Of a DNA stretch of 64,000 nucleotides, positions 1 through 64,000 are shown piece after piece. Source of the stretch: Bacilli bacterium. Its GTDB lineage: Bacteria > Bacillota_I > Bacilli_A > RFN20 > CAG-826. The position numbers and the translations under genes were made by a program. Position 1 is the first letter of the stretch. The number at the start of each line of letters is the position of its first letter. Below the pieces are notes generated by a model. It did not search any database and was not told where the DNA came from. It saw only the letters and a program-made list of their open reading frames with translations. The stretch lies in contig JAKSUW010000001.1 of assembly GCA_024408565.1 (NCBI GenBank), positions 28,498 through 92,497 on the forward strand, read 5' to 3'.

Positions 1-1987
1 TAACATGCGCTAAAGCACTGACATATTGACCTTGGAATTGGCCTTCACCACCACAACCTTGGCGAATCCAGGAACCATAAGGTTCGGCTCCTTTCGTGTC
101 AACGCCTGATACCAAACGATAATGATAGAGTAGACGATCTTTATCTAAGCCGAGCATCCAATCTAAATTTTCACTTTCCATTAATAGCTGGTAAGATGCA
201 GTGTTATAAGCTTCTTTAGACAAATCATTGTTTTTACGAGCGATACTTGGAACTAAAGTAGGAGTAGTTAGTGTATAGCTCTTTTTAATTGAATAAGTAC
301 CACGCGAGAAAGTCATCGTGTAATCACATTTTTTACCTTGAGCAAGGAAGTTACCTTCTTGATCAATTAAATCCAAATTTTTAGAAGTGAAATCTACTTT
401 TACACCATCATCTAAATGGCGACTTGGATAAATACGACCGCCGCCATCGCGAAGACATTGATTGATGTTAAATGATCTAACCGCTTGTTCAACCGCCGCT
501 TTATCATCATTACTATGAACATGTCCTAAAGAGTCTTGGATATCTGAATCACTTAACGCCGTTGAATACATTTTAAAATCATCTATATAACAATGTAATG
601 GTTTATCACCATAAAAATTCGTACGCCCAACATAGAAACCACAATTTTTGTTATCATACAAGAAAGATGGATAATATTGAGCTTCTTCATTACTAGTAAT
701 TAATTCACCATCAACATATACCTTACATCCATGACCGGTCATAACCATCGTGAGGTTTAACCAACGACGGATTGGCATAATATAATCAGGATTGGTAATA
801 ACCGGTTGTTGTTGCTCTTTGTCCTCATCAGGCACAATACGCAATACGCAACGGTTCGTATCATATAAATTATATTTAAAGCTCATATGACGCATTCCGT
901 CATTAGACGAAAAATCAAAAACTCGCAAATGCGTATCGTGCTCATTGCGTGGTTCAATGTAAATATTAGTTGCAATGGTTAATTCGTTATGGCCCATTAA
1001 AACCTGTTTTGGTAAATAGAAACCAGAACGATCATCGCCAGTATCATCACCTTTACCATTTAAATACACAACGTCGCGATTATCTTTGTTAACGAAACTA
1101 ACGTTTTCGCGCGCTTCTTCGTGAATAGTGCCGTTATAACCACGGACACTATCATCTAAATTTCGGTTATTAAAATTTAAATTTAAGGTATTAAAATCTT
1201 TATAATTAGCGTCGAAATCATGGTAATAATCATCTTCGCTAATCTCTGTATTATAAACACGAACATCAGCAATAGAACCAACAAAATCATTGGTGGTTGA
1301 ATGAGTAGAAGTACCGATTGTAAAGGAAGAAACGTTTTTATTTTTAAAAGAATAATTGCCATCATACGACAATAGTCTCTTTCCGTTTTGGTACACATGT
1401 AAACTAGTTGAGGAAAAAGAGAATCCAATTAATTGCCACGCATCGGGCGTTGATTCTAATGTTCCGCCAAATGGCGCTATTGTACCATGTACTTTTTCAG
1501 ATTTTGGCACATCGGTTAAATTTTGCTCTTCGCGACCATTTAATTTTGAGTATAAAGCATAACCATTCCACGAATTCGTTGAGTAAGGTGAAGCATAAAA
1601 ATATTCATCGCCACAATCTACTCCGAAAAGCGGTCGATCTGACATCGATGAAAGATTATTAGGTATACGAACCCACATAGCGACCGTAGTTATATCGTTG
1701 TTTAAAACGTTGGATGGTATACTGATGAAATTTGTGCCATGATCAGCATCGCCAAAAGTTAAAACAGAAGAGTCTTTGAACGCCCCAGTAACTCCCATAT
1801 TGGCATTTTCAATAGTGGCGTCATCATAATGGCCAACATTACCTGTATTCTTGCCTAGATTTTCTTCATCATTAAAAGCTAATCGATAAAGCAAATGTTG
1901 ATAAACTGGCGGATTAGGAGAACCACCGCAACTCGCCAACGCGCAAAGTGATGCCATCGGCACTAAAAATTTTAAAATTCTTTTCAT
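1..1987 (-). CDS. Secreted lipoprotein, partial (the C-terminus runs off the window start). After the signal peptide come LamG/concanavalin-like regions, then a DUF1680/GH127-like six-hairpin glycosidase-like region (…LDKDRLLYHYRLVSG…).
   Basis: The reverse-strand frame stays open from the ATG at 1985-1987 to position 1. The N-terminus reads MKRILKFLVPMASLCALASCGG, a lipobox. The ORF track shows no competing long ORF. The domain call is from memory of motifs and is tentative. Confidence 0.55.
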   Translation of the reverse strand, partial: MKRILKFLVPMASLCALASCGGSPNPPVYQHLLYRLAFNDEENLGKNTGNVGHYDDATIENANMGVTGAFKDSSVLTFGDADHGTNFISIPSNVLNNDITTVAMWVRIPNNLSSMSDRPLFGVDCGDEYFYASPYSTNSWNGYALYSKLNGREEQNLTDVPKSEKVHGTIAPFGGTLESTPDAWQLIGFSFSSTSLHVYQNGKRLLSYDGNYSFKNKNVSSFTIGTSTHSTTNDFVGSIADVRVYNTEISEDDYYHDFDANYKDFNTLNLNFNNRNLDDSVRGYNGTIHEEARENVSFVNKDNRDVVYLNGKGDDTGDDRSGFYLPKQVLMGHNELTIATNIYIEPRNEHDTHLRVFDFSSNDGMRHMSFKYNLYDTNRCVLRIVPDEDKEQQQPVITNPDYIMPIRRWLNLTMVMTGHGCKVYVDGELITSNEEAQYYPSFLYDNKNCGFYVGRTNFYGDKPLHCYIDDFKMYSTALSDSDIQDSLGHVHSNDDKAAVEQAVRSFNINQCLRDGGGRIYPSRHLDDGVKVDFTSKNLDLIDQEGNFLAQGKKCDYTMTFSRGTYSIKKSYTLTTPTLVPSIARKNNDLSKEAYNTASYQLLMESENLDWMLGLDKDRLLYHYRLVSGVDTKGAEPYGSWIRQGCGGEGQFQGQYVSALAHV

Positions 1988-2032
1988 ATTGTTATTATAT
2001 AACAAAAAAAGGCGAGATGTCTTTCTCGCCCT

Positions 2033-2716
2033 TTGACTAAGTGTGATATTTGCCTTTCTATTTATAACTTAATTCTTTTGTTATACAATTACTTTCGTAT
2101 GATTCCTGATTCATTGTGGGTAATGCTTCTATTGTTAGTCATATCGATTGTTTTGGCTATTGCTTTAAAAGAACAAAAAAACAGAATTTACGTTATTTTT
2201 GGCACCTTATTTGGTTTAACGGGTGATGTTTTCTTAGGAATTCACGGCATTTCGTGGCGGGCGTTCGCTGGTGGCGCAGCTTTTTTAGTAGAGCATATTA
2301 TTTATATTGTGATGTTGTTTTCGTTAATTAAAAAAGAGAAACTGAAGATATTTAATATTGGATTTTATATTGGAATTATTTTCTTTGTTATTACTACAAT
2401 CACAATTGAGGCGCTCGCCTTTACGGTCGTAAAAGATCAAAATATTGCTTTAGGATGCTTAGTGCCTTTTTATATATTAGGATTAAGCTTAAATTTAGCC
2501 TTAAATTTCTCTTATTCATACCAAAAAAAAGGCACTTACTATTTCTTTGCATTAGGCATGTTAATTTTCTTTGTTACGGATATTTGGGTTTTCTTAAATG
2601 TTCTCCACATCAATGGAGATTTAAGTAAATTTATATGGTACTTCTACCAAATCGGTCAACTCTTGCTTATAATCTTCAATAACGAATTAGATTTTAAAAG
2701 TAAAAAAGTTAGCTAA
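2033..2716 (+). CDS. YhhN-family integral membrane protein. The more likely start is M at 2099 (MIPDSLW).
   Basis: Multi-TM protein with the …FGLTGDVFLGIHG… motif typical of the YhhN/TMEM86 family. Confidence 0.5.
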   Translation: MTKCDICLSIYNLILLLYNYFRMIPDSLWVMLLLLVISIVLAIALKEQKNRIYVIFGTLFGLTGDVFLGIHGISWRAFAGGAAFLVEHIIYIVMLFSLIKKEKLKIFNIGFYIGIIFFVITTITIEALAFTVVKDQNIALGCLVPFYILGLSLNLALNFSYSYQKKGTYYFFALGMLIFFVTDIWVFLNVLHINGDLSKFIWYFYQIGQLLLIIFNNELDFKSKKVS

Positions 2717-2721
2717 TTTTT

Positions 2722-3144
2722 TTATTTAATAACGCCTTTTTTAATAATGATGTTACCGTAGATTCTTTCTTCGCCGGTCTCAATCACTAGATAGGCTTTC
2801 TTGCTTCTTTCATAGAAGGCAAAACGTTCAATCATCTTTTTCTTCACGTTCTTATCAAGACTATTAGCAATCTTATCGTATTCAGTCCAAATATCTGGAG
2901 TGGGGTCGCCATTGGTCGTTTCCATTAACATGAAGTTTTCACTCGCATAGGTATCAAGTGGGATGACCGTTAAAATCGCTTTTAACATATCCGTACCAGA
3001 AATGCCATCCGCCCGAATAACATGCGCGTTCATACTGTGGGCGGGAAAGTTTGCGTCCGCGATGACAAGTTCATCGCCATGCCCCATTTCGCTTAACGCT
3101 TTGAGTAATTCTGGACTTAAGAGTTTCGGAGTGTTTTTTAACAT
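2722..3144 (-). CDS. fucU: L-fucose mutarotase / D-ribose pyranase (RbsD/FucU family).
   Basis: 140 aa. MLKNTPKLLSPELLKALSEMGHGDELVIADANFP… and RFAFYERSKKAYLVIETGE…YGNIIIKKGV align closely with E. coli FucU as I recall it. Confidence 0.8.
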   Translation of the reverse strand: MLKNTPKLLSPELLKALSEMGHGDELVIADANFPAHSMNAHVIRADGISGTDMLKAILTVIPLDTYASENFMLMETTNGDPTPDIWTEYDKIANSLDKNVKKKMIERFAFYERSKKAYLVIETGEERIYGNIIIKKGVIK

Positions 3145-3155
3145 AATGCTTCCCC

Positions 3156-4718
3156 TTATTTAGCGGTTTCGCTCGCCCGGTATTCCCGGATAACGTTAAT
3201 CTTAATTTCGCCTGGATAGGTGACACCGGCTTCAATCTTTTCTTTGAGTTTTCTGGCTAATTTAAAGGCCGCATCATCGTTAATTTCTTCTGGCACCACC
3301 ATAACACGAACCTCACGTCCAGATTGCATCGCAAAGGCTTTGGCGACACCTGGTTCTTCCGTACAAACTTTCTCTAACGCTTCAATCCGTTGGATATAAG
3401 TTTCCATGGTTTCGCTTCTTGCGCCTGGACGCGCTGCACTTAAAGTATCAGCGGTGGCAACTAAGGTCGCAATCACGAACTTACTTTCACTATCACCATG
3501 GTGCGAAGCAATCGCGTTCACGACCACATCGGGTTCACCATATTTTTTCGCTAAGCGAGCACCAAGTTCTACGTGAGTGCCATCAACTTCGTAGTCAATC
3601 GCTTTGCCAATATCGTGTAATAAACCAGCGCGCTTGGCAGCGACTTGGTCTAAGCCTAATTCTGCGGCCATAATACCCGCTAAATAAGCAACGTCCATTG
3701 AGTGATCATAAGCGTTTTGACCATAGGAACTTCTAAATTTTAACCGACCGACATAGTCAAGTAATTCGGGAGCAATGTGGGGTAAGCCTAATTTAAAGGC
3801 GGCTTCTTGTCCCGCTTTATGGATTTGTTCATTCATTTCTTCCGCCGCTTTCTTCGCGTACTCTTCAATTCTTGAAGGTTGGATTCTTCCGTCTTTCATT
3901 AAATATTCGAGTGTCCGACGAGCAATCTCACGCCGTAAGGGGTTAAAGGAACTCACGGTAATGACTTCAGGGGTATCGTCGATAATTAAATCAACACCGA
4001 GCAATTGTTCAAGGGTATGAATGTTACGACCTTCACGACCAATAATCCGCCCTTTCATTTCATCACTTGGTAGTTGAACGGTGGTGACACTATGCATCGT
4101 GATTTCGTCTTGCGCATATTTATTAGTGGCTAAAGCAATGAGGTTACGCGCTTTATCCGCGGCTTTTTCTTCCGCTTCTTCTAAGCGTTTCTTCATATAA
4201 CCCGTAATTTCGTTATCCATCTTATCCTTCACTTGGGCTAAGACTTCTTTCCGGGCTTCTTCTTTGCTCATCTTGGCGACTTTTTCAAGTTCGACAATGA
4301 TAGAATCAATCTTCTTTTGAAGTTCGGCTTGTTTACTTTCGGTGACTTTTAATTCACTATCAAGCTTTGCTTGCTTGGCGTCTAAGATCTTTTCCTTTTC
4401 GTTTAGATTAACATCGCGACGTTCGATGTTATTCTCCCGTTGATTAAGTTTGTTTTCTAAGCTCACCACTTCGGCTTTTCTTTCCTTAATCTCTTTGTCC
4501 GCTTCTTGTTTCATTTCGTAAGCGGTTTGTTTGGCCTCGACCTGCGCGGTATGAAGTATTTTGTTACTTCTTTCTTCGGCAGCGGCAATAATTTTTTCGG
4601 CCTTCTTGTTCGCATTAGTACCTTTTTTATTTTGGATAATTAAAAAGATGACTAAACCAATGCACGCTAAAATAGCGACAACGGCAATCGCGAGAAAGGC
4701 TCCTGCTAAACCTGTCAT
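3156..4718 (-). CDS. rny: Ribonuclease Y (N-terminal TM, coiled coil, KH and HD domains).
   Basis: 520 aa with an N-terminal TM helix, a KH motif (GRIIGREGRNI) and an HD domain (HSMDVAYLAG…LLHDIGKA). An AGGAGG RBS precedes the ATG. Confidence 0.92.
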   Translation of the reverse strand: MTGLAGAFLAIAVVAILACIGLVIFLIIQNKKGTNANKKAEKIIAAAEERSNKILHTAQVEAKQTAYEMKQEADKEIKERKAEVVSLENKLNQRENNIERRDVNLNEKEKILDAKQAKLDSELKVTESKQAELQKKIDSIIVELEKVAKMSKEEARKEVLAQVKDKMDNEITGYMKKRLEEAEEKAADKARNLIALATNKYAQDEITMHSVTTVQLPSDEMKGRIIGREGRNIHTLEQLLGVDLIIDDTPEVITVSSFNPLRREIARRTLEYLMKDGRIQPSRIEEYAKKAAEEMNEQIHKAGQEAAFKLGLPHIAPELLDYVGRLKFRSSYGQNAYDHSMDVAYLAGIMAAELGLDQVAAKRAGLLHDIGKAIDYEVDGTHVELGARLAKKYGEPDVVVNAIASHHGDSESKFVIATLVATADTLSAARPGARSETMETYIQRIEALEKVCTEEPGVAKAFAMQSGREVRVMVVPEEINDDAAFKLARKLKEKIEAGVTYPGEIKINVIREYRASETAK

Positions 4719-4845
4719 AAGGTTTCCTCCTAAAAAATCGTAATAGTTACTAAAAGAAATATGATTTATATATAACTTTAAGAAATATTAACTGGGATAC
4801 GAACGCTCGTATCGCATAACTATTATATATAATAATTGTTAATAA

Positions 4846-4881
4846 AAAATAAAAAATAAAAAGAGACCCTATGGGTCTCTC
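4846..4881 (-). terminator. Rho-independent terminator (hairpin AGAGACCC-TAT-GGGTCTCT plus U-tract) after the 214-aa gene.
   Basis: Perfect 8-bp inverted repeat at 4863-4880. An A-run on the plus strand becomes the U-tract on the minus strand. Confidence 0.7.
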
Positions 4882-4886
4882 TTGGT

Positions 4887-5531
4887 TTACTTTAGCAAAC
4901 TTTTTACTTTCTTTTTGTAATCATCAATGTGATTGAAGAAGATTTCTTTCATTTCGTTCGCGGTTAAAGCGGGGTCTTCTTTCTCTTTTCGGTTATCAAC
5001 ACTAATAAAAGCTTCATAAATCTCTGCGAAGGTTGGTAAAACATCTAAAAGGCGGTTCCGTTTACTTAACCGATTCACCACTTGGAAGGCTTTCATCATC
5101 CGGACACGAATGGGTTCAATATATTCAAAGATACAAGTTTTAAAATAAAGAACATCTTCAGGCGTTTGGTCCGGCAACATTAAATAAGTGCATTTAAACC
5201 GCTTATCGTTCTTTTTAAGAGTGTCCGCTAAATAGTGATCAAGCCGTAATTCAAAATCACCAATATCAGCAATATATAGCATTTCTAAATACGACACTTT
5301 TTCATTTGAAGTACCAACATCTAATAAAGAATATTGTAAAAGTTCATTGAAGTCCTTCCGCATATTCTTAAAACCCATTGAATCGGGCGAATCGTTTAAT
5401 TTCTTACTTTTATCGTTAAATAACTCTTTTCGCGCGGTTAAGGGTAAAACACAATAAAGTTTAAATAAATGTTGAATCATTTCTTCATAGGCGACTTTTC
5501 CACGCCGGAAGATATCAGGGATTTGTTCCAT
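4887..5531 (-). CDS. Hypothetical cytoplasmic protein (214 aa).
   Basis: Intact ORF with host-like codon usage. No motif recognised. Confidence 0.45.
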   Translation of the reverse strand: MEQIPDIFRRGKVAYEEMIQHLFKLYCVLPLTARKELFNDKSKKLNDSPDSMGFKNMRKDFNELLQYSLLDVGTSNEKVSYLEMLYIADIGDFELRLDHYLADTLKKNDKRFKCTYLMLPDQTPEDVLYFKTCIFEYIEPIRVRMMKAFQVVNRLSKRNRLLDVLPTFAEIYEAFISVDNRKEKEDPALTANEMKEIFFNHIDDYKKKVKSLLK

Positions 5532-5585
5532 AAATTACCTCACTCTGGGGTGATTATAGCAAAACGCCACTAGTGATTTCAAATA

Positions 5586-5612
5586 ATTTAAAAAAGCACC
5601 CCATAGGGGTGC
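5586..5612 (-). terminator. Rho-independent terminator (GCACCCC-ATA-GGGGTGC) after the 246-aa membrane gene.
   Basis: 7-bp GC-rich inverted repeat at 5596-5612 flanked by T/A runs. Confidence 0.7.
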
Positions 5613-5631
5613 TTATTTTTAACTTATCTTT

Positions 5632-6372
5632 TTATTTTTTTAGGATTTGTCTAGCTAATTTATTAGCGGTAGCTTGGTTCGCCACGATGTTCCGGTAATG
5701 GATCCGTGAACGATACGCTAAGATAAGACCCACCACATATAATGGATTAAGCCAAATAAGCATATAATAAATAACTTTTTGACCAACCGTGTAACTAGCG
5801 AAAGTATCAAGTGTATAGATTGTCATTAAGATACCAATTGTCACTGAGACAACTAAAGCAACTAATAAATAGATACCAGTTAATTTCTTGTTAGTTAAGC
5901 GTTGGGCAGCGCCAAACACCATTACTGCGACAATCGCGTCCGCCACAGCACAAATCGTACCAACCACAAACTTTTCGCCCAAAACATCCACATTATAACA
6001 ATCAGCGGCAATCGAAATAATCGCTAGTAAGGTGATTGTGTAAAACGGTATATATAGGAAAGCGTGGGAGCGTTTATGACCAAAAATCGTGTAAATACAA
6101 AGTGAGAGCCCTGCTAAAATAGAAGCTGCTCCTGCTATGTAAGTCATCCAAATATTATAAGGAGCAAAGCCTTCTTCTTTCGCGTAGTGAAAAGCGAAAC
6201 CGCCAACGACTAAGCCGGCCGCAAGAATGGCGAAGTTAAAAATCCATTCAGCTAAGATGCCTAAGCCATTCGAGAATTTGTGTTCACTCGGCATTTTTAA
6301 ATGAGTGAGGGCTTCAACCCGGGCCGCTTGTTGACTCTTAGCAGTTAATTTTGTTATTCGTTTTTTTGCCAT
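5632..6372 (-). CDS. Integral membrane protein of unknown function (246 aa, about 6 TM helices).
   Basis: Hydrophobic-segment pattern. It lies between recA and rny, as pbpX does in Bacillus, but no PBP motifs are present. Confidence 0.45.
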   Translation of the reverse strand: MAKKRITKLTAKSQQAARVEALTHLKMPSEHKFSNGLGILAEWIFNFAILAAGLVVGGFAFHYAKEEGFAPYNIWMTYIAGAASILAGLSLCIYTIFGHKRSHAFLYIPFYTITLLAIISIAADCYNVDVLGEKFVVGTICAVADAIVAVMVFGAAQRLTNKKLTGIYLLVALVVSVTIGILMTIYTLDTFASYTVGQKVIYYMLIWLNPLYVVGLILAYRSRIHYRNIVANQATANKLARQILKK

Positions 6373-6410
6373 AGAAAATCTCCCTACTTCTCTACATTAT
6401 AGCAAATTAT

Positions 6411-7424
6411 CTAATCTTTTGTTGTTTTCGTCTTATCGTCGTTTTTCTCGTCTTTAATACGCGCTAAAAGGTCATCGATTAAGGCTGGATGGTCTTTTAA
6501 ATAGTCTTTCGCGGTTTCGCGCCCTTGACCAATCTTCTCACCATCAAGTTCATACCAAGAACCAGCTTTTTTAATAAAGCCTTTCGCAATGGCCATATCT
6601 AAAATTTCGCTTTGGATCGAAATGCCTTGGCCATAAATAATATCGATTAAACAACTCTTAAATGGTGGCGCAACTTTGTTCTTCACCACTTTTACTTTCA
6701 CGGTGTTACCGATAATGTCGTTACCATCTTTAATGGCTTCGCTCCGCCGGATATCTAAACGAACCGTCGCATAGAATTTTAGTGCGCGGCCACCCGTAGT
6801 GGTTTCGGGGTTACCATACATCACCCCCACCTTTTCTCTTAATTGGTTAATAAAGATGACTGTGGTGTGAGTTTTATTTAAAACGCCCGCTAATTTACGC
6901 ATCGCTTTGCTCATTAAACGTGCTTGTAAACCAACTTGGTTATCACTCATGACGCCATCAATTTCCGCTTGGGGAACTAAGGCGGCTACCGAGTCAACCA
7001 CAATAATCGAAATTTCTCCTGATTGAGCTAACATTTCAGTAATTTCTAGTGCCTCTTCACCACTATCAGGTTGCGATAAGATTAATTCATCAATATCAAC
7101 CCCTAAGTGTTTCGCGTACACTGGATCAATTGAATGCTCAGCGTCGACAAACGCCGCTTTCCCGCCTTTCTTTTGGGCTTCGGCAATCGCGTGTAAGGCT
7201 AAAGTGGTTTTACCACTACTTTCGGGTCCGTAGATTTCAATAATCCGACCTTTTGGATAACCACCAACACCTAAAGTGTTATCAAGTAATAAGGAACCAG
7301 TGGAAATCGTATCAACATCCACGGGTGGACGGTCACCTAAGCGCATCACGCTTCCTTTCCCATAAATCTTCTCAATACTTTTTAAAGCATTTTCGAGATT
7401 AACATTTTTTTCTTCTTTTGACAT
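6411..7424 (-). CDS. recA: Recombinase RecA.
   Basis: Walker [13 protein letters not shown] and the canonical RecA core, 337 aa. Confidence 0.97.
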
Positions 7425-7455
7425 ATCTTGTCCTCCTACTTATAAATACGGAAAA

Positions 7456-7944
7456 TTACTTCTTCAGTTGACGCACAATTTTTAAAGTTTCCTCAATCAT
7501 CGTGGTCACAACCTTCGCTCTAATCGTGTTTCTCGAACCATGATAGACATGATAAATATTTTTTATTAAACCACGCTTTGGTTTACATAATATAGCGATA
7601 TGAACTCCTCCTACGGGAGCACCACCGGGTTCTTTACTTGGCCCCGCGTTACCCGTACAAGTGACCACTAAATCAGTTTTTAATAACTTCTCGCCTTCTT
7701 GTGCCATTGCGGTAGCAATCTCTTTGCTCACAACACCATATTTTTTGATTGTCGTAGATTTAATACCGAGTAAAGCAGTTTTAAAATTACTTTGATATGT
7801 TACAAGTCCACCACGAACAACTTTAGAAGCACCTGGGACTTCGGCTAAAGTGGCCACAAATAAACCCGCGGTTAACGATTCAACACTACCAATGGTTAAA
7901 TGATGCTTAGTTAATAATCTAACTAACTTAGTGGCGTTTTCCAT
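7456..7944 (-). CDS. cinA: CinA C-terminal domain protein (PncC-type NMN deamidase domain only).
   Basis: 162 aa. …SVESLTAGLFVATLAEVPGASKVVRGGLVTYQS… matches the CinA_C motif. The N-terminal MoCF domain is absent. Confidence 0.75.
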   Translation of the reverse strand: MENATKLVRLLTKHHLTIGSVESLTAGLFVATLAEVPGASKVVRGGLVTYQSNFKTALLGIKSTTIKKYGVVSKEIATAMAQEGEKLLKTDLVVTCTGNAGPSKEPGGAPVGGVHIAILCKPKRGLIKNIYHVYHGSRNTIRAKVVTTMIEETLKIVRQLKK

Positions 7945-8488
7945 GACTTAATCCTTTAATTAATTTATTTAAATCAACGGGTGCGTATTTAGTTTTCTCA
8001 ACACAAACGCAACAACAATTCTTCACCTTATCTAATGGGGTCTTTTTGTGATGGGTATGTCCATAAATATAAAGAAAATCTTTACTGACATCCGTTAGTT
8101 TTGGTGGTTCATGCATTAAAATCACGTGAGGATTGTAGAGAATAGGTTTCCTTACTGCTTCTAGAAATCCAAGGTCTAGATAATATTGTGGCTTTTTCGC
8201 ATCGTGATTACCCATAATTAAAATCTTTTGGCCTTTCAGCATATGGGTTAAATTTAATAGTTTTTGTTTATCTTTATGTTTTAAAGCGTAATCGCCTAAG
8301 ACATAAACGATGTCATTATCTTTTACTACTTTATTCCATCTTTGCATTAACACTTTGTGCATTTCTTTTAGTGATTTAAAAGGCCGATGACACGCTTTAA
8401 CGATTTCCCAATGAAAGAAATGGGGATCAGCAATGACAAAAACGTGCTTGGCCTTTTGTTCAATATTTTGCATTTGTTGATTATTCAT
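7928..8488 (-). CDS. Calcineurin-like metallophosphoesterase.
   Basis: DPHFFHW…VLGDYA…GNHD…GHTH metallophosphoesterase signature motifs. Confidence 0.7.
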   Translation of the reverse strand: MNNQQMQNIEQKAKHVFVIADPHFFHWEIVKACHRPFKSLKEMHKVLMQRWNKVVKDNDIVYVLGDYALKHKDKQKLLNLTHMLKGQKILIMGNHDAKKPQYYLDLGFLEAVRKPILYNPHVILMHEPPKLTDVSKDFLYIYGHTHHKKTPLDKVKNCCCVCVEKTKYAPVDLNKLIKGLSHGKRH

Positions 8489-8490
8489 AT

Positions 8491-9207
8491 TTATTTACTT
8501 GGTTTTAAAACCTTACGGTTTTGGATGACATAGATTACACCACTTATAAGGGAAAGAGCCGTGGTTAAATAAACAAAGATGGCGACAATTCGACTCGCTT
8601 GAGGCCAAGTGTAGTCAAAATAGCTAAACGGCCAGCCGTTAAGTAACACTAATGGGATAGTAATCATTTGGGCAACCGTTTTGGCTTTACCAAAGATGTT
8701 AGCCGCAATCACAATCTTCTTTTGGGCAGCGATAAATCTTAAAGCGTCAACCACAATATCGCGTCCCACCATTAAGATGACGCAATACGCAGGGATGATA
8801 TATTGTTTTCCAACCGGCCAAGAAGCAAATTCGTTATAAATCGCTAAGAAGATTAATAAAGAATTGACCAATAATTTATCGGCAATCGGATCTAAGAACT
8901 TGCCTAAATCAGTCACTTGGTTATTTTTTCTTGCTAGATAACCATCTAAGGCATCGGTTGAAGCCGCGATGATAAAGATAATGCACACCACAAAATAAAC
9001 AACATTAATTGGGGTATCGCCTAGTGAGATGGAAAAGATCGGAAGAAAGAAATCACGATTCACCGCACACAAGATTTCAATCGTCGCTAAACCTAAGATC
9101 ATTAAAACGACTAGGATAATGCGCGAAAAAGTAATTTTTGTTGGCGTATTCATAGACAAAAATATTATACAATAATATTTTGTAATTAACACAAAAGTTA
9201 ATGTCAA
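8491..9207 (-). CDS. pgsA: CDP-diacylglycerol--glycerol-3-phosphate 3-phosphatidyltransferase.
   Basis: CDP-alcohol phosphotransferase motif DALDGYLARK…G…D. Multi-TM. Synteny pgsA-cinA-recA as in Bacillus. Confidence 0.85.
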   Translation of the reverse strand: MTLTFVLITKYYCIIFLSMNTPTKITFSRIILVVLMILGLATIEILCAVNRDFFLPIFSISLGDTPINVVYFVVCIIFIIAASTDALDGYLARKNNQVTDLGKFLDPIADKLLVNSLLIFLAIYNEFASWPVGKQYIIPAYCVILMVGRDIVVDALRFIAAQKKIVIAANIFGKAKTVAQMITIPLVLLNGWPFSYFDYTWPQASRIVAIFVYLTTALSLISGVIYVIQNRKVLKPSK

Positions 9208-9229
9208 TTTATATCAAACATTATCTTAT

Positions 9230-9255
9230 AAATAAAAATCTACCTCGCGGTAGAT
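9230..9255 (-). terminator. Rho-independent terminator of rnpB (TCTACCGCGAGGTAGA plus U-tract on the minus strand).
   Basis: Perfect 6-bp stem with a TCGC loop at 9239-9254, followed by A5 on the plus strand. Confidence 0.7.
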
Positions 9256-9261
9256 TGTTAA

Positions 9262-9597
9262 TTGGTCTCCGACCCGATAAGCCATGTTTTGTCGTGGGTG
9301 ACAATTTATCTAAGCATTGCTTATAGGTCCTCACTTCAGTTCGTGGTTCCTATTTCCCTTACCATTATTTAGGTTTCTCGCTTGTGGGGTTTACCAACGT
9401 TTCACTCTGCTAATTCCTTAGCAGCTCGTCTCTGTGGCACTTTCAGGAGCTTATTGTCCTTTAGGGATGCGGCTCCGCCGTTATACACCGCTATACCTAG
9501 CGTTATTTTTTCCGCTAGCACAATCACTACTAACATCTCAGTTAGTGCGAGCATGGACTTTCCTCTAGTTAACTAGTAGTCACCTAGGTCGGAGTGT
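9262..9597 (-). ncRNA. rnpB: RNase P RNA, type B.
   Basis: The minus strand contains UAGAGGAAAGUCCAUGCUCGCAC (P4 region), which matches B. subtilis rnpB as I remember it. The P1 helix is CUCCGACC (5') paired with GGUCGGAG (3'). A TTGCAA-17-TAATAT promoter sits just upstream and a terminator downstream. Confidence 0.85.
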
Positions 9598-9740
9598 AGA
9601 TATATTACATTCTTGATGATAATTTTGCAAATCAGCCATATTTATCAGTTAGGTTCTTGTTAGTTATTTTATATAATTATTGCTAATATATTAGCGTTTT
9701 ACTTGCTTTTTATCTATAAAATGATAATATATTAACAATT

Positions 9741-10040
9741 ATGAAAGAACAAACACGCTTAATCGATATTGGTGATTTTATTAGCATTACTACACCAGAA
9801 AAAATGAAATTAATCATTTTACGTAATGTTATTGCGCGGAGAAAAGAAAGAAAGATATCGCAAATAGCTTTAGCCGAAAAAGCCAAAGTCAGCTATGGAT
9901 CGATTCGTCGTTTCGAAAAAACGGGCGAAATATCATTAAATTCATTACTAAAAATCGCTTTGGCCTTAGATTGCATTGAAGATTTTCGCGAAGTCTTTTC
10001 TCACGCGATTATTACTAATCTTAAGGACTATCAACCATGA
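9741..10040 (+). CDS. hipB: XRE-family HTH transcriptional regulator (HipB-like antitoxin candidate).
   Basis: 99 aa. The HTH reads …ISQIALAEKAKVSYGSIRRFEKTGEISLNSLLKIALAL. The stop overlaps the hipA-like start by 4 nt (ATGA). Confidence 0.65.
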   Translation: MKEQTRLIDIGDFISITTPEKMKLIILRNVIARRKERKISQIALAEKAKVSYGSIRRFEKTGEISLNSLLKIALALDCIEDFREVFSHAIITNLKDYQP

Positions 10041-11134
10041 TAAAAGAAATCGATAAGGTTACCGTTAAATATCAAGATCGCGTTGTTGGTTATTTAGTAA
10101 GAAATAAGGACCAACGCATTAGTTTTCAGTACGATGATGAATGGATACAAAATGGTTTTTCAATTTCTCCGTTATCTTTAAAATTAAGTAATCAAATATA
10201 TATCAACACCAAAGACCCATATAGTTTATTCGGCGTGTTTAATGATTCTTTACCAGATGGATGGGGCGAACTATTAGTCGCTCGCTATTTAGCAAGACAA
10301 GGAATCGATTATGATAAATTATCACCATTGACGAAACTAACCTTAATATCTAATAACGGCTTAGGCGGATTAAAATACGAGCCGACCCAAGGAGTTAGTC
10401 TACCTAATGATAAAAATTATGATTTTGATAAAATGGCGCAGGCAATCAAGGAACTTTTAAATGACGACTACCAAAAGAAAACCTTAGATGAGATATATCA
10501 ATTAGGCGGATCAAGTGGTGGCGCGCGCCCAAAAGCGCATATCAAAATTAAGCAGGAAGACTGGATTGTTAAATTCCCATCGCATATCGATTCGAAAAAT
10601 ATTGGGCAAGAAGAATACCACGCTAATTTATTAGCCAAAGAGTGCGGAATTAATGTCCCAGAAATTAAATTATTTCCTTCAAAAAAATGCCATGGATATT
10701 TCGGTGTGAAACGATTTGATCGGCAAAGTAACAAACCAATTCATATGATTTCGTTAGCCGCCATATTAGAAACGAGCCACCGCTTAGCTAATCTAGATTA
10801 TATTCATCTTTTCCAAGTAATTTCTATCATCGGTACAACCAATGATTTATATGAAGCGTTCCGGCGAATGTGCTTCAACGTTTATTACATGAATAAAGAT
10901 GATCATAGTAAAAATTTTTCATTTATCTATGATGAAAAAACGAATCATTACTATTTATCTCCCGCCTACGATCTCACGAAAACGAAAGATAAATTAGAAC
11001 ACGAAATGACCATTAACGGATCGCCTGACCCAAGCGACGATGATATATTAGCGGTGGCTCGTCGTTTTAAACTTGATATAAAGGTTTGCCAGGAAATCAT
11101 ACAAACGATAAAAGAGGTGGTTCAATATGATTAA
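10037..11134 (+). CDS. hipA: HipA-like Ser/Thr kinase (type II toxin-antitoxin toxin family).
   Basis: 365 aa. HipA N-terminal motif (…SLPDGWGELL…), a P-loop-like GGSSGGARPK, catalytic NKDDHSKNFS and SPAYDLTKT. Confidence 0.7.
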   Translation: MIKEIDKVTVKYQDRVVGYLVRNKDQRISFQYDDEWIQNGFSISPLSLKLSNQIYINTKDPYSLFGVFNDSLPDGWGELLVARYLARQGIDYDKLSPLTKLTLISNNGLGGLKYEPTQGVSLPNDKNYDFDKMAQAIKELLNDDYQKKTLDEIYQLGGSSGGARPKAHIKIKQEDWIVKFPSHIDSKNIGQEEYHANLLAKECGINVPEIKLFPSKKCHGYFGVKRFDRQSNKPIHMISLAAILETSHRLANLDYIHLFQVISIIGTTNDLYEAFRRMCFNVYYMNKDDHSKNFSFIYDEKTNHYYLSPAYDLTKTKDKLEHEMTINGSPDPSDDDILAVARRFKLDIKVCQEIIQTIKEVVQYD

Positions 11135-11705
11135 ATATCCAAACGGTGGCAGTTTCTCGCCAACGAGCAAAAAGAGTAAACCCCATAAACATATCGCGAG
11201 TGCCGCTAACCGCGGGATGAGTTTTGAAGACGCGATTAACCAAAGTAATGAGTTTTATCTTGAACGCGATATTGCGGTCATTACTAAACGCCCCACTCCG
11301 ATTAATGTGGTGAAAGTGGATTATTCGCACGGAGCGAAAATCACCCACGCCTATTTTGAAAAACAATCAACGACTGACTATAACGGCGTGTATAAAGGTC
11401 GTTATCTAGATTTTGAAGCTAAGAGTAGTAAAAATCCTACCTCATTCCCACTTAATAACATTACCCCACACCAAATTAAGCATCTAGAACGGGTGTTAAA
11501 GCACGGCGGAATTGCGTTCTTTTTAATCGAACTCACAAGTTTACACGAAGTATATTATTTATCCGCGGAGTACGTGATTAACTTTTATCATCACGCTAAA
11601 CGGAAATCCATCCCAATTAAAGACATTAAAAAAAGTGGGTATTTAATTAAGCCCACTCTTTTACCCCGCTACCACTATTTAGCGGTGGTCGATAAACTCT
11701 TATAA
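11127..11705 (+). CDS. recU: Holliday junction resolvase RecU.
   Basis: MIKYPNGG…NRGMSFEDAIN…TDYNGVYKGRYLDFEAK…FPL aligns with B. subtilis RecU as I recall it. The start overlaps the hipA-like stop by 8 nt. Confidence 0.9.
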   Translation: MIKYPNGGSFSPTSKKSKPHKHIASAANRGMSFEDAINQSNEFYLERDIAVITKRPTPINVVKVDYSHGAKITHAYFEKQSTTDYNGVYKGRYLDFEAKSSKNPTSFPLNNITPHQIKHLERVLKHGGIAFFLIELTSLHEVYYLSAEYVINFYHHAKRKSIPIKDIKKSGYLIKPTLLPRYHYLAVVDKLL

Positions 11706-12085
11706 CTTTTTAAAATTAAATAATAAAGATAGTTAAATTGATCATTCATTGCGCTGGAATAAAACATGATGCTTTGGTGAGGTGTCGTAAAGCACTTATT
11801 AATTAATTGATCTTTAATCTTTAAGATTTGTTTAATTTCAGCGTTTGCTTTCTTCTTACTACTCTTATAAAGTTTCATCCAACGCTGCAAGATAATCATG
11901 GTTTCGCCATAGGCGAGTAAAACTTCACTCGCGTTTTTAAAAGGTTTAAATTTCTTTTGGTAATCTTTTGGGAATTTAATACTTTTTGGATCCACAAAAT
12001 AAAAGGGAACTAGATACATATCACAAAAGATCCCATGGTGTTTAATTTTACTTTTCATCGTTCTTCCCCCACTTCTTTTCAACAA
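11675..12085 (-). CDS. Hypothetical small basic protein (136 aa). Overlaps the 3' end of recU convergently and is coupled to dnaD.
   Basis: Intact ORF directly downstream of dnaD. Possibly occupies the YpoC position of the Bacillus dnaD-nth-ypoC cluster. No motif recognised. Confidence 0.35.
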   Translation of the reverse strand: MLKRSGGRTMKSKIKHHGIFCDMYLVPFYFVDPKSIKFPKDYQKKFKPFKNASEVLLAYGETMIILQRWMKLYKSSKKKANAEIKQILKIKDQLINKCFTTPHQSIMFYSSAMNDQFNYLYYLILKSYKSLSTTAK

Positions 12086-12707
12086 TATCTAAAGTTTGGT
12101 TAATGTTCTTCTTCCAATTCCCGCTAATGGCGGTGTGCCCCACGTTTTCCATATCATCTCGCGCTTGCCATTTCATTAAAATCTTATCGACCGCTTTTAA
12201 GGAGTTCTTCCGTTTACTAAGCGCTTCGTGTAAGGCTTCAACGCACACTTCTTCGCTATAACCATTCATGACCCATTCATCAATTAAGGATAATTCCACC
12301 GGTGATAAAGTACGACCAAGTTCCCGTTCAAAGACTTCATAGATATTCTTCATCGCTTTGAGATTAGCTTCGTTAAAACGTTGACTCGCGTCTTTGGCGA
12401 TTTCCATTTGATACATTTCGCTTAACTTCTCCTCTAGAGGATGAAGGGAAGTGACTAAGCCTTTAGAAGATTTATTGTAGGCTAAATACTTTTTATGCAT
12501 TAAATTTACTAAGATTTGGTCAATCTCACTAACGGGCAGGTTCATTTTAATCGCTAATAAATCCGCCGTAATTAAACTATTATTTTGTTCTAATAAATGC
12601 TTAATCATGAATAACACCGCAACATCATTTTCGCTTAAAGAAAGTTTTTTATAAAACTCCATTAAAGCGTATTCGAAGTTAATGGCTAAGATTGTATTGT
12701 TATTCAT
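12048..12707 (-). CDS. dnaD: Replication initiation / membrane attachment protein DnaD.
   Basis: 219 aa. The N-terminal winged-helix-like region plus a DnaD-domain C-terminus (…WVMNGYSEEVCVEALHEALSKRKNSLKAVDKILMKW…). Confidence 0.7.
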   Translation of the reverse strand: MNNNTILAINFEYALMEFYKKLSLSENDVAVLFMIKHLLEQNNSLITADLLAIKMNLPVSEIDQILVNLMHKKYLAYNKSSKGLVTSLHPLEEKLSEMYQMEIAKDASQRFNEANLKAMKNIYEVFERELGRTLSPVELSLIDEWVMNGYSEEVCVEALHEALSKRKNSLKAVDKILMKWQARDDMENVGHTAISGNWKKNINQTLDIVEKKWGKNDEK

Positions 12708-12734
12708 AGGGAGAAATATATTACCACATATTTA

Positions 12735-13358
12735 TTAAATATGAGAACTTTTCTCTTTCGCGAGTTCTTGCTTAATTTTGTTCGTGTTAATTTTATCGAT
12801 TAATTTATAAAGTTTTTTCATCGCTAAATACGCGTTTTCTTCAATTTGAAAGCCTAAAGTTTTGGCGAAGCGTTCTGCGCGTAAGATCCGGAGTGGATCT
12901 TCTTTAATCCGGGTAGTTGGATCACCAATAAAACGAATAATCTTCGCTTTTAAATCATCTAATCCGTGACAAAAGTCATAAACTTTTTCATTAATATCAA
13001 TATATAAAGCGTTAATAGTAAAGTCACGCCGCGAATAATCTTTTTCGATTTGACGTGTAAACACTACTTTTCGTGGATGGCGATAATCACTATAATCTTC
13101 CTCTTCGCGGAAAGTCGTAATATCGATATGTTTTAAATGAACATTACCAAAACGTGCGAAGGTAAAATCGGCATCGGGTAAGAATTCTTTTATCTCACTA
13201 GGCGTGGCGTCACTTGCTAAGTCTAAATCAAAGAAAGGACGTTTAAGTAAATAATCACGCGCACTTCCACCAACTAAATATAATTGATAGCCATTACGCT
13301 TAAATAGTTTGGCGAGTTTAATAAATTCTTTTGGTAGCATAACAGTAGTATATACCAA
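12735..13358 (-). CDS. Short polymerase-beta-superfamily nucleotidyltransferase (CCA-adding enzyme / poly(A) polymerase head domain only, 207 aa).
   Basis: LVGGSARDYLL…DLDLAS, TFREEEDYSDYRHPRKVVF and RDFTINALY head-domain motifs. Only 27 bp separate it from the dnaD start, so no body or tail domain can be encoded. Confidence 0.6.
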   Translation of the reverse strand: MVYTTVMLPKEFIKLAKLFKRNGYQLYLVGGSARDYLLKRPFFDLDLASDATPSEIKEFLPDADFTFARFGNVHLKHIDITTFREEEDYSDYRHPRKVVFTRQIEKDYSRRDFTINALYIDINEKVYDFCHGLDDLKAKIIRFIGDPTTRIKEDPLRILRAERFAKTLGFQIEENAYLAMKKLYKLIDKINTNKIKQELAKEKSSHI

Positions 13359-13362
13359 AAAA

Positions 13363-13395
13363 AGAACCGCCGAAGCGGTCCTTTTTAGTAAACTA
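13363..13395 (-). terminator. Rho-independent terminator after hup (GGACCGC-TTCG-GCGGTTC plus U-tract).
   Basis: Near-perfect inverted repeat with a tetraloop and T-run on the minus strand. Confidence 0.65.
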
Positions 13396-13408
13396 TTAAT
13401 TCCTAGAA

Positions 13409-13678
13409 TTAAAGTTTAGCTTTTAAAGCTTTAGAAACTTTGAAAGCAACAGTCTTGCTGGCAGGAATCTTAATTGGCTTACGAGTGGCTGGGTTAATAC
13501 CAGTCCGGGCCTTTCTACTCTTACGAGCAAAAGTGCCAAAGCCAGTTAATCTGACTTCGTCGCCCTTCTTAAGAGCACCTTCTGTCGCACAAATGACGGC
13601 ATTGAGTGCAGCTTCTGCGTCCGCTTTGCTAAGTTTAGCTTTTGCGGCAACAGCTTCAACTAATTCTGCTTTGTTCAT
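13409..13678 (-). CDS. hup: DNA-binding protein HU.
   Basis: MNKAELVEAVAAKAKLSKADAEAALNA…GFGTF…R…RNP. The true start is at 13678, preceded by an AAGGAG RBS. The ORF-track upstream extension is spurious. Confidence 0.92.
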   Translation of the reverse strand: MNKAELVEAVAAKAKLSKADAEAALNAVICATEGALKKGDEVRLTGFGTFARKSRKARTGINPATRKPIKIPASKTVAFKVSKALKAKL

Positions 13679-13804
13679 TAAATTTCTCCTTTGCTTATTC
13701 AGCACTACTAAATTAGCACATATCATCGGCATTTTGCAAGTTTTTTCGCACAAAAAGAAAAATGATGGAAAAATCCTTAATCGCTAGATATGATGCGATG
13801 AATA

Positions 13805-15109
13805 CTATTTTTTCTTCCGAAAAAGGATTTTTAACGGTACGTTATAGAAGCTAAAAGCGTCCCGTAAACGGTTCTCTAAATAGCGGACATACGAGAAGTG
13901 CGCATACGCTGGATTATTAGTAAAGAAAACAAAGGTTGGCGGTGCACTATTAATTTCTTCCGCGTAATAAATTTTTAATCGTCCACCGTTAAAATCCGGT
14001 GCTTCATTCATTTGAATCGCTTCTAACACCACGTCGTTTAAAGTACTAGTCTTAATCCGCGTATGGTACGCTTCATGCGTCGCTAGTAATTCTTGGTAGA
14101 CTTGATCAAGATGTTGTTTTTTAAGCGCACTAATAAAAAGAATATGCACATAATCTAAGAATTTAAATTCGCGGCGAATATCTTTAGTAAAAGAAGCGAT
14201 ATTAAATTCTTTTCTCTTGTTATCCCATTTATTAACTAAGAAGATAATCGCCTTATTGGCATCATGGGCATAACCAACAACATGTTTATCTTGTTCAGTG
14301 AGACCTTCACTAGCGTCCACTAAAAATAAAGCAATTTCCGCGCGGTCAATCGCTTTTAAGGTTCTTAAAGCGGAATATTTATCAATGCTTTCAAAGATCT
14401 TACCCCGCTTCTTTAAACCCGCGGTATCAATCGCCACATAATTTTGTCCATCATGCGTAAAAGGGGTATCCGTCGCATCGCGCGTCGTACCCGCAATACT
14501 AGAAACAATTGCCCGTTTCTCATTTAAAAGTGCGTTTAATAAGGTTGATTTACCAACATTCGGTCGGCCAATTAAGGCAAAGCTAATCGCGTTTGGATAA
14601 TCAACGTAACGTTTCTTTGGCAAAGTCTTAACAATCTTATCAAGTAGGTCACCTACCCCAATGCCGTGTTCACTTGAAATCGGTAGTGGATCGCCTAAAC
14701 CTAACGCATAAAATTCACTCGCTTCATCAAGTTTTTCTACACTATCGACTTTATTAACCGCTAAGATAATTGGCTTATGACATTTATAAAGCATCCGGGC
14801 AACTAACTTATCATCATCGGTTAAACCAATCTTTGCGTCGGTGACAAACACAATTAAATCCGCTTCCGTAATAGCAATCTCTGCTTGGGCGCGTATTTCT
14901 TCTTGAAAGGGCCGTTTATGAAGTTCAATCCCACCGGTATCAATTAAATAAAAGTCTTTAGTAAGCCAAGTGGCCTTCGCGTATAAGCGGTCACGGGTAA
15001 TCCCAGGCGTATTATCAACAATCGCTCTTCGTTCCCCAACGATACGATTAAAAAGCGTGGACTTACCAACGTTAGGTGAACCAATAATTGCCACCGTGCC
15101 TAAAGCCAT
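13805..15109 (-). CDS. der: Ribosome-biogenesis GTPase Der (EngA), two GTPase domains plus a KH-like domain.
   Basis: Two G1 motifs, GSPNVGKSTL and GRPNVGKSTL. 434 aa. Confidence 0.95.
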   Translation of the reverse strand: MALGTVAIIGSPNVGKSTLFNRIVGERRAIVDNTPGITRDRLYAKATWLTKDFYLIDTGGIELHKRPFQEEIRAQAEIAITEADLIVFVTDAKIGLTDDDKLVARMLYKCHKPIILAVNKVDSVEKLDEASEFYALGLGDPLPISSEHGIGVGDLLDKIVKTLPKKRYVDYPNAISFALIGRPNVGKSTLLNALLNEKRAIVSSIAGTTRDATDTPFTHDGQNYVAIDTAGLKKRGKIFESIDKYSALRTLKAIDRAEIALFLVDASEGLTEQDKHVVGYAHDANKAIIFLVNKWDNKRKEFNIASFTKDIRREFKFLDYVHILFISALKKQHLDQVYQELLATHEAYHTRIKTSTLNDVVLEAIQMNEAPDFNGGRLKIYYAEEINSAPPTFVFFTNNPAYAHFSYVRYLENRLRDAFSFYNVPLKILFRKKK

Positions 15110-15110
15110 A

Positions 15111-15782
15111 CTAGGCTCCTAATTTATCATTAATAATCTTCATCATTGCCGTAACGACTTCCGGAATCGTTAAAGGCGAAGTATCAAGTTCAATCGCGTC
15201 ATCGGCTTTCTTTAAAGGTGCAAAGTCGCGGTGCGAATCGATATAGTCTCTTTTCTTAACGTCTTCACGAATTTCTTCGATTGTACAAGGAATCTTCTTT
15301 TCCATGTTTTCCTTGTAACGTCGTTGTGCGCGACATTCAACACTCGCAATCATGAAGATCTTCACTTCCGCGTCAGGAATAACGTAGGTACCAATATCGC
15401 GTCCATCCATGACCACGTTATGGGTTTTCGCAAATTCCTTTTGCATACCGGATAAGACTAAACGAATACCTTTCATCGCCGCGATATAGGAAACATTCGC
15501 ATTCACAATCGGCGTGCGAATCTCGCGAGTAACATCTATATCTCCACAATAAACCGTGTTATCAGGTCTTAAATCAATCTTAATATCATTAATTACTGCC
15601 ACACACGCTTTCTCGTCTTGGCAATTAATGCCGTGTTTTAAACAATACCAAGTGACAACTCGATACATCGCACCGGTATCCATATAGGTATAATTAAGTT
15701 TCTTTGCGATAATTTTCGCAATGGTTGATTTACCAGCGGCCGCTGGTCCATCAATCGCTATTCTTACTAATTTCTTTTCCAT
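15111..15782 (-). CDS. cmk: Cytidylate kinase.
   Basis: IAIDGPAAAGKSTIAK P-loop and Cmk-like overall sequence, 223 aa. Confidence 0.93.
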   Translation of the reverse strand: MEKKLVRIAIDGPAAAGKSTIAKIIAKKLNYTYMDTGAMYRVVTWYCLKHGINCQDEKACVAVINDIKIDLRPDNTVYCGDIDVTREIRTPIVNANVSYIAAMKGIRLVLSGMQKEFAKTHNVVMDGRDIGTYVIPDAEVKIFMIASVECRAQRRYKENMEKKIPCTIEEIREDVKKRDYIDSHRDFAPLKKADDAIELDTSPLTIPEVVTAMMKIINDKLGA

Positions 15783-15847
15783 AACAGCAATATTCTATTA
15801 TATTTATTAAACATTGTGTTTAATTTATCACTACATATGTATACATA

Positions 15848-15932
15848 AAGGGCAAAATGATAAAGTGTCCCCATAAGACTAGATTGGTGTGTTATCATTA
15901 GTGTAGAGGGGGGGACTTTTGCCCCTTTTTTA
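15848..15932 (+). other. Candidate structured RNA leader ending in a terminator-like hairpin plus U6, directly upstream of the AT-rich ORF.
   Basis: GGGCAAAA (15850-57) is complementary to TTTTGCCC (15917-24) and GTCCCC (15867-72) to GGGGAC (15911-16). This nested long-range helix competes with a local GGGG/CCCC hairpin followed by T6. A G7 run sits at 15908-15914. Confidence 0.3.
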
Positions 15933-15943
15933 TTTCCATAATT

Positions 15944-16429
15944 ATGAAATTAATAAACATTAAAAAAGAGAAAGATGCCTTAAAGGAATTATCAAAATTA
16001 AAAAGAAGGGAATATGTCTATAGTGAAATTCGAATAGACAACATCCACCTCAAACATTTAAACCTTCTTGTGAAAGACTACATTTTCACTAAAAACGCAA
16101 TATATGTCAGACCGAGTACATTATGGGCAACTATGAAAAGTGGAGGAAGAAATAATTCACATAATTTCCATGCACTGTCTATTGAAGAAGCATTTAAAAC
16201 CCTTAATGCTATAGATCATCCTAAAGAAATATATGAATCCTTAAAAAGAAGCAAAAGATACATTATCGTAACCGATGTTTTGTTTAAGAACAAAATAAAT
16301 ATTATTGTAATAATCGAAAAGGATGTTGCATTAATCAATAAAATAGATGCTAACATTAACAAAATCATTACTATTTATCCAAAAGATAAGATATCTTTGC
16401 TAAACAATAAGTTACTTTACAAAAGATAA
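15944..16429 (+). CDS. Hypothetical protein (161 aa), compositionally foreign (very AT-rich, AGA/AGG and ATA codons).
   Basis: Intact ORF. GC is clearly below that of the flanking genes and Arg is encoded by AGA/AGG, unlike the host genes that use CGN. No Shine-Dalgarno sequence before the ATG. Confidence 0.45.
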   Translation: MKLINIKKEKDALKELSKLKRREYVYSEIRIDNIHLKHLNLLVKDYIFTKNAIYVRPSTLWATMKSGGRNNSHNFHALSIEEAFKTLNAIDHPKEIYESLKRSKRYIIVTDVLFKNKINIIVIIEKDVALINKIDANINKIITIYPKDKISLLNNKLLYKR

Positions 16430-16570
16430 AAGAAAAAGAGAGCCGAACGGTGCTCCAATTGCATTCCATGGACTCTCAATTCAATTATCATTATATATTA
16501 GTATTTAATAAAAACAAGATGGTAATAAAGAAAAACCTTTTTTAGGCACTATTTTAACGAAAAGTTCAAT

Positions 16571-16606
16571 TTGCCATTTATATAATAAATAAGGTATAAT
16601 CTTACT
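16571..16606 (+). promoter_or_regulatory. Sigma-70-type promoter of the ferredoxin gene (TTGCCA-18-TATAAT).
   Basis: -35 at 16571-16576 and -10 at 16595-16600. A GGAGG RBS at 16613-16617 precedes the ATG at 16626. Confidence 0.5.
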
Positions 16607-16625
16607 ACTGTTGGAGGTAGTAACT

Positions 16626-16799
16626 ATGGCAGTTAAATTAAAAGTAAATAAAGACGTATGCATCGGTTGTGGTGCGTGTGTCGGCGCATTCCCAGATGCT
16701 TTCACCTTCGATAACGATGGCAAAGCCGAATGCATTAAAGAAGTCGACAAGGCTGACGAAGTCAAAGCCAATTGCCCTGTTAGTGCGATTTCTGAATAA
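16626..16799 (+). CDS. fer: 4Fe-4S ferredoxin (single-cluster, small).
   Basis: MAVKLKVNKDVCIGCGACVGAFPDAF…ANCPVSAI. The ORF-track start at 16611 is a TTG artefact and the ATG is at 16626. Confidence 0.85.
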   Translation: MAVKLKVNKDVCIGCGACVGAFPDAFTFDNDGKAECIKEVDKADEVKANCPVSAISE

Positions 16800-16817
16800 C
16801 ACTAAAAGCAATAAAGA

Positions 16818-16841
16818 GGCCGCCCGTGTGGCGGCTTTTTT
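16818..16841 (+). terminator. Rho-independent terminator after the ferredoxin gene.
   Basis: GGCCGCC-CGTGT-GGCGGC followed by T6. Confidence 0.75.
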
Positions 16842-16861
16842 AATGATTAAAGTATTAAACT

Positions 16862-16912
16862 TTATATTTATTATATAAATATATTAATAAATTCGCGTCT
16901 TTTAACGCTCTT
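16862..16912 (+). promoter_or_regulatory. Copy C of the conserved ~45-bp promoter-proximal box (…ATAAATATATTAATAAATTCGCGTCTTTTAACGC…), upstream of the 16942 gene.
   Basis: It is the reverse complement of the box found at 38096-38150 and 38672-38725. The CGCGTC core lies about 45 nt upstream of the ATG. A likely -10 TATATAAG is at 16921-16928 and an AGGAGG RBS at 16930-16935. Confidence 0.5.
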
Positions 16913-16941
16913 CCTACATATATATAAGTAGGAGGAATTTT

Positions 16942-17244
16942 ATGGATAAATATCAAAGTGAATTCATGAATGCATTAGAGGTGATGGAGGTTTTAAAAAA
17001 ATGTCCACTAGATATATTTCTTAAGGTGTATCATAAAATTAAAGGAACACCCGGTAAGATAGTAATGAAAAAGAAAACGCACAAAGTTACATTAGAACAA
17101 GTCGTTAATATGATGAACGACGGTTTTAAGAAGATGGACGCGAAAATGGACGCTGGGTTTAAACAAGTTAACACGCGGATTGACGGTATTGAAGCGCGTC
17201 TAGACTATAACGGTCTTAAAAAGTTACCCACCAATTACAAATAA
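16942..17244 (+). CDS. Small coiled-coil protein, paralog of the 38156-38644 protein (the shared C-terminus GFKQVNTRIDGIEARLDY resembles the Mollicutes DUF16 family).
   Basis: 100 aa. The C-terminal 25 aa are near-identical to the C-terminus of the 162-aa repeat protein. Good RBS. Confidence 0.5.
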   Translation: MDKYQSEFMNALEVMEVLKKCPLDIFLKVYHKIKGTPGKIVMKKKTHKVTLEQVVNMMNDGFKKMDAKMDAGFKQVNTRIDGIEARLDYNGLKKLPTNYK

Positions 17245-17277
17245 AAAGACCTCCAACATTGATGGGAGGTCTTTTAA
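17241..17277. terminator. Bidirectional rho-independent terminator between the 16942 gene (+) and rpsI (-).
   Basis: AGACCTCC-AACATTGAT-GGGAGGTCT hairpin at 17247-17272 with A/T runs on both sides. Confidence 0.7.
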
Positions 17278-17290
17278 GCTGATAGATTGA

Positions 17291-17680
17291 TTAACGCTTG
17301 CTGAATTGTGGCGCGCGTCGAGCACCTTTTAAGCCGTACTTCTTTCTTTCCTTGGCACGAGCGTTACGAGTTAACATCCCCGCATCCTTTAAAGTCGCAC
17401 GGTCCGCTCCACTATCAAGTAAGGCCCGCGCAATCCCTAAACGGATCGCACCCGCTTGACCCGTAAAGCCACCACCATAGACATTAACATTAACATCATA
17501 CTTTTCGGTATTACCGGTTAAAGTTAATGGTTGTTTTAAATCGATGACTAAAGTCTCGTAAGGCATATAGTCTTTGACATCTTTGCCATTGACAGTAATT
17601 TTGCCTTTACCTTTTGTAATCACGACCCGGGCGACGCTACTTTTCCGTCGACCAGTACCGCGAAATTGTTCTTTCGCCAT
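17291..17680 (-). CDS. rpsI: 30S ribosomal protein S9.
   Basis: 129 aa, canonical S9 ending …[14 protein letters not shown]. Confidence 0.96.
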
Positions 17681-18132
17681 TATCGTTTACCTCCGTATTT
17701 TAATTCATACTTAACTGGTTTTTGCGCTTCATGATCATGTTTATCTTCTGGATAGACAAATAATTTCTTAATCATTTGACGACCTAATGGGCCTTTTGGG
17801 ATCATACCCCAGACCGCTCTTTGCATCATTTCTTCGGGATAGTGTTCTAACATTTCCCCAGCGGTTCTCGTTCTTAAACCACCTGCAAACCCAGACACAT
17901 TATAGTACTTCTTATTATGAATCTTATCTCCGCTTAAAGCGACGTGCTTCGCGTTAATAACAATCACATTGTCACCACAATCGGTATTTGGGGTATAGGT
18001 TGGTTTATGCTTGCCCATGAGTAAAATAGCGACTTGACTCGCTAGGCGTCCTAATGGTTGATCTTTAGCGTCAACGACATACCAGGCGCGTTTAATGTCT
18101 TGGCTTTTCGCTAGACTTGTTTGACGTTGCAT
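17680..18132 (-). CDS. rplM: 50S ribosomal protein L13.
   Basis: 150 aa, canonical L13 (…KRAWYVVDA…LGRLAS…). Confidence 0.96.
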
Positions 18133-18268
18133 AAATAACTCTCCTTTACTAACGTAATTTATTCTTACCGGGACTAAATTAAGGTTTAGTAATTTTAAGC
18201 CGTGCTATATATAATAGGTAGTTTATAAGATGGTGTCAAGCATTTATCAAAGTAAAACTAGTTTTAAT

Positions 18269-18883
18269 TTACTTTGGTTCATCGCCGTTTGGACGATAAG
18301 AATTAGGGTAGGCGATATCGCTGGCGACTTCACGCGTCACCTTTTCGATTATTTTATAAACTTCGTAGGGGTTTTCGATATCAATAATGCCGCCCGTTGG
18401 AGTTTGGGTACCGTTTCGCGAAATAACAATATCCCCAACCTTGGTAAGACGGTCGATTAACCCAATGTGAATCGTAATCGCGTTAATTTCTTGATAATAG
18501 AAAGAGGTATAGCCCGCTGCAATTACACCACTTTTAACAAGAATTCTGCGATCAGTGACCGCGTATTCGGTGAATTTATATTCACGAGCAGCCATCACAA
18601 TCCGACTAACCCAAATCCATACCGGTGCCAAATGAAATAAAAAGAAGATCACAATAAAGGCGATAAATACAGGTGGGATTTGATCAATGATAAAACGAAA
18701 GAAAGCGAAAATGAAAAGTCCATCAAGCGCAAGCCAAAGCAAGGCAAACGGCATCATCGTGATAATTCGATTTAAAATAAATGCATTCTTTTTGGGCCGA
18801 CCTTGCCAAATAATTTTTTCGTTGGGCGAAATAAGGTTTTCAATCTTTTCGTTCAACCGATATTGATTTTTATACTTGTTCAT
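18269..18883 (-). CDS. Membrane protein with a bacterial PH domain (YdbS/YdbT-like bPH_2).
   Basis: Two N-terminal TM helices followed by …TEYAVTDRRILVKSG…YQEINAITIHIGLIDRLTKVGDIVI…. Confidence 0.65.
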   Translation of the reverse strand: MNKYKNQYRLNEKIENLISPNEKIIWQGRPKKNAFILNRIITMMPFALLWLALDGLFIFAFFRFIIDQIPPVFIAFIVIFFLFHLAPVWIWVSRIVMAAREYKFTEYAVTDRRILVKSGVIAAGYTSFYYQEINAITIHIGLIDRLTKVGDIVISRNGTQTPTGGIIDIENPYEVYKIIEKVTREVASDIAYPNSYRPNGDEPK

Positions 18884-19048
18884 ATCCTTATTTATTATCC
18901 CATTTATTGCGTTTTGATTCTACGCCAATTACCAATTACATAAACAAAAGTTAATTGATGTAAGCACTTTCACAAGTTTAACGCTTGCTTATTATGTAAT
19001 AATAAATACGTTGATAGAAACCAAACGGAATTTATCAATTTTCTTTTT

Positions 19049-20395
19049 TTGGGGGATTATAAAATGAAGAAACAATTTAAATTTATTGCTCCATTAGCGT
19101 TAGCCGCTATTATGGCAACTAGCTGCGGAGGTAGTAATCATACACGTTACGTTCCTGGAACCAAACTAAAAGTTGGTTTAATTTGTCTAGAAAGCTCTGC
19201 TTCAACTTATGATGACAACTTTATCAAAGCCTTTGAATCAGCTTGTGGAAAAGCTACGGAAAAAGGGCAAATGGATAAAAATGGTTATGAAATTGAAACC
19301 GACATTCCAGAATCTCAAGAATGCAGTCAAGCTGCTCAACGTTTAATTGATAAAGGCTGCAATGTTATTTTCTCTGATAGCTACGGTCACCATGCTTTTA
19401 TGAAACAAATGGCAATTGAAAATCCTGAAGTTATTTTTTCTAGTGCGACTGGCGATGACGCTTATGCTTCAGGTGTTCAAAATTATCACAATGCATTCGC
19501 ATCAATCTATGATGGGCGCTATTTAGCAGGTTTTGCAGCAGGTAAATATCTAGAAAAAAAATGCTCAGAAAAAGTAACTACACCCTTCAAAATAGGCTAT
19601 GTTGGAGCACACCCATACGCCGAAGTCATTTCTGGGTACACCGCTTGGTATTTAGGAGTTAAAGCCGGGCTTGCAGATGCACATAGGGATAATTGCAAAA
19701 TGGTGGTTAGTTATACAGGATCATGGTATGACGAAGACAAAGAGTATACGACTGCCAATTCTCTTATAAAAGATGATAAATGTATTCTCATCTCACAACA
19801 CGCAGATTCCAAGGGCGCGCCGAGAGCTTGCAAAGACAATAACAATACACCCAACGTTTCATATAATATATTTGAAGACCCTGAAGAGTTCAAAGATTCG
19901 TACGTAGCATCTTCTAGAATTAATTGGGAACCGTACTTTGAACAAGTTATAGATAGCACATATCAAGGTCGCACAATCGCTGGTGAAATAGACCGAAACT
20001 GGACAGGCGGTTTAGGCACTGCTCCTGCGAGTGGATCAGTTAATTATGATGTAAATGATAGTTTTGTAAGCGAAATCTTAACAGAAATGCTAACCAAAGC
20101 AAGCAATTTAAAAAGTGGCATAGAATTTGTGTTTGATACCAAAAACTTTACGGTGAAAGACCACCCTAGTACAGAAGAAGGCGGACCAAATGAGGGTAAA
20201 GACTTTTTAACTAACAATGAAGGCTACCTCACTCATTTTAAACCCGACATTACTGGTGATTTCATTCCAGATAAAGAAGAAGCTGTACTTTCTAACGGAG
20301 GCACCGGTACGCATGTTGCAGAATCATACTATCGTAGTGCTCCGTATTTTGATTTACTCATCGACGGAATTACAATTAAATCTACCACTAAATAG
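19049..20395 (+). CDS. BMP-family (PnrA-like) ABC transporter substrate-binding lipoprotein, probably for nucleosides. The likely start is M at 19064.
   Basis: Lipoprotein signal MKKQFKFIAPLALAAIMATSCGGS. BMP family fold. First gene of an SBP-ATPase-permease-permease operon. Confidence 0.75.
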   Translation: MGDYKMKKQFKFIAPLALAAIMATSCGGSNHTRYVPGTKLKVGLICLESSASTYDDNFIKAFESACGKATEKGQMDKNGYEIETDIPESQECSQAAQRLIDKGCNVIFSDSYGHHAFMKQMAIENPEVIFSSATGDDAYASGVQNYHNAFASIYDGRYLAGFAAGKYLEKKCSEKVTTPFKIGYVGAHPYAEVISGYTAWYLGVKAGLADAHRDNCKMVVSYTGSWYDEDKEYTTANSLIKDDKCILISQHADSKGAPRACKDNNNTPNVSYNIFEDPEEFKDSYVASSRINWEPYFEQVIDSTYQGRTIAGEIDRNWTGGLGTAPASGSVNYDVNDSFVSEILTEMLTKASNLKSGIEFVFDTKNFTVKDHPSTEEGGPNEGKDFLTNNEGYLTHFKPDITGDFIPDKEEAVLSNGGTGTHVAESYYRSAPYFDLLIDGITIKSTTK

Positions 20396-20399
20396 ATTA

Positions 20400-20427
20400 A
20401 AAAGCCCGGAGATAACCGGGTTTTTTA
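20400..20427 (+). terminator. Rho-independent terminator (or attenuator) between the SBP and ATPase genes.
   Basis: CCCGG-AGATAA-CCGGG followed by T6. Confidence 0.7.
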
Positions 20428-20439
20428 CATATTCAATCT

Positions 20440-22341
20440 ATGAAAGAAGCCATTAGGTTTACAAATGTAACAAAAACATTTGGCAAGACAATTGCCAATA
20501 AAAATGTTTCTTTCAGTGTCGAAAAAGGAAAAATTTACGCAATTTTAGGAGAAAATGGAAGTGGCAAAACCACTTTAATGAATGTCGTTGCTGGCATTTA
20601 TCGCCAAGATACTGGAAAGGTTTACATCAACGGAAAAGAAGCCGATATCAAATCGCCGCTTGATGCTTACAAATATCAAGTTGGAATGATTCATCAACAC
20701 TTTAAATTGGTTGATGCTTTTACGGCTGTCGAAAATTTAGCGCAAGGCGTTAAAAGATCTGACACTCCAGAATATCGGTTACTCAAAAACGAAGAAAAAG
20801 AATTAGGAACATTGCGACAAATTAAAAAGAAAATCAAGAAATTAGAGCAAATGGTTGCTAATGAAAAGTTGATCGATAGAGAATTACTCAGTCGTAAACT
20901 TAAAGCGGCAAGAGAAGACTATGACACCATTAAATCGCTTAAAAAAAGTGAAAGAAAAGTGAAATTTTACAATTTAAAAACAACTGAAAAACGGATGAAT
21001 ACACTTTGTAAGCGTTATGGATTTGTGATTGACCCACGAAAGCATGTTTATGATATGTCCGTTTCTGAGAAACAAACATTGGAAATTGTTAAAGCTATTA
21101 ATCGTGGCGCAGATATTTTAATTCTTGATGAACCAACTGCTGTTCTTACCCCTCAAGAAACTAGACATTTATTTGATGCACTGCGTAGTATGAAAGAACA
21201 CGGGCATACAATCATTATCATTACCCACAAGTTAAATGAAGTTAAAGAAATTTCGGACAAAGTCGTTATTTTACGACAAGGGGAATATGTTGGTGAAATT
21301 GAAACCAAAAAAGCGACTATCTCGCAATTAACCGAAATGATGGTTGGGCATAAAGTTAATTTGGCAATTAAACGTGACAAGCCAGTGAATCCACAAGATC
21401 GTTTAATTGTTAAAAATTTAAAGGTGGTTAACAACGAAAATCATGTTGTTGTTGATAATGTAAGTTTCGTGGCACATTCAGGCGAAATACTTGGTGTTGC
21501 TGGCATTTCTGGCAATGGACAAAAAGAATTATTAGAAGCTATATCTGGCTTATACCCAATTAGTAGCGGCAGCATAACTTTAATTAACCCCAAAAAGAAT
21601 AAACCACTTACTATCCTTCATAAAACAATGAAAGAAGTTAGAAAGCTCGCTCATGATGGCGCCTTCCATTATAGTGACGGCAAAAGAGTTGATTTAACTA
21701 AAGTATCCAATCAAAAGATTAGAGAATTAGTTAAAGAGAAGAAAATTGTTTTTAACGATAACGAAATTGTTGACTTAGGTACAAAAGATCCTTTACAAAT
21801 TCGTGAATCAGGCATCCATCTAGCGTTTGTTCCAGAAGACCGACTTGGTATGGGTCTTGTTGGTGAAATGGACATTACTGATAATATGATGCTTAGAACC
21901 TATAAACACGGCAAAGGCTTATTTGTTAGAAGAGAGAAACCTGGTCAATTAGCAGATAAAGTTATTAAAGATTTGAGTGTTGTTACTCCTAGTAAAAATA
22001 CTAGAATTCGCTTTTTATCCGGCGGAAATATTCAAAAAGTTTTGGTTGGGAGAGAGATTGCATTCGCGCCAAAAGTGTTTATGACCGCTTATCCAGTTCG
22101 TGGGTTAGATATTAACTCTTCTTACGCTATTTATAATTTATTACAAAAACAAAAACAAAATGATGTAGCGGTAATTTATGTTGGTGAAGATCTCGATGTT
22201 TTATTAGATTTATGCGACCGGATTATGGTGCTTTGCCAAGGCAAAGTCGCTGGTATTTTTGATGCTAATAAAGTCACCAAGGACAAAATTGGTTTGTTAA
22301 TGACGAATGGAGGGAAGGGCAATGAAGCCAGCAAAAATTAA
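20440..22341 (+). CDS. ABC transporter ATP-binding protein with duplicated NBDs (nucleoside/sugar type), carrying a ~110-aa charged coiled-coil insertion in NBD1.
   Basis: Walker A GENGSGKTTL in NBD1 and a second NBD with GISGNGQKELLEAISG. 633 aa against the usual ~510. Confidence 0.85.
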   Translation: MKEAIRFTNVTKTFGKTIANKNVSFSVEKGKIYAILGENGSGKTTLMNVVAGIYRQDTGKVYINGKEADIKSPLDAYKYQVGMIHQHFKLVDAFTAVENLAQGVKRSDTPEYRLLKNEEKELGTLRQIKKKIKKLEQMVANEKLIDRELLSRKLKAAREDYDTIKSLKKSERKVKFYNLKTTEKRMNTLCKRYGFVIDPRKHVYDMSVSEKQTLEIVKAINRGADILILDEPTAVLTPQETRHLFDALRSMKEHGHTIIIITHKLNEVKEISDKVVILRQGEYVGEIETKKATISQLTEMMVGHKVNLAIKRDKPVNPQDRLIVKNLKVVNNENHVVVDNVSFVAHSGEILGVAGISGNGQKELLEAISGLYPISSGSITLINPKKNKPLTILHKTMKEVRKLAHDGAFHYSDGKRVDLTKVSNQKIRELVKEKKIVFNDNEIVDLGTKDPLQIRESGIHLAFVPEDRLGMGLVGEMDITDNMMLRTYKHGKGLFVRREKPGQLADKVIKDLSVVTPSKNTRIRFLSGGNIQKVLVGREIAFAPKVFMTAYPVRGLDINSSYAIYNLLQKQKQNDVAVIYVGEDLDVLLDLCDRIMVLCQGKVAGIFDANKVTKDKIGLLMTNGGKGNEASKN

Positions 22342-23443
22342 TTTCCCATTTCGCATTGCCAAACGCGCTAATATTACAAACACAAAGGCCTGGATTATTC
22401 GTGGCATCTCAATTGTTGCTGCTCTTCTAGTTAGCGGTATTGTTTGTACATTATTTAAACCTGGATCTTTTTTAGATTTCTATAAAGGTCTCGTAGTTGG
22501 TTGCTTTGGTACCACTAATTATATTTTTGAATTATTATGCTGTATCAGCATTTTCTTGTTATTGTCCATTGCTGTAACCCCGGCATTTAAAATGAAATTT
22601 TGGAATATTGGTGTAGAAGGACAAGCAATGATTGGCTGTATTTTAACTGCTGTTATTTTGTTGCTTATGCCATCGGCAATTCCTGGACCGTTAGTCATTA
22701 TCATTGCACTACTTGCTTCTGTAACTGGCGGAATGATTTGGGCAATTATTCCTACTATTTTTAAAATTAGATTTAACACTAATGAAACTTTATTCACGCT
22801 GATGATGAATTATGTGGCTACAATCCTTGCTGCTGTTACAATCGCTATAGTGTCTCCTGGTGGCAGCCAAACATTTCCACTTATTACTGATCCATCACGC
22901 CTATTAATAAACATCGGCACCATTAAATATATTCCTTTTATTATTGTAACAATTCTCTTCACAGTTATGATGTATTTCTATTTAAGAAAAACGAAAGAAG
23001 GGTTTGAATTATCCGTGATGGGCGATTCTATTAACACAGCGCGTTATGTCGGTATCAAACCGCATTGGATTATGTTTAGAACTATGTTAATTAGCGGCGG
23101 TCTCGCTGGATTGTGTGGGTTCTTAATTGTTTGTGGCAAAGAAGCAACTTTATCTAAAACGCTTGTGGGCGGTCGAGGTTTTACTGCCGTCCTAATTGCA
23201 TGGCTTGGCCATTTCAATCCCGCTGAAATTACGATTTTCGCTTCTTTAGTCGGAATCTTGGAACAGGGAGCCACATATACTGCTGGATTAATTAAAATTT
23301 CTTCGAAGAAATATTTTTCCGGTGTCATTATCGGTTTGTTTATTTTAATTGTCATCGTTTCTGAATTCTTTGTTAATTACCAAGTCAGATTTAAATCAAA
23401 AAATAAATTGATATCAAACAATAAACCAAAGGAGGCTAAATAA
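22307..23443 (+). CDS. ABC transporter permease (first TMD). The likely start is M at 22322.
   Basis: Multi-TM, BPD-type transporter permease. Overlaps the ATPase stop. Confidence 0.8.
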   Translation: MEGRAMKPAKINFPFRIAKRANITNTKAWIIRGISIVAALLVSGIVCTLFKPGSFLDFYKGLVVGCFGTTNYIFELLCCISIFLLLSIAVTPAFKMKFWNIGVEGQAMIGCILTAVILLLMPSAIPGPLVIIIALLASVTGGMIWAIIPTIFKIRFNTNETLFTLMMNYVATILAAVTIAIVSPGGSQTFPLITDPSRLLINIGTIKYIPFIIVTILFTVMMYFYLRKTKEGFELSVMGDSINTARYVGIKPHWIMFRTMLISGGLAGLCGFLIVCGKEATLSKTLVGGRGFTAVLIAWLGHFNPAEITIFASLVGILEQGATYTAGLIKISSKKYFSGVIIGLFILIVIVSEFFVNYQVRFKSKNKLISNNKPKEAK

Positions 23444-23445
23444 AT

Positions 23446-24414
23446 ATGGTAACTTTAATTCCTTTAGCACTCCGCGCTATGGCTGTTTATATTTTTGGTG
23501 CAACCGGTGATACCATCATTGAAAAGGGTGGACATCTTAATATGGGCGTCCCTGGTATCATGTTCATCGGTGCGCTTGGAGCAATTGTTGGAGAATCTCT
23601 ATACGCTAATAATATTCCTGCTGACCAAATTAACGTAGTGCTAGCAATCATTGTTCCAATGATTTTTGCGATGATTTTTGCTGGTCTAGCAGGATTGTTA
23701 TATTGTTTCCTTACTGTCACTTTAAAATGCAATCAAAATGTTGTCGGATTATCTTTAACTACCTTCGGTGTTGGTTTTTCGCGTTACTTTATCGCTATAT
23801 TCGCCGAAATGGCTGATTCCAACATTCCGGTTGCTGGTGATATGATTCAACATTTATTTCCAAACTATGCTCAAGCAGGTGCCTTCGGTGAGATGTTCCT
23901 TTCTGGAAGTTTTTTCACTTACTTCTCAATTCTCCTAGCTATTTTAATTTCTATTTTATTTGTGAAAACGAAAGTTGGGCTTAATTTAAGAGCGGTTGGC
24001 GAAAATCCTGCTTCAGCCGACGCCGCCGGCATCAATGTTACTGCCTATCGCTATATTGCCACCATTATCGGTTCGATGGTAGTCGGAATTGGTGGCTTAA
24101 CTTATGTGTTAGACCTTAAATCTGGAAGTTTTGCTGCAACTAATGATGTTGATGCGTTCGGCTGGCTCTGCTTATCGATCGTTATCTTGTCTGCATGGAG
24201 AAGTTGGATTACCATTCCTGTTAGTTTTGCAATCGGTCTATTAGATAGATTACCAGCTGCTCTCGGATTAGGGGCTGGACCTTTAGGCCAATTCATTGGT
24301 ATCCTCCCATATATCGCAACTATTGTTGTTCTTATTATTTCAAGTGCGATTAGTAGCAAAAAGATGCAACCACCAGCGGGCTTAGGCCAAAACTATTTCC
24401 GTGAAGATCGTTAG
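23446..24414 (+). CDS. ABC transporter permease (second TMD).
   Basis: Multi-TM, paired with the preceding permease. Confidence 0.8.
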   Translation: MVTLIPLALRAMAVYIFGATGDTIIEKGGHLNMGVPGIMFIGALGAIVGESLYANNIPADQINVVLAIIVPMIFAMIFAGLAGLLYCFLTVTLKCNQNVVGLSLTTFGVGFSRYFIAIFAEMADSNIPVAGDMIQHLFPNYAQAGAFGEMFLSGSFFTYFSILLAILISILFVKTKVGLNLRAVGENPASADAAGINVTAYRYIATIIGSMVVGIGGLTYVLDLKSGSFAATNDVDAFGWLCLSIVILSAWRSWITIPVSFAIGLLDRLPAALGLGAGPLGQFIGILPYIATIVVLIISSAISSKKMQPPAGLGQNYFREDR

Positions 24415-24566
24415 TCAAAGACGCCGTTAACAAGCAAGATTGAAATAATCACAATCGCAAGAAAAATAATTACACAAAAGATAAATAAGCCATTCACTGT
24501 GCGTTTATGTCTTTTCGCCTCTTCGGGTGTCATTTCTGGTTCTAAATCAGGAACTTTCTTCTTCAT
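24411..24566 (-). CDS. Possible small single-TM protein (51 aa, MKKKVPDLEPEMTPEEAKRHKRTVNGLFIFCVIIFLAIVIISILLVNGVFD), not in the ORF track.
   Basis: The ATG lies 3 nt after the stop of the 259-aa membrane gene. Weak GAGAG SD-like sequence. Overlaps the convergent permease stop by 4 nt. Confidence 0.25.
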   Translation of the reverse strand: MKKKVPDLEPEMTPEEAKRHKRTVNGLFIFCVIIFLAIVIISILLVNGVFD

Positions 24567-24568
24567 AG

Positions 24569-25348
24569 TTACTCTCTTATTTTAATCGTTTTACTCGCTA
24601 AGAAACATAAATAAGTAACAATCACTGTGTTCGCAGGGATATAAATAAACGCTAAGAAGAGAGAGGGAAAGAAGATAATTTCAAAATTCTTCACTTCCAT
24701 GAGCCACATCTTGGCAAAGACGTTAATAAATAAAGTAAATACTACCTCCACCACTACGACAATAAAGGAAACTTGATATGGCGAAGGAAGATTAGGTAAT
24801 TCTTCTCGTCTTTTCTTAAAGCGTTTATTAAGGAAATAGGTAAATACACCAAATAGACTCATGATGATTAACGCGATAATCGGGACAAGGATACGTGCTA
24901 CTAAATTAATCGTAAATTCATGGTCAAATAAAGTAATACTAGGAGCGATACTCATATAAATAGTTAGGGAAATAACAATTACACTGAGTAAGGTAAAAAA
25001 GAAAATGGAATAGATAAAATCTTTCTTTTTAAACTTTCTAAACAAGATCATGATTAACGCTGGTGTTGCCCCCATTAAACCATAAGAAATTGTCATAAAC
25101 GGATTAATTACCACATTACCCATATAAGGCATAATCACCGCCCCAAGTAAATCACCGGCAACACCAACTACTGCACCCGCAATCGGGCCTAACATAATGG
25201 ATGAAAAAATTAAAATAGCAATCCCTGCGCTTAAACGAACATATGGTGTGACTGGTACCATTACAAAACGAGTTGCCACCGTATAAAGCGCAAGCATTAG
25301 GGCAGTTAATACCATGCGTTGAAGAACGCTCATCTTATAAACATTCAT
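24569..25348 (-). CDS. Integral membrane protein, possibly an ECF-transporter S-component-like substrate-capture protein.
   Basis: 259 aa, about 6 TM helices. Glycine-rich …GPIAGAVVGVAGDLLGAVI… as in ECF S components. Tentative. Confidence 0.4.
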   Translation of the reverse strand: MNVYKMSVLQRMVLTALMLALYTVATRFVMVPVTPYVRLSAGIAILIFSSIMLGPIAGAVVGVAGDLLGAVIMPYMGNVVINPFMTISYGLMGATPALIMILFRKFKKKDFIYSIFFFTLLSVIVISLTIYMSIAPSITLFDHEFTINLVARILVPIIALIIMSLFGVFTYFLNKRFKKRREELPNLPSPYQVSFIVVVVEVVFTLFINVFAKMWLMEVKNFEIIFFPSLFLAFIYIPANTVIVTYLCFLASKTIKIRE

Positions 25349-25349
25349 C

Positions 25350-25835
25350 TTAATAAACCGCCTTCCCTTTGTTCTTTAACACTTTCCGAATTTCGCGTTG
25401 TTGATCTTTCTTCTTAATCACTTCCCGCTTATCATATAGTTTCTTGGGTTTACCTAAGGCAATCTCTAATTTTGCGCGCCCTTTCTTAAAATACATCTTG
25501 GTCGGGATTAAGACTTGATTCGTGGTCTCGACGGCGACTTGATAACGCATGATTTCTTTCTTATGCATTAATAAACGACGCGTACGAAGTGGTTCATGAT
25601 TAAAGATATTGCCTTTCTCGTAAGGCGCGATATGCATGTTAATAACATAGGCTTCGCCTTTTTTAAAAACAACATAAGCGTCGTTAAGCGTTACTCCGTG
25701 GACTCGGAGTGATTTAATCTCCGTCCCTTTTAGTTCTAGTCCACATTCAATAAACTCACTTAAAAAATAGTTAAAGTGCGCTTTCCGGTTACTAGCAATT
25801 AGATGTGTATTACTCTTTTTCTTTTCCATCTTCAT
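25350..25835 (-). CDS. smpB: SsrA-binding protein SmpB.
   Basis: …NRKAHFNYFL…GTEIKSLR… and a basic C-terminal tail. Confidence 0.9.
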   Translation of the reverse strand: MKMEKKKSNTHLIASNRKAHFNYFLSEFIECGLELKGTEIKSLRVHGVTLNDAYVVFKKGEAYVINMHIAPYEKGNIFNHEPLRTRRLLMHKKEIMRYQVAVETTNQVLIPTKMYFKKGRAKLEIALGKPKKLYDKREVIKKKDQQREIRKVLKNKGKAVY

Positions 25836-28491
25836 TTCCTTGATTCATTACTTCCGCATGGGTGTCTTTAACATTCCGTGACTTACTAGGTACTTTAAGT
25901 AAGGCCGCCGCGGTATCACTCTGACTTAAGACGGAATGAGACATATATTTAAATGCGTGACCAATCTTAATAAGAATAAGTTTCGTATAGTTAAAGAAAT
26001 ATTCATCCCGTAACGCTAATAAGACAACATAATAAATCGCGGCGCCCATCCCCATTAAGATTAATAGATTCGCGAGATTATTCACATATCGCGCTTCGTC
26101 TAATAGTAAATAGTAAAGAAGCATACACGCTAAAAGCATCACGCCACCAGCGACAAGATACCGCCACACTAACTTACCAATCTCTTTAAGGGATAGATAT
26201 TCATGGAGATAGATATATTCCACAAAGAGAATGGCAAACTCAGAAATAAGGGTACCAATAATCGCCCCAACGGAACCAAAGAAGGGGATTAAGATACAGT
26301 TAAACACTAAGTTAGTGATAAAACCAATACCAACGGAAATCGCGTATTGTTTATCACGCTTAATCGGTAACATATATTGAGCACCTAAGATATTACTACA
26401 ACCCGCAATCACAATAACGGGAGCGTAAATCATTAAAAGTAACGCCACCTTATCATAGCCTTCCCCAAAGAAGAGGGGGACAAAGGAGTTAGCGACCGCC
26501 ATTGCGCCTAAGGCCATCGGAACACCAATCGCGAAAACAAACCGGAAGGAACGATAAACGTTTTGACGGATTAAATCTGGACGTTTGGAAGAATATTCAA
26601 TCGCGTTCTTGGTGCTCATTACCGTGCCAAAGGCTAAGATAATGGAAAGAATAGCCTTAATAATTCGATCGGCCTGGAAATAGTAACCATTCTCGAGGTC
26701 ACTAATATTCACAATAACCGAAATATAACCAATCTTTTGAATGGTTTGACCATGCACTAATATACCAATTAATGTTTTATCTAAAATCGCGTAGATAGAA
26801 ACGGCCGCTACGGGAATAAAGAGGGCTAAAGTTGATTTCATGTGTTTCTTAAAATCAAGATTCTTGAGTTTTACCCGGGCAAGGTTAAAAGGTAGCCCAA
26901 TCCAAGTGGATAAATAGCTCCCGAACACCATTAACGAATATAAAAGAATGTATAAATCAAGATCATAAGGGGTACGAACAAAGGCAAAGATTGAGATTAA
27001 GAAACCTACACGAATGATGAGGTTAATAATCATCACTAAGAAGAAGTTTTCTTTCCCATGGAAATAGAAATTAATATCAAAAGCGGATCCAGCAACGAGG
27101 ATTGAGAAGATTAAAACAAGCGAAGAATATTCACCAAAGACATTACAAGCATAAAGAATAAAAAGAATGCCTAAACTTAACGCGACCGGAACAAGCCGCA
27201 CAATAACAATCTGCCAAAAGACTTTACTTTGATCTTCCCGGTTCGCTTTCTTTTCCGCAATCGCTCGTTGAGCGTATTGGGTAAAGCCTAAGGAAGCGGC
27301 GATGACAAAATAACAAACGATTGTATTGGCAAACGAGAATTGACCAATATTACTAGGGCCAAGAATCCGCGCTACATAGGGAGCGGTAATTAGTGGCGTG
27401 ATTACCACTAAGATTTGGTAAATAACGTTAAAGACGAAGTTTAGATAATCATGGTTTTTATGTTGTTTCTTATCAAATGATTGGCTAATAGTTTCAGCGA
27501 TTTTTTGGTTATCGTATTTTTTTACCATCGCGGGAGTAATTGGCGCAGCAATCACTGGCGAAGTAACGGCCTTAGCCATCTCTTTTAAGCGATAAGGACT
27601 AAAGAAGATGGCTTCATCTTCATCAGCGAGTTCGCGGTTAGCAGCGATGTTAGAAAGAATTAACGGAGTGTTCGTAAACCGCGCATCAAGGACCGCGCTA
27701 GCAAAGCCCTCGTAGAAAGCTGGGTTCACTAATGCGTAAGCGTGCTTTAACTCATTCACATACGCTTCATCGGATAAGTCGTATTGAACAAGGATATGAG
27801 GATTTTTTTCTAGTTTTTTAAAGCGCCGGGCTTCGCGGAAGGTTAATACCTTCTTTTGGACCACCACGTGTAAATCATGCGGCCATTTACTTTCTTCTAA
27901 GGCCGTAATTAGGCGACGTAAGTTCCGGTGTGGAAGATCACGACCAACATAAAGTAAATAATTATCACGCTTAACAGGTTCACCGATATATTGTTGGAAG
28001 GATTTAGTAACACCCGGATGAATAACCGTAATCTCTTTTTTTGTTCCAAAATAGTTTTCAATTCGTTTCTTAGTGAATTCCGAAACGGTAAAGATTTTAC
28101 TCGCAATTCGGTAACTCCGTTTCACAATTCGGCGTTTAATCCAATCCGTATAAAAACGATGATTCCGTCTGGTATAATCGGTAAAGAGCATGTCATGGAT
28201 AATAAAATAACTATTGATTTTTATGCCCCGTGGAATCATGTAGTTAGTGGTTAAATAACAATCATAGTCATTAATCACTTTCGCGAGGTTATGGTTTAGA
28301 TAACCAAAGAAGGAGTGAGGCCGCGCTTTAGCGTGGATAATCTTACATGGTAGGTTTAATGGTTCGAGTAGATTTCGATCACCAATCACCGCGTATTCAT
28401 GATGTTGATAATCAAGGTTTTCAAGTAAGCCTAAAAGAAGGCTACCAATACTGCCCTGATTTAAACTACGCGCATCGATGATGATATGCAT
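25810..28491 (-). CDS. Fusion protein: N-terminal GT4/GT1 glycosyltransferase (~340 aa) plus a C-terminal Wzx-type polysaccharide flippase (PST family, ~12 TM).
   Basis: 893-aa single ORF. The GT fold carries …NPAFYEGFASAVLDA…. The flippase region …ILGPSNIGQFSFANT… has many TM helices. The 3' end overlaps the smpB start by 26 nt. Confidence 0.7.
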   Translation of the reverse strand: MHIIIDARSLNQGSIGSLLLGLLENLDYQHHEYAVIGDRNLLEPLNLPCKIIHAKARPHSFFGYLNHNLAKVINDYDCYLTTNYMIPRGIKINSYFIIHDMLFTDYTRRNHRFYTDWIKRRIVKRSYRIASKIFTVSEFTKKRIENYFGTKKEITVIHPGVTKSFQQYIGEPVKRDNYLLYVGRDLPHRNLRRLITALEESKWPHDLHVVVQKKVLTFREARRFKKLEKNPHILVQYDLSDEAYVNELKHAYALVNPAFYEGFASAVLDARFTNTPLILSNIAANRELADEDEAIFFSPYRLKEMAKAVTSPVIAAPITPAMVKKYDNQKIAETISQSFDKKQHKNHDYLNFVFNVIYQILVVITPLITAPYVARILGPSNIGQFSFANTIVCYFVIAASLGFTQYAQRAIAEKKANREDQSKVFWQIVIVRLVPVALSLGILFILYACNVFGEYSSLVLIFSILVAGSAFDINFYFHGKENFFLVMIINLIIRVGFLISIFAFVRTPYDLDLYILLYSLMVFGSYLSTWIGLPFNLARVKLKNLDFKKHMKSTLALFIPVAAVSIYAILDKTLIGILVHGQTIQKIGYISVIVNISDLENGYYFQADRIIKAILSIILAFGTVMSTKNAIEYSSKRPDLIRQNVYRSFRFVFAIGVPMALGAMAVANSFVPLFFGEGYDKVALLLMIYAPVIVIAGCSNILGAQYMLPIKRDKQYAISVGIGFITNLVFNCILIPFFGSVGAIIGTLISEFAILFVEYIYLHEYLSLKEIGKLVWRYLVAGGVMLLACMLLYYLLLDEARYVNNLANLLILMGMGAAIYYVVLLALRDEYFFNYTKLILIKIGHAFKYMSHSVLSQSDTAAALLKVPSKSRNVKDTHAEVMNQGNEDGKEKE

Positions 28492-28538
28492 ACTACGGTT
28501 ATAATTCTACAAGAATTAAACAAGATAGTATATAAAAC

Positions 28539-29174
28539 TTATTTTGCGTCTTTACCCGATAAAACAACCACAATCGTTTTAAAGAAAATTTTGATATCAA
28601 GAGCGAGGGAACGGTGATAGACATAATAGATTTCCATCTTCACACGGTCTTCATAACGAACATTACTCCGACCATGGGCGCCCCAATAACCAGTTAAACC
28701 GGGTTTAACATAAAACAAATCTTCGTGACCCTGCCAAAGGAGTTGATACTCTTTTTCTTTAATCGGCCGTGGACCAATTAATGACATTTGACCAAAGAGA
28801 ATATTAAATAGTTGAGGTAATTCATCTAACGATGTTTTCCGTAACACTTTCCCCACTTTCGTAATCCGTGGATCGTTATCTAATTTATATTCTTTAAGGT
28901 ATTCCTTATAATCTTCGGGCGATAAAATTTCTTCAATTGGTCGGTCATCTTTTTTCATCGAACGAAATTTAATCACTTTAAATGGTTTATGGTTCTTACC
29001 TAACCGGGTGTCTAGATAAAATGGACCGCCCGGTGAAGTTAATACAATCACTAGGGAAAGAATGATAAGAAGTGGCGATAAAATTAATAACGAAATAAGT
29101 GCCACAAAAATATCAAACAAGCGTTTAATAAATTGATATATCAATTTTCTTTTAAAATTATTGGGCGTATCCAT
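28539..29174 (-). CDS. Small monotopic phosphoglycosyl transferase (PglC/WbaP C-terminal domain family, bacterial sugar transferase).
   Basis: One N-terminal TM helix, then …FKVIKFRSM… and DELPQLFNILFGQMSLIGPRP. Confidence 0.8.
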   Translation of the reverse strand: MDTPNNFKRKLIYQFIKRLFDIFVALISLLILSPLLIILSLVIVLTSPGGPFYLDTRLGKNHKPFKVIKFRSMKKDDRPIEEILSPEDYKEYLKEYKLDNDPRITKVGKVLRKTSLDELPQLFNILFGQMSLIGPRPIKEKEYQLLWQGHEDLFYVKPGLTGYWGAHGRSNVRYEDRVKMEIYYVYHRSLALDIKIFFKTIVVVLSGKDAK

Positions 29175-30174
29175 TGGGATTTAATTTTTGCCAATGATAG
29201 GCATCCTTACACATATCTTCGATGGTATAAAGCGCGGACCAACCAAGTTCTTTTTTCGCTAATTTAACATCCGCGTAATTTTCTGCGACATCACCCGCAC
29301 GACGGGGGCCAAATTGGTAATTAACTTTGACATTATTCACCCGGGCAAAGGTCGTCACTAATTCTAAAACGCTAGTGCCTTTTCCAGTCCCAAGATTATA
29401 AATTTTTAAACCCCATTTTTCTTTAATCGCTTTTAAGGCAGCGACATGCCCCAACGCTAAATCAACCACGTGAATATAATCACGCACACCAGTGCCGTCT
29501 TTTGTTGGATAATCCTTACCAAAGATGGTGAGTTCTTTCCGTCGCCCAACCGCGGTTTGGGTGATATAAGGCATTAAATTATTGGGTGTTCCCCATGGAT
29601 CTTCACCCATGAGTCCACTTTGGTGCGCACCCACTGGATTAAAGTAACGAAGTAAAACAATATTCATACTAGGATCTTGCTTAGCTTCCGCCATCAAAAG
29701 CTTTTCAATTTCAATTTTTGTTTGGCCGTATGGATTAGTGGCTTGACCAATTGGATCAGTTTCTAGTAAAGGGACGTGTTTTGGTGTTCCATAGACAGTG
29801 GCGCTACTAGAAAAGATAATGTTTTTTACTTGGTACTTTTTCATCACCTTAATTAAGGTCTTACTCGAACCCACGTTATTATCAAAATAGAGCTTTGGTT
29901 TTTCGACTGACTCACCCACCGCTTTTAAACCCGCAAAGTGGATTACGGCGTCAAATTTTTCTGACGCAAAACAAGCATCAAGCTTCGCTTCATCCCGGAC
30001 ATCAAACTCATAGAAGGCTGGTTTAACACCGGTAATTTTTTGAATGCGGTTAAGCACTTCTTTATTGGAATTAACCAGGTTATCAATAATCACTGGGGTG
30101 TGCCCCGTTTTAATTAATTCGACGCAAGTATGGGAACCAATATAACCCATCCCACCTGTCACACAAATCTTCAT
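29158..30174 (-). CDS. galE: UDP-glucose 4-epimerase.
   Basis: GGMGYIGSH Rossmann motif, YxxxK and GalE-like overall. 338 aa. Confidence 0.85.
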   Translation of the reverse strand: MKICVTGGMGYIGSHTCVELIKTGHTPVIIDNLVNSNKEVLNRIQKITGVKPAFYEFDVRDEAKLDACFASEKFDAVIHFAGLKAVGESVEKPKLYFDNNVGSSKTLIKVMKKYQVKNIIFSSSATVYGTPKHVPLLETDPIGQATNPYGQTKIEIEKLLMAEAKQDPSMNIVLLRYFNPVGAHQSGLMGEDPWGTPNNLMPYITQTAVGRRKELTIFGKDYPTKDGTGVRDYIHVVDLALGHVAALKAIKEKWGLKIYNLGTGKGTSVLELVTTFARVNNVKVNYQFGPRRAGDVAENYADVKLAKKELGWSALYTIEDMCKDAYHWQKLNPNGYAQ

Positions 30175-31598
30175 TATTTCTTCCTCCGATTTAATTCTTC
30201 AATCATAATTTTACTCGTTAATGCAGGATTAACTTTTCCGCCACTCTTTTTCATTACTTGACCAATTAAAAAGCCAAGCGCGCGGTCTTTACCATGATGA
30301 TAATCGCTAATTGATTGAGCGTTATTATCTAATACTTCAATGACTAACTGACGAATCGTTATATCACTACTATCTTGGTTAACAATACCAAGTTTTTCTT
30401 TGGCGTTCTTCACATCAAGATGCTCTTTTAACATACAGGCGAACACTTCACGGCCCTGTTTATTAGAGATATGACCTAACTCAATCTCGTTAATGAGTTC
30501 AACTAGTTGATTAGGCGTAATGGTTAACTCTTTAATACTTAAACCCGCTTTATTTAAATAGGCAGTAATGTCCACCATTAACCAGTTAGCAATCGCCTTA
30601 TAATGTTTCGATAATTTTGCGCAATCATCAAAATAAGAAGTGATATCTAAACTCGCTAAAAGGATATTCGTATCATATTCACTTAAACCAAATTGTTTTT
30701 GGTAACGTTCCCGTTTTTCACTCGCTAATTCGTGACTAGTTTTAATCGCGTCATTAATAAACTCGTCACTTAATTTAATGGGGATCAAATTATCTTCGGT
30801 AAAGTATTTATAATCAACCGAATCCGTCTTCACCCGCATCGCTTTAGTGGCTTTATGTTCTTCATCATAGCGGCGAGTTTCTTGGATAATTTTTTCACCA
30901 CTTTCAATCGCCTTAATTTGTCGAGCAATCTCGTAATCAAGCGCAATCTTGATGTGGTTAAAGGAGTTAATGTTTTTGACTTCGACTTTTGTTCCTAAGG
31001 TTTTACTATCCGCGCGTTTCACTGAGACGTTAACGTCACAACGTAATTGTCCTTCTTCCATCTTGCCATCACTCACGCCTAAGAAGAGCACAATCTCACG
31101 GATTGTTTCCACATATTTAGCGGCGACTTCGGCACTATGAATACATGGTTTCGTAACAATTTCCATTAATGGAATACCTGCCCGGTTATAGTCCACTAAA
31201 GTGAACTTCGGGAAGTGCAATTGTTTCGCTGTATCTTCTTCTAGATGTAGCCGTTCAATTAAAACTTTTTCTTTGCCAATCATTAAATAACCATCATGAC
31301 CAAGTGGGCGTTTATCTTGGGTGATTTGATAACCTTTTGGTAAGTCACTATAAAAATAATTCTTGCGGTCAAAATGAAGTTCATGATCAATTTCCATATG
31401 TAAAGCGTGAGCGACTTGAATCGCGTTAATCACCGCTTGTTTATTAGGGATTGGCATCGTGCCCGGGAAGGCTAAATCATACGCACTCGTTAAGGTATTA
31501 GGTTCTTGCATAAAGCCAACCGGCGAAGAAGAGAACATCTTCGACTTCGTCTTCATTTCAACGTGGATTTCTAGCCCAATAGTGACATCGTAATTCAT
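30174..31598 (-). CDS. gatB: Asp/Glu-tRNA amidotransferase subunit B.
   Basis: MNYDVTIGLEIHVE… and a GatB/YqeY C-terminal domain. 474 aa. Confidence 0.95.
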   Translation of the reverse strand: MNYDVTIGLEIHVEMKTKSKMFSSSPVGFMQEPNTLTSAYDLAFPGTMPIPNKQAVINAIQVAHALHMEIDHELHFDRKNYFYSDLPKGYQITQDKRPLGHDGYLMIGKEKVLIERLHLEEDTAKQLHFPKFTLVDYNRAGIPLMEIVTKPCIHSAEVAAKYVETIREIVLFLGVSDGKMEEGQLRCDVNVSVKRADSKTLGTKVEVKNINSFNHIKIALDYEIARQIKAIESGEKIIQETRRYDEEHKATKAMRVKTDSVDYKYFTEDNLIPIKLSDEFINDAIKTSHELASEKRERYQKQFGLSEYDTNILLASLDITSYFDDCAKLSKHYKAIANWLMVDITAYLNKAGLSIKELTITPNQLVELINEIELGHISNKQGREVFACMLKEHLDVKNAKEKLGIVNQDSSDITIRQLVIEVLDNNAQSISDYHHGKDRALGFLIGQVMKKSGGKVNPALTSKIMIEELNRRKK

Positions 31599-33052
31599 TT
31601 TTTATTCCTCGCGCTGAGATTAAAATAACCTAATTTATCTTCGAGAGCTTTAGCGATATTAAAAAGTTTAGCTTCCATAAAGGGCTTCGCGGTTAAGTTA
31701 AACCCAAAGGGCATATTATCTTTAAAACCAACTGGAAGGGTTAAGGAAGGATAACCACCAAAGTTACCAATACACATATAGTTATCGGCAATTAAATATT
31801 CATCCTGTAATTGGTTAGTGACGCTATCAAAACGTGGTGCAATTGAAGGCGAAGCAGGCGCATAAATCACATCATAATCTTTGAAGATCTTATTTATCTC
31901 ATCGACAATCTTATGACGGTTCTTCGCGGCCCGTAAAAAGAGCTCGTTTTGGTTTTCTTTCATTAAAGCAAAACTACCTAAGACAAACCGGCGTTTAATT
32001 CTTTCTGAGAAACCAGCGGTCCGCGCTTTCTTCATTACTTCAATATAATTATCCGCATCGTAATAAGGACCAAATTTAATGCCATCAAGATTCGCGTTAT
32101 TACTTGTCGCTTCCGCGCAAGAAATAATGTAATAGGTTGGGAAAAGGGTCATAAGTAAATGTTTATCCAGATGGACATAATCTACTTTCGCGCCAAGGCT
32201 TTGATAAATCTTAATCGTTTCGTTAAAGCGTTTAATAATATCTTGATCAGTAAACGAATCAATAATCTCTTGGATAACAGCAATTTTCACTCCCTTTAAC
32301 GGGTTATTTAGCTCTTTCGTATAATCGTCAACTTGAACAAGGCTTGAAGTATAATCCGCTTCATCATGACCCGCTAAAACGTTTAATAAAATCGCTGCGT
32401 CTTCCACGCTCCGGGTAAAGAAACCTAAAGCGTCTAAACTGGGGACAAAGGGGAATAAACCGAAACGGGAAATCCGGCCCCAGGTGGGTTTAAAACCAAC
32501 TAGTCCCGCAAAACTAGCGGGTTTACGAATGGAGTCACCGGTGTCACTTCCTAACGCAAAGGGAACAATACTAGAACTAACCACGCTTGCTGAACCACAA
32601 GAAGAACCCGCAATCATCCTAGTATGTGATGGATCATAGGGGTTATAAGTTTTGCCTAAATGACCAGTCGTACCAGAGCCACCCATCGCTAATGAATCAA
32701 GGGTGGTTTTCGCAATCATGACCGCTTTCTTCGCTTTTAATTTACTGATAGCGGTCGCATCAAAAATTGGGACATAACCATTTAAGATATCGGCACTTGC
32801 GGTAGTAGGAATATCTTTCGTTGAAATATTATCTTTAACTGCGAAAGGGATTCCCCATAAAGGATTATCTTTTTCAGGTGTAGTAAGAGTTTTAGCAAAT
32901 GCTAAAGCTTCTTGTTCACAAAGATATTCAATCGCGTTATTCTTGTCTTCCTTGATGCGTTTAATCGCTTCGCTAGTTAATTCAAGTGGCGTTACTTGTT
33001 TCTTTACTAACGCTTCATGCATCGCGGTGATGGTTAAATCTAAATAGTTCAT
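31595..33052 (-). CDS. gatA: Glutamyl-tRNA(Gln) amidotransferase subunit A.
   Basis: Amidase signature GGSSGGSA-like (…IAGSSCGSASVV…). 485 aa. Confidence 0.95.
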   Translation of the reverse strand: MNYLDLTITAMHEALVKKQVTPLELTSEAIKRIKEDKNNAIEYLCEQEALAFAKTLTTPEKDNPLWGIPFAVKDNISTKDIPTTASADILNGYVPIFDATAISKLKAKKAVMIAKTTLDSLAMGGSGTTGHLGKTYNPYDPSHTRMIAGSSCGSASVVSSSIVPFALGSDTGDSIRKPASFAGLVGFKPTWGRISRFGLFPFVPSLDALGFFTRSVEDAAILLNVLAGHDEADYTSSLVQVDDYTKELNNPLKGVKIAVIQEIIDSFTDQDIIKRFNETIKIYQSLGAKVDYVHLDKHLLMTLFPTYYIISCAEATSNNANLDGIKFGPYYDADNYIEVMKKARTAGFSERIKRRFVLGSFALMKENQNELFLRAAKNRHKIVDEINKIFKDYDVIYAPASPSIAPRFDSVTNQLQDEYLIADNYMCIGNFGGYPSLTLPVGFKDNMPFGFNLTAKPFMEAKLFNIAKALEDKLGYFNLSARNKK

Positions 33053-33345
33053 GAGACCACCTTAGGGAGTTTAATTTGTCCCGCCATTTTATTTTTTGCG
33101 TTCTTTAAAATCGTTTCACGACTTTCGGGTTTACAAGGAATGTCTTCACGAAGAGAATCAGTCGCAACCGGGAACGGATAAATCATTGGTGAATAATTAT
33201 CAACGCTTTTATCTTCCGCGATTAACGCCATTTGTTTACTGACCGTTTTAAATTCTTCAAGCAGGGTTTTATATTCCGCTTCCGACATATCAAAAAGAAG
33301 ACGATTCGCCGCTTCTTTAAGACTCGCTAACGTTACTTCTTTCAT
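33049..33345 (-). CDS. gatC: Glu-tRNA(Gln) amidotransferase subunit C.
   Basis: 98 aa. Position and size in the gatCAB operon. Confidence 0.8.
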   Translation of the reverse strand: MKEVTLASLKEAANRLLFDMSEAEYKTLLEEFKTVSKQMALIAEDKSVDNYSPMIYPFPVATDSLREDIPCKPESRETILKNAKNKMAGQIKLPKVVS

Positions 33346-33361
33346 CGCAAATATTATATGC

Positions 33362-37605
<4,244 letters not shown>

Positions 37606-37614
37606 TAAGTAATA

Positions 37615-38073
37615 TTATACAATATTACTTCCGTCTTCGCTTTTAATTATTTCCAGGACCGTTTGGCCCCCCGCTCCGTTATTTAAAATGACCCCATTTT
37701 TGACTTCTAAAATCGATGGCGTGCCAATAATAAACACATCCATAATATCGGTTTTTCCTAATGTCTCTTCTACGTCACCATCTGGATAAACAACATAGCC
37801 TTCTGCACAAAAATAAATGGTCTTGTTGCCATGTAAGGCATACTCAATCACTTCGTTTTTAATTTTGTGGCATGAACGACAATGAACACCATAGCAATAT
37901 AGGTAATAGTGATCTTCTGGCTGGCTAAATAATGTCTCCCATTTTCGCTCAAGATGTTCGACCTCGCTATAATCGTGAACCGGAATCACCGGATCACTAC
38001 CTCCACCTCCACTATTAGCACACGCAACTAATGTTAGAGGGGTTAATAAAGTTAAAAATATTTTTCGCATCAT
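37615..38073 (-). CDS. Thioredoxin-fold lipoprotein with an unusual CRSC active-site motif.
   Basis: Lipobox LTLVACANSGGGG. …HYYLYCYGVHCRSCHKIK… (strand-CxxC-helix) and …GTPSILEVKNGVI… (cis-Pro-like region) follow the thioredoxin pattern. Confidence 0.45.
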   Translation of the reverse strand: MMRKIFLTLLTPLTLVACANSGGGGSDPVIPVHDYSEVEHLERKWETLFSQPEDHYYLYCYGVHCRSCHKIKNEVIEYALHGNKTIYFCAEGYVVYPDGDVEETLGKTDIMDVFIIGTPSILEVKNGVILNNGAGGQTVLEIIKSEDGSNIV

Positions 38074-38095
38074 TTGTCCTCCTATAAGAACATAC

Positions 38096-38150
38096 GGAAA
38101 AAACGATTAAATGACGCGAATATTTACTTATATTTATTTATAAATATAAT
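38096..38150 (+). promoter_or_regulatory. Copy A of the conserved ~45-bp box (AAAAACGATTAAATGACGCGAATATTTACTTATATTTAT), about 40 nt upstream (gene sense) of the thioredoxin-like lipoprotein gene.
   Basis: About 85-90% identical to copy B at 38672-38725. The GACGCG core is at 38112-38117. Confidence 0.5.
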
Positions 38151-38155
38151 TTTTA

Positions 38156-38644
38156 TTACTTAGCGCTCGCACTAGGGAGGTCTTTAAGACTATTGGCTTT
38201 AACAATATAATCAAGGCGATTTTCTAATTTATCAATTCGGGCGTTAACTTGTTTAAAACCTTTATCAACTGTTTCTGCTAAAACCATAACAGTAGTGGTT
38301 AATTGATCCACGCGCTTACTTAGTTTATCCACTGTACAACTAATTTGATCAACCCGCTTACCGAGCTTATCAACTGTATAACCAATTTGATCAACCCGCT
38401 TACCGAGCTTATCAACTGTATAACCAATTTGATCAACACGCTTGCCTAAGTTATCGACAGTATTGCTTAGTTGATCAACCTTCTCACCTACTTGATTGAG
38501 TGTATATTTTTTCTTTCGTTTCGGATTTTTAGGTTTCACTAGTTTGTCTCCTTTTTCATCATACACCGGAATTTTGTATAGATGGGATAAATTATCGGGA
38601 ATTTTTCTTATTTCTCCGACGGTCATCAATTTTTTCTTTTCCAT
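38156..38644 (-). CDS. Repeat-containing coiled-coil protein (DUF16-like C-terminus), paralog of the 16942 gene.
   Basis: 162 aa. Internal 14-aa tandem repeats (VDKLGKRVDQIGYT ×3 plus degenerate copies). The C-terminus GFKQVNARIDKLENRLDY is shared with the 100-aa paralog. Confidence 0.6.
   Translation of the reverse strand: MEKKKLMTVGEIRKIPDNLSHLYKIPVYDEKGDKLVKPKNPKRKKKYTLNQVGEKVDQLSNTVDNLGKRVDQIGYTVDKLGKRVDQIGYTVDKLGKRVDQISCTVDKLSKRVDQLTTTVMVLAETVDKGFKQVNARIDKLENRLDYIVKANSLKDLPSASAK
38263..38505. repeat. About six tandem 42-bp repeats inside the coding sequence. Units 38347-38388 and 38389-38430 are identical.
   Basis: GATCAACCCGCTTACCGAGCTTATCAACTGTATAACCAATTT ×2 perfect copies, flanked by diverged 42-bp copies. 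In frame (14 aa per unit). Confidence 0.85.
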
Positions 38645-38671
38645 ATCAATACCTCTTATTTATAAATGTGC

Positions 38672-38725
38672 TAAAAACGCATTAATTGACGCGAATATCT
38701 TTTTATATTTATAGAATAAATATAG
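38672..38725 (+). promoter_or_regulatory. Copy B of the conserved box (AAAAACGCATTAATTGACGCGAATATCTTTTTATATTTAT) in the divergent region between the repeat-protein gene and the membrane-protein operon.
   Basis: The GACGCG core is at 38688-38693, about 45 nt upstream (gene sense) of the ATG at 38644. TTGACG…TATATT also reads as a plus-strand promoter toward 38752. Confidence 0.5.
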
Positions 38726-38751
38726 ATTTTAGGGCTATAATAACAATAACG

Positions 38752-39636
38752 ATGTTTAAAGAGAAAGAAACCTTACTCCAAAATATGGCCTTCATGGCAA
38801 TTATTGCGGCGATTGATATTGTTATGGCTATCTTATCCGCGCTTTTTCCGGTGGCGGGTGTTTTTATCATGATTCTGCTACCGTTTTTTAGTGCGGTTGT
38901 GGCGTTATTATGTAAGTGGCGTTATTACCCTATCTACGCGATTGCTGCGATTGGCGTCTCGTTTATTGCAATGGCCTGGAACGCTAGTTACACGGTCTTT
39001 TATTTACTGCCAAGTTTATTAACGGGCTTTCTTTTTGGTGTTAGTTTTCGTAAGAAAATGCACCCTACCTACGCTTTACTCATGACCTCGATTGTTCAAT
39101 GCGCGATGACATTTGTGTTCATTCCGTTAATTGACTTTCTTTACGAAGTGAACACAATTGAACAATTCCTTTTTTGGTTTAAAGTCAGTGATATTCCATA
39201 CATTCATGAGATTGTTTTGCCATTTGTCTATTTCATTAGTTTAGTGCAAATGGTGTTCTCCTATATCGTCCTTACTAATGAGTTAAAAAAGTTCCATTAT
39301 GAGGAAAATTATTTATGGGAAACGTTCTTACCCACCTTTGGTTTTGTTTTCACTTTATTAGTGATTCCTTGTAGCTTTATTAGCACCGCTTTTGCTTACT
39401 TCTTTATGATGCTTGCTCTTTTTATTGGTGTTCATGAATTAGTCCAGATAATTAGTAAAAAAGAAAAAGTGATCGCGATCATTAGTGGAGCCGGAATCTT
39501 CTTATCCATTGTTTTAGTCTTTTCGCTTTACCAAGTGGTTAAAATGCCCCATACTTTACTTTTATTTAACAGCGCGAATCTTATTATCTTTGTTACGCGC
39601 ATCGTATATAATTTAAGAAGAAAACAAATATGTTAG
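38752..39636 (+). CDS. Polytopic membrane protein of unknown function (about 8 TM). The true start is the ATG at 38752, not the ORF-track start at 38686.
   Basis: Hydrophobic-segment pattern. The ORF-track start at 38686 would lie inside the conserved promoter box. Confidence 0.45.
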   Translation: MFKEKETLLQNMAFMAIIAAIDIVMAILSALFPVAGVFIMILLPFFSAVVALLCKWRYYPIYAIAAIGVSFIAMAWNASYTVFYLLPSLLTGFLFGVSFRKKMHPTYALLMTSIVQCAMTFVFIPLIDFLYEVNTIEQFLFWFKVSDIPYIHEIVLPFVYFISLVQMVFSYIVLTNELKKFHYEENYLWETFLPTFGFVFTLLVIPCSFISTAFAYFFMMLALFIGVHELVQIISKKEKVIAIISGAGIFLSIVLVFSLYQVVKMPHTLLLFNSANLIIFVTRIVYNLRRKQIC

Positions 39637-39959
39637 AGTTTTTAAAACGCTTCGGCCTTGGCATCCTCTACATTATCATTTCCCCTTTTTTAGTCGCCTT
39701 TTTAGCACTATGGCTAGCTTACAACATTATTACTTATTTTATTGAAGTGATAAGAGGCATCAAACATTTCTTTAAGGGCGAAAAATTCTTCGCTCCGTTT
39801 CCTGAAGAAGTACAAGCGAAAGCGATTTTAAATACCTATACCGCAACTGGCGCCACTACTAAAGAAACACCAGCTGAACAAACCGCGCCTGCAGCAACGT
39901 CAACACCAGAAGTAGCGCCAGCGGTAAACCCAACACCAGGAGACAACCAACATGTTTGA
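39630..39959 (+). CDS. Small membrane protein with an Ala/Thr/Pro-rich disordered C-terminal tail.
   Basis: 109 aa, 1-2 TM helices. Overlaps its upstream and downstream neighbours by 7-8 nt, so is likely translationally coupled. Confidence 0.4.
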   Translation: MLEFLKRFGLGILYIIISPFLVAFLALWLAYNIITYFIEVIRGIKHFFKGEKFFAPFPEEVQAKAILNTYTATGATTKETPAEQTAPAATSTPEVAPAVNPTPGDNQHV

Positions 39960-40623
39960 TAGTAAGTTTCCTATACTAACTTTAAGCGAAAACGAAAGAC
40001 GGGTGCTAATCACTTTAGTCGTGTTGATTCTTTTAGTGTTTGTAATTGTTGGTTATATCGGTTTGCTCGTTGAGAAAACTATGAAAAAACAAGGGAAACG
40101 AGCGAGCACGATGATGTATGATGTCGTGACCGCAAAGGTGATCACCACCGAAAAAGGTTTCCGTCGTTTAGGTCACAAAAAGAACAATCAATTATTTGCC
40201 CGCCAAGCGACGCCAGCGTTCTTAATTTTAACGCTCGCGGGTATCATTTACATTATTCATGGAGCAATTAGTAAGCTTTGGCTTTTTAATCTTTTTGATA
40301 AAGACACGGGCTTTGGTAGCATCATGTGGCTTTGGGATTTCGCTCATGTTAAACGAGTTCAGGTTTTTGGGATGTGGATTATTGCTGATTGGCCCCCACT
40401 TTTAAACACACCCCACTTTGTCGCCGCCGCGTGGGCTAGTTATATTATTGTCCCGTGTTTATTTGTTGGTGGTACCTGGTTATTAGTTGCCACTCAAGCT
40501 CACATTGCTCGCGCGTTTAAACTTAGACATTTAGCAAACACCGTGTTTAATCCATCACTAGAAGCACCAGAATTAAACCAAAATAAAAATAATGCCCCAA
40601 CGACACCAACTAAAGGTTCATAA
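39952..40623 (+). CDS. Membrane protein of unknown function (223 aa, about 4 TM).
   Basis: Hydrophobic-segment pattern. Third gene of the overlapping trio. Confidence 0.45.
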   Translation: MFDSKFPILTLSENERRVLITLVVLILLVFVIVGYIGLLVEKTMKKQGKRASTMMYDVVTAKVITTEKGFRRLGHKKNNQLFARQATPAFLILTLAGIIYIIHGAISKLWLFNLFDKDTGFGSIMWLWDFAHVKRVQVFGMWIIADWPPLLNTPHFVAAAWASYIIVPCLFVGGTWLLVATQAHIARAFKLRHLANTVFNPSLEAPELNQNKNNAPTTPTKGS

Positions 40624-40776
40624 AGAGCATAATTAACGCGTAAATTAAATACGCAAAAAGTCCGATATCGATTATTAAGAAAGCGAAAAATAAACGACGA
40701 TGCGAACGTTTGGTAATCAGCGCACGCTTTTCTTCATCAGGTAATAAATTAAAATTCTCTTCGTTTTCCATTGTTA

Positions 40777-42168
40777 TTAATATTTTACACTGCCAGGTGT
40801 CCGCGGGAAGGGTTGCACATCGCGGATATTACCCATTCCAGTGACATACATTAAGAGTCGATCAAAGCCGATGCCAAAGCCAGCGTGTGGACAACCACCG
40901 TATTTCCGTAAATCAAGATACCATTCTAGACCTTTGGTGTTACCAATTTCGTCCATCTTTTTCTTGAGATAGTCATACCGTTCTTCGCGTTGACTACCAC
41001 CAACGAGTTCACCAATTTGGGGCACTAATAAGTCACAAGCGGCAACCGTCTTTTGATCATCGTTAAGCCGCATATAGAACGCTTTAATATCTTTTGGATA
41101 GTTAATGATGAAGACTGGACCTTTCACCACTTGTTCAGTGATATAACGTTCGTGTTCGGTTTGTAAATCCATTCCCCACTTAATATTCTTGTTTTCAAAT
41201 TTATGACCATTCTTCACAGCCTCTTCAAGTAACTTAATCGCATCCGTATAATCTAAGCGTTTAAATTCACTGTTAAGGACATGCTTTAAACGATCTAATA
41301 AAGTCTTATCAATCATGCTGTTAAAGAAGTTCATTTCATCGGGACAATGCTTTAAGACATAATCGATGCAGAATTTTAAAGATGCCTCAATGACTTTCAT
41401 ATCATCGTTTAAATCCGCAAAGGCAATTTCTGGTTCGACCATCCAGAACTCTGAAGCGTGAGTCGTTGTATGACTCTCTTCCGCTCGAAAGGTTGGACCG
41501 AAAGTATAAACATCGCGGAAGGCCATCGCAAAGGTTTCGACGTGGAGTTGACCAGAGACAGTTAAGCACACTGGACGACCAAAGAATTTATCGGGACTTT
41601 TACCAGTATAAACGTTAAATGTTTCACCCGCGCCTTCCGCATCGTTAGCGGTAAAGATTGGTGTATGGACCCACATAAAGCCTTCACCTTGGAAATAAGT
41701 GTGAATCGCCATCGCGAGAGCATTCCGCACCCGGTTCACCGCGTTAAAGGTGTTAGCCCGTGGACGAAGGTGAGCAATGTCTCTTAAGAATTCAAAACTA
41801 TGTCTTTTCTTTTGTAGTGGATAGTCTTCTAAGCATGTGCCAATAGATTTAATTTCTTTCGCCGCGATTTCAAAAGGTTGTTTCGCGTTTGGCGTGAAGA
41901 CAAAATTACCTACCACCGCGATTGCTTCACCGGTAGCGAGTTTACTAATCTTCGCAAAATCTTTGACTTTCGCTTGATCATAAACGATCTGAACATTTTT
42001 AAAACAAGTGCCATCATTAAATTCGATGAAACCAATTGAACCATTGTTGCGATTAGTTCTCACCCAGCCTTCAAGAGCAACTTCTGCTCCGTTAAAACCG
42101 TTTTCGGCGGTCTTAGATTTTTTGTCATACGCAATCGCGTATAACTGACGAACTAAAAATTTATCCAT
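40777..42168 (-). CDS. asnS: Asparagine--tRNA ligase.
   Basis: Class II aaRS motifs and an N-terminal OB fold. 463 aa. …FRAEESHTTTHASEFWMVEPE… is AsnRS-specific. Confidence 0.95.
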   Translation of the reverse strand: MDKFLVRQLYAIAYDKKSKTAENGFNGAEVALEGWVRTNRNNGSIGFIEFNDGTCFKNVQIVYDQAKVKDFAKISKLATGEAIAVVGNFVFTPNAKQPFEIAAKEIKSIGTCLEDYPLQKKRHSFEFLRDIAHLRPRANTFNAVNRVRNALAMAIHTYFQGEGFMWVHTPIFTANDAEGAGETFNVYTGKSPDKFFGRPVCLTVSGQLHVETFAMAFRDVYTFGPTFRAEESHTTTHASEFWMVEPEIAFADLNDDMKVIEASLKFCIDYVLKHCPDEMNFFNSMIDKTLLDRLKHVLNSEFKRLDYTDAIKLLEEAVKNGHKFENKNIKWGMDLQTEHERYITEQVVKGPVFIINYPKDIKAFYMRLNDDQKTVAACDLLVPQIGELVGGSQREERYDYLKKKMDEIGNTKGLEWYLDLRKYGGCPHAGFGIGFDRLLMYVTGMGNIRDVQPFPRTPGSVKY

Positions 42169-42192
42169 AACAAAAAAATTATAGCAATTTTT

Positions 42193-43317
42193 TTAGATTG
42201 TTTTACTTATTTCGCTAAATAACTTAGTAAAAGCGTTCGCAAATTGTTGGTAATTAAATAGCTCTTTAGCCCGTGCCATACCATTCTCCGCATAACGATT
42301 TCTTAATGCCTTATTCGATCTTAAAACATTGATCGCATCACGGAAGGCGGTGACATCTTTATTGGGGCATTCAATCCCGGTTTCTTCGCCCTTAGAAATA
42401 TAGTTCACACCACTTCCAGGGATAGTAAAAGTAATTGGCGATTTACCTAACGCTATCACTTCGATAAGGGTAATCGGGAAAGCTTCGTTTTTGGCAATTG
42501 AAGGGAAAAGATAAAAATCACAAGCGTGGAGATATTTAATATATTGTTCGCGGTCTAATTGGCCAAGATAAATAACATTAGGTCCACCCCGATCAATCGC
42601 GTGTTCAAGATGGCGATTAATTTCGCCTACCCGTCCCACTAAGAAGAGAACATTATCCATATTCTTCACGGCTTTAAGAGCGAGATTTAATCCCTTGGTA
42701 GGGGTATGGCGACCCGAAAAGAATAACAAGGTTTTACCCCGATAACGTTTTTTAATCTTTGCGACTTCTTCTTGCAGTTTTTCGTCTAAAACAAAATCAC
42801 TCTCTTTATAGCAAAGAGGAATAATTTTTATCTTCTCTTTAAAGTGTTGAAGTTCTTTACTACCATCAACGTATTGTTGGGAATGACATAAGATGACATC
42901 CGCCCGACGCTTCGTCCGATATTCAATCGGTTTAACTAAGTGTTTTAAAATCTTTTGCCGCCAGATATCAAGGTGGTGATAAACAATTACTTTGCCACGA
43001 AAATCAATGTGTTGAAAATAAAATTCCACTAAGGGATTAGGCGTATGGATTAAAACAATCTCCGGCGCAAACTTAGCGACTAATTCGCGTAATTTACGGC
43101 GATAGCTAAGCGAAATCGGTTGCGAACGAAATTTAAAAGCGTACGGAACGCGGGTAACGCGAACATCATCAACAATGTGTGGACCATCACCAAAACAAAT
43201 CACACGTTGTTCATATTGACCACTACTTTTAAGTGCGTTCACTATATCGCGAGTCGCAGTTTCAATCCCACCAACGTGTGGATAGTAATAATTAGTGATG
43301 TGTAATACCTTCACCAT
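42193..43317 (-). CDS. Glycosyltransferase family 4.
   Basis: MVKVLHITNYYYPHVGGIE… and a GT4 C-terminal domain. 374 aa. Confidence 0.75.
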   Translation of the reverse strand: MVKVLHITNYYYPHVGGIETATRDIVNALKSSGQYEQRVICFGDGPHIVDDVRVTRVPYAFKFRSQPISLSYRRKLRELVAKFAPEIVLIHTPNPLVEFYFQHIDFRGKVIVYHHLDIWRQKILKHLVKPIEYRTKRRADVILCHSQQYVDGSKELQHFKEKIKIIPLCYKESDFVLDEKLQEEVAKIKKRYRGKTLLFFSGRHTPTKGLNLALKAVKNMDNVLFLVGRVGEINRHLEHAIDRGGPNVIYLGQLDREQYIKYLHACDFYLFPSIAKNEAFPITLIEVIALGKSPITFTIPGSGVNYISKGEETGIECPNKDVTAFRDAINVLRSNKALRNRYAENGMARAKELFNYQQFANAFTKLFSEISKTI

Positions 43318-43322
43318 ACTTA

Positions 43323-44333
43323 TTAAAATACCTTATATTGATCAATTTTCCAATTTGGATCGACCGCGAGAGTAAGCGGAGCGAAAAGTTTCTTTTGATA
43401 TAAATGTTCAGCTAGTTTAGCAATCATGGCGGCATTATCAGTCGTACACCAAATCGGTGGTAAAACTATTTCAATCCCACTCGCTTTTAGGCGTCTTACT
43501 ATCTCTTCGCGTAAATAAGAGTTAGCGGATACTCCACCCGCTAAAACAATTTGTTTAACCTTATATTGCTTAGCGGCTTTAATCGTTTTAGCAATAACCA
43601 TCTCAACCGCGGTATCTTCGAATGAACGGCACATATCTTTGACATTAATCTTATGCTTCTTCATCTTCTCTTGGTTCACTAAATTAATGACTGCTGTCTT
43701 TAAACCTGAATAAGAAAAATCATAACCCTTCTTCGCTAGGGGCGAAGGTAACTGATAAGTATGTTTTCCTTCTTTCGCTAATTTATCGATCGGGATACCA
43801 CCCGGATAAGGTAAGCCTAAGACACGTGCGACTTTATCAAAGCATTCACCAATCGCATCGTCTTTCGTCTCGCCAACAATCTTAAAATCCAAATGTTTCT
43901 TCATATACACAAGTTCCGTATTGCCACCACTTACCACCAGCGAAAGTAGTGGGAATTTGAGTTTCGCGACGTATTCACTCGCGTAAATATGGGCGGCTAA
44001 GTGATGAACGGGAATTAACGGAATATCATAAAGCATCGCGATAGTTTTGGCGGCTTGTAAACCAACATGAAGCGCTCCAATTAGACCTGGGCCACGCGTC
44101 ACCGCAACAGCATCAAGATCAGTTAATTTAATCTTGGCTTCTTTAAGCGCCGCATCTAAGACAATCGTAATGTTTTCGTTATGGAGACGCGAAGCGATTT
44201 CAGGCATTACTCCACCATATAAACGGTGCATTGCGATTTGGGTAGAAACAGCATTACTTAAAAGATGACCATCTTTAATAACGGCAACACTTGTCTCATC
44301 ACAACTACTTTCAATTGCTAAAATTAATGCCAT
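43323..44333 (-). CDS. tsaD: tRNA N6-adenosine threonylcarbamoyltransferase TsaD.
   Basis: MALILAIESSCDETSVAV…, Kae1/Gcp family. 336 aa. Confidence 0.95.
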   Translation of the reverse strand: MALILAIESSCDETSVAVIKDGHLLSNAVSTQIAMHRLYGGVMPEIASRLHNENITIVLDAALKEAKIKLTDLDAVAVTRGPGLIGALHVGLQAAKTIAMLYDIPLIPVHHLAAHIYASEYVAKLKFPLLSLVVSGGNTELVYMKKHLDFKIVGETKDDAIGECFDKVARVLGLPYPGGIPIDKLAKEGKHTYQLPSPLAKKGYDFSYSGLKTAVINLVNQEKMKKHKINVKDMCRSFEDTAVEMVIAKTIKAAKQYKVKQIVLAGGVSANSYLREEIVRRLKASGIEIVLPPIWCTTDNAAMIAKLAEHLYQKKLFAPLTLAVDPNWKIDQYKVF

Positions 44334-44776
44334 TAGAGTAACACCTTCATCATATAAACTGCGTCATCACCATTATGGTAATAACCTTTTTTTACACAAA
44401 CATCTTGATAACCATTCTTCGCGTAAAGAGCGTACGCACCTTTATTCTTCTTTCTTACTTCTAGCGTTACATTCTCAATCACACCATAGCCTGGTTTTAA
44501 TAATTCTTTTTCCATCGCCTTCAATAAATTCGTGGCGATACCTTGTCGTTGATATTCTGGATGCACTGCAATTTGCACAATCGTCGCACTATTAAAAGTC
44601 ACCATATAAATCAAAAACCCACGGATTATCTCTTCTTCATCCACTAAAATCTTTGCGAATGGGTTATCACGATATTCATAGGTTAACTGTTCTAAAGAAT
44701 AATGACCATCGCTAAAAGTCTTGTCTTCAATGGTTGATAATGCCACTAAATCTTCATTCTTCGCCAAGCGAATCAT
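44333..44776 (-). CDS. rimI: Ribosomal-protein-alanine N-acetyltransferase (GNAT).
   Basis: GNAT motif …QRQGIATNLL…. Located between tsaB and tsaD. Confidence 0.8.
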   Translation of the reverse strand: MIRLAKNEDLVALSTIEDKTFSDGHYSLEQLTYEYRDNPFAKILVDEEEIIRGFLIYMVTFNSATIVQIAVHPEYQRQGIATNLLKAMEKELLKPGYGVIENVTLEVRKKNKGAYALYAKNGYQDVCVKKGYYHNGDDAVYMMKVLL

Positions 44777-45366
44777 AGATAAGACTCCTTTAGATACATT
44801 GGCTTTACTTGATTAACATCACGCACCGGTTTAACTGTTTTTAATAATGCGTTCATATTAGCTAAAACATCGACTTGTTCACCAGTTAAATTAAGATACT
44901 TTAAATCACCAACTAGGTGATAATGATAGTGCTTTTTAATAAGTTTTTTAACTTCTTCATTGGGTAATGCTTGTTCTTTTAACAAGGTTTTATTTTTGTT
45001 AAAAATCGCGATATAACTCCGATTACTCCGAGCGTTAAATAAGACAATCGAAGGAGCGTTTAAGACACCATTTACTTTAAGCGTAGAAATAGGATAAAGC
45101 GGAATCTTTAAAGCAAACGCCATAACTTTAGCGATAGTTAAAGCAATCCGTAAACCTGTATAAGAGCCCGGGCCAATCGTAACCATGATACCCGTTAACT
45201 CAGTCGGTTTAAGTTTATTACGCTTCATGAGTTTTTTAATCTCGGGCACCATCGACTCGCTTTGCCGCTGGAAGCATGGATAAGTGATTTGATCAACGAG
45301 TCGCCCTTGTTTAGAAAGGCCAACGTTTAACGTGACAGACGAACTATCGAGCAATAAATAATTCAT
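44773..45366 (-). CDS. tsaB: tRNA threonylcarbamoyladenosine biosynthesis protein TsaB.
   Basis: MNYLLLDSSS…, inactive Kae1-paralog family. 197 aa. Confidence 0.85.
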   Translation of the reverse strand: MNYLLLDSSSVTLNVGLSKQGRLVDQITYPCFQRQSESMVPEIKKLMKRNKLKPTELTGIMVTIGPGSYTGLRIALTIAKVMAFALKIPLYPISTLKVNGVLNAPSIVLFNARSNRSYIAIFNKNKTLLKEQALPNEEVKKLIKKHYHYHLVGDLKYLNLTGEQVDVLANMNALLKTVKPVRDVNQVKPMYLKESYL

Positions 45367-45836
45367 GCTAACTCCTTAAGTTTCTTTTGGTAGTAGCTAT
45401 CTTTAGCTTTTAAAGTAAATGCCCGTTTGGTGCCACCTAAATTTTTAATATCAATTTCTAAATGCGGAATCTTTAGTAAGCCCGCGATAAAGTTTGGCCA
45501 TTCAATAAAAGCAATACCATCACCTTCAATATATTCTTCTAAACCAATGTCCTTGTTACTATCTTCTAAGCGATATGCATCAATATGATAAAGCGGGACT
45601 CGTGCGTCAAAATAACATTTCAAAATATTAAACGTTGGTGAGATGACATCTTCTTTCACTCCTAAGGTATGGAGCACACCACTTACAAATGTTGTCTTGC
45701 CCGCGCCTAGGTCACCAGTCAGAGTCACGACATCATGGGCACATAAAAGCTTCGCGAGTGTTTTCGCTAAGCGTAAAGTGTCCTTTTGATTTCGGCTCAT
45801 GAATTTGTAATTCATAACGCGAAAAGTATAGCACAC
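45363..45836 (-). CDS. tsaE: tRNA threonylcarbamoyladenosine biosynthesis ATPase TsaE.
   Basis: P-loop GDLGAGKTTFV. 157 aa (possibly starting at the internal M at 45800). Confidence 0.85.
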   Translation of the reverse strand: MCYTFRVMNYKFMSRNQKDTLRLAKTLAKLLCAHDVVTLTGDLGAGKTTFVSGVLHTLGVKEDVISPTFNILKCYFDARVPLYHIDAYRLEDSNKDIGLEEYIEGDGIAFIEWPNFIAGLLKIPHLEIDIKNLGGTKRAFTLKAKDSYYQKKLKELA

Positions 45837-45863
45837 TATAACAATTTTGTTATAATACTTGAT

Positions 45864-46757
45864 ATGAAAAAGATTGCCGTTATTGGGGGCGGACCCATCG
45901 GTTTATATTTTGCTAGTTTATGCGAAAAAGCACACCTAGATTACACCGTTTTTGAAGCGAGTGAAAAGGTGGGTGGACAAATCCATTTATACCCCGCCAA
46001 AAAATTCCTCGATGTTGAGGGCTTTATGAACCAGGAAGCGATAAAATTCGTGGAAGCATTAACTTTACAAATTTGTAAAGATAATATTAAGTTAAACACG
46101 AAGGTTAACGATATTAAAGAAAGCGCTGATAAAGTAACCCTCATTACGACCGCTGGTAATTTTGATTTTGACTATGCGGTGATTGCGATTGGTTTAGGTA
46201 GTTATACTCCACGTCCATTAGGAGTGGAACACGAAGCAGAATGCAAGAATATTATTTACACCATTTCTGACTTTAGTTTTTTAGCCAATAAACGGGTGGC
46301 GATCTTTGGCGGTGGCGACTCTGCGCTTGACTGGGCGAAAGAGATTTCGATGCACTCCGATGATGTTCATTTAGTTCACCGTCGGACTGAATTTAGAGGT
46401 AACCCTGACACCATTAAAGATTGTAAGACTTTAAAAGTTCATCTCCCCTATGTTCCTCATCATATTGCTTTAACGGGTGATCATTGTACAAGTATCACCA
46501 TTAAAAATGTGAATAGTGAAGAGATGATTGAAATCCCGGTTGACTATGTGATTGTTAACTATGGCAGCATCCCCACGATGACACCTTTTAATTATCCCCA
46601 CGAAGGCAACTTCCTTAAGGGTAACGAAAAGCACGCGTTAAGCGCGCGTGTCTACGCGATTGGTGATTGCTTAACTTACCAAGATAAAAAACGTCGGATT
46701 GAACCAGGCAAAGCGGAAGCTAATCTTGTCCTCGCGGCTTTAACTCAACTTGCTTAA
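45864..46757 (+). CDS. Thioredoxin-reductase-like ferredoxin--NADP+ reductase (FAD/NAD(P)-binding).
   Basis: MKKIAVIGGGPIGLYFA… FAD-binding GxGxxG, then a second Rossmann motif VAIFGGGDSALD. The true start is the ATG at 45864. Confidence 0.8.
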   Translation: MKKIAVIGGGPIGLYFASLCEKAHLDYTVFEASEKVGGQIHLYPAKKFLDVEGFMNQEAIKFVEALTLQICKDNIKLNTKVNDIKESADKVTLITTAGNFDFDYAVIAIGLGSYTPRPLGVEHEAECKNIIYTISDFSFLANKRVAIFGGGDSALDWAKEISMHSDDVHLVHRRTEFRGNPDTIKDCKTLKVHLPYVPHHIALTGDHCTSITIKNVNSEEMIEIPVDYVIVNYGSIPTMTPFNYPHEGNFLKGNEKHALSARVYAIGDCLTYQDKKRRIEPGKAEANLVLAALTQLA

Positions 46758-47277
46758 TTACATAATTATCGAAATTAGCAATGTATTGATCAATTAATTC
46801 TTTTTGGTATGGTGGTTCGTGATTTTCTAGGCGCGCAAGATTTACTTCTAGAGTGTATTTAAGAATGCTTTTTAAGTCTTCAGAATAACCATACTTGCGG
46901 CAATGCGCATTAAATTCATTAATATCGAGTACTTTATTAAAGCCGCTAGGGAAACTTTTTATATCTAAATCGTAATCAATAAATTTAATCATCCCTTGGT
47001 CAATAATAGCGGGCGAAGCAATATTGACATAAAAGTGAATGCCATCTTCACGTAAAGTGGCAATCGTATTAAACCATTCATTTTTTGCAAAGATAAAAGC
47101 TGCTTTTTCTTTCGTGTGCCACCGGTGTTCATTACTTTCAATCACCCGAGCGCGATTACTCACGACCACAATAAAATCTTCGTCATCACGCACGACAAAA
47201 GCGTGACTCCAAAGCCGGTGGAAGCTCCCATCGTGCTTGTACGCTTGAATCTGAACAAAGCGGTGATAAAGCGACAT
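46720..47277 (-). CDS. DUF402-family protein (nucleoside tri/diphosphatase Ntdp/YgaC-like).
   Basis: 185 aa. …YVNIASPAIIDQGMIKFIDYDLDIK… resembles the DUF402/FomD-like fold. Moderate confidence. Confidence 0.55.
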   Translation of the reverse strand: MSLYHRFVQIQAYKHDGSFHRLWSHAFVVRDDEDFIVVVSNRARVIESNEHRWHTKEKAAFIFAKNEWFNTIATLREDGIHFYVNIASPAIIDQGMIKFIDYDLDIKSFPSGFNKVLDINEFNAHCRKYGYSEDLKSILKYTLEVNLARLENHEPPYQKELIDQYIANFDNYVIKQVELKPRGQD

Positions 47278-47278
47278 A

Positions 47279-48292
47279 TTAATTTAATTCAGCAATAATA
47301 TCCGCGACGATATCCATGTCTTTTTTAAACCGCTCTAAGGGGATTGGATTAAATTTATCTTGGAGGGGTAAAACCATTAAGCAATCATCATAGCCTAACG
47401 CAAAATAAGTATGGCCTTTACAAATAGAGATAGAGCAGTCCACTAAAATGTTATTAGTAATTAAACTTGTGACTAAGTTTCTTACTTTGTTCGTAAAAAC
47501 AGAGCCATAGTTTTTCGCATTTGAATACACCACTAGTTTTTTTGTCGTCACCACTTTTTCGACACCATCAAAGTTATTTGGCGGTAAAGAACGACTATTA
47601 CCTGGTAGATAAATAAAGACTGGATCTTCGCCCGTATACTTATTATCGGCGATTAAATATTTGCCAATAAAAAGTGGCTCTAATTGTTTAAGCGTGGTTT
47701 TTTGTGCGGCTAAATCACAAATCTTCGCGTTCGCGTCTTTCACTTTAAATTTCACCACGTTCCGGCTACCAATCGTGGAAACATCTTTATAAAGTTTCGC
47801 ATTATTAAACTCATCATTATCAATCTTACCCGCGACATCACCATGCACATCAGAGAATTTGGGGTTTGCAAAGACAGAAGCGTTAGTTTCACCATAGAAG
47901 ATTTTTAAATAATTGCCCATCTTCTTATCATTGAACTTTTTACCAATAAAGTAATAGGCAACAATGATGGCCACACAAACGCCGGTTAAGACAAAGCCAA
48001 GCCATTTTAAGAAATCACGTTGGATAAAATAAATCCAAGAGAAAATAAGTAAACCAATCGCTAAAGCGGCCACAATCCATTTCACAATATTCTGTTTCCG
48101 GACAATCTTTAAAAACGCTTTCCGCCCGTCTTCGATTTTCTTTACATGCTCATCGTTATATTCGATGGGCGCTTTTAAATCAACATCATCAGGATTCTTT
48201 TCTTCTTCCACTTTTTTCGCGGTTAAAGGTTGGCCTTTATCATCTACAAAACCCGCGTTTTTATCTTTGTTTTCATTCGCTTGTTTAAACAT
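47279..48292 (-). CDS. Membrane-anchored protein of unknown function (337 aa: acidic N-terminus, 2 TM, large C-terminal domain).
   Basis: Hydropathy pattern. Operonic with the DUF402 gene (2-nt gap). Confidence 0.4.
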   Translation of the reverse strand: MFKQANENKDKNAGFVDDKGQPLTAKKVEEEKNPDDVDLKAPIEYNDEHVKKIEDGRKAFLKIVRKQNIVKWIVAALAIGLLIFSWIYFIQRDFLKWLGFVLTGVCVAIIVAYYFIGKKFNDKKMGNYLKIFYGETNASVFANPKFSDVHGDVAGKIDNDEFNNAKLYKDVSTIGSRNVVKFKVKDANAKICDLAAQKTTLKQLEPLFIGKYLIADNKYTGEDPVFIYLPGNSRSLPPNNFDGVEKVVTTKKLVVYSNAKNYGSVFTNKVRNLVTSLITNNILVDCSISICKGHTYFALGYDDCLMVLPLQDKFNPIPLERFKKDMDIVADIIAELN

Positions 48293-48338
48293 GAGACTAC
48301 CTCGCTATGCGTTTTCTATTTTACCCTAATTACAATAT

Positions 48339-48887
48339 TTATTGTATTTCTTTTATCTTTGGATACTTTTGGTTAATAATTTTTAATGGTTTTAAAAGTA
48401 ATAAAGATATAGTAATCGCAATTGCTCCTGATATAAAAATATACGGGGCGTTATAAATAAGCGCAGGTACAAACGCTAAATCATAAATAAAAATACTTGA
48501 TAAGGTCGAAGCGATGTAGCGGAGTAAAACCGCTAATAAAGAAGTGAGGAATAGATAAACATAACTCATTTTGTTCTCCGCTAAAATCTTTTTATTCATA
48601 AGTGAAATAAAAACGACACCACTATAAGCTAACGCGTAATCAAGTGGATAAGTAATAATGCCGTGTCCACTAGTTAAACAAGCAATAAGACCATAAACCA
48701 CGCTACTAGCGATTAAGCTTTTCCACCAACTATGACGAATCGCAATAATAAATAAAGGAACCATTGTAAAAGAAATCGAACCCGCGTCCGAAGCAATATG
48801 AATTTTAAAGACGGGTAAATTTAAAACAATCGCGATGGCACTGAAGATAGCGATTTCGGTAATATCTCGAATTGTGTATTTATTCAT
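48339..48887 (-). CDS. thiT: ECF transporter S component, thiamine-specific (ThiT-like).
   Basis: ~183 aa 6-TM ECF-S-like protein directly downstream of a TPP riboswitch. The true start MNKYT is at 48887; the ORF-track start at 48905 lies inside the riboswitch. Confidence 0.7.
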   Translation of the reverse strand: MNKYTIRDITEIAIFSAIAIVLNLPVFKIHIASDAGSISFTMVPLFIIAIRHSWWKSLIASSVVYGLIACLTSGHGIITYPLDYALAYSGVVFISLMNKKILAENKMSYVYLFLTSLLAVLLRYIASTLSSIFIYDLAFVPALIYNAPYIFISGAIAITISLLLLKPLKIINQKYPKIKEIQ

Positions 48888-48889
48888 TT

Positions 48890-48972
48890 TTCCCTCCGCT
48901 AGCATTACCTAGATCAGGTATGGTCGGCTTCACGCCCTCTCAGCCAGTTTCCTAGCTCCCAAAAAGTATTAT
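48890..48972 (-). promoter_or_regulatory. TPP (thiamine pyrophosphate) riboswitch controlling thiT.
   Basis: The minus strand reads GGGAGCUAGGAAACUGGCUGAGAGGGCGUGAAGCCGACCAUACCUGAUCUAGGUAAUGCUAGCGGAGGGA. It contains CUGAGA and ACCUGAUCUAGGUAAUGCUAGCGGAGGGA (about 25 of 29 nt identical to the THI-box consensus as I recall it). The GGAGGG SD is part of the closing helix. Confidence 0.85.
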
Positions 48973-48976
48973 AAAA

Positions 48977-49639
48977 TTAGTGATTTATCCAGTCAATGGT
49001 GTTAACACCATTCTTCGCCAAATATTCGTTCGCGCGTTTAAAATGTTGATGATGAAACCAGCCACCCCGATTCGCACTTAAAGGTGATGGGTGTACGCTT
49101 TCTAAAATAAGGCGATGAGGATTATGAATGTACTGTTTATATTTTTTCGCGTGGCCACCCCAAAGCATAAAAACAATCGGTTGATTTAAAGTGTCGATGT
49201 ATTTTAAAACATCCGCAATAAAAGATGCGTATTCTTTAATGTCGTGACTTAAGGGCTGGTGAGCTCGAACGGACAAGATAGTGTTAAGTAATAAACAACC
49301 TTGTTTCGCTAAATAGGTAAGATCACCATCTTCTTTCATCTTTTCACCATATTCATTTTCAATTTCCTTATAGATGTTTTGTAAACTAGGTGGTAAGGTT
49401 ACCCCACTAGGAACTGAAAATGATAAGCCCATGGCCTGTTGTGGTTCATGATAAGGATCTTGCCCAAGAATCACCACTTTTAATGTAGCAGGATTAGTTT
49501 GGTTAAACGCGTTATGCATTAAAGCGCGTGGTGGATAAACAGTGTAACGGGCATACTCCTCATCAAGAAACGCCCGTAACTTATGAGCGTATGGTTCTAC
49601 TTTAATTTTATCGAACAATGAATTCCAGTCTTTCAGCAT
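48977..49639 (-). CDS. ung: Uracil-DNA glycosylase.
   Basis: …VVILGQDPYHEPQQAMGLSFSV… and HPSPLSA motifs. 220 aa. Confidence 0.92.
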   Translation of the reverse strand: MLKDWNSLFDKIKVEPYAHKLRAFLDEEYARYTVYPPRALMHNAFNQTNPATLKVVILGQDPYHEPQQAMGLSFSVPSGVTLPPSLQNIYKEIENEYGEKMKEDGDLTYLAKQGCLLLNTILSVRAHQPLSHDIKEYASFIADVLKYIDTLNQPIVFMLWGGHAKKYKQYIHNPHRLILESVHPSPLSANRGGWFHHQHFKRANEYLAKNGVNTIDWINH

Positions 49640-49751
49640 GCTTTTATTATATGCTAGCTAATCATTCGCTGCACTTTAACTAGAATGATTCATTGAAATA
49701 ATTGTCGATTATATTTATTTAATGTATATTGAGGGTAAGGAAATAGGTTTT

Positions 49752-50813
49752 ATGCAAAAAATTAAATTATTAATTGTACCCTTTGTAGCGATATCGCTTT
49801 TCGCCGGTTGTAACAAAGGGCCAACCCATCCGATTAACGAAGAAATTACTAAAATCGAAGACGGACTTTACTCAATGACCTTAAGAGATGATTATGTGGA
49901 AAAATATATCAATGCTGGCGGCGGAGATACTGATGGAGACATCTTGGATTTTGCTAAGAAAAATATTTCGGATGACCCGATTTTAGATAAATATCATCCA
50001 TGGGCTGCTTGCTATGGAGATGCTTGCTCTTCTTTTGTTTGCTTAAATAACGATAACGAATATATTCATGGTCGTAATTTAGATTTAATACCCGCTGCTT
50101 TATTACCTAATACGCCATCTCTAATTATGCATAACATCCCAAAAAGCGGTTACGAAAGCATTTCGTTCTCGACTTTTGGTCTATTAAGTTTAGACGCTGG
50201 AGACATTCCTAGCGAACACGCACAAGCTTTTAAAATTTTTGAATTTGTTCCACTAGATGGTATTAATTCGGCAGGGCTAGCCGTCAACGTTAATGTCCTT
50301 CATAAATCAGAGTCTCGCGTCCAGCAAGATACTATAGGAAAAACCGATATCACTACAACCGTTTTAATTAGATTGATTCTTAACAAGGCCAAAAATGTTG
50401 ACGAAGCCGTCAAAATAATTAATAAATACAACATCCATGATAGTAATACTTTACCTATGCCCTATCATTTTATGATTTCCGATCAAAGTGGTGCTTCTTG
50501 TGTAGTTGAATTTTATAACAACGAAATCCAAATTATTAATAAACGTCAAGATGAAAAAATCCTCGCAATGACCAACACCGAAATGAATGAACATTTTGGC
50601 GAAGAGTGGAAAGAATGCGAGAGGTACAAAGCCATCATCCAAACCTTTAACCAATATGGCGGCGAAAAATTAACGCAAGAACAAGCGATGGAAGCTTTAA
50701 AAGCCGCAAAACAAAACCACACAACTCATTCGATTATTTATAACTTAAAAAAGAAATCGGTTTATTTCTGTCGTGGTATGCAATGGGAACAAATGCACTT
50801 TTTTGATATGTAA
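49752..50813 (+). CDS. Lipoprotein of the choloylglycine hydrolase / linear amide C-N hydrolase (Ntn) family, with a ~100-aa N-terminal pro-region.
   Basis: Lipobox SLFAGCNKG. The internal …AACYGDACSSFVCLNNDNEYIHGRNLDL… matches the CGH catalytic N-terminal Cys-x(n)-GRNxD pattern. NCT/AGA codon usage. Confidence 0.55.
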   Translation: MQKIKLLIVPFVAISLFAGCNKGPTHPINEEITKIEDGLYSMTLRDDYVEKYINAGGGDTDGDILDFAKKNISDDPILDKYHPWAACYGDACSSFVCLNNDNEYIHGRNLDLIPAALLPNTPSLIMHNIPKSGYESISFSTFGLLSLDAGDIPSEHAQAFKIFEFVPLDGINSAGLAVNVNVLHKSESRVQQDTIGKTDITTTVLIRLILNKAKNVDEAVKIINKYNIHDSNTLPMPYHFMISDQSGASCVVEFYNNEIQIINKRQDEKILAMTNTEMNEHFGEEWKECERYKAIIQTFNQYGGEKLTQEQAMEALKAAKQNHTTHSIIYNLKKKSVYFCRGMQWEQMHFFDM

Positions 50814-50926
50814 TAGTCTAATTAAAAACTATTTTGCATCGTTTTTATTATGCTATAGAGTTAACAATTTATTTGCTTAATAAGCAAAAATAATATATCT
50901 TATTTTAGTAACGATTGGAGTTAGTT

Positions 50927-51433
50927 ATGAAGAAGTATGTTACGTTCACTAGCCTATTAGCCGTCCTTGGTTTTGTATTTTTAATGCTTTGGTTTACCCC
51001 AGCAGTTCAATTTGTTTCGCACGATGACAGCTATAAACAATTATTAAATTTTTTCCAAAGCGCTTTTGGTACTGGTATTAATATGCCTGGCGTTCAACCC
51101 GCCGTCAGTTCGGTGGCATGTGCTGGTTTAATCGTTGCCTTTATCTTTATGATCTTCGGCATCATTCTTAACTTTATCAGTAACAAAAATAAGTTATTTA
51201 ACTTGCTAGCTGGTGGTTTCTATATCGCTAGTGGCGCGTTAGTCTTATGTGCTTTAGCCATGGTTAATTACGTTAATATTAACGTTGAAGGTAGAATCGG
51301 CACAATGGGAGAGTTCGTTGCTTACGAAGGCTTTATCATTGCGGTTGGCACTTTAACCATCATCTTAGGTGCCTTCTCACTTATTAATGGCATCACTGGT
51401 TTTGTTAAACCAAAAGCGCCAGAAGTTTATTAA
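50927..51433 (+). CDS. Small membrane protein (about 4 TM) of unknown function.
   Basis: MKKYVTFTSLLAVLGFVFL…. Hydrophobic. The true ATG is at 50927. Confidence 0.45.
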   Translation: MKKYVTFTSLLAVLGFVFLMLWFTPAVQFVSHDDSYKQLLNFFQSAFGTGINMPGVQPAVSSVACAGLIVAFIFMIFGIILNFISNKNKLFNLLAGGFYIASGALVLCALAMVNYVNINVEGRIGTMGEFVAYEGFIIAVGTLTIILGAFSLINGITGFVKPKAPEVY

Positions 51434-51450
51434 TCAATCACTATCATAAA

Positions 51451-51476
51451 AGAGATCCGGAAGGATCTTTTTTTAT
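51451..51476. terminator. Rho-independent terminator (AGATCC-GGAA-GGATCT plus T7), shared by the convergent 50927 gene and mntP.
   Basis: Perfect 6-bp stem with a GGAA loop, then a T-run. Confidence 0.75.
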
Positions 51477-52105
51477 AAACCAATATAATGCGAAGCCACT
51501 ACCCAAATCGCTAAACCAATCAATATTACTCCACCAATGATTTGGGAGATTTCGTATTTGCCTTTGAAGAGGCGATTAAAGAAATTACCTAAGAAAACAC
51601 CTAAACACGAAATAATAAAAGTGCAAACTAAAACAATCGCGACATGGAGCCAAATAGTTTGATCTGTAGAAATATTATGGCCATGTAAGGCAAACCCAAC
51701 CGCTAAAGCATCAATGGAGGTTAATAAGCCAAAGAAGAGAACTTCCTTTACCGTAAAATGTTTAGGTTTTCTTTTCTCTGGGTGAGTAACCGCCCGAATC
51801 CCATCAAAACCCATCTTTAAGCCAACGATTAATAATAAAGCAAAAGCAACCCAAGAAACGACCGTACAAGTAATCTCAATGGCTTTTTCGGCGTATTGTT
51901 TAACCGCTAACTCGACCGCCGCCACAATCCAATAGCCAATTAATGGCATCAGGGCTTGCATAAAGCCAAAGACACCCGCGATAAAAAAGCCCCGGCGTTT
52001 ATTCATATCTTGATAGACTAAACCATCAGTAATAGCGATAGCGAAAGCATCCATACTGAGTGCTAAGCCAAAGAGGAAGACTTGAAGAATAATTGATGCT
52101 TCCAT
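51473..52105 (-). CDS. mntP: Putative manganese efflux pump MntP (DUF204).
   Basis: …LFGLALSMDAFAIAI… repeated in both halves, 6 TM. 210 aa. Confidence 0.7.
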   Translation of the reverse strand: MEASIILQVFLFGLALSMDAFAIAITDGLVYQDMNKRRGFFIAGVFGFMQALMPLIGYWIVAAVELAVKQYAEKAIEITCTVVSWVAFALLLIVGLKMGFDGIRAVTHPEKRKPKHFTVKEVLFFGLLTSIDALAVGFALHGHNISTDQTIWLHVAIVLVCTFIISCLGVFLGNFFNRLFKGKYEISQIIGGVILIGLAIWVVASHYIGL

Positions 52106-52195
52106 ACTGCTATCTTAGATAAAATCTAAGATGGTGTCAAATCATTCGTTAAGTTAACTAAAGTTAACTTAAATAGCGAAGTTTAACCAGTAAAG

Positions 52196-52226
52196 AAAAA
52201 AAGGGACTTGCGCCCCTTTTTTCTTT
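52196..52226. terminator. Weak terminator-like hairpin (AAGGG-8nt-CCCTT) flanked by A and T runs, after lemA.
   Basis: 5-bp stem with U-tracts on both strands, 15 nt downstream of the lemA stop. Confidence 0.4.
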
Positions 52227-52239
52227 AAAAATAAACTAA

Positions 52240-52902
52240 TTAAAAGAAAGTGCCACGCGCTTGCTTTTTGGTTTCGGTATCCACGCTGAATGGAATCCGA
52301 GTGGTATAGCCTTTCTTCGCGGCTACCATCTTCTTGGTGGGCCAAGCAAAGATCGCTGCGTTCCATTCTAAGACAGTGTCATTATAAACTTCACGCGCTG
52401 CGGTAATTTCTTTTTGTAAGTAGGCGTTTTGTTGCATCGCATCTTCAAGCTCTTGGTGGGCCTTTAAGTTAGGATAATTTTCAATCGCCACATTGATTTT
52501 CTTGTTCACTTCTTCAATCGCCCGAGCTTGTTCATTACGACCAGCATCAGGATTGTTGCCACTTCTTAACGCGGCAATCTTCGTGAAGGTGCTCTTATCA
52601 AAATCAACCGCTTTGTCTAAGAGTTTCGCGGTGTTCTTAAGAATTTGCACTCTTTGTTCAAGATAGTTATCGATTTGTGAAGCATCGTGGTTCACTTTTT
52701 GTTGTAATGCATTTAAGTAGTTAGTGGCGCTCATTCTGACGAGTAAGAAAATTAAACCCGGAATGATGCCTAACACAAAGAGGACGACAACAAAAATAAC
52801 GCTACCCGCTCCTGTCTTGGGTGCGATTTGTTTTTCAATAACATGAACGTCCCGGCCTTGTTCGTTCACCGGAGCAGTCATCTCATCTAGTTCATTTGCC
52901 AT
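52240..52902 (-). CDS. lemA: LemA family protein.
   Basis: N-terminal TM plus a LemA domain (…NTAKLLDKAVDFDKSTFTKIAALR…NYPNLKA…). AAGGAG RBS. Confidence 0.85.
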   Translation of the reverse strand: MANELDEMTAPVNEQGRDVHVIEKQIAPKTGAGSVIFVVVLFVLGIIPGLIFLLVRMSATNYLNALQQKVNHDASQIDNYLEQRVQILKNTAKLLDKAVDFDKSTFTKIAALRSGNNPDAGRNEQARAIEEVNKKINVAIENYPNLKAHQELEDAMQQNAYLQKEITAAREVYNDTVLEWNAAIFAWPTKKMVAAKKGYTTRIPFSVDTETKKQARGTFF

Positions 52903-52914
52903 AAATTATTCTCC

Positions 52915-54681
52915 TTATTTATTGGTATTATTGGTGTTAATGGCGGTAAATAAAGCGCTCACTAATCCCTTTTGATAGTATACATCCTTAACGGATGAAT
53001 TCGCAAACAATTTTTCATGTTTTTCGCTGATAAACTTTTTACGGTCATCATTAGTTGTTCCAACCATAAGTGGTGTCTTTTTGGAAACCGGTAAATATTG
53101 ATACCAAGTAACTGGCACCATGTAGGTACGACCATTACCAGCAACACGTGGAACCATTTCCACTTGGGGAATTGATTTAAAGGCATGCGCAACAATGTTC
53201 ACTAAGTCATGATCTTTCTCTTTCTTCACAAGTTCTGTCTTAAGAATTGCTTCAGTGGCACTATCTTTAGGCATAAAATGAGTTACATCATAAGCATTCG
53301 CCAAGGATTCAGTTTCAAAAGCTGTCACATTGCTATCAGCGTGGTTATCTTTATAAATATATTCTTTGGCTTTGTAGTTTTGGTAAAGTGGAACACACAT
53401 TAAAGGCGCCATATCAAAATAGAAATTCTTAAAGTATTCATCACAACGGGTGATAAATTTCTCTCGCGCCTTCGCTAAATCAAAATCAAGGAAATCAAGC
53501 GGATTACCACGGTAATCGTGAGTTTGCGCATGACGAGTCTTAATGTAGTTTAATGGTCCCCGTTTCACAAAACAGAAATCATCACCATAAGGGGTTGGTG
53601 TCTTAATTAAATGGAGCATGTTCCGTTGGGCAAGGGGTGTAAAGAGTAAACGGAATTCAACTTCGTTATCACGGTCGGTCGCGTTAAATAACGCTTCAAA
53701 TTCACTATTACCCATTTTGGTAAATTCGTGATCTTTCTTACTCCGCTTCGCTAACTCTTTATTGCTCTTTTTCACTAACTTCGCAATTTCGCGAGCGCTT
53801 AAATCTTTAGTAGCGCCTGGCATCCGGGTGAAATTTAATTTTGGCGCGGCGTCATTACCATAAATTAGCCAAGTATCAACATAATAGTAAGGTGCCGGTT
53901 TCACTATTTCCGCGTGTAAAATTTCGGTTCGCGTTGTAGTAACAGTCCGACCATTAACATTAGTACGGACTGTGTAAGTGACGGTTAAACTACCAAAATA
54001 GGTCCGGGGCACCATTTCTTGCACCCGGTTCATTTCAATCACGAACGGATTACCAAAGATTGAGCCGGATTGAACGTATAAAGTAGAAATATCATTACCC
54101 GCGTGGACACCATAACCATATTTATCATGGAGTTGATAATAACGTTTGTTATCAAACACGGTGTCGACTTGCATTAAAGGAATCGTCTTACCAACTAGTT
54201 CCGCTGGAAGGTTCCAAGAGTAAGCATCATTTAACGCCGCTAACTGGGCGATGGCTTGACCCTTAAGTTCTTCCGCATGCGAATTTTCTACAGCAATATC
54301 GTCATGGATTTTTTTAATCTCCGCATCAATGCCGTGTTTAATCTTTTTATAGAGTAAAACACCAACGGGAATAAGAATAATTAAAATAAAAGACACAATC
54401 ATCAAAAACTTAAAGAAACTCCGCTTCCGTTTTTTCTTACGGGCTTTCTTTTCTAAAGCTTCGATCTCGGTTAACTTATGATAATAATCTTCACAAGTGG
54501 CTTTATTAGCCGCCGCATCGGTCTTCGTGTCCTTTAATAATTGATCAAAATAATCAACCACGTTTTGGTGGTGAATCTCCGCTGCGTGTTCGTAAGCACG
54601 CCGGGGTTCTGAAATGTCTTTTATTGTTTGCATACTCATATATTTTACTATAACTATATCCCGATGGATAATTATTAACAA
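52915..54681 (-). CDS. Membrane-anchored protein of unknown function (about 588 aa, one TM, large C-terminal domain), operonic with lemA. The start is uncertain (M at 54639 or 54633 is also possible).
   Basis: Long intact ORF ending 13 nt before the lemA start. No recognisable catalytic motif. LemA genes typically pair with an uncharacterised membrane partner. Confidence 0.45.
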   Translation of the reverse strand: MLIIIHRDIVIVKYMSMQTIKDISEPRRAYEHAAEIHHQNVVDYFDQLLKDTKTDAAANKATCEDYYHKLTEIEALEKKARKKKRKRSFFKFLMIVSFILIILIPVGVLLYKKIKHGIDAEIKKIHDDIAVENSHAEELKGQAIAQLAALNDAYSWNLPAELVGKTIPLMQVDTVFDNKRYYQLHDKYGYGVHAGNDISTLYVQSGSIFGNPFVIEMNRVQEMVPRTYFGSLTVTYTVRTNVNGRTVTTTRTEILHAEIVKPAPYYYVDTWLIYGNDAAPKLNFTRMPGATKDLSAREIAKLVKKSNKELAKRSKKDHEFTKMGNSEFEALFNATDRDNEVEFRLLFTPLAQRNMLHLIKTPTPYGDDFCFVKRGPLNYIKTRHAQTHDYRGNPLDFLDFDLAKAREKFITRCDEYFKNFYFDMAPLMCVPLYQNYKAKEYIYKDNHADSNVTAFETESLANAYDVTHFMPKDSATEAILKTELVKKEKDHDLVNIVAHAFKSIPQVEMVPRVAGNGRTYMVPVTWYQYLPVSKKTPLMVGTTNDDRKKFISEKHEKLFANSSVKDVYYQKGLVSALFTAINTNNTNK

Positions 54682-54710
54682 TAATTAAATTCCGCGTATA
54701 ATATCTTCGT

Positions 54711-54959
54711 ATGGCGAATGAAGAAGTAATTAAAGCCATTAAAGCCACGCTGGAGAAAGTGCGTCCTTTTTTACAACGCGATGGTGGCGACGTGGAATTT
54801 GATTCTTTTATTGACGGCACCGTTTATATCAAAATGATCGGTGCTTGCGAAGGTTGCGCCTTTATTGATAACACGATTAAAGATGGGATTGAAATTATCC
54901 TTTTAGAAGAAGTTAAAGAAGTTAAAGCGGTTAAACCGGTCAGTGAAAAACCGCAATAA
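54711..54959 (+). CDS. nfuA: NifU-like Fe-S cluster scaffold/carrier (Nfu C-terminal domain).
   Basis: …VRPFLQRDGGDVEFDSFIDGTVYIKMIGACEGCAF…, the CxxC Nfu motif. 82 aa. Confidence 0.85.
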   Translation: MANEEVIKAIKATLEKVRPFLQRDGGDVEFDSFIDGTVYIKMIGACEGCAFIDNTIKDGIEIILLEEVKEVKAVKPVSEKPQ

Positions 54960-54961
54960 AT

Positions 54962-56365
54962 TTATATACTAACAAATAGGTTATTGGTAATTGTAGTAAG
55001 GATAGTTGCTAATGGGAAAGCGATTGCATACGCGGCCGCAACGTCTTCGGTTTTCGCTGCGTTAATTAAGCTCGCTAAAGACGGTGTCGAAGTCATTGAA
55101 CCTGTAATCGCTCCTAAGTTGTTTAATAATGGCAATTTTAAAATCTTTTGGGCAATGATAAAACCAATTAAAGCGGGCAAAATCGTAATCACCGCACCAA
55201 GCACAAAGATATAAACAATGATTAATGGGCCTTGTTCGTTTTGGGAAATCCCTTTAACAATTTGGGCTCCACCGTTAACACCCGCACCAATCAAGAAGAT
55301 TAATAAACCAAGTTCACGGAAAGTCTTATTCGTCTGATCACTCACTTGTAAAGAGACACGACCAAAGTGTCCGAAGTGACCCATTAATAAGCAAGAGAAG
55401 AGGACGCCACCGGTTGTCCCTAAACTAAAGCAAGGGCCGGCAAAGCCTTGCATCGTTAACGGAATTCTAATTAGGCCAACTAAAATACCAGCGATGATGG
55501 CCATAAACATTGGGAATAAGCCATAAGGGTCAAATTTATAAAGTGCCTTCATATCAATGGTACCAACAGTGCGGTCAGTTGAAGCATCGATTTTAATCGC
55601 TGCTCTTTCTTTCGCCATATCCGCATGGAGAATGCGAGGCATTAATTGAATAAATAAGACGACACCGATAACACCAAATGGATAAGTAATGGCATAACCA
55701 ACCGTCACATTCGTGGCTAAAACTGGCGATATTAAACTAGCGGCGTTAAGCGCAGCTGCATACGCTGGAGTAGAAGTCAAAGCGCCAGCAAAAATACCTG
55801 CCGCATAGCCAACACCAATACCTGGTATTGGAGCAATCGCGGCTGCCATTAATTGACCAGCTAAAGATACCACTACCGCAAGGACGATATAGGCTTTCGC
55901 GTTTTGTTGGAAGCTCTTAAAGAATGTTGGACCAGCCATAAAGCCGACCGCACTAATAAAGAGAATTAAGCCAAAGTTTTGTAAGATGTTCGCGTACCAA
56001 TAACCGATATTACCAAGGTCACTCGAAATCGTTGCGGGGTCAATTCTAAAATATTGGAGAATCGGTAAATCCTCCGGAATCATCGTGAAAAGGAAACCAA
56101 ACAAAATAGCCACCAAGAAGGCGCCAGCGGAACCAAGCGAAACATTTTTAATCGAAATTGAACCAAGGAGTTGCCCTAATAAGGCAATCGTGAAAAGGCC
56201 AATAAACATGGCGAGCACTCTATCAATCGCGACCACTTGTTCAGGTGGGGGTGGCGAATCAGGCGAGTCTTGTTTAATGGCAAAGATTGCCCAAGTAACT
56301 AATAAAAGAACGGCTAAAACAGCTAATGTGATTCCAAGAGCCTTTAGACGTTTCTTATTTTTCAT
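54962..56365 (-). CDS. Duplicated-domain permease, possibly of the AAE (aspartate:alanine exchanger / YidE-YbjL-like) family without TrkA-C domains.
   Basis: 467 aa. Two internally repeated halves of about 5-6 TM, each with the Gly-rich …LGSAGAFLVAILFG… / …LGLLIFLIGAGVNGG… motif. Tentative family call. Confidence 0.4.
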   Translation of the reverse strand: MKNKKRLKALGITLAVLAVLLLVTWAIFAIKQDSPDSPPPPEQVVAIDRVLAMFIGLFTIALLGQLLGSISIKNVSLGSAGAFLVAILFGFLFTMIPEDLPILQYFRIDPATISSDLGNIGYWYANILQNFGLILFISAVGFMAGPTFFKSFQQNAKAYIVLAVVVSLAGQLMAAAIAPIPGIGVGYAAGIFAGALTSTPAYAAALNAASLISPVLATNVTVGYAITYPFGVIGVVLFIQLMPRILHADMAKERAAIKIDASTDRTVGTIDMKALYKFDPYGLFPMFMAIIAGILVGLIRIPLTMQGFAGPCFSLGTTGGVLFSCLLMGHFGHFGRVSLQVSDQTNKTFRELGLLIFLIGAGVNGGAQIVKGISQNEQGPLIIVYIFVLGAVITILPALIGFIIAQKILKLPLLNNLGAITGSMTSTPSLASLINAAKTEDVAAAYAIAFPLATILTTITNNLFVSI

Positions 56366-56405
56366 CCTTTATATTATACAATATAAAACGATGAGCTGCT
56401 AAAAG

Positions 56406-57152
56406 TTATTTCGCTTTTCCTTGGTTAGCCACTGCGGCCATTTTCGCTTTCAAAGCCTCTTGATCACCAAGGTAATATTTTTTCATCACATGGAAGTTAT
56501 CATCAAATTCATAGACGAGTGGAACGCCTGTTGGAATATTGACTTCGGTAATCGCTTCATCACTCATTTGATCAAAATATTTCACTAACGCTCTGAGGGA
56601 ATTACCATGCGCCGCAATTAAAACTTTTTTGCCTTTCATCACTTCGGGTTTAATGACTTTGTCCCAATAAGGCACTGCCCGGGCCACAGTAATTTTTAAT
56701 GATTCAGTTAAAGGTAAAAGACTCTTATCAACATCACGATATAAAGGATCATTGACTGGCGCCCGTTTATCATCAAGGGCTAAAGCGGGTGGTGGTACAT
56801 CGTAACTTCTCCGCCAGATTTTGACTTGTGCTTCACCGTATTTTTCCGCTGTTTCACTTTTGTTTAAACCTTGGAGTGCACCATAGTGACGTTCATTTAA
56901 TTGCCAAGCTTTCACAATTGGTAAATTGGTTTTACCCATCGCTTCGAGCACTAGCGCTAAGGTGTGTTGGGCGCGTTTTAAATAAGAGGTATAGCAAAGA
57001 TCAAAATCATAGCCACCATCTTTTAAAAGTTGACCGCCAGTTTTAGCTTCTTCAATCCCTTTTTCGCTTAGATCAACATCGGTCCAACCCGTGAATAGAT
57101 TTAATTTGTTCCATTCACTTTCACCGTGTCGAATGAGTACTAACTTATACAT
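56406..57152 (-). CDS. gpmA: 2,3-bisphosphoglycerate-dependent phosphoglycerate mutase.
   Basis: [12 protein letters not shown]… catalytic His motif. 248 aa. Confidence 0.95.
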
Positions 57153-57179
57153 ATTTCTTCTCCTTATATATTTATATAT

Positions 57180-58907
57180 TTAGTAACGCGAAGCCATGGC
57201 CGAAAACCGTGTTTCGTCTTTCTTCGCGTAACGATTTGGATCTTTATCGCTATTAAATAATTTAGCGATGTTAGCGCAGTGTGCATACACTCTTTCGTAG
57301 CAGTTTAGGATATCAACATAAACAAGGGATAAATAGCTTGCCTTCTCGACTCCTTTCTTTTTCATCTCTCGAGTAAAATAAGCATTCTGATACTTATCAA
57401 GTAATTGAACATAATCACGTCGTTCTTGAATAATCGTGAGGGCAGCTTGTTTATCCGCTGCTTCATAAATCTTCATCGTCCGCATAATAATATCAATGGC
57501 TTCTTTATGCGCTTCCGTTAATTCGGTTTTTTGGTTGGTGTCAAACTTCTCTTTTTTCTCGTACATCGATGAATAGAAATTTAATAAGTTTTCACCATAG
57601 TCACCAATCCGTTCAATATCCTTAATACCGCGCATAATGTACGCGTAGCGAGTTTGATCAGTATAAGATAAACTGCCCGGTACCGCGTGTAAAAGGAAGT
57701 CCGCTAGATGGCGGTCAATGTTATCCACCGCTCTTTCTAATTCCAGAATATAATCTTTCACTTCTTCATCATTTTCTTTCATATATTTATCTAAGCATTC
57801 AAACATCTTAACAACATAATTAAACATCTTAATTGATAAGTCATTCGCTAATGATAAACCGGTTGAAGGGAAAGATTTCATCACCTTTGGATCAAGTTCG
57901 GTGAAAGCAATTTTTTCGCCAACGCTTTTCTTTGATGGAAATACTTTTGCGCTCATCCAACAGAGGAAATTGAGCAAAGGTAAGAAAACTAATACTGAGG
58001 TAAGGTTAAAGATTAAATGGAAAATGGCGATTTGTAACCGCGCGGTGTTTTCAGTCACCCCTAATGAATTTAAGAATGGTTGAACCGCATAAAGTAAACC
58101 CATAAAGACTAAACCCGCCGTCACTTTCATAAAGCCATTAGCGAACGCGACCCGCTTCGCCATCGCGTTACCGCCAAACGCTGATAAAACCGCAGGAATC
58201 ATCGCGCCAATATTCGAACCAATGACAATTGGTAGCATACCGAATAAGGTAATGGGCGAACCACTTAAAACGGCCGCCGCGAAGACACCTTGAATTACAC
58301 CAATGACCGCTGAACAAGATTGGAAAATTAAAGTGACCGCTGTGCCAAATAATAAGCCAAGCCATGGATAGTTATTTAAAAATTCCATGAAGTGGGTAAA
58401 CCAATCTTGAGTCGCGATTCCGTTTTTAATAAAGAATTCCATTAACCAGATACCAAAGAAAATTAAGCTAAAGCTAAAGGCAATCTGGCTCCATTGTTGT
58501 GCTTTCCGGCTATGCACTACCATCATCACAAAGGCCGCTATTAAAGCCACAAATGGCATAAATTGCGAAATACCTGGAATCGAAATTAAGAACGAAGTAA
58601 TACAGGTACCGAGGTTCGCTCCAATCACAATGGCAATCGCACTGCGGTATTCAAGTGCTCCGGCTTTTACTAAGCCAATTGATAAAGCGTAGGTACCACC
58701 ACTACTTTGAATAATCGTGGTAAAGCCGGTCCCGATTGCACAACTTTTAATTGGATTACTGGTGGCCTTCGAGATCATTCGACGAAAACGGTCGCCGTTC
58801 GCTAATTCTTTTAAACTATTCGACAACGAAGTAATGCCATATAAAAATAGGGCTAACCCGCCGATAATTAACGCGATTAAGGGGATTAATTCAAATTTAA
58901 TTTCCAT
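57180..58907 (-). CDS. nptA: Na+/phosphate cotransporter (NptA-like, Na/Pi-cotransporter II-related) with a C-terminal PhoU-like domain.
   Basis: 575 aa. Duplicated Na_Pi_cotrans repeats (…QSSGGTYALSIGLV…, …QSCSAVIGVIQGV…) plus a soluble helical C-terminus. Confidence 0.8.
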   Translation of the reverse strand: MEIKFELIPLIALIIGGLALFLYGITSLSNSLKELANGDRFRRMISKATSNPIKSCAIGTGFTTIIQSSGGTYALSIGLVKAGALEYRSAIAIVIGANLGTCITSFLISIPGISQFMPFVALIAAFVMMVVHSRKAQQWSQIAFSFSLIFFGIWLMEFFIKNGIATQDWFTHFMEFLNNYPWLGLLFGTAVTLIFQSCSAVIGVIQGVFAAAVLSGSPITLFGMLPIVIGSNIGAMIPAVLSAFGGNAMAKRVAFANGFMKVTAGLVFMGLLYAVQPFLNSLGVTENTARLQIAIFHLIFNLTSVLVFLPLLNFLCWMSAKVFPSKKSVGEKIAFTELDPKVMKSFPSTGLSLANDLSIKMFNYVVKMFECLDKYMKENDEEVKDYILELERAVDNIDRHLADFLLHAVPGSLSYTDQTRYAYIMRGIKDIERIGDYGENLLNFYSSMYEKKEKFDTNQKTELTEAHKEAIDIIMRTMKIYEAADKQAALTIIQERRDYVQLLDKYQNAYFTREMKKKGVEKASYLSLVYVDILNCYERVYAHCANIAKLFNSDKDPNRYAKKDETRFSAMASRY

Positions 58908-59110
58908 TTGTTTGTCTTTTATTCGATGTAAACGTCTATATTATACCATAAGATAATTTATGCTAAATTATGAAAGCAAAATTCTTTTTGGTGGCCCAAA
59001 TTTTATCATAAATTTTTGGCTAATTTTTATTTATATAAATAAAATTTAGTGTTATAATTTCTTTAGATTTTTTATTCAAAGAAAATCAATTTTTAAAGAA
59101 GGAACAATTT

Positions 59111-60715
59111 ATGGAAAAAATTGACTTATCTCAATACGGCATTAAAAATGCCACAGAAATTATTCGCAACCCTTCTTATGAGTTTTTATTTAGCGAAGAA
59201 ACTAAACCCGAACTCACCGGTTACGAAAAAGGCGTGCTAACCGAATTAGACGCTGTAAACGTGATGACTGGTATTTATACTGGCCGTTCACCCAAAGATA
59301 AATTTATCGTGATGGATGATCGCTCCAAAGATACTGTTTGGTGGACCACTCCCGAATATAAAAATGATAACCACCCTGCGAGTCAAGCTGCGTGGGAAGT
59401 CGTGAAAAAGATTGCCATCGAAGAATTATCTAACAAGAAATTATATGTAGTTGATGCCTATTGTGGCGCTAACAAAGATACGAGAATGGCCGTCCGCTTC
59501 ATTATGGAAGTTGCCTGGCAAGCTCACTTTATTAAAAATATGTTTATTCAACCAAGCGAGGCAGAATTAGCTAATTTTAAACCTGATTTCGTGGTCTATA
59601 ACGCTTCCAAAGCCAAAGTCACTAACTTTAAAGAATTAGGTTTAAATAGTGAAACTGCGGTGGTCTTTAATATCTCCTCACGCGAGCAAGTCATTATTAA
59701 TACTTGGTATGGTGGCGAGATGAAGAAAGGCATGTTCTCGATGATGAATTATTATCTTCCTTTAAAAGGTATCGCGAGTATGCACTGCTCAGCGAACACT
59801 GACCTTAATGGTAAAGATACTGCCATCTTCTTTGGCTTATCAGGTACTGGTAAAACTACCTTATCAACCGATCCAAAACGTTTACTCATTGGTGATGATG
59901 AACATGGTTGGGACGATAACGGCGTCTTTAACTTTGAAGGTGGTTGCTACGCCAAAGTTATTAATCTTGATAAAGATAGCGAACCCGATATCTACCGGGC
60001 AATTAAACGTAATGCGTTATTAGAAAATGTCACGGTGGACCAAAACGGGAAGATTAATTTCGCGGATAAATCCGTCACCGAAAATACACGCGTGTCTTAT
60101 CCAATTAATCATATTGATAAGATTGTAAAGCCGATTAGTAGCGCACCCGCAGCGAAGAACGTCATCTTCTTAAGCGCTGATGCTTTTGGTGTCTTACCAC
60201 CCGTAAGCATCTTAACCCCTGAACAAACCCAATATTATTTCTTAAGTGGCTTTACGGCGAAACTAGCTGGTACTGAAAGAGGGATTGTTGAACCAACGCC
60301 AACTTTCTCGGCCTGTTTTGGTCAAGCCTTCCTTGAATTACCACCCACTAAATACGCTGAAGAATTAGTGAAGAGAATGCAAAAAAGTGGCGCTAAAGCT
60401 TATCTTGTCAATACTGGCTGGAACGGCACTGGTAAACGGATTTCGATTAAGGATACACGTGGTATTATTGATGCCATCTTAAATGGTTCAATTAACCAAG
60501 CACCCACGAAGACGATTCCTTACTTTAATTTAGCCGTACCAACTGTTTTGCCAGGTGTTGACACTAACATCCTTGATCCACGTGACACCTATGCGAACAA
60601 AGCGGATTGGGATAAAAAAGCGATTGATTTAGCGAATCGCTTTGTCAAAAACTTTAACAAATACACCACTAATGATGCCGGCAAGGCATTAGTGAAAGCT
60701 GGACCTAAAATTTAA
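59111..60715 (+). CDS. pckA: Phosphoenolpyruvate carboxykinase (ATP).
   Basis: …[13 protein letters not shown]… kinase-1a motif plus PEPCK-ATP family length and motifs. Confidence 0.95.
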
Positions 60716-60727
60716 TAAGGAGGATTT

Positions 60728-62098
60728 ATGGGAGTAAAAATTGTCGAAACTTGCCTACGCGATGGTCATCAATCTTTGTTTGCCACGCGGATGAACACTG
60801 ACGAAGTGTTAAGCGCATTACCTGAGCTTGACAAAGTCGGCTACCACGCGATTGAAATTTGGGGCGGAGCAACCTTTGATGCTTGCTTACGTTTCTTAAA
60901 CGAAGATCCGTGGGAGAGATTAAGAAAGGCACGGAAGATTTGTAAACACACTAAATTACAAATGTTATTCCGGGGCCAAAATATCTTAGGGTATCGTCAC
61001 TACGCAGATGACGTGGTGGATAAGTTCGTCGAGAAATCGATTAAAAATGGTATTGATATCATTCGGGTGTTTGATGCCTTAAATGATATTCGTAACTTAG
61101 AAAGAGCGGTCAAAGCCACCAAGAAATATGGCGGTGAATGCCAGATTGCTTTAAGCTACACCACTAGCCCAGTTCATACCGTTAAGTATTATGTAGACTT
61201 AGCGAAGAAAGTAGAAAAGCTTGGTGCGGATTCTTTATGTATTAAGGATATGGCGGGCGTCTTATTGCCCACCACCGCGTATGAATTAATTAGCGAACTA
61301 AAGAAAGCGGTGAAGTTACCAATTGAATTACATAGTCACTGCACTGGCGGCTTAATGGAAATGACTTACCAAAAAGCGATTGAAGCGGGCGTTGATATTA
61401 TTGACTGCGCGCTTTCCCCATTAGCGAGTGGCACTTCTCAACCTTGTACCGAAGCGTTTAACTTCGCTTATCAAGGCACAAAGTATGATCCAAAACTGAA
61501 CGTAGAGATGCTTAATGCTGCCGCTAAGAAGATGCAAGTTGTTCGCCAAAAATATATCGCGAACGGTTTACTAAATCCCAAAGTGTTAGGCTTTAACCCC
61601 AACATTTTAATTTATCAAGTACCAGGTGGTATGCTTTCTAACTTAATTAGTCAATTAAAGCAACAAGGTAAAGAAGATAAATTAGATGAGGTCTTAAAAG
61701 AAGTGCCTCATGTCCGGAAAGATTTAGGTTATCCACCACTTGTTACCCCACTTTCACAAATGGTTGGTACGCAAGCGGTGATGAATGTCATTACGGGTGA
61801 ACGTTATAAGATGGTCCCAAAAGAGATCAATGCTTATTTACATGGTCAATATGGCCAAGCACCTGCTCCGGTTAACGAAGAAATCAGAAAGAAAATCATC
61901 GGTAACGATAAGGTCATTACCTATCGTCCAGCGGATGATTTGAAACCTGAATTTGAAAAGCTCAAGAAGCAATATAAGCACATCGCTAAGACCGATGAAG
62001 ACGTGTTAAGTTTAGCACTCTTCCCCGAAGTCGCGATGAAGTTTTTCGAGCAACGGAAAGCGGATAAAAAACCGACAAGGATTAAATTAAAGGCGTAA
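60728..62098 (+). CDS. oadA: Oxaloacetate decarboxylase alpha subunit, carboxyltransferase domain only (no fused biotinyl domain).
   Basis: MGVKIVETCLRDGHQSLFATRM… and HSHCTGGLMEMTYQKAIEAGVDIID (HxH metal site) of the pyruvate/oxaloacetate carboxyltransferase TIM barrel. 456 aa against about 590 for fused OadA. Confidence 0.85.
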   Translation: MGVKIVETCLRDGHQSLFATRMNTDEVLSALPELDKVGYHAIEIWGGATFDACLRFLNEDPWERLRKARKICKHTKLQMLFRGQNILGYRHYADDVVDKFVEKSIKNGIDIIRVFDALNDIRNLERAVKATKKYGGECQIALSYTTSPVHTVKYYVDLAKKVEKLGADSLCIKDMAGVLLPTTAYELISELKKAVKLPIELHSHCTGGLMEMTYQKAIEAGVDIIDCALSPLASGTSQPCTEAFNFAYQGTKYDPKLNVEMLNAAAKKMQVVRQKYIANGLLNPKVLGFNPNILIYQVPGGMLSNLISQLKQQGKEDKLDEVLKEVPHVRKDLGYPPLVTPLSQMVGTQAVMNVITGERYKMVPKEINAYLHGQYGQAPAPVNEEIRKKIIGNDKVITYRPADDLKPEFEKLKKQYKHIAKTDEDVLSLALFPEVAMKFFEQRKADKKPTRIKLKA

Positions 62099-62102
62099 AG
62101 GT

Positions 62103-62399
62103 ATGTATCAAGGAATTTGGCCCGAAGGTGAATTTACCTTCTTAGACTCATTACTTGTCAGTTTAATTGCGATTCTTCTCGTCTTCTTAGTTTTAATCAT
62201 TATTATTTTGGTCACTCACGGGGTGAAGCTAGGAACGGATAAAGCCGACTCCTTAACTCACATTAACCCGAAGGCCGAAAATAAATTATTAGACGAAGAT
62301 CAAGACGCGGTTGTCGCAGCGTTAACCGCCACGATTGATTTCCACAAGGAAACCGGTAAAAACGCTGAATTAGTCAGTATTGAAAGGATAGATGAATAA
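62103..62399 (+). CDS. oadG: Small single-TM subunit, probably the OadG-like gamma subunit of the Na+-pumping decarboxylase.
   Basis: 98 aa with an N-terminal TM helix. Sits between the alpha and BCCP genes. Confidence 0.5.
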   Translation: MYQGIWPEGEFTFLDSLLVSLIAILLVFLVLIIIILVTHGVKLGTDKADSLTHINPKAENKLLDEDQDAVVAALTATIDFHKETGKNAELVSIERIDE

Positions 62400-62410
62400 A
62401 AGGAGAAAGT

Positions 62411-62773
62411 ATGAAAATCTACAAAATCAAAGTGAACGGAAAGACTTACAAAGTCGAACTCCAAGCGATGGAAGAGGTGAAAACGGGGGCTGCCCCAACC
62501 GCTGTCGCAAGCAAAAAGAAGGAGGCCCCGAAAGCGGCTGCGCCAGTTTCAACTGGTGATGGCACACCGGTCTTAGCCCCAATCCAAGGCCAACTTTTAA
62601 AATTCAAAGTGAAAGTCGGCGACAAAGTGAAGAAGGGCGATGTCCTTTTACTCATCGAAGCGATGAAATTAGAAAACGAGGTTTGTGCACCTTGTGATGG
62701 AGTGATTAGTGAACTCGTTGCGACCGCTGGGAGCATGGTCACTAGTAAACAATTATTATTAAAGATTAAATAA
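62411..62773 (+). CDS. Biotin carboxyl carrier protein (stand-alone biotinyl domain).
   Basis: Ala/Pro-rich linker plus …VLLLIEAMKLENEVCAPCDGVI…, a biotinyl-lysine EAMK motif. 120 aa. Confidence 0.8.
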   Translation: MKIYKIKVNGKTYKVELQAMEEVKTGAAPTAVASKKKEAPKAAAPVSTGDGTPVLAPIQGQLLKFKVKVGDKVKKGDVLLLIEAMKLENEVCAPCDGVISELVATAGSMVTSKQLLLKIK

Positions 62774-62775
62774 GT

Positions 62776-63984
62776 ATGCAACAATTCTGGGACACTATTG
62801 TCGAGTTCTTCAAAGAATCAGGAATTGCTGGCTTCTTTACCGAGCAAGAAGGCTGGAAAAATTTAATCATGATTGTGATCGCTTTAGTACTCTTATACTT
62901 AGCGATTAAAAAAGATTTCGAACCCTACCTATTACTACCTATCTCCTTCGGAATGTTACTAGTTAACCTTCCATTTGTGAAAGACCAAATCTTTAAGGAG
63001 ATTGTAGACGAGGCTGGACATGTTATTGGTTATGAAGGCCTACTGGGTTACCTTTATTACGGGGTTAAATTCGAAATTTACCCATGCATTATTTTCCTTT
63101 GTATCGGAGCCACAACTGACTTTGGACCACTCATTGGCAATAAGAAAACAATGTTATTAGGTGCCGCGGCACAACTCGGTATCTTTATTACCTTCATCGG
63201 AGCGATTTTATTAAAATTTACCCCCCAAGAGGCAAGTGCAATTGGTATTATCGGTGGCGCAGATGGCCCAACGGCAATCTTAGTCACCCAACGTTTAGCA
63301 CCACATCTACTCTCCTCGATTGCGGTAGCGGCTTATAGCTACATGGCTTTAGTGCCAGTCATTCAACCACCCATTATCAAATTATTAACCACCAAAAAAG
63401 AACGGCTGATTAGAATGGACAACGAAGTGGCACCCGTGAGTAAACGCGAAAAGATTCTTTTCCCGATTATTGTCACACTAGTGACGGTGTTATTAGTACC
63501 AAGCTGCGCACCACTTATTGGTTGCTTAATGCTTGGTAACCTCGTTAAAGAGTCAGGCGTTGTACCAAACATCACTCATACCTTAAGTAATGGTTTACTT
63601 TACACCGTGACCATTATCTTAGGTCTTTGCGTTGGTGCGACCGCAACCGCCGCGACTTTCTTAACTTTACAAACGATTGAAATCTTTGCCTTAGGTATCT
63701 TCGCTTTCGCGACCGCGACTGCGGGTGGTGTCTTAGGTGGAAAACTCATGTGCGCTTTAACCCACGGAAAAGTAAACCCAATGATTGGTGCAGCGGGCGT
63801 GAGTGCTGTTCCAATGGCCGCGCGGGTCGTCCACAAGATGGGCCAAAAAGAAGATCCAGAAAACTTCTTATTAATGCACGCGATGGGGCCAAACGTCGCT
63901 GGTGTTATTGGCTCTGCCGTCGCCGCGGGTGTGTTAATCCTCTTATTTAGTAATAGTCCATCTTCAGCGGCAGCGCTTATCTAA
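62776..63984 (+). CDS. oadB: Na+-transporting decarboxylase beta subunit (OadB/GcdB/MmdB family).
   Basis: 402 aa polytopic protein with conserved …IGGADGPTAI… and a C-terminal …GVSAVPMAARV… region typical of OadB. Confidence 0.85.
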   Translation: MQQFWDTIVEFFKESGIAGFFTEQEGWKNLIMIVIALVLLYLAIKKDFEPYLLLPISFGMLLVNLPFVKDQIFKEIVDEAGHVIGYEGLLGYLYYGVKFEIYPCIIFLCIGATTDFGPLIGNKKTMLLGAAAQLGIFITFIGAILLKFTPQEASAIGIIGGADGPTAILVTQRLAPHLLSSIAVAAYSYMALVPVIQPPIIKLLTTKKERLIRMDNEVAPVSKREKILFPIIVTLVTVLLVPSCAPLIGCLMLGNLVKESGVVPNITHTLSNGLLYTVTIILGLCVGATATAATFLTLQTIEIFALGIFAFATATAGGVLGGKLMCALTHGKVNPMIGAAGVSAVPMAARVVHKMGQKEDPENFLLMHAMGPNVAGVIGSAVAAGVLILLFSNSPSSAAALI

Positions 63985-64000
63985 TGACGCGTCTACATTT

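Follow-up and report, generated by a model that had tools for sequence, protein, structure and literature searches.

A hipBA-type toxin-antitoxin cassette inserted at the recU start codon in a narrow group of gut Bacilli

Among the systems closest to the locus analyzed here are the hipBA modules of Escherichia coli K-12 and Shewanella oneidensis (PDB 3dnv, 3tpt, 4pu4 and 4yg7), in which hipB precedes hipA with a stop/start overlap; the E. coli promoter carries four TATCCN8GGATA operators (PMC3920265). Chromosomal type II toxin-antitoxin (TA) genes are also located ahead of housekeeping or regulatory genes in S. aureus mazEF-sigB and E. coli mazEFG, where the TA promoter adds to downstream transcription by read-through (PMC3920265, citing Donegan and Cheung 2009). 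In B. subtilis and S. aureus, recU belongs to a polycistronic unit with ponA (pbp2) (PMC3584850). The window, a 64,000-nt stretch from a Bacilli genome, combines features of all three: a hipB-hipA pair in the same order and with the same type of overlap, a TA module ahead of a housekeeping gene, and a recU gene of the same RecU family. The mazEF-sigB locus differs in belonging to another TA family, in the weak terminator before the sigB operon and in the lack of autoregulation of S. aureus mazEF, whereas in the window there is no gap before recU and the TA promoter bears conserved putative operators. Likewise, throughout the window clade recU closes its operon and the partner gene lies upstream of it, in contrast to the recU-ponA order.

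Three open reading frames follow one another on the plus strand, as a preliminary description had reported: hipB (9741-10040; a 99-aa helix-turn-helix (HTH) ORF, Cro/C1-type antitoxin/repressor), hipA (10037-11134; a 365-aa Ser/Thr kinase toxin ORF) and, as third cistron, recU (11127-11705; 192 aa, Holliday-junction resolvase). Both overlaps that it described were read directly from the sequence, namely ATGA between hipB and hipA (10037-10040) and the 8 nt ATGATTAA between the hipA stop and the recU start (11127-11134). The recU 5' end, ATGATTAAATATCC (11127-11140, plus strand), provides the hipA stop codon (GAT TAA), and a recU Shine-Dalgarno sequence, GAGGTG (11114-11119, plus strand), is placed within the last hipA codons, 7 nt before the ATG. 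RecU matched PF03838 (E 2.5e-57, covering 1-162 of 162) and TIGR00648 (177.4 bits against a cutoff of 176.75). No terminator-like site was found on the plus strand from 9741 to 11705 and nothing convincing 3' of recU (z = -1.2); a terminator-like hairpin lies about 208 nt downstream of recU, at 11913-11932. The left host boundary is the divergently transcribed class B RNase P RNA gene rnpB (9273-9591, minus strand; Rfam RF00011, 237.7 bits, E 1e-69), which occupies the same position in relatives. Next to it, 9592-9640 (minus strand) is host DNA shared with hipBA-less relatives according to blastn and alignment, and is probably the rnpB promoter, reading TTGCAA...TAATAT in minus-strand orientation.

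The identification of the pair as hipB-hipA was confirmed by both HipA Pfam domains and the HipA fold. The kinase contains the N-terminal subdomain Couple_hipA (PF13657; E 5.2e-18, residues 9-114, 65.8 bits against a cutoff of 22.5) and the HipA_C core (PF07804; E 2.4e-46, residues 159-362, 158.5 bits against 30.5), and the four motifs noted earlier, LPDGWGE, GGSSGGARPK, NKDDHSKNFS and SPAYDL, are all present in its translation. Alignment by hhalign to E. coli HipA, which has the same two domains, paired S159 with the autophosphorylated S150 and K179 with the ATP-binding K181, while the catalytic D288/H290/K292/N293 and Mg-binding D312 aligned to D309-x-H-x-K-N314 and D332. The catalytic Asp, whose integrity the preliminary description had left to alignment, is thus intact. 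All of these catalytic and Mg-binding positions, together with K179 and the Gly-rich loop (G157-K166), are unchanged across 27 HipA homologs. An AF2 model (pLDDT 78.6, pTM 0.83; the Gly-rich loop of low confidence, pLDDT <50 at residues 156-162) matched the fold of E. coli and Shewanella HipA over its full length, with 4pu4, 3tpt and 3dnv as top Foldseek matches (E about 1e-15, TM 0.69-0.73). The window protein is only 18-20% identical to these proteins and has 365 instead of 440 aa, being shorter mainly past the Mg-binding motif (47 versus about 105 residues). HipBST of E. coli O127 and Legionella belongs to the same kinase superfamily, and HipS (7ab3_E) can be superposed on the first 110 residues of the model (TM 0.76 to target); as this HipS-like part is fused in the window HipA, the locus is not a three-protein HipBST system. 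YjjJ/HipH (NF007297), also of this superfamily, was rejected (score 33.9 bits, cutoff 401), since the window kinase has no N-terminal HTH and is bicistronic with hipB. Judged by sequence, hipB and hipA form a type II TA pair whose catalytic residues are all in place, and the kinase is presumably toxic.

HipB matched Pfam HTH_3 (E 1.3e-7), with the HTH at about residues 29-82, similarity to the P22 C2 repressor and a C-terminal tail, ITNLKDY, that is conserved among homologs. Membership of couple_hipB (TIGR03070, Y4mF) was rejected at 26.1 bits against a cutoff of 71.65, making HipB an HTH antitoxin of another subfamily; it differs from the E. coli and Shewanella proteins in its 99-aa length with a 28-aa N-terminal extension, and its module differs in having a housekeeping gene as third cistron. 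From sequence reading and a conserved block, the hipB promoter is predicted to consist of a -35-like hexamer, TTGCTT (9703-9708, plus strand), replaced by TTGACA in loci L039 and L040, and an extended -10, TGaTAATAT (9722-9730, plus strand), 16 nt past it. No Shine-Dalgarno sequence precedes the hipB start at 9741, and the transcript start is predicted 0-4 nt before the ATG, so that the mRNA would be near-leaderless. Two palindromes of 14 bp, spaced 41 nt apart, flank the -35 and extend into the -10: the perfect palindrome GCTAATATATTAGC (putative operator O1, 9682-9695), just 5' of the -35, and GATAATATATTAAC (putative operator O2, 9723-9736), which overlaps the -10 and the transcript start. 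This palindrome has five matches in the window against 0.47 expected, four of them clustered in 1.4 kb, and O1 and O2 are conserved islands in the alignment with L037 and L038. The same pair, 40-41 nt apart at -59/-18 from the hipB ATG, occurs in 17 of 20 family hipBA loci (the other three had a single palindrome above the threshold used), and this recurrence makes it very likely that the twin palindromes are HipB operators. Palindrome-like sites inside hipA (10622-10635 and 11039-11052) were rejected as internal operators, as they decay by synonymous changes in L001, L036, L037 and L038. The E. coli and Shewanella modules are alike in having several palindromic promoter operators overlapping the -35 and -10; the window departs from E. 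coli in the number (two), sequence and 41-nt spacing of its operators and in its near-leaderless hipB.

The window cassette is a member of a common, large and strongly conserved Firmicutes family, the short-HipA modules of Clostridia and Bacilli (represented by P0016, a Clostridiales MAG, and P0012), which NCBI annotates as 'type II toxin-antitoxin system HipA family toxin'. To our knowledge, no member of this family has been experimentally tested, and none was found in a literature search. These modules have HipA proteins of 360-374 aa, 57-62% identical to that of the window, HipB proteins of 95-96 aa and the twin operators at -59/-18, but they are stand-alone, with a 130-200-nt intergenic gap behind them, and recU is overlapped on hipA only in the window subclade. 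The distant members are two-gene modules in unrelated contexts, one of them adjoining a TnpV/integrase gene, and recU was found next to hipBA in none of 27 more distant family loci. A metagenome scan for further hipBA-recU loci retrieved nothing above 61% identity, and none of the relatives in it had recU; a plasmid search gave no close relative (best 47% identical, in a Fusobacterium record; others at most 37%), and hence no evidence for a plasmid as the source of the cassette. The DEDD 'diDNase'-HipA clusters are of the HipI/HIRAN type and occur in Actinomycetes and Clostridia, with recU not mentioned (PMC11706625). A link to them was rejected, as they represent another Hip type and the exonuclease of the present locus is the ancestral recU partner that does not co-occur with hipBA.

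A synteny comparison of 38 recU loci, following the earlier suggestion to look for hipBA at this position in related genomes, placed hipBA beside recU only in the window, L001, L036, L037 and L038, while closely related genomes lack it at the same recU site. The observation is well beyond chance, as four further contigs have the same hipB-hipA-recU arrangement. Across the five loci HipA is 73-98% identical, the hipBA genes contain no frameshifts or stops, and all three genes are under strong purifying selection (dN/dS 0.04-0.08 for hipB, 0.05-0.10 for hipA and 0.03-0.05 for recU, values that are rough because dS is saturated in distant comparisons). This bears on the idea that hipBA is inactive or in decay and survives solely because it lends recU a promoter. 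Given that recU of this clade needs an upstream promoter, a dead cassette might be maintained for that reason alone, but the absence of frameshifts and stops, pN far below pS (dN/dS as low as that of recU) and the invariance of all HipA catalytic residues make it highly improbable.

The missing cell-wall gene (ponA), to which the preliminary description had given a meaning in connection with hipBA, has another explanation. In the classical Bacilli loci L030 and L031, used as positive controls, recU is followed by a class A PBP gene (Transgly plus Transpeptidase). No such gene was found directly 3' of recU on the same strand in the window or its clade relatives; instead, in 29 of 35 loci, which is essentially the whole clade, convergent orf136/dnaD come next after recU. 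Since ponA is absent with or without hipBA, its absence predates the cassette and is unrelated to it.

The proposal that a TA module had been inserted before recU, next to rnpB, was borne out by synteny and a flanking repeat. The ancestral layout of the clade, Bacilli of horse and ruminant guts, is rnpB and gpsB on the minus strand, followed by an RNase_T exonuclease gene that overlaps recU; in the close relatives L002 and L003, an acyltransferase gene replaces the RNase_T gene, and in the two short contigs L037 and L038 the order is acyltransferase-hipB-hipA-recU. The acyltransferases of these empty and occupied sites are 82-86% identical. In the alignment of L037 and L038, about 13 nt of the recU 5' end are repeated on both sides of the cassette (ATGATTAAATA), the left copy being degenerate (ATA for ATG) and the repeat occurring only in these two short contigs. 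Homology between the window and L002, L003 and L004 stops at about 9611-9639, left of hipBA (blastn and alignment), and DNA homology to relatives resumes exactly at the recU ATG (blastn). The cassette was delimited to 9650-11126 (plus strand), with a left edge (about 9650-9667) given by homology to L037 and L038 and a right edge at the recU ATG. On these comparisons, the hipBA cassette in front of recU is an insertion, and the window lineage lost the acyltransferase gene afterwards. The topology obtained for HipA, ((window,(L037,L038)),L036), is at odds with that of the housekeeping genes, ((window,L036),(L002,L004)), so that a single insertion with vertical descent is too simple; a four-taxon acyltransferase phylogeny supported no single order of gains and losses (10 versus 9 versus 4 informative sites).

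It is possible, though we regard it with some doubt, that the cassette is an anti-phage (abortive-infection) or mobile module in a variable rnpB-recU slot, with recU as a bystander. The cargo of the slot indeed differs, from the acyltransferase of L002 and L003 to a surface-repeat protein, an unrelated HTH protein and a 399-aa HipA_C/PI3_PI4-like kinase in L004, and L001 has a KilA-N gene and a 674-aa lipoprotein gene just left of rnpB. The L004 kinase, which matches the PADLOC candidate PDC-M03A (E 1.3e-19), was rejected as a diverged copy of the window hipA, having no BLASTP similarity to it (E 0.62), and is independent cargo. The incongruent HipA and host trees and the integrase beside one distant family member point in the same direction, and HipA-domain genes have been treated as predicted defence genes (PMC11706625), phage defence being a major TA role (PMC8262856). 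The match of the window HipA to PDC-M03A, however, is weak and partial (E 1.2e-7, residues 173-312), and no phage or integrase gene was found within or adjoining the window cassette. Such a role would in any case be compatible with the reading preferred here rather than exclusive of it.

The 8-nt overlap and the Shine-Dalgarno sequence are conserved in four of the five hipBA-recU loci, the latter as GAGGT in L001, L037 and L038; in L036 the overlap is replaced by a 4-nt gap with a weaker Shine-Dalgarno sequence, showing that tight hipA-recU coupling is not obligatory. Selection for a three-gene unit, in which for example RecU or a recombination factor is a phosphorylation target of HipA, or RecU is induced upon HipB degradation, could account for this conservation and for a linkage kept under purifying selection down to 73% HipA identity, and elsewhere the Hip family associates with DNA-end-binding HIRAN domains (PMC8262856). 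It seems improbable nonetheless: recU is missing from all 27 distant loci and hipBA from the close relatives, the junction looks like an insertion accident (recU start duplicated, hipA stop borrowed from recU), and no added domain or residue sets the recU-linked HipA apart from stand-alone homologs.

As for transcription of recU, the expectation that neither a terminator nor a promoter separates it from the kinase gene held for the terminator, whereas there is a candidate promoter. An extended -10-like motif within hipA, TGATATAAA (11074-11082, plus strand), lies 53 nt before the recU ATG and could be a promoter of its own for recU. If recU were expressed mainly from it and from its strong independent Shine-Dalgarno sequence, hipBA would be a mere neighbour without regulatory meaning, a possibility that deserves some, though minor, weight. 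The motif is conserved at -53 in the window, L001, L037 and L038, an identical copy occurs just upstream of pgsA (9208-9216, minus strand), a place at which one would expect a genuine promoter, and the 4-nt gap of L036 is tolerated. On the other hand, it lacks a -35, is degraded in L036 (TGATTTAAA) and is not enriched in the window (16 versus 10.9 expected; 16 was reached by 7 of 100 shuffles), and as it falls within codons for the conserved KLDIK, its conservation can be put down to coding constraint and the use of AT-rich codons. In hipBA-less relatives, recU is likewise overlapped by the upstream gene, yet that gene has no such motif, suggesting read-through as the usual source of recU transcription.

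The reading preferred here, to which we assign a probability of roughly 0.7, is that of an intact, horizontally acquired hipBA cassette placed on the recU 5' end, with the insertion history and a HipB-controlled transcript as follows. In this clade recU, never with ponA behind it, would be the distal, overlapped gene of a two-gene operon, its upstream partner being first the RNase_T exonuclease gene and later the acyltransferase gene. The incoming cassette, made up of hipB, a 'short' hipA of 365 aa and a promoter bearing two HipB operators, would have inserted between the acyltransferase gene and recU. About 13 nt of the recU start would have been duplicated in this event, so that the hipA frame came to end in the second and third codons of recU; loss of the acyltransferase gene in the window lineage would then have left the divergent hipB and rnpB promoters next to each other. 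The identities, key residues, fold and overlaps of the genes were observed, as were operator conservation, the course of the insertion and purifying selection; to these the explanation adds toxicity, HipB binding and co-transcription: a HipB dimer with HipA as co-repressor would bind O1 and O2 and repress a near-leaderless hipB-hipA-recU transcript, from which recU would be translated by means of the strong Shine-Dalgarno sequence in the hipA 3' end. Probably recU is read from the cassette promoter, and its control by HipB is plausible, fitting the overlap, the absence of a terminator, the twin operators and the lack of a clear promoter of its own. RecU supply would then follow an autoregulated TA promoter, and the cassette would be hard to lose because its deletion would take the recU promoter away. 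A stronger form, 'promoter capture', in which recU now depends on the promoter of hipBA, the TA pair is kept since its loss silences the resolvase rather than by post-segregational killing, RecU is produced in a burst when HipB is degraded and HipA freed, and the site serves as an exchange point through which related species pass the cassette on via recombination in the recU and acyltransferase flanks, is speculative and in our view rather unlikely.

Taken as a whole, the hipBA-recU locus of these few gut Bacilli neatly illustrates a type of event that is already known and is not a new system. It shows, at nucleotide resolution, how a TA cassette may enter a housekeeping operon on a start codon with a short target duplication, how a toxin gene takes its stop codon from the host gene recU, and how that gene may become a passenger of an autoregulated TA promoter. 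If co-transcription is confirmed, the locus would provide a second and tighter TA-to-housekeeping coupling of the mazEF-sigB type, as well as a route by which a TA module is fixed without a benefit of its own; if promoter capture were true, persistence-type growth arrest would be linked to Holliday-junction resolution. In addition, a likely operator (GCTAATATATTAGC, in two copies 40-41 nt apart) is defined for the very large and apparently unstudied short-HipA family of gut Firmicutes, which makes this family directly testable.

Three overlapping genes lie consecutively on the forward strand, namely hipB (9741-10040, 99 aa), hipA (10037-11134, 365 aa), and recU (11127-11705, 192 aa), as seen in the ORF listing and the raw sequence, and their products match Pfam HTH_3, Couple_hipA together with HipA_C (E 2.4e-46), and RecU (E 2.5e-57, with which NCBIfam agrees), respectively. 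The hipA ATG shares ATGA with the hipB stop codon, and the hipA stop overlaps the recU start by 8 nt, with CAA TAT GAT TAA also read as ATG ATT AAA. The HTH-kinase-recU chain and both overlaps claimed in the preliminary description were therefore confirmed, and all motifs quoted there were found in the window. The class B RNase P RNA gene (rnpB; Rfam) lies upstream at 9273-9591 on the reverse strand. On the other side, a reverse-strand 136-aa ORF (11675-12085), convergent with recU, overlaps the 3' ends of recU by 31 nt and of dnaD by 38 nt; no Pfam or NCBIfam family matches this ORF, and in close relatives its conservation is 60-99 %. Beyond rnpB, an extended -10 motif (TGATATAAA, 9208-9216, reverse strand) directly precedes the TTG start listed for pgsA (8491-9207, reverse strand). 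Homologs show no alignment before about residue 18-19, so a downstream Met (MNTPTKITFSR) is probably where pgsA really starts, and the motif is probably the pgsA promoter.

A protein search with HipA returned at least about 8000 relatives; most of those listed were 57-62 % identical, 360-374 aa long, and derived from Clostridia and Bacilli metagenomes, and the named ones carried the label HipA family toxin. In an alignment of 27 homologs, the Gly-rich loop GGSSGGxRPK, K179, D288-D289-H290-x-K292-N293, and S308-P309...D312 were invariant. HMMER against PDB sequences and profile alignment placed S159 at the autophosphorylation site of E. coli HipA (S150), K179 at the ATP-binding Lys (K181), D288 at the catalytic Asp (D309), N293 at the catalytic-motif Asn (N314), and D312 at the Mg-binding Asp (D332). 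The AlphaFold model (pLDDT 78.6, pTM 0.83) matched over its full length the solved HipA of Shewanella and E. coli (TM about 0.7, E about 1e-15), and its N-terminal part superposed on HipS. Because the catalytic residues are present and the HipA fold is matched, the earlier assignment to the HipA family stands, and neither missing catalytic residues nor another kinase family was found. Relative to E. coli HipA, the window protein lacks 75 aa, chiefly in the region following the Mg-binding motif; its stand-alone homologs differ from it in length by only a few residues. The cassette falls within the HipA/HipB type II toxin-antitoxin (TA) family, whose hipBA gene order has been described (Gerdes et al. 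2021, PMC8262856), and within a large short-HipA group of Firmicutes that is annotated in databases and for which no experimental study was found in the papers searched. Assignment to the YjjJ, HipT, or TIGR03070 type was rejected on the basis of NCBIfam. Among the relatives, P0027 (493 aa) combines HipA with a NUDIX domain (PF00293/PF14815) in a single fusion protein, and P0112 (60 % identical) bears the label of an archaeal MAG, 'Candidatus ainarchaeum', which suggests lateral transfer or bin contamination.

Upstream of hipB are two 14-bp palindromes 41 nt apart, O1 (GCTAATATATTAGC, 9682-9695) and O2 (GATAATATATTAAC, 9723-9736). With up to 2 mismatches, this motif has 5 matches in the 64-kb window versus 0.47 expected. 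In two relatives' loci, L037 and L038 (HipA 85-87 % identical), O1, O2, the -35 box TTGCTT, and the extended -10 TGaTAATAT form conserved islands, and the DNA further upstream is unrelated to that of the window. Even in L039 and L040 (only about 60 % identical), a palindrome pair at -59 and -18 from the hipB ATG lies on either side of a perfect TTGACA and covers part of the -10, and a systematic scan detected two such palindromes 40-41 nt apart in 17 of 20 hipBA loci (HipA identity 47-98 %). As judged from sequence, this is the layout of a classical autorepressed TA promoter, to which HipB is predicted to bind; in E. coli there are four operators, TATCCN8GGATA, which HipB occupies while HipA acts as co-repressor (PMC3920265). 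The ends of O2 and the -10 are only 5-11 nt away from the hipB ATG, which has no Shine-Dalgarno sequence in front of it, so the hipB transcript probably has little or no leader. Two palindrome-like sites inside hipA were rejected as operators, their synonymous positions not being conserved. The fifth match (GCTAATTTATTAGC, 5654-5667), inside a reverse-strand 246-aa ORF (5632-6372), stands alone, without a second palindrome at the 41-nt spacing, and is probably a chance occurrence.

The history of the locus was traced by a RecU scan using one genome per species, which gave 35 loci, and by tblastn of the window's neighbour genes. The conserved backbone is recA-cinA-pgsA(-), rnpB(-), a variable interval, recU(+), orf136/dnaD(-), cca, hup, and der. 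In most relatives the interval holds a GpsB/DivIVA gene (-) and a gene (+) for a 241-aa DEDD exonuclease of the RNase_T family that runs into recU, its stop codon sharing ATGA with the recU start; in L005-L029 this exonuclease gene (PF00929, E 4e-15) lies at about 5273-6004 of each locus, with the GpsB/DivIVA gene and rnpB upstream of the pair. The exonuclease gene is recU's ancestral partner in the clade, and this conserved exonuclease-resolvase operon may be of interest in its own right. L002 and L003 (RecU 73-74 %) instead carry a 288-aa acyltransferase gene overlapping recU. The acyltransferase (PF01553; L002:5157-6023, L003:193-1041, L037:2-562, L038:1-471) thus takes the exonuclease's place as upstream overlapped partner in the window's nearest sister group, and tblastn found no copy anywhere in the 64-kb window. 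L004 (RecU 69 %) has, in this order, genes for a surface-repeat protein (480 aa, Listeria-Bacteroides repeats), an HTH protein of 155 aa, and a HipA_C/PI3_PI4-like kinase of 399 aa (PADLOC candidate PDC-M03A, E 1.3e-19); the latter two occupy L004:4109-5779, 127 nt upstream of recU. This kinase was rejected as a relative of the window HipA, to which BLASTP showed no similarity. Sister lineages have thus each independently received an HTH-kinase module on recU's upstream side, and the two modules are unrelated.

In the window and in L001, a horse-faeces 'Bacilli bacterium' MAG that is the nearest locus (DNA 96 % identical), the interval holds hipBA. Collinearity of L001 with the window begins only at position 9226 and extends rightwards; left of rnpB (L001:1-4100), pgsA-cinA-recA is replaced by a KilA-N gene (278 aa) and a gene for a repeat lipoprotein of 674 aa, reflecting either rearrangement or insertion right beside the rnpB terminator or MAG misassembly. 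ponA follows recU in Fictibacillus (L030) and Lactobacillus (L031) but in no locus of the window's clade, so the missing cell-wall gene is an old clade trait, and its suggested link to the hipBA module was not upheld. Even before the arrival of hipBA, recU held the place of a distal, overlapped cistron.

Looking up the closest HipA homologs added L036, L037, and L038, so that the arrangement recurs, with L001, in four related loci. L036 (HipA 73 %, RecU 82 %) has hipA, a 4-nt gap, and recU, followed by dnaD-cca-hup-der as in the window. L037 and L038 have acyltransferase-hipB-hipA-recU with the window's 8-nt hipA/recU overlap, and their acyltransferase is 82-86 % identical to the recU-abutting one of L002/L003. 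Junction alignment gave empty sites ...AATAG|ATGATTAAATATCC (L003) and ...AATTG|ATGATCAAGTATCC (L002), occupied left junctions ...AATAG|ATAATTAAATAA (L037) and ...AATTG|ATAATCAAATATC (L038) followed by cassette DNA, and ATGATTAAATATCC at the occupied right junctions. Therefore, a direct repeat of about 13 nt of the recU 5' end flanks the cassette, the left copy having ATA in place of ATG, and recU's first codons supply hipA's last two codons and stop (xAT GAT TAA). Between the window and hipBA-less relatives, DNA homology ends at about 9611-9639 (rnpB promoter region) and restarts exactly at 11127; the acyltransferase and left repeat have been deleted in the window lineage. Insertion of a TA module before recU next to rnpB, previously offered as an alternative, is thus what the comparison of loci shows, and this insertion is unusually tight and well documented.

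None of the five hipBA-recU loci has a disrupted hipB or hipA; pN is far below pS, and dN/dS of 0.04-0.10 is similar to the 0.03-0.05 of recU (dS being saturated in distant pairs), demonstrating purifying selection on hipBA. The housekeeping-protein tree is ((window, L036), (L002, L004)) and the HipA tree is ((window, (L037, L038)), L036), with 23 outgroup sequences equidistant (59-60 %) from its members; by acyltransferase and RecU N-terminus, L037 and L038 group with L002/L003. Because the trees conflict, a single gain with vertical descent is insufficient. Either recombination in conserved flanks moved the cassette between related lineages, or repeated losses occurred (the flanking repeat offering one route), or both processes took place; a four-taxon acyltransferase tree does not discriminate among these. 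The more distant family members examined are self-contained two-gene modules in unrelated genomic surroundings; one adjoins a TnpV/integrase gene, and none lies near recU.

The hipBA finding is real and well explained, and a targeted literature search, blurred by matches to 'recurrent', found no paper on a TA preceding recU. Housekeeping genes that are fed by an upstream TA promoter are known from S. aureus mazEF-sigB and E. coli mazEFG (PMC3920265). By analogy with established hipBA biology, HipB dimers with HipA would repress the hipB promoter at O1/O2, and HipB proteolysis would free HipA, which would arrest growth by target phosphorylation and leave the promoter derepressed. Because no terminator-like site exists on the forward strand in 9741-11705, hipA and recU overlap by 8 nt, and recU depends on an upstream gene clade-wide, recU would be transcribed as the third cistron, with GAGGTG, 7 nt ahead of its ATG, serving as the site for its translation. 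The favoured reading is accordingly that the hipB promoter drives co-transcription, with a probability of about 0.6-0.7. An independent internal promoter, the chief source of doubt, is rather unlikely: an extended -10-like TGATATAAA at 11074-11082 is kept in four of the five hipBA-recU loci, but it shows no statistical enrichment and sits in conserved codons. In L037, a hairpin (ATATCCTAAATAGGATAT) followed by a T-run (L037:585-620), between the acyltransferase stop/left repeat and O1, may terminate acyltransferase transcription; if so, the hipB promoter would be needed for recU there as well. That recU has been bound to the hipBA promoter through promoter capture is quite improbable; if true, however, the TA would be hard to lose, and RecU supply would be tied to toxin activation.

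Follow-up and report, generated by a model that had tools for sequence, protein, structure and literature searches.

A predicted stand-alone PBECR/MuF_C endoribonuclease and a covarying RNA motif in a horizontally acquired single-gene module of gut Bacilli

Type III toxin–antitoxin (TA) systems such as ToxIN, CptIN and TenpIN combine an endoribonuclease toxin with an adjacent RNA partner, which consists of 34-36-nt tandem repeats upstream of the toxin gene, with a terminator between the two. Type I TA systems with antisense RNAs that overlap the 3' end of the toxin transcript include txpA/RatA and bsrG/SR4 of B. subtilis and the par RNA I/II pair of E. faecalis, and SymE/SymR and RalR/RalA are type I pairs in which the toxin is of the enzyme type. 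For the type II toxins RelE, HigB and BrnT, for colicins D and E5, and for the CdiA-CT tRNases, the neutralising partner is a protein, either an antitoxin or an immunity protein, whose gene is adjacent and, in RelE-like type II systems, co-transcribed. To our knowledge, BECR RNases (RelE, the colicins, CdiA-CT and PBECR) have been described only alongside a proteinaceous antitoxin or immunity factor, or as effectors that phages inject. In the literature that we searched, we found no report of a BECR or PBECR RNase linked to a dedicated structured RNA.

MuF-C has been defined as one of the PBECR domains, which form a phage clade within the metal-independent BECR (Barnase-EndoU-Colicin E5/D-RelE) endoribonucleases (Iyer et al. 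2017, PMC5512222). Its active site is formed by a His of the N-terminal helix together with one Ser/Thr of strand 4, and the MuF_C domain of phage Mu itself is thought to be inactive (PMC5512222). Here we analyse a gene for a predicted PBECR/MuF_C endoribonuclease within a 64,000-nt stretch of Bacilli DNA (hereafter the window), together with the structured RNA element that accompanies this gene and its relatives.

A horizontally acquired single-gene module

The open reading frame (ORF) at 15944-16429 on the plus strand is flanked by cmk (15111-15782, minus strand) and by a 4Fe-4S ferredoxin gene, fer (16626-16799, plus strand). Its GC content is 27.1% (27.3% at third codon positions), compared to a host mean of 39.3 ± 2.5% for the 28 ORFs of at least 250 aa in the window, and ranks at the 0.24th percentile among all 486-nt windows of the 64 kb. 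Codon usage differs in the same manner, with AGA/AGG accounting for 7 of the 8 Arg codons (17% in host ORFs) and ATA for 9 of the 24 Ile codons (4.7% in host ORFs). In the relative L034 (GCA_002317145.1), whose cmk is 84% identical to that of the window, fer and cmk lie side by side in divergent orientation, and the spacer of only 175 bp between them contains no ORF; the corresponding spacer of 843 bp in the window therefore holds about 670 bp of extra DNA. The homology between the window and L001, the locus of the closest homologue in the sister MAG GCA_024408495.1, spans about 15848 to about 16520 and thus matches the size of the extra DNA. From the spacer comparison with L034 and the homology with L001, the whole inserted module can be delimited as a segment of ~680 bp at 15848-16525 on the plus strand, comprising a leader, the ORF, and a 3' RNA element and its promoter boxes, although aligning the empty site of L034 to the window did not fix its exact ends, the AT-rich spacers being too diverged.

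In the sister MAG, the cmk-fer spacer (L032) is occupied by a different gene, encoding a 719-aa Flg_new protein, and the homologue L001 sits elsewhere, between tRNA-Asp/Phe and a glycerol-3-phosphate-dehydrogenase-like operon. Other homologues, which come from horse-faeces and rumen MAGs and from metagenomes, are likewise found at unrelated sites: after tRNA-Asn/Glu genes, between Fic and DegV, after an ABC transporter, beside rpsL-rpsG, and adjoining a large serine recombinase (L008). Most of them stand as lone genes and are frequently encoded on the strand opposite to that of their neighbours. Direct repeats of ~75-80 bp (~75 bp in L001) bracket the module in L001 and L008, at a distance of 730-750 bp from each other. 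Around the module of the window the sole candidate repeat is a 32-nt AT-rich sequence of 75% identity that would enclose fer as well and is probably due to chance.

The low GC content, the AGR and ATA codons, the empty site in L034 and the unrelated positions of the homologues show that the region at about 15848-16525 is a horizontally acquired single-gene module, in agreement with the initial annotation, which had described a foreign single-gene islet from the letters of the window. The limits given there hold for the ORF; the end at 16429 cuts off the 3' element at 16430-16520, which is the most conserved part of the module.

A stand-alone PBECR/MuF_C protein

The gene at 15944-16429 (plus strand) encodes a 161-aa protein that matches Pfam PF18819 (MuF_C) with 29.0 bits (E 1.2e-6), above the curated cut-off of 27.6 bits, so the earlier statement that it has no recognisable domain does not hold. 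The same family is matched by 34 of 43 aligned relatives, with a best E-value of 1.2e-10. A word-indexed search covering 5.8 billion proteins yielded two close relatives only, which share 53% and 56% identity with it. When 1.84 billion cluster representatives were scanned in full with HMMER, about 60 clusters of stand-alone proteins of 145-175 aa were retrieved at E ≤1e-10, along with weak matches within giant polyvalent proteins. No match was obtained by tblastn of the protein against 50,697 phage and 72,556 plasmid records, no PADLOC or NCBIfam model matches it, and PHROGs returned nothing useful.

Across the 43 aligned sequences, N5, N33 and H76 are invariant and H73, N139, K140 and P146 near-invariant; T143 is near-invariant in a subset of 12 sequences. 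The window ORF has an unbroken frame and retains each of the family-invariant residues. An AlphaFold2 model built from the 43-sequence alignment reached a pLDDT of 95.8, whereas a model built from 3 sequences only (pLDDT 45) was not usable. The predicted structure displays the BECR core fold, a helix with 4-5 strands, preceded by the extra N-terminal strands that are characteristic of PBECR. Residues H73 and H76 precede the core helix and T143 lies in the last-but-one strand, which are the expected places in the predicted secondary structure. A Foldseek comparison with viral models aligned 141-163 residues to regions annotated as 'MuF C-terminal domain' in phage polyvalent proteins (E 2e-6 to 8e-4), which, given the length of 161 aa, implies that the whole protein is a single PBECR module. 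The comparison with the PDB gave nothing significant.

Judged by family membership and modelled fold, the protein adds a solo member to a known domain family and represents a BECR-fold endoribonuclease module like colicin D, RelE and CdiA-CT, with a predicted activity. The catalytic-type residues, His73/His76 and Thr143, are intact in the alignment, and the fold suggests that the RNase could be toxic. The initial guess of a toxin or nuclease-like protein under RNA-based control thus pointed in the right direction, as the protein turns out to be a BECR-fold RNase module.

Predicted RNA elements on both sides of the gene

The initial annotation had placed the regulatory RNA in the leader at 15848-15932, as an antiterminator/terminator-like arrangement containing a G7 tract that might slip. 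All of its elements are present in the window. The long-range helix, which pairs GGGCAAAA/GTCCCC (15850-57, 15867-72) with GGGGAC/TTTTGCCC (15911-24), is the minimum free energy structure given by RNAfold. The competing local hairpin GGGG-ACTTTTG-CCCC (15911-25) is followed by T6 (15926-31), so that the terminator-like element occupies 15911-15931 of the plus strand and ends 12 nt ahead of the ATG; it has the predicted layout of an intrinsic terminator, a GC-rich hairpin followed by U6, with 4 G-C pairs, which is under the 5-pair rule of the terminator scan. The G7 homopolymer at 15908-15914 (plus strand) forms the 5' arm of this hairpin and is the only G run of at least 6 in the 64 kb. The absence of a Shine-Dalgarno sequence is likewise borne out, as there is no purine-rich motif in the 20 nt ahead of the ATG.

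The regulatory reading of this leader is not supported by comparison with relatives. The leader of the window folds only marginally better than shuffled sequences (z -2.07, 7/200; in a second run z -2.76, 2/200), while that of L001 does not outdo its shuffles (z -0.34), and no hairpin is present in that of a further homologous locus, L003. The leader is ~70% identical between the window and L001 and, in L003, near the level of unrelated AT-rich DNA. Neither the long helix nor the G7 tract, which is reduced to GGGG in L001 and missing from L003, is found in these homologous leaders, and nothing supports slippage. Rfam 15 had no family match in the leader; over the entire region 15600-17000, including the 3' side, nothing came near any gathering score. 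The terminator-like hairpin of L001 differs in sequence (GAGAGGC/GCCTCTC, then U6 just before the ATG), and the corresponding position of L016 and L020 is taken by unrelated hairpins, each with a U-run.

The sole leader block conserved in the window, L001 and L003 is a TRTG-n-TATCAT box (GTGTGTTATCATT / TGTGATATTAT). In the window it reads TGTG-T-TATCAT (15888-15898, plus strand) and resembles a promoter with a -16 TRTG and a -10 element. A promoter at this position would start the ORF mRNA near 15905, in which case the RNA would not include the 5' arm (15850-72) of the long helix. In several relatives a good -10 box is found 6-7 nt ahead of the ATG, which predicts leaderless mRNAs. In our reading, the 5' side appears to be built for low, insulated expression and not as a switch controlled by a ligand or by slippage.

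By sequence conservation, the conserved RNA lies 3' of the ORF and not 5' as proposed initially. The stop codon is abutted by an A-run at 16430-16437 (a U-run on the minus strand), which is present beside the following hairpin in every locus, including copies without a gene in front. In this hairpin, H1 (16438-16477), the outer stem is GAGAGCC/GGACTCTC, the inner stem has 5 bp, and the loop, TCCAATT (16454-60), is 7 nt long. Together with the A-run, H1 is the best-conserved part of the module: its core is identical to that of L001 in 37 of 40 positions and to that of L003 in 35 of 40, compared to a nucleotide identity of 59-63% between the ORFs of these loci and the window and of 39-51% at third codon positions. 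The hairpin persists where protein identity has dropped to 30-40%, with compensatory changes in the outer stem (TGAACC/GGTTCA, GAGCAT/ATGC, GGGCA/TGCCC) and a near-invariant loop of 7 nt. Among 12 distinct sequences, 79.8% of cells are paired, compared to no more than 50% in slid registers; double changes occur in 5 of the 7 pairs, and the covariation score was reached by 0 of 500 shuffles. By eye, H1 is neither a mimic of a tRNA anticodon stem-loop, as the 5-bp stem and 7-nt loop lack U33 with R37 on both strands, nor an integron attC site, as the core sites do not fit.

In the relatives L010, L016-L021, L024, L028 and L036-L039, H1 is followed by ~130 more conserved nucleotides folded into further helices. 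RNAalifold on 11 sequences gave a long form of 26 pairs in five helices, in which 94% of cells are paired, compared to at most 51% in slid registers; compensatory changes are found in 14 pairs, and its covariation score is matched by 0 of 500 shuffles. A covariance model built from the long-form sequences (R1) matches the window at 16429-16500 with 33.7 bits (E 9e-6), in a version from which the internal part is missing; this links the short form of the window to the long form. The two forms share the AT box at their end. The same model finds no second copy of the motif in the 64 kb. Rfam 15 gave only noise for the motif in nine related loci, as well as for the long form of L019 at E ≤5. In DNA-pattern scans of viral contigs, H1 yielded two chance matches inside coding genes and helix H2 none. 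By its covariance-model match, the window element is a reduced, short form of a ~170-nt covarying RNA motif that is absent from Rfam; the reduced form could be a relic.

The motif adjoins the gene in every locus with enough flanking sequence (L011 ends at a contig end). A single copy is found downstream of the gene in L010, L016, L018-L021 and L028, two copies downstream in L017 and L038, and two copies upstream in L024 and L036/L037, which form a higher-GC clade whose genes have a Shine-Dalgarno sequence; L039 is cut by a contig end. Tandem copies each have their own promoter boxes and U-run. In L021 and L022 the gene is frameshifted and the RNA motif is still kept. Among six modules no second conserved ORF of at least 30 aa was found, and an XRE-family gene follows in some loci only.

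As to the orientation of the element, its promoter and terminator geometry points to the minus strand. A predicted sigma-A-type promoter lies on the minus strand at 16490-16517, with a -10 box TATAAT (16490-95), a 16-nt spacer and a -35 box TTGTTT (16512-17). Both boxes are invariant in the window, L001 and L003, while their flanks diverge. The promoter match of the window taken alone (9/12) is not significant, as 28% of shuffles equal it; across the family, the pattern TTGnnn-16-TATAAT recurs, in the same position, in 13 of the 17 elements and reaches a score of 12/12 in L008, L015 and L018. On the minus strand, H1 followed by UUUUUCUUUU is flagged as an intrinsic-terminator-like site with a predicted dG of about -16. 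In the plus sense no U-run follows H1, so that the hairpin is not the terminator of the gene. For 9 of 12 sequences, H1 is more stable when folded as the minus strand, and the summed minimum free energy is -171 kcal/mol for the minus strand versus -134 kcal/mol for the plus strand.

Three near-fixed G.U positions in H2-H5 (47 cells), which would be A.C mismatches on the other strand, favour the plus strand. The sporadic wobbles are balanced (11 G.U versus 10 A.C) and therefore decide nothing about the strand. A call from the raw count of 39 G.U versus 3 A.C was rejected, as it rests on the three near-fixed positions. The promoter, hairpin and U-run likely constitute a minus-strand transcription unit, which would produce a convergent small RNA of ~55 nt with a short 5' tail, H1 and the U-run, running from 16483 to 16428 on the minus strand, across the stop codon and the mRNA's 3' end. 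A plus-sense copy inside the mRNA may also be structured. No such overlap with the mRNA would arise for a minus-strand RNA in the higher-GC clade with its upstream RNA. Complementarity between the RNA and the translation start region did not exceed that of shuffles (z between -1.9 and +1.5).

Interpretation and comparison with known systems

The explanation that we tentatively prefer, although it falls slightly short of being probable, is a TA-like or defence module with an RNA partner, whose sub-mechanism would be either type I-like or type III-like. As there is no second conserved ORF and the only conserved partner is the RNA, the module looks like an RNA-checked toxin. It would then work like a toxin-antitoxin, addiction or defence pair, in which expression of the RNase is held low by the start without a Shine-Dalgarno sequence and by the terminator-like hairpin in the short 5' UTR. 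The minus-strand element would serve as a self-contained promoter/hairpin/U-run unit, making an RNA of ~55 nt that is convergent with the RNase mRNA. This RNA might neutralise the RNase by binding the protein, as in type III systems, or by pairing with the mRNA, as in type I systems. The antisense mechanism would fit the geometry of the window but not the clade with the upstream RNA, and no pairing with the start region was found. Protein binding would fit the position-independent linkage, the tandem copies and the near-invariant loop.

Several other explanations have to be considered. It is unlikely, but far from negligible, that the gene is a single-gene defence system or a domesticated phage effector, whose RNase is not toxic to its own cell and targets foreign (phage) RNA; the 3' element would then be a 3' UTR or terminator acting in cis to stabilise or insulate the transcript, and the 5' end would carry an outward-blocking terminator. 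PBECR domains are indeed typical of effectors of phages or conjugative elements, a protein antitoxin is absent, inward-facing terminator-like hairpins are found at both ends of the ORF, and the three near-fixed G.U pairs fit a structure in the plus-sense mRNA. A UTR stabiliser would, however, not need a near-invariant loop, and neither tandem copies with their own promoter boxes nor the upstream position in another clade would be expected. Without a plus-sense U-run, H1 is not the terminator of the gene, and PADLOC gave no matches. Should the RNase do its host no harm, what remains of the finding is a domesticated phage effector gene whose UTR is unusual. An improbable alternative is that the hairpin and the AT box are not a functional RNA but an att-, dif- or transposon-end-like DNA site that moves the cassette. 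The occurrence of the module at many unrelated sites, the ~75-80-bp direct repeats flanking it in L001 and L008, the tRNA genes adjoining several loci, the large serine recombinase next to L008 and the strand-neutral sporadic wobble counts would all be compatible with such a site. On the other hand, the five long-form helices with compensatory changes and conserved G.U pairs are typical of RNA, and the promoter/terminator geometry recurs across loci. Moreover, no recombinase travels with the module, terminal inverted repeats are absent by eye, and attC core sites do not fit the element.

The chance that the module is a relic, i.e. a decaying, non-functional remnant of a mobile element whose frame is open by chance, is slim. 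Such decay would be in line with the short RNA form in the window, the frameshifted copies elsewhere (L021, L022) and the poor expression signals, but it is at odds with the intact frame, the presence of every family-invariant residue, and the conservation of H1 and of the two promoter boxes in three loci that share only 53-56% identity in their ORFs. Finally, we consider it very improbable that the leader at 15848-15932 acts as a riboswitch-like antiterminator/terminator in which slippage on G7 tunes expression. The alternative helices and the z-values of -2.1 to -2.8 would be consistent with such a switch, as would the recurrence of a hairpin and U-run before the ATG in L001, L016 and L020. 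Yet homologous leaders conserve neither the long helix nor G7, L003 lacks any hairpin, and many relatives look leaderless. Furthermore, a conserved promoter-like box sits between the arms of the long helix, and at E ≤10 Rfam gives no match beyond noise.

Compared with the described PBECR/MuF_C domains of phage and conjugative-element polyvalent proteins (PMC5512222), the protein belongs to the same domain family, as judged by the HMM match and by the predicted structure over nearly its whole length; it has the same pattern of His and Ser/Thr residues, and solo versions are known. Here the domain is encoded by a lone chromosomal gene in an islet of ~680 bp, paired with a dedicated structured RNA. 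The gene described here differs from those of RelE, HigB, BrnT, colicins D and E5 and CdiA-CT in that no ORF for an antitoxin or immunity protein adjoins it; the extra N-terminal strands of its product are typical of PBECR. The module shows that sub-kilobase single-gene cassettes colonise the intergenic spacers of reduced gut Bacilli genomes.

The preferred reading, an RNA-checked toxin, shares features with both classes of RNA-based TA systems. As in type I systems, the small RNA predicted in the window would converge with the putative toxin mRNA, overlap it at the 3' end and stop at a shared hairpin, and the loop of H1 carries a YUNR-type motif (UUGG). The module differs from these systems in that its putative toxin is a soluble alpha/beta RNase of 161 aa instead of a small hydrophobic membrane peptide, that the RNA has no mRNA overlap in one clade, and that no pairing with the start region was found. 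With type III systems the module has in common a putative toxin of the endoribonuclease type, an adjacent RNA as sole conserved partner that is sometimes in tandem, and a predicted terminator combined with weak expression signals, which would limit toxin expression. It differs from them in the BECR fold, which is not that of ToxN/AbiQ, the fold of the type III RNases that process and bind their RNA, and in the RNA unit of ~170-190 nt (a 40-nt hairpin in the window), which occurs in at most two copies and mostly downstream of the gene. The tandem repeats that characterise type III systems are not seen, as the window contains no ToxI-like repeats and its RNA lies downstream, with an upstream position in one clade only.

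A more specific proposition, which is conceivable but somewhat unlikely, is that these single-gene cassettes of ~0.7 kb, spread through chromosomes of Bacilli from herbivore guts, represent a new class of RNA-controlled toxins. In it, a PBECR endoribonuclease would be neutralised by its own ~170-nt structured RNA, with the 40-nt hairpin as the minimal form, in a type III-like manner but with an unrelated toxin fold and RNA. If true, this would define a new RNA family, and the minimal hairpin would provide a compact RNA-protein or RNA-RNA pair. If the RNA is the sole conserved partner of the RNase, a new toxin fold would be added to the RNA-antitoxin systems.

Reading frame and integrity of the RNase gene

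The length of the A-run preceding the stop codon of the predicted RNase gene varies among near-identical modules, as in the related loci L019 (~1050–1096) and L018 (~706–718). Owing to this length difference, the ORF in L019 continues through H1, the hairpin of the 3' RNA element, and ends ...KKMSINTGSNCLN*. The variation between L019 and L018 could reflect a sequencing or slippage artefact at the A7-8 tract or, alternatively, a real frameshift site adjacent to the hairpin. In two loci, premature stops break the RNase gene copies (L021, 2959–3141; L022, 716–883), and the 3' RNA element is intact in both despite the interrupted genes.

The RNA element as a repeated unit and its downstream gene

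In L017 (1013–1198) and L023 (~490–680), a second copy of the RNA element is arranged in tandem, and in front of it stand a few final bases of a gene end (AAAAAATGA) but no gene. Because only this remnant precedes the second copy, the duplicated unit in both loci starts at the A-run. At the other end of the element, several loci (L012, ~2490; L017, L019, L021 and L028) have an XRE-family HTH gene that shares the strand of the RNase gene and starts 15–25 nt past the AT box. This box, which holds a -10 sequence on the minus strand, can also be read as the plus-strand -10 box of the XRE-family gene.

Possible further insertions around cmk, fer and rpsI

In the sister MAG GCA_024408495.1 (L032, 1784–3943), the same cmk–fer spacer is filled by a gene encoding a 719-aa Flg_new repeat protein, so that foreign genes seem to have landed in this spacer repeatedly. 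The annotated cmk start in the window (15782, minus strand) has no SD (upstream stretch 15783–15800), whereas AAGGAG precedes the cmk start in the relative GCA_002317145.1 (L034), a locus whose spacer is free of the module. The 5' region of the window cmk may have been disturbed by the insertion, or the start may be misplaced.

Between fer and rpsI, the window contains a 100-aa ORF (16942–17244, plus strand) with a good SD, GGAGGA, and terminator-like hairpins on both sides; it had no match in Pfam, PHROG, PADLOC or NCBIfam. Since locus comparison places an ABC transporter at this position in L034 instead, the ORF may represent a second small insert.

Mobile and addiction genes near module copies

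In L008 (1106–2794 and 4012–4656), one module copy directly follows the gene of a 562-aa large serine recombinase; downstream come the genes of an acetyltransferase of the hexapeptide (Vat-like) type and of an XRE/zinc-ribbon protein. Given the recombinase before it and these two genes after it, this copy is probably part of an integrated mobile element or sits at the margin of one. In L038, a classical RelB/YafQ type II toxin–antitoxin pair (4064–4613) is located ~200 bp past two RNA copies, and this proximity suggests that addiction or defence genes form a small cluster adjoining rpsL–rpsG–fusA.

Follow-up and report, generated by a model that had tools for sequence, protein, structure and literature searches.

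A GT4 glycosyltransferase fused in frame to a 14-TM PST-family flippase in an uncultured horse-gut bacterium

A fusion gene inside a housekeeping run

We analysed a 64-kb stretch of DNA (the window) from the metagenome-assembled genome (MAG) of an uncultured horse-gut bacterium. An uninterrupted single ORF with an ATG start on the minus strand (25810..28491) encodes a protein of 893 aa, for which the original prediction had proposed a GT4 glycosyltransferase (GT) N-terminus joined in frame to a PST-family flippase. The ORF, the Pfam domains and the homologues described below all bear this out. Pfam matches above the gathering scores were obtained for Glyco_transf_4 (aa 90-161), Glycos_transf_1 (aa 173-311) and Polysacc_synt (aa 351-624), the last of which supports a flippase in the C-terminal half, and the peptide quoted in the prediction, ILGPSNIGQFSFANT, was found at aa 376-390. 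The protein is a 100% match to NCBI entry MCQ2793795.1 (P0001 in our set), annotated only as a [quoted passage not shown]; public annotation conceals the GT half of the fusion proteins.

Four regions can be delimited along the protein, all encoded on the minus strand. The GT4/GT-B domain (aa 1-338; 27478..28491), predicted to be cytoplasmic, is followed by a linker of eight residues that connects the last GT-B helix to TM1 (aa 339-346; 27454..27477), placed by the alignment and by a dip in pLDDT. The linker has a constant length and a variable, basic sequence, with a mean identity of 26% in the family alignment; in the AF2 model pLDDT falls to 55-61 here, and a helix starts directly afterwards, at H347. 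The 14-TM MOP/PST flippase domain (aa 347-828; 26008..27453) has an N-in/C-in topology and leads into a cytoplasmic C-terminal tail of ~65 aa (aa 829-893 plus the stop codon; 25810..26007), delimited by alignment and pLDDT. This tail opens with a semi-conserved amphipathic stretch, FxYTKxxL...GHxFK, and is common to fused and unfused relatives; its residues 846-893 are modelled at low confidence (pLDDT < 50). The AF2 model as a whole, with a GT-B fold and 14 TM helices, has a pLDDT of 78.6. Its pTM of 0.56 is too low for a reliable prediction of how the two domains are oriented to each other, and the case for channelling between them is therefore drawn only from the short tether.

Directly upstream on the same strand, as had been predicted, lie a small monotopic phosphoglycosyl transferase (PGT) of 211 aa (28539..29174) and galE, encoding UDP-glucose 4-epimerase (29158..30174; TIGR01179, 425 bits vs. 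a cut-off of 262). The PGT is of the PglC/WbaP-C-terminal type: it matches Bac_transf (PF02397) at 202 bits, while TIGR03025/WbaP/WcaJ-type matches all fall below the full-length cut-offs. Its translation contains a hydrophobic N-terminal helix broken by S-P (LLILSPLLII) and the motifs KFRSM, SLDELPQL and GPRP; the Bac_transf domain, the length of ~200 aa, the re-entrant helix and the Asp-Glu dyad of PglC-like enzymes are all present. Beyond galE, the gatB and gatA ORFs overlap or abut (30174..33052, minus strand; assigned from Pfam matches of the syntenic genes in relatives). On the other side, the last codons of the fusion gene run into smpB (25350..25835, minus strand; SmpB Pfam/TIGR00086). 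The predicted overlap of 26 nt is correct and shrinks to 20 nt if the second ATG of smpB is the start, as it is in the near-identical locus L006; in L001-L004 and L008 the overlap is conserved at 11-44 nt.

The sugar genes thus sit inside a tightly packed housekeeping run from gatCAB to smpB and an ECF-S gene, and the order gatCAB-galE-[X]-smpB is syntenic throughout the clade. One sugar-nucleotide gene, galE, precedes the flippase gene in all relatives examined, either directly or with one PGT or GNAT gene between. We found no convincing internal terminator within the gatCAB-smpB run. Since a promoter/terminator scan returned sites no more numerous than in shuffled controls, the operon structure is read from gene packing only.

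The fusion recurs in independent assemblies

That the fusion is real and that its domains are correctly identified is, in our judgement, nearly certain. Adjacent GT and flippase genes might have been merged by a frameshift in sequencing or assembly, or by loss of a stop codon, a suspicion raised by the metagenomic source of the sequence and by the fact that such genes often adjoin in glycan clusters. Against it stand 11 non-identical full-length homologues (885-906 aa, 50-66% identical) from four data sources (NCBI, JGI, ENA and Logan assemblies), in which the junction is near-constant in length, with indels of only one or two residues, all upstream of the linker. The reading frame is intact in these 11 and in a second MAG, which at 93.7% nucleotide identity carries the same 893 continuous codons; a further assembly holds an N-terminal fragment of the fusion that is 83% identical. 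Homologues, junction and second MAG together rule out a frameshift or assembly artefact, whose probability we put at next to nothing. Between the second MAG and the window, synonymous changes outnumber non-synonymous ones by 59 to 8 in the GT half and by 82 to 7 in the flippase half. Judged by these counts, both halves are under purifying selection, which is strong in the GT half.

Searches for the parts lead to the same conclusion. A search with aa 1-339 for stand-alone homologues of the GT half returned nothing above 30% identity, only three weak matches at 23-30%; its word-index-limited sensitivity missed the fused proteins too. Using tblastn on all loci examined, the GT half was present nowhere but in fusion genes. 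In an exhaustive search both halves were matched together only by the members of the fusion family itself.

The GT half keeps donor-site motifs

The GT domain matches Glycos_transf_1 at 46.0 bits (cut-off 26.4) and Glyco_transf_4 at 34.2 bits (cut-off 28.5), and has the two-Rossmann-domain GT-B fold. Its motifs in the window protein are the N-terminal D6-A7-R8 and G13, H188-(K/R)189-N190 and E261-x7-D269. Fifty-one residues are invariant among the 11 family members, including those of the DAR/G13 motif and, in the donor-phosphate loop, H188-K/R189-N190, where residue 189 is Arg in the window protein and Lys in 10/11. E261 is kept in 10/11, the first Glu being lost in P0011, and position 269 is acidic in all (Glu in nine; Asp in two, with Asp in the window protein). 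Because the E-x7-E motif reads E-x7-D here and P0011 is without its first Glu, we can only infer from these motifs that the domain is catalytically competent. The GT half also diverges faster than the flippase half, with a mean identity of 49.8% vs. 67.3%. In structural comparisons, the Und-PP-acting GT4 enzymes PglA, PglH and WbnH score higher than DGD2, and only marginally higher than BshA and sucrose-phosphate synthase, which act on soluble acceptors.

A 14-TM flippase related to TacF

The C-terminal half matches Polysacc_synt (PF01943) at 69.2 bits vs. a cut-off of 28.2 and has the MOP fold, with two six-helix lobes round a central cavity. It had been predicted to have 12 TM helices; hydropathy, AF2 secondary structure and homology to the 14-TM TacF instead agree on 14. 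The domain is to be classed with the 14-TM PST proteins of the TacF/MurJ type instead of the 12-TM Wzx proteins. By sequence it resembles TacF (E = 4e-21 over ~480 residues in a PDB sequence search), and by fold MurJ and WzxE. A β-hairpin lies in the external TM7-TM8 loop (aa 582-595). By hydropathy, loops 2-3, 6-7, 8-9 and 10-11 and the C-terminal tail are rich in Lys and Arg and share one side of the membrane with the N-terminus, which places the GT domain in the cytoplasm.

Among 23 sequences, R375, R409 and R494 of the flippase domain are invariant, and position 609 is Lys or Arg in 23/23. Position 628 is Arg in 22/23, the window protein having Lys. R494 corresponds to TacF R152 and K/R609 to TacF R250, while position 628 lies beside TacF R269; the cavity and gate roles of the TacF residues are taken from PMC13385700. 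R375, R409, R494 and positions 609 and 628 would be cationic residues that line the cavity or gate for a diphosphate.

Variation at the locus and in the family

With galE, PGT and fusion gene side by side, the window had been read as a three-gene minimal pathway. That reading is too strong, because the PGT is found at the fusion locus only in the sub-clade of the window (the window, L006, L012 and L015); in most relatives the locus consists of galE and the fusion only, with no adjoining PGT. Other members have a PGT orthologue, 60-64% identical, at a different locus beside a gene for a Wzy_C-family ligase/polymerase. We found this pairing in three other genomes of the clade, where the Wzy_C-family gene (497-508 aa) is convergent to the PGT orthologue and is sometimes accompanied by rml genes, a pyruvyl transferase and further GTs. 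The original prediction had called for a check for a Wzy or ligase elsewhere: no Wzy polymerase or Wzy_C homologue lies within the 64-kb window, as judged by tblastn and Pfam scans, and the candidate is the Wzy_C-family gene of these three genomes.

In a sister clade the same locus holds a flippase, 55-61% identical, that carries no GT. An outgroup-rooted distance tree of fused and unfused relatives indicates that the fusion is ancestral and that the GT was deleted once, in this one clade (200/200 bootstraps). Physical coupling of GT and flippase is not obligatory, since the sister clade keeps its flippase without a GT.

The fusion had been called uncommon, and it is: clustered at 50% identity, the family leaves a single representative among 1.84 billion. 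The exhaustive search confined the GT4::flippase pairing to this one small family. Related flippases occasionally carry a GT2, Caps_synth, LicD, Acyl_transf_3 or Wzy domain instead. These uncharacterised fusions comprise GT2::flippase (P0081, in which an N-terminal GT is joined just before TM1, as in the window fusion), flippase::GT2 (P0156), flippase::Caps_synth (P0098), LicD::flippase (P0170), flippase::Acyl_transf_3 (P0035, P0038) and flippase::Wzy (P0040). In all seven, the flippase half is 33-40% identical to that of the window and is fused to a glycan-assembly enzyme; the partner domains differ from that of the window protein and represent independent fusion events. None of the seven contains a homologue of the window GT4 domain, a single stretch being matched each time. 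The closest longer relative of the flippase, P0028 (843 aa), was considered as a diverged GT::flippase and rejected, its 346-aa N-terminal extension being a polytopic membrane domain. A limited literature search found no natural GT::Wzx/PST fusion already described.

A proposed pathway and its alternatives

We give a probability of roughly 60% to the following mechanism taken whole, including an Und-PP-linked substrate and functional coupling of GT and flippase. The fusion gene would produce a bifunctional membrane protein. GalE would provide UDP-Gal (or UDP-GalNAc), the small monotopic PGT would prime undecaprenyl phosphate to give an Und-PP-sugar, and the GT would assemble an undecaprenyl-PP-linked oligosaccharide and pass its product to its own flippase. 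Because only eight residues part the GT from the gate helix TM1, the finished lipid-linked unit would be released beside the entrance of that flippase; in TacF and MurJ, TM1 and one other helix make up the lateral substrate gate. The 14-TM TacF-like MOP/PST flippase would then carry the unit to the outer leaflet, and outside a Wzy_C-family enzyme, not encoded in the window, probably ligates or polymerises it onto the final acceptor. Domain identity and fold, topology, conservation of and selection on the fusion, synteny and the direction of evolutionary change are results of the analysis; the lipid carrier, the sugars, the hand-off from GT to flippase and the downstream acceptor are all inferred.

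Pointing towards this mechanism are the conserved donor-site motifs, the cationic residues shared with TacF, the constant proximity of galE, the adjacent PGT in four lineages, the Wzy_C gene beside the PGT orthologue in three other genomes of the clade, and the recurrence of enzyme fusions among related flippases. Other features weigh against it. The TM1 gate arginine of TacF, R15, aligns with an invariant Gln; the structural match of the GT to Und-PP-acting GT4s barely exceeds that to BshA and sucrose-phosphate synthase; and a whole sister clade runs without a GT at the locus, which means that the flippase can work unfused. A bolder version we consider rather unlikely. In it, the fusion would be a channelling and quality-control device, adding the last sugar and releasing the unit at the TM1/TM8 gate so that only finished units are exported, and the product would be a type-IV-lipoteichoic-acid-like lipoglycan, which a TacL-like Wzy_C ligase, acting after the TacF-like flippase, would attach to a glycolipid from the window's second GT4, in a reduced-genome, possibly wall-less lineage of gut Bacilli. 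The original prediction had also thought the coupling suited to a reduced envelope; the 64 kb of the window carry no cell-wall genes, a result that bears on this part of the genome only.

A different substrate would be implied if the protein followed the logic of MprF/LtaA, with the GT4 glycosylating diacylglycerol or glycosyl-DAG from UDP-Gal and the fused transporter flipping the product as an anchor for the membrane or a lipoglycan, without any polyprenyl carrier. The galE-plus-fusion locus of most relatives fits such a glycolipid synthase-flippase, and membrane-lipid synthase-flippase fusions are known, GT-PplT among them (10.1101/2022.03.11.483950). We nevertheless find it improbable: all characterised MOP/PST, MVF and OLF flippases handle polyprenyl-diphosphate-linked glycans (PMC13385700), the family has kept the cationic cavity residues that it shares with TacF, the PGT adjoins in four lineages and has an orthologue elsewhere in three other genomes examined, and PglA, PglH and WbnH outscore DGD2. 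The substrate might also be lipid II, the flippase half serving as the organism's MurJ and the GT decorating the peptidoglycan precursor. The 14-TM MurJ-like architecture superposes well on the MurJ structure, the gene occupies a conserved housekeeping position, and some unfused relatives carry a weak precomputed match to the MurJ family PF03023. In the window protein, however, Pfam gave no PF03023 match at E <= 0.01, and the PDB sequence search that placed TacF so high returned no MurJ chain at E <= 1. Its partners include no mur genes but galE, a hexose-type PGT and Wzy_C. MurG belongs to GT28, not GT4. We regard a role in lipid II export as very improbable.

A further alternative keeps the flippase and changes the GT, which as a non-catalytic pseudo-enzyme would bind a nucleotide sugar or lipid-linked glycan and sense or gate, regulating the flippase without adding sugar. 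The E-x7-D variant, the missing first Glu of P0011, the faster evolution of the GT half and the retention of the flippase where the GT was deleted are what one would then expect. The exchange of Asp for Glu is conservative, though, with E261 almost universal and residue 269 always acidic, and neither the 51 invariant residues, which cover the N-terminal and donor-phosphate motifs, nor the strong purifying selection on the GT half fits easily with lost catalysis; we think a pseudo-enzyme about as improbable as the glycolipid route. The polyprenyl-linked pathway with an active GT is the reading we carry forward.

Significance

The fusion is real and conserved, a rare variation on familiar machinery and no new type of system; its components are themselves ordinary, and its significance is therefore moderate. 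The finding bears on how flippases of the Wzx/TacF type avoid exporting unfinished lipid-linked glycans. TacF screens for finished units via phosphocholine. A finishing (or early) GT tethered eight residues from the gate helix suggests another solution, proximity and hand-off. The unfused sister clade, with the same locus, is a natural control that makes GT-flippase coupling testable, and if the channelling reading is true, the fused and unfused clades offer a ready-made test of the specificity of MOP flippases for complete units. More widely, recurrent fusions of PST flippases to GT2, LicD, acyltransferase or Wzy domains could help to predict the substrates of orphan flippases.

Relation to characterised systems

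The closest solved relative, although a distant one, is TacF, the teichoic-acid repeat-unit flippase of Streptococcus pneumoniae (PDB 9XZN; PMC13385700). The two share the 14-TM PST architecture with the groove helices TM13-14, the unwound TM2 and TM8 motifs of TacF are partly retained, and its proximal-site arginines R152 and R250 are conserved. The phosphocholine-coordinating R230 and R333, in contrast, are replaced by G581 and V692, both almost invariant within the family, D340 is replaced by Ser, and the gate residue R15 by Gln. No LicD or choline-kinase Pfam matches were found among the ORFs >= 150 aa of the 64-kb window. TacF has no fused enzyme domain, unlike the window protein. It acts upstream of the Wzy_C ligase TacL (PMC5727136), and the window flippase has a likely downstream Wzy_C-family partner too, judging by the gene in the three related genomes.

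The Wzx flippases for O-antigen and ECA (WzxE, PDB 9G95) belong to the same superfamily and to the same Pfam family, Polysacc_synt, and the Wzx/Wzy-dependent pathway runs in the same order, from PGT through GTs and flippase to a Wzy/ligase-type enzyme. Classic Wzx proteins have 12 TM helices, without TM13-14 (PMC13385700), and stand alone in a dedicated glycan cluster, whereas the fusion gene lies in the housekeeping gatCAB-smpB run. The PglC-PglA N-glycosylation pathway of Campylobacter (PDB 8DQD), whose GT4 acts on an Und-PP-monosaccharide, likewise places a GT4 after a small monotopic PGT. Sequence identity reaches only 13-15%, and PglA is a free peripheral protein, unlike the fused GT4. 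For flipping, Campylobacter uses the ABC transporter PglK and no fused MOP protein. The PplT fold is unrelated to MOP, and the substrates of MprF/PplT proteins are phospholipids or glycolipids, not polyprenyl-PP-glycans. Fusions of PplT to GT-A and GT-B domains have been reported (10.1101/2022.03.11.483950), and these fusions follow the same principle as the window protein: a cytoplasmic synthase covalently joined to the translocator of its lipid product.

A conserved glycosyltransferase-flippase fusion

The fusion gene (25810..28491, minus strand) is a single uninterrupted ORF of 893 codons. Its product matches Glyco_transf_4 (aa 90-161), Glycos_transf_1 (aa 173-311) and Polysacc_synt (aa 351-624) in Pfam, each above the gathering cut-off, confirming the predicted joining of a GT4 glycosyltransferase (GT) to a flippase. 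Matches to NCBIfam models are weak and sub-threshold, to Agl16, Cps2T and TuaC in the N-terminal half and to Wzx_EPS and MOP flippase models in the C-terminal half. An identical protein from a 'Bacilli bacterium' MAG at NCBI, MCQ2793795.1, carries no annotation beyond 'polysaccharide biosynthesis C-terminal domain-containing protein'. On the strand of the fusion gene, a 211-aa phosphoglycosyl transferase (PGT) with a Bac_transf domain (28539..29174) and galE (29158..30174), which scores above the TIGR01179 equivalog cut-off, lie upstream; galE and the PGT gene directly follow gatA and gatB. Downstream, smpB overlaps the last 26 nt of the fusion ORF, and an ECF S-component gene comes next. Both the upstream neighbours and the overlap had been predicted. 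The other genes in the window are housekeeping genes (rny, recA, RNase P RNA class B, der, cmk, rplM, ligA, pcrA, tsaBDE and others). Overall, the original prediction was confirmed as an observation and partly supported in its interpretation.

Searching 5.8 billion proteins through a word index turned up 11 distinct homologues of full length (885-906 aa, 50-66% identity) from NCBI, JGI, ENA and Logan assemblies, all of which contain both Pfam domains. In their alignment the length of the GT-flippase junction is near-constant, and nearby indels are limited to 1-2-residue gaps upstream of the linker. A second horse-faeces MAG (Horse_feces342, locus L006) is 93.7% identical in nucleotide sequence across the fusion gene and keeps all 893 codons. 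Synonymous codon differences between this gene and that of the window greatly outnumber non-synonymous ones in the GT half (59 vs. 8) and in the rest of the gene (82 vs. 7), so both halves are under strong purifying selection. In another locus, L015, the assembly stops 133 codons into a GT domain 83% identical to that of the window. The frame is thus continuous in independent assemblies, and an artefact is the less well supported explanation. Judged from these sequences, the GT4::TacF-type-flippase fusion is genuine, conserved and under selection.

Architecture and comparison with TacF

In the AlphaFold2 model of the fusion protein (mean pLDDT 78.6, pTM 0.56), strands and helices alternate in a GT-B fold over aa 1-338. 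An 8-residue linker modelled at low confidence (aa 339-346) leads into 14 long helices (aa 347-826), with a β-hairpin modelled at aa 582-595, and the C-terminal tail is modelled poorly. Hydropathy gave 14 segments matching these helices and placed the Lys/Arg-rich loops 2-3, 6-7, 8-9 and 10-11 and the tail on the N-terminal side of the membrane. Because these share one side, the topology is predicted to be N-in/C-in, with a cytoplasmic GT. In Foldseek comparisons the GT half was closest to Campylobacter PglA (TM 0.70-0.71), followed by HepE, BshA, MshA and PimA, and the membrane half matched MurJ in several states (TM 0.65-0.69). Across the 11 fused proteins, 51 residues of the GT half are invariant, including D6-A7-R8, G13, H188 and N190; E261 is present in 10/11, and position 269 is Glu in nine and Asp in two, one of them the window protein. 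Fused and unfused members of the family share a β-hairpin in the external TM7-TM8 loop (aa 582-595; 26707-26748) and a cytoplasmic C-tail of ~65 aa (25810-26007), both family-specific; ordinary flippases, of 480 aa, lack the tail. The unfused clade and the fused protein P0009 also have eight additional residues inserted near the hairpin, in an external loop that comes later.

Among solved structures, pneumococcal TacF (9XZN) alone is related to the membrane half by sequence (E = 4e-21, ~480 residues aligned), and no MurJ chain matched. TacF, MurJ and RFT1 have a common 14-TM architecture with an undecaprenyl-tail groove made by TM13-14, while Wzx proteins have 12 TM helices (PMC13385700). The predicted '12-TM Wzx-type' flippase should therefore read '14-TM TacF-type PST flippase'. 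We mapped TacF functional residues through a HMMER alignment, whose offset was checked by each named TacF arginine falling on an Arg. R152 corresponds to an invariant R494, and R250 to the position of R609, which is K or R in 23/23 sequences. TacF R269 (TM8) is offset by one position from K628, next to an alignment gap; 22/23 sequences have R at the latter position. In contrast, the phosphocholine-coordinating R230 and R333 are replaced by G581 and V692, D340 by S699, and the TM1 gate residue R15 by an invariant Gln. The flippase thus resembles TacF in architecture and in its general cationic cavity, but the headgroup that it recognises would be a different one.

Locus organisation and evolution

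Across the clade, the order gatC-gatA-gatB-galE-[X]-smpB-ECF-S is conserved, usually followed by rplM-rpsI, with a variable [X]. This position holds the PGT and fusion genes in the window, L006, L012 and L015, the fusion alone in L001 (UBA1719) and L008 (Horse_feces347), and a 562-575-aa flippase lacking a GT in L003, L004, L005, L009 and others. In L002 (ENA ERZ27234655) a GNAT acetyltransferase gene (7385-7939) lies between galE and the fusion gene, where the window has the PGT. Various glycan-related genes can apparently occupy this galE-flippase slot.

Unfused proteins share 55-61% identity with the flippase half of the window protein and start with a short Lys-rich tail ~15 residues ahead of a shared RRNFxFNxIYQ motif. 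Six plain flippases (36-41% identity) served to root a neighbour-joining tree built on the flippase half. In it, the ingroup and the flippase-only proteins were each monophyletic in 200/200 bootstraps and the fused proteins in 0/200; the flippase-only clade grouped with the fused P0006 and P0009 in 197/200. As the flippase-only clade nests among fused proteins, the tree indicates that the fusion was ancestral to the family and that the GT domain was deleted once. With only ~18 nt between galE and the flippase gene, unfused loci hold no remnant of the GT domain. The main value of the family is that nature provides a fused/unfused pair in which enzyme-flippase coupling can be studied.

A proposed pathway with genes at two loci

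Orthologues of the window PGT (60-64% identity, 205-209 aa) occur in 'Bacilli bacterium' MAGs, including genomes whose galE locus has no PGT: Horse_feces347 (fused; L013), Horse_feces345 (unfused; L014) and GCA_045615605.1 (unfused; L016). In all three (L013 7796-11147, L014 4177-6327, L016 1226-11120) the PGT gene lies by ptsI-ptsH-pfkB, convergent with a gene for a 497-508-aa membrane protein. These membrane proteins are ~41% identical to one another, and two of the three match Wzy_C (PF04932). This domain is that of O-antigen ligases and of the TacL ligase, which attaches pneumococcal teichoic acid chains to a glycolipid anchor downstream of TacF (PMC5727136). A polysaccharide pyruvyl transferase gene lies nearby in L013, and rmlA/B/C/D-type genes and a 694-aa GT2+GT4 protein in L016. 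The PGT/Wzy_C locus appears to be a glycan island whose content varies while its site is fixed. Abi_2/DndB-type defence genes inserted near it are among the variable extras in these genomes.

The window has no homologue of the Wzy_C-family protein, and its ORFs of at least 150 aa gave no Wzy, LCP, Wzz or Mur/PBP match. Because the PGT orthologue sits apart from the galE locus in relatives, beside a Wzy_C-family gene, the 'three-gene minimal pathway' originally proposed is better described as split over two loci. The PGT beside galE and the fusion in the sub-clade of the window would be most simply explained by relocation. A second, stand-alone GT4 of 374 aa (Glyco_transf_4 and Glycos_transf_1; 42193-43317, minus strand) has tsaD on one side and a class-II aminoacyl-tRNA synthetase gene on the other, with weak sub-threshold NCBIfam matches only (TuaC, WcaI, PglJ, BshA). 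This enzyme may serve the pathway as an additional GT, or else act as a glycolipid-anchor synthase.

In the pathway we propose, GalE, assigned by gene identity, would supply UDP-Gal or UDP-GalNAc, and the PGT, assigned to its family, would form undecaprenyl diphosphate (Und-PP)-sugar from a presumed substrate. The fold, motifs and selection of the fused GT4 suggest that it adds a sugar at the cytoplasmic face. Since the 8-residue tether reaches TM1, and TM1 and TM8 form the lateral entrance of TacF (PMC13385700), the product may be passed to the adjacent flippase gate. Export of the unit by the flippase is consistent with its family membership and conserved cationic residues, and the Wzy_C enzyme of relatives would ligate or polymerise the unit outside.

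Three other readings of the protein are less well supported: that the flippase half is a lipid II flippase, that the GT half is a non-catalytic GT-like gating module, and that the whole protein is a DAG-glycolipid synthase/flippase.

Other features of the window

At 52240-54681 (minus strand) a LemA-family gene is followed by one for a 588-aa protein of the NCBIfam 'MAG1210 family' (516 bits, cut-off 275), and 38156-38644 encodes a DUF16-like coiled-coil protein, below threshold. Together these hint at Mollicutes-type gene families in a 'Bacilli' MAG; the genes read with standard code 11, without UGA recoding. A 95-nt tRNA-Ser(tga) called by ARAGORN (36242-36336, plus strand) is probably a false positive, as it lies inside an opposite-strand 748-aa UvrD/PcrA helicase ORF (35359-37605) and Rfam reports no tRNA there. 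Within 10037-11705 (plus strand), the gene for a 365-aa HipA-like kinase (Couple_hipA and HipA_C domains) overlaps the start of recU. A PEP carboxykinase gene and, after it, genes for the alpha and beta (Na+-pump) subunits of oxaloacetate decarboxylase (59111-63984, plus strand) point to sodium-motive decarboxylation energy metabolism. Among the records with clade proteins, GCA_024500545.1 lists many different ones, each on a gene-sized contig, and looks like a gene-catalogue-type record, not a genome.

Rarity of the fusion and known systems

Run exhaustively against 1.84 billion representatives clustered at 50% identity, phmmer gave 24,341 matches at E ≤ 0.001. Of the 150 best, a single representative, P0005, matched both halves, which bears out the predicted rarity of the coupling; P0021 represents the unfused sisters, and the next flippases are 30-44% identical. 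About 20 of these 150 far exceed a plain flippase in length, and Pfam identifies independent fusions among them: GT2::flippase (P0081, joined just before TM1 like the window fusion), flippase::GT2 (P0156, a weak match), flippase::Caps_synth (P0098), LicD::flippase (P0170), flippase::Acyl_transf_3 (P0035, P0038) and flippase::Wzy polymerase (P0040). Several long relatives have unannotated membrane extensions. In five relatives (P0052, P0069, P0107, P0154 and P0164) an N-terminal extension of 470-540 aa matches nothing in Pfam. With several independent fusions, PST flippases joined to enzymes of their own pathway form a recurrent, individually rare theme, and the GT4::flippase version is one small, clade-restricted family. 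We found no description of a natural GT::Wzx/PST fusion in the literature searched; in MprF and other PplT-domain fusions, the closest parallel described, a synthase is likewise joined to a flippase, and some of these fusions include GT domains (10.1101/2022.03.11.483950).

Follow-up and report, generated by a model that had tools for sequence, protein, structure and literature searches.

We describe a composite promoter, some 75 bp long, which in a lineage of low-GC, uncultured Bacilli from the horse gut probably (we put the probability at roughly 0.6) marks a competence-type regulon of DNA-uptake and recombination genes, with a box that would serve a fast-evolving factor and a dyad that would serve a dimeric co-regulator. 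It was found upstream of three genes in a 64,000-nucleotide stretch of DNA from a Bacilli bacterium (hereafter the window), in a sister genome and in four related species, all of the genomes involved being metagenome-assembled (MAGs). As proposed, the modules would follow one another, in gene sense, as a 9-bp A/T inverted repeat, TATATTTAT-N2-3-ATAAATATA, 7 variable nt and the box ATTCGCGTC(A/T). There would follow a 16-17-nt spacer, usually carrying a T- or A-tract, a -10-like block, (T)nC(G)TAT(A/G)TA, and, 29-32 nt beyond the box, an AGGAGG-like block as the most likely site of transcription start. The element is without description in the literature searched, where the box string retrieved primer noise only; the genes that it precedes point to a previously undescribed regulon.

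Three copies of the element in the window

A sequence-only reading of the window had singled out a box shared by three genes. The 12-mer at its heart, TGACGCGAATAT, occurs exactly twice (38112-38123 and 38687-38698), and a third copy, with two mismatches, lies on the opposite strand at 16889-16900. When two mismatches are allowed, the window contains 10 matches to the 12-mer against 7.2 expected, which is not above chance; significance attaches only to a longer element. Alignment of the three upstream regions in gene sense reveals such an element, TATATTTAT-N2-3-ATAAATATA-N7-ATTCGCGTC, common to all three and ending 39, 43, and 42 nt before the ATG in copies A, B, and C, respectively. The A/T-rich run within it, not recognized as such earlier, forms a perfect inverted repeat of 9 bp. 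With a 41-nt weight matrix, the three copies score 47.7-50.7 bits, as against less than 12 bits everywhere else in the 64 kb and a maximum of 4.5 bits in 20 shuffles. The shared box is thus real, and the distances and orientations first given for it were correct. Copies A and B are direct repeats that flank the gene of a repeat protein, as had been described; they are 575 bp apart, with a measured identity of 83% over 40 ungapped nt. The features are as follows.

38112..38152, minus strand: core of element A, 47.7 bits; box ATTCGCGTCA at 38112-38121; 2-nt repeat spacer
38129-38137 and 38140-38148: inverted-repeat arms of element A
38078..38096, minus strand: downstream blocks of element A, -10-like CGTATGTT 16 nt after the box and AGGAGG 29 nt after the box
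37615..38073, minus strand: lipoprotein gene (ORF) with a CxxC motif, downstream of element A; overlaps the start of pcrA
35359-37605 and 33362-35359, minus strand: pcrA and ligA, ORFs directly downstream of the lipoprotein gene, named by reading the translations
38687..38727, minus strand: core of element B, 48.7 bits; box ATTCGCGTCA at 38687-38696; 3-nt repeat spacer
38704-38712 and 38716-38724: inverted-repeat arms of element B
38652..38668, minus strand: downstream blocks of element B, -10-like CATTTATA and AGAGG
38156..38644, minus strand: gene of a DUF16-like coiled-coil protein with 42-nt tandem repeats, downstream of element B
16860..16900, plus strand: core of element C, 50.7 bits; box ATTCGCGTCT at 16891-16900
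16863-16871 and 16875-16883: inverted-repeat arms of element C
16917..16935, plus strand: downstream blocks of element C, CATATATATAAGT and AGGAGG
16942..17244, plus strand: gene of a 100-aa paralog of the repeat protein, sharing its C-terminal motif GFKQVN.RID...RLDY, downstream of element C
7425..7455, minus strand: possible relative directly upstream of recA, block TTTTCCGTATTTATAAGTAGGAGG resembling the -10/start block of element A, without the dyad

The AGGAGG of element A is probably start-site region and ribosome site in one. The -10-like block of element B, CATTTATA, is the most divergent among the -10-like blocks. Copy B is also the only one with TTAGCAC, half of a CIRCE site.

The lipoprotein has no Pfam family match. 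Transcription from element A may read through into pcrA-ligA, and pcrA has a TATAAT of its own 9 nt before its ATG. The repeat protein matches Pfam DUF16 at 44.2 bits (cut-off 40), amid many generic coiled-coil matches, and neither the 100-aa paralog nor three paralogs from the sister genome, JAKSUV, have a match to that family. A few sister MAGs are the only genomes with homologs of the paralogs. For the 100-aa paralog, AlphaFold gave a model (mean pLDDT 59) too poor for a fold search, and profile searches against the PDB and PHROGs returned only generic coiled-coil matches. An N-terminal helix-turn-helix in the paralogs, or a bZIP-like basic region followed by a coiled coil, is only a lead, taken from reading of the sequences and a sub-threshold Pfam bZIP match.

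The cinA-recA genes of the window lack the full element. Upstream of recA, the -10/start block listed above is present, but a box-like sequence, GTGCGTCA, lies 2-3 nt too far upstream (it was missed by the pattern search at 16-18 nt spacing) and there is no dyad. Membership of recA in the regulon is uncertain. The window has 38% G+C, and its Rfam matches are an RNase P of class B and a TPP riboswitch, both away from the element; the RNase P class and the base composition fit a low-GC Firmicute or a Mollicutes-like organism.

The element in a sister genome

The pattern ATAAATATA-N7-ATTCGCGTC, with the left arm unspecified, was scanned against one genome each of 185,579 species. There were 12 exact matches in a single genome, JAKSUV, and seven singletons in unrelated phyla. 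JAKSUV is a MAG from horse feces labeled "Bacilli bacterium" and is 94-96% identical to the window, which itself comes from a sister MAG with MJ207_ locus tags. The left arm TATATTTAT, which the pattern did not ask for, accompanies all 12 of the JAKSUV matches (with one mismatch in one copy) and none of the seven singletons. A metagenome scan gave 10 further matches, none of which has the left arm, indicating that they are chance matches, and a scan of viral contigs gave none.

Weight-matrix and pattern scans of the JAKSUV loci raised the number of copies to at least 14. All are in gene sense with a start codon 39-62 nt away, and one (L008 5295) keeps the box and the -10 block without the canonical dyad. 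The transcription units preceded by the element are the following.

comEA, then a ComEC-like gene: Pfam SLBB and HHH_3 in the first; 678 aa with a metallo-beta-lactamase domain in the second
dprA: PF02481
gene of a 59-aa membrane protein, then radC: RadC JAB domain and UPF0758_N
gene of a membrane protein carrying a C39 peptidase domain at its N terminus: Pfam Peptidase_C39
gene of a 39-aa peptide, then two ABC transporter genes: the first with ABC_tran and FtsX, the second named by reading
lipoprotein gene overlapping pcrA, then ligA: layout as in the window, named by reading
eight DUF16-like paralogs: N-terminal regions of four kinds, with one C-terminal motif in common

Eight of the 14 copies thus precede DUF16-like paralogs and six precede unrelated transcription units, which excludes co-duplication with the paralogs as the only origin of the element. 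The number of copies, their uniform direction toward a nearby start codon and the inclusion of non-homologous genes bear out the earlier proposal of a regulon under one shared cis-element, although with at least 14 copies in JAKSUV it can no longer be called small. In Firmicutes, comEA-comEC, dprA, and radC are hallmark members of the competence regulon (PMC9300618), and it is on these genes that the label "competence" rests. No comG, comF, ssb, or coiA was seen in the sequence examined.

Conserved and variable positions

Information content was computed over the 13 JAKSUV copies that have the dyad. It is 1.35-1.69 bits per position in the right arm, 1.3-2.4 in the box and 0.7-1.7 in the left arm, the lower values of the last being due to a 1-nt register shift that blurs a fixed alignment. 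Less than about 0.7 bits is found in the spacer of the palindrome, over most of N7 and in the ten positions (+1 to +10) behind the box. The TT(T/A)AAT that had been taken for a -35-like hexamer abutting the box falls in the last of these stretches, the least conserved in the other copies, and has to be abandoned as such. The same pattern is seen between the two genomes. The three orthologous 41-nt cores of the window and JAKSUV differ by two bases in total, both in the N7 spacer of element A as compared with its L007 ortholog, the cores of B and C being identical to those in L007 and L011, respectively. Positions +1 to +30 after the box have 4-5 changes each in copies B and C. Invariant arms and box beside variable spacers argue for selection on binding positions and not for recent copying or gene conversion.

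The downstream half of the element is held in register with the box. A -10-like block, (C)GTAT(A/G)TA, follows the box after 16-17 nt, usually behind a T- or A-tract, roughly where a -10-like hexamer had been noted earlier, and an AGGAGG-like block follows 29-32 nt after the box. The latter distance is kept also where the true ribosome site is further downstream, as in the radC operon of L004 and the dprA genes of L009 and L041 (the last with a leader of about 75 nt). A register that is fixed independently of the ribosome site implies that the block belongs to the promoter, most simply as its start region. In nearly all copies the -10-like block opens with TAT, and its sixth position is usually A, not T. 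About 60% of copies have the full form, T(T)nCGTAT(A/G)TA, at 17-25 nt behind the box. At the same position comEA has CATATTTT, dprA has TCTATTTA, and radC has CCTATATA, the block being weakest in the core com promoters (comEA and dprA). Housekeeping promoters of the window, on the other hand, read TGnTATAAT, are often leaderless (for example, asnS, pcrA, and a divergent DUF2232 gene) and have no -35. Judged by these sequences, the putative -10 of the element is of another kind than the housekeeping TGnTATAAT, and the box sits at what would be the -35 position relative to it.

The conserved stretch between box and start codon could also be thought to act as RNA, as an attenuator, thermometer, or stabilizer in a 5'-UTR, with transcription starting upstream of the box. 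Copy B indeed has a terminator-like hairpin followed by a T-run, and on reading the sequences CCTAC can pair with GTAGG around the ribosome site in some copies. The hairpin, however, is not conserved in the other copies, and no plausible promoter lies upstream of the dyad. RNAalifold predicted no pairs, with a consensus energy of 0, for the 13 copies taken from box to ATG, and Rfam 15 gave no match at 37900-38900 even at E<=1. We regard an RNA element as extremely improbable.

Related species

Contigs that carry homologs of the paralogs and contigs that carry DprA homologs were compared. The element was recognized in the following.

Window and JAKSUV, many genes: dyad TATATTTAT-N2-3-ATAAATATA, box ATTCGCGTC(A/T)
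JAKSUZ, a DUF16-like gene: dyad the same as in JAKSUV, box TTAAGTGCGGG
JAKSUY, two DUF16-like genes: an extended form of the JAKSUV dyad, box CTCCGTGAGTCA in both copies
JAKSVA, dprA: dyad TACATTTAT-TT-ATAAATGTA, both arms changed symmetrically, box AAGTGAGCA
Logan assembly SRR28408249, one DUF16-like gene and dprA: dyad as in JAKSUV, box AGTTTGAACA (TTGACA-like) in both copies

Throughout the four other species, a related -10 block stands 16-17 nt behind the box, with an AGGAG-like block beyond it. Dyad and downstream blocks are conserved in these species but the sequence of the box differs in each. The box is constant within JAKSUV and also within JAKSUY and the Logan assembly, the two further species that yielded two copies. 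Upstream of dprA the architecture is found in three species despite the turnover of the box. Among DprA relatives, two closer ones (75% and 66% DprA identity) are without the full element upstream of dprA, the 66% relative keeping a recognizable -10/start block, and two more (62% and 56%) are without the canonical dyad and box. The DprA of the window's own MAG is on record.

These comparisons bear on whether the likeness of the copies reflects no more than recent copying. Cassette duplication had been offered as an alternative from the start; gene conversion and a small promoter cassette that is mobile belong to the same group of explanations. Copies A and B do lie as direct repeats around one gene, and several of the eight JAKSUV copies at DUF16-like paralogs are in tandem arrays with similar flanks. 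But six copies are at unrelated genes, orientation and start-codon distance are alike in every copy, the spacers vary from one copy to the next whereas arms and box stay the same, the scan of viral contigs gave no match, and the architecture persists at dprA in three species although the box has turned over. As a sole explanation, duplication is largely refuted, and we consider it very improbable.

The symmetric change of both arms in JAKSVA suggests that the dyad is bound by a dimeric protein; such a protein predicts that arms change symmetrically, as is seen in TACATTTAT and ATAAATGTA. A perfect palindrome that changes symmetrically would also suit an SOS-like regulon, in which a dimeric repressor would use the inverted repeat as its operator and damage or stress would lift the repression of the genes, and radC, dprA, and the downstream pcrA-ligA are related to DNA repair. 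The dyad, however, lies upstream of the box, about 45 nt before the -10-like block, a position that suits activation better than occlusion. It is unlike the Gram-positive LexA site, CGAAC-N4-GTTCG, it is absent from recA, and JAKSUV copy L008 5295 does without its canonical form while retaining box and -10 block. Repression of this kind appears improbable.

Comparison with known competence and recombination promoters

The element works like the cin-box, the K-box, and sigma-20 promoters, in that one cis-signature ties uptake and recombination genes together, and it fails the sequence definition of each. As in the ComX (sigmaX) regulon, one short cis-element would define a regulon with comEA-comEC, dprA, and radC plus species-specific accessory genes. 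The streptococcal cin-box is TTNCGAATAA at the -10 (PMC9300618). In both systems a T-rich tract precedes a CG-containing -10 (here in the 60% of copies mentioned above). However, the element has GTAT and not GAAT, and its -10 is degenerate in the core com promoters. Also, cin-box promoters need no upstream element, whereas here the box at the -35 position and the 21-bp dyad are the most conserved parts. The cin-box, TTNCGAATAA with core TACGAATA, is not found in gene sense at the -10. A CGAATA within the core sequence given by the sequence-only reading is on the strand opposite to the genes, and its likeness to the cin-box is regarded as coincidence. The late com genes under ComX comprise comEA/EC, dprA, radC, comG, comF, ssbB, coiA, and cinA-recA; of these, comEA-comEC, dprA, and radC carry the element, cinA-recA in the window does not, and comG, comF, ssb, and coiA were absent from the sequence examined.

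Sigma-20 (MG428/MPN626) serves a recombination regulon in Mycoplasma genitalium and M. pneumoniae, genome-reduced relatives of Bacilli. This alternative sigma acts on recA, ruvAB, and a number of unknown genes, through a promoter of two hexamers that lies just ahead of the start, and a candidate site precedes ComEC/Rec2 (PMC4446450). Its -35 differs between the sister species, TTGTCA in one and TTGGCR in the other (PMC4446450). The element described here resembles sigma-20 promoters in its two-element architecture and in GTCA. Its sequence, GCGTC(A/T)-N17/18-TAT(A/G)TA, departs from the sigma-20 consensus, TTGTCA (or TTGGCR)-N18/19-ATTWAT. Unlike the mycoplasma promoters, which have no upstream dyad, it has one, and DNA uptake and processing genes are central to its regulon while recA is without the full element.

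With the ComK regulon of Bacillus the likeness lies in A/T-rich sites of dyad type upstream of core com promoters. In Staphylococcus aureus a sigma factor (SigH) and a transcription factor (ComK) act jointly on com genes (PMC9300618). The K-box consists of two AAAA-N5-TTTT boxes spaced 8, 18, or 31 bp apart (PMC3536758) and sits upstream of a housekeeping promoter. Here there is a single dyad, TATATTTAT-N2-3-ATAAATATA, in which the T-run comes first and the A-run follows (TTTAT-N-ATAAA), with no further box.

In several Firmicutes, competence genes are controlled by a small two-domain sigma factor, sigmaH, encoded in the cysS-rlmB cassette. A relative has such a sigma gene at that position. 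In Bacillus and Listeria the sigmaH consensus is RMAGGRWWW-N11-12-RRMGAAW (PMC4754846). No AGGA-type -35 precedes the -10-like block by 11-12 nt, and this is the least conserved stretch of the element. A comparison by eye with these four motifs, and with LexA/Cheo, CIRCE, PerR/Fur, and DegU half-sites as well, showed that none fits.

Proposed mechanism

With positions relative to +1 inferred from the AGGAGG-like block, the box would extend from about -38 to -30 and serve as the recognition element at the -35 position. A factor that evolves fast would read it, and the likeliest reader is region 4 of an alternative sigma akin to sigmaH, ComX, or sigma-20. A conserved dimeric co-regulator, which gates the regulon, would bind to the dyad, whose center is near -57. 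Activity of the factor would then lead to co-expression of comEA-comEC, dprA, radC, the lipoprotein gene (with pcrA-ligA), the peptide-export genes, and the DUF16-like proteins.

The evidence for an alternative sigma is indirect. The two-element architecture with its 16-18-nt spacing, the non-housekeeping -10, the likeness to the cin-box, the fast sigma of the relative, and the sigma-20 precedent all favor it. The sigma at the cysS-rlmB cassette position of the relative is a two-domain protein of 199 aa. A word-based search with it found only itself and one homolog of 87% identity, indicating that it evolves very fast, and tblastn with it against the window and the JAKSUV loci gave nothing. 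Neither the window nor the JAKSUV loci examined yielded a gene for a sigma, for ComK, or for any other regulator. One weak point of this proposal is the -10-like block of comEA and dprA, which may instead be a housekeeping -10 of poor quality, dependent on an activator.

The main rival, unlikely as we judge it to be, is an activator-dependent promoter of the housekeeping sigma. The dyad and the box would then be sites of one or more transcription factors (a ComK-like master regulator or a response regulator) that bring the usual RNA polymerase to a weak TAT(A/G)TA -10, and no alternative sigma would be involved. Nearly all of the -10-like blocks do start with TAT, the box overlapping the -35 would be a class II-like site and the upstream dyad a class I-like one, and A/T-rich dyads are found upstream of com promoters in ComK-type regulons (PMC3536758). 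Moreover, the box of one species, GTTTGAACA, resembles the housekeeping TTGACA. Against this, the housekeeping promoters of the window have the TG and no -35, whereas the element has no TG and usually an A at the sixth position of the -10, and the ComK pattern AAAA-N5-TTTT is absent. A box that is uniform in each genome and rewritten between close species, next to a dyad that does not change, would further call for a second fast-evolving DNA-binding protein. The repressor, duplication, and RNA explanations are much less likely than this one.

The alternative-sigma proposal can be taken a step further, to a system with two keys, although we hold this extended form only tentatively and would not expect all of it to be true. 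A conserved dimeric regulator would act on the dyad together with a diverging competence sigma, whose region 4 co-evolves with a -35 box private to each species (ATTCGCGTCA, CTCCGTGAGTCA, AAGTGAGCA, AGTTTGAACA, and TTAAGTGCGGG), and the DUF16-like proteins would be effectors of DNA uptake or recombination.

Significance

Three features make the system stand out: the promoter has three modules, its box is rewritten from species to species while the neighboring dyad is frozen, and DUF16-like genes dominate the regulon in number. We consider the case solid and testable, but it is inferred by computation from MAGs and belongs to a familiar kind of system. If it is true, an uncultured lineage of gut Bacilli with small genomes runs a coordinated DNA-uptake program, and its defined promoter would allow the members of the regulon to be listed for any genome of the clade and reporters to be constructed. 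The evolution of the promoter also offers a natural experiment, in which the dyad is frozen across species and the adjacent box is rewritten yet uniform within those genomes that gave several copies.

To our knowledge, the function of DUF16 has been unknown since the M. pneumoniae genome. DUF16-like coiled-coil proteins make up more than half of the regulon, and their placement alongside comEA, comEC, dprA, and radC makes their function testable. Should the tentative two-key form hold, each species of this Mollicutes-like gut lineage would have its own promoter "dialect" for natural transformation, and the regulon would provide a first functional handle on the DUF16 family.

Variation among copies of the element

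In the relative JAKSVA, the A/T dyad of the promoter element lies 5' of dprA (L036, 9907-9926) and reads TACATTTAT-TT-ATAAATGTA. Both arms are altered at the same position, T to C in one and A to G in the other, and the pair of substitutions is a compensatory symmetric change. In the sister genome JAKSUV, the copy ending near position 5295 of locus L008 (minus strand) retains ATTCGCGTC and the -10/start block, with ATTAATTATTAAT standing where the usual dyad would be. A related palindrome, TAATAATTAATTATTA, is found 5' of dprA in another relative (L037).

Upstream of recA, a block immediately 3' of the cinA stop codon is a near match to the -10/start block of element A, the copy preceding the lipoprotein gene:

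7425-7455 of the window, minus strand: recA upstream block, TTTTCCGTATTTATAAGTAGGAGG

The dyad is absent from this region, and the only box-like sequence upstream of recA, GTGCGTCA, is mis-spaced.

Hairpin-like sequences such as CTCCCCTTGATAAATCAGCGTGAGGGGAG recur about 10-45 nt 5' of several elements in the tandem paralog arrays (L001 and L008). Their recurrence there suggests that terminator, promoter and gene were duplicated together as units in these arrays.

Genes and other features of the window

Many genes of the window look leaderless. The ATG of asnS, of pcrA, of the membrane gene with DUF2232 and of the gene at 54962-56365 has a -10 of the TGnTATAAT type just 8-11 nt ahead of it. The sites are as follows:

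42169-42190: -10, TGnTATAAT-type
37606-37625: -10, TGnTATAAT-type
38736-38751: -10, TGnTATAAT-type
56366-56385: -10, TGnTATAAT-type

Since pcrA has its own -10 at this distance, it carries a separate promoter, located within the lipoprotein gene at its 3' end.

About five tandem repeats of 42 nt (14 aa) each, VDKLGKRVDQIGYT, are present inside the DUF16-like gene (38261-38512). The protein is 162 aa long in the window vs 106 aa in its JAKSUV ortholog, so that repeat number differs between genomes about 95% identical.

About 430 nt 5' of element C, which precedes the 100-aa paralog, with a small ferredoxin-like ORF between, a 161-aa protein (15944-16429) scores 29.0 bits against the C-terminal domain of phage MuF, narrowly over Pfam's threshold of 27.6 bits; PHROGs gave no match for it. 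Two structured RNAs, both ordinary, were also found:

9273-9591: RNase P RNA class B, 237.7 bits
48874-48972: TPP riboswitch, 62.3 bits

The former supports a Firmicutes or Mollicutes-type origin.

A candidate sigma factor and small peptides in related loci

One relative encodes a two-domain sigma-like protein downstream of cysS and an rlmB-like methylase:

L019, 14629-15195: sigma-like protein, 199 aa

This is the gene-cassette slot that sigH occupies in Bacillus and Staphylococcus. The protein evolves so rapidly that word-based searching across 5.8 billion proteins yielded a sole homolog, at 87%.

Small peptide genes, encoding 39 and 40 aa, stand immediately behind promoter-type blocks in two loci:

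L003 (JAKSUV), about 50-170 nt after the box, minus strand: peptide gene, then a pair of ABC transporter genes, of which the first encodes an FtsX permease domain
L018, 33-155: peptide gene 5' of dprA, with a hairpin between the two

The two small peptides may be exported, or may be pheromone-like.
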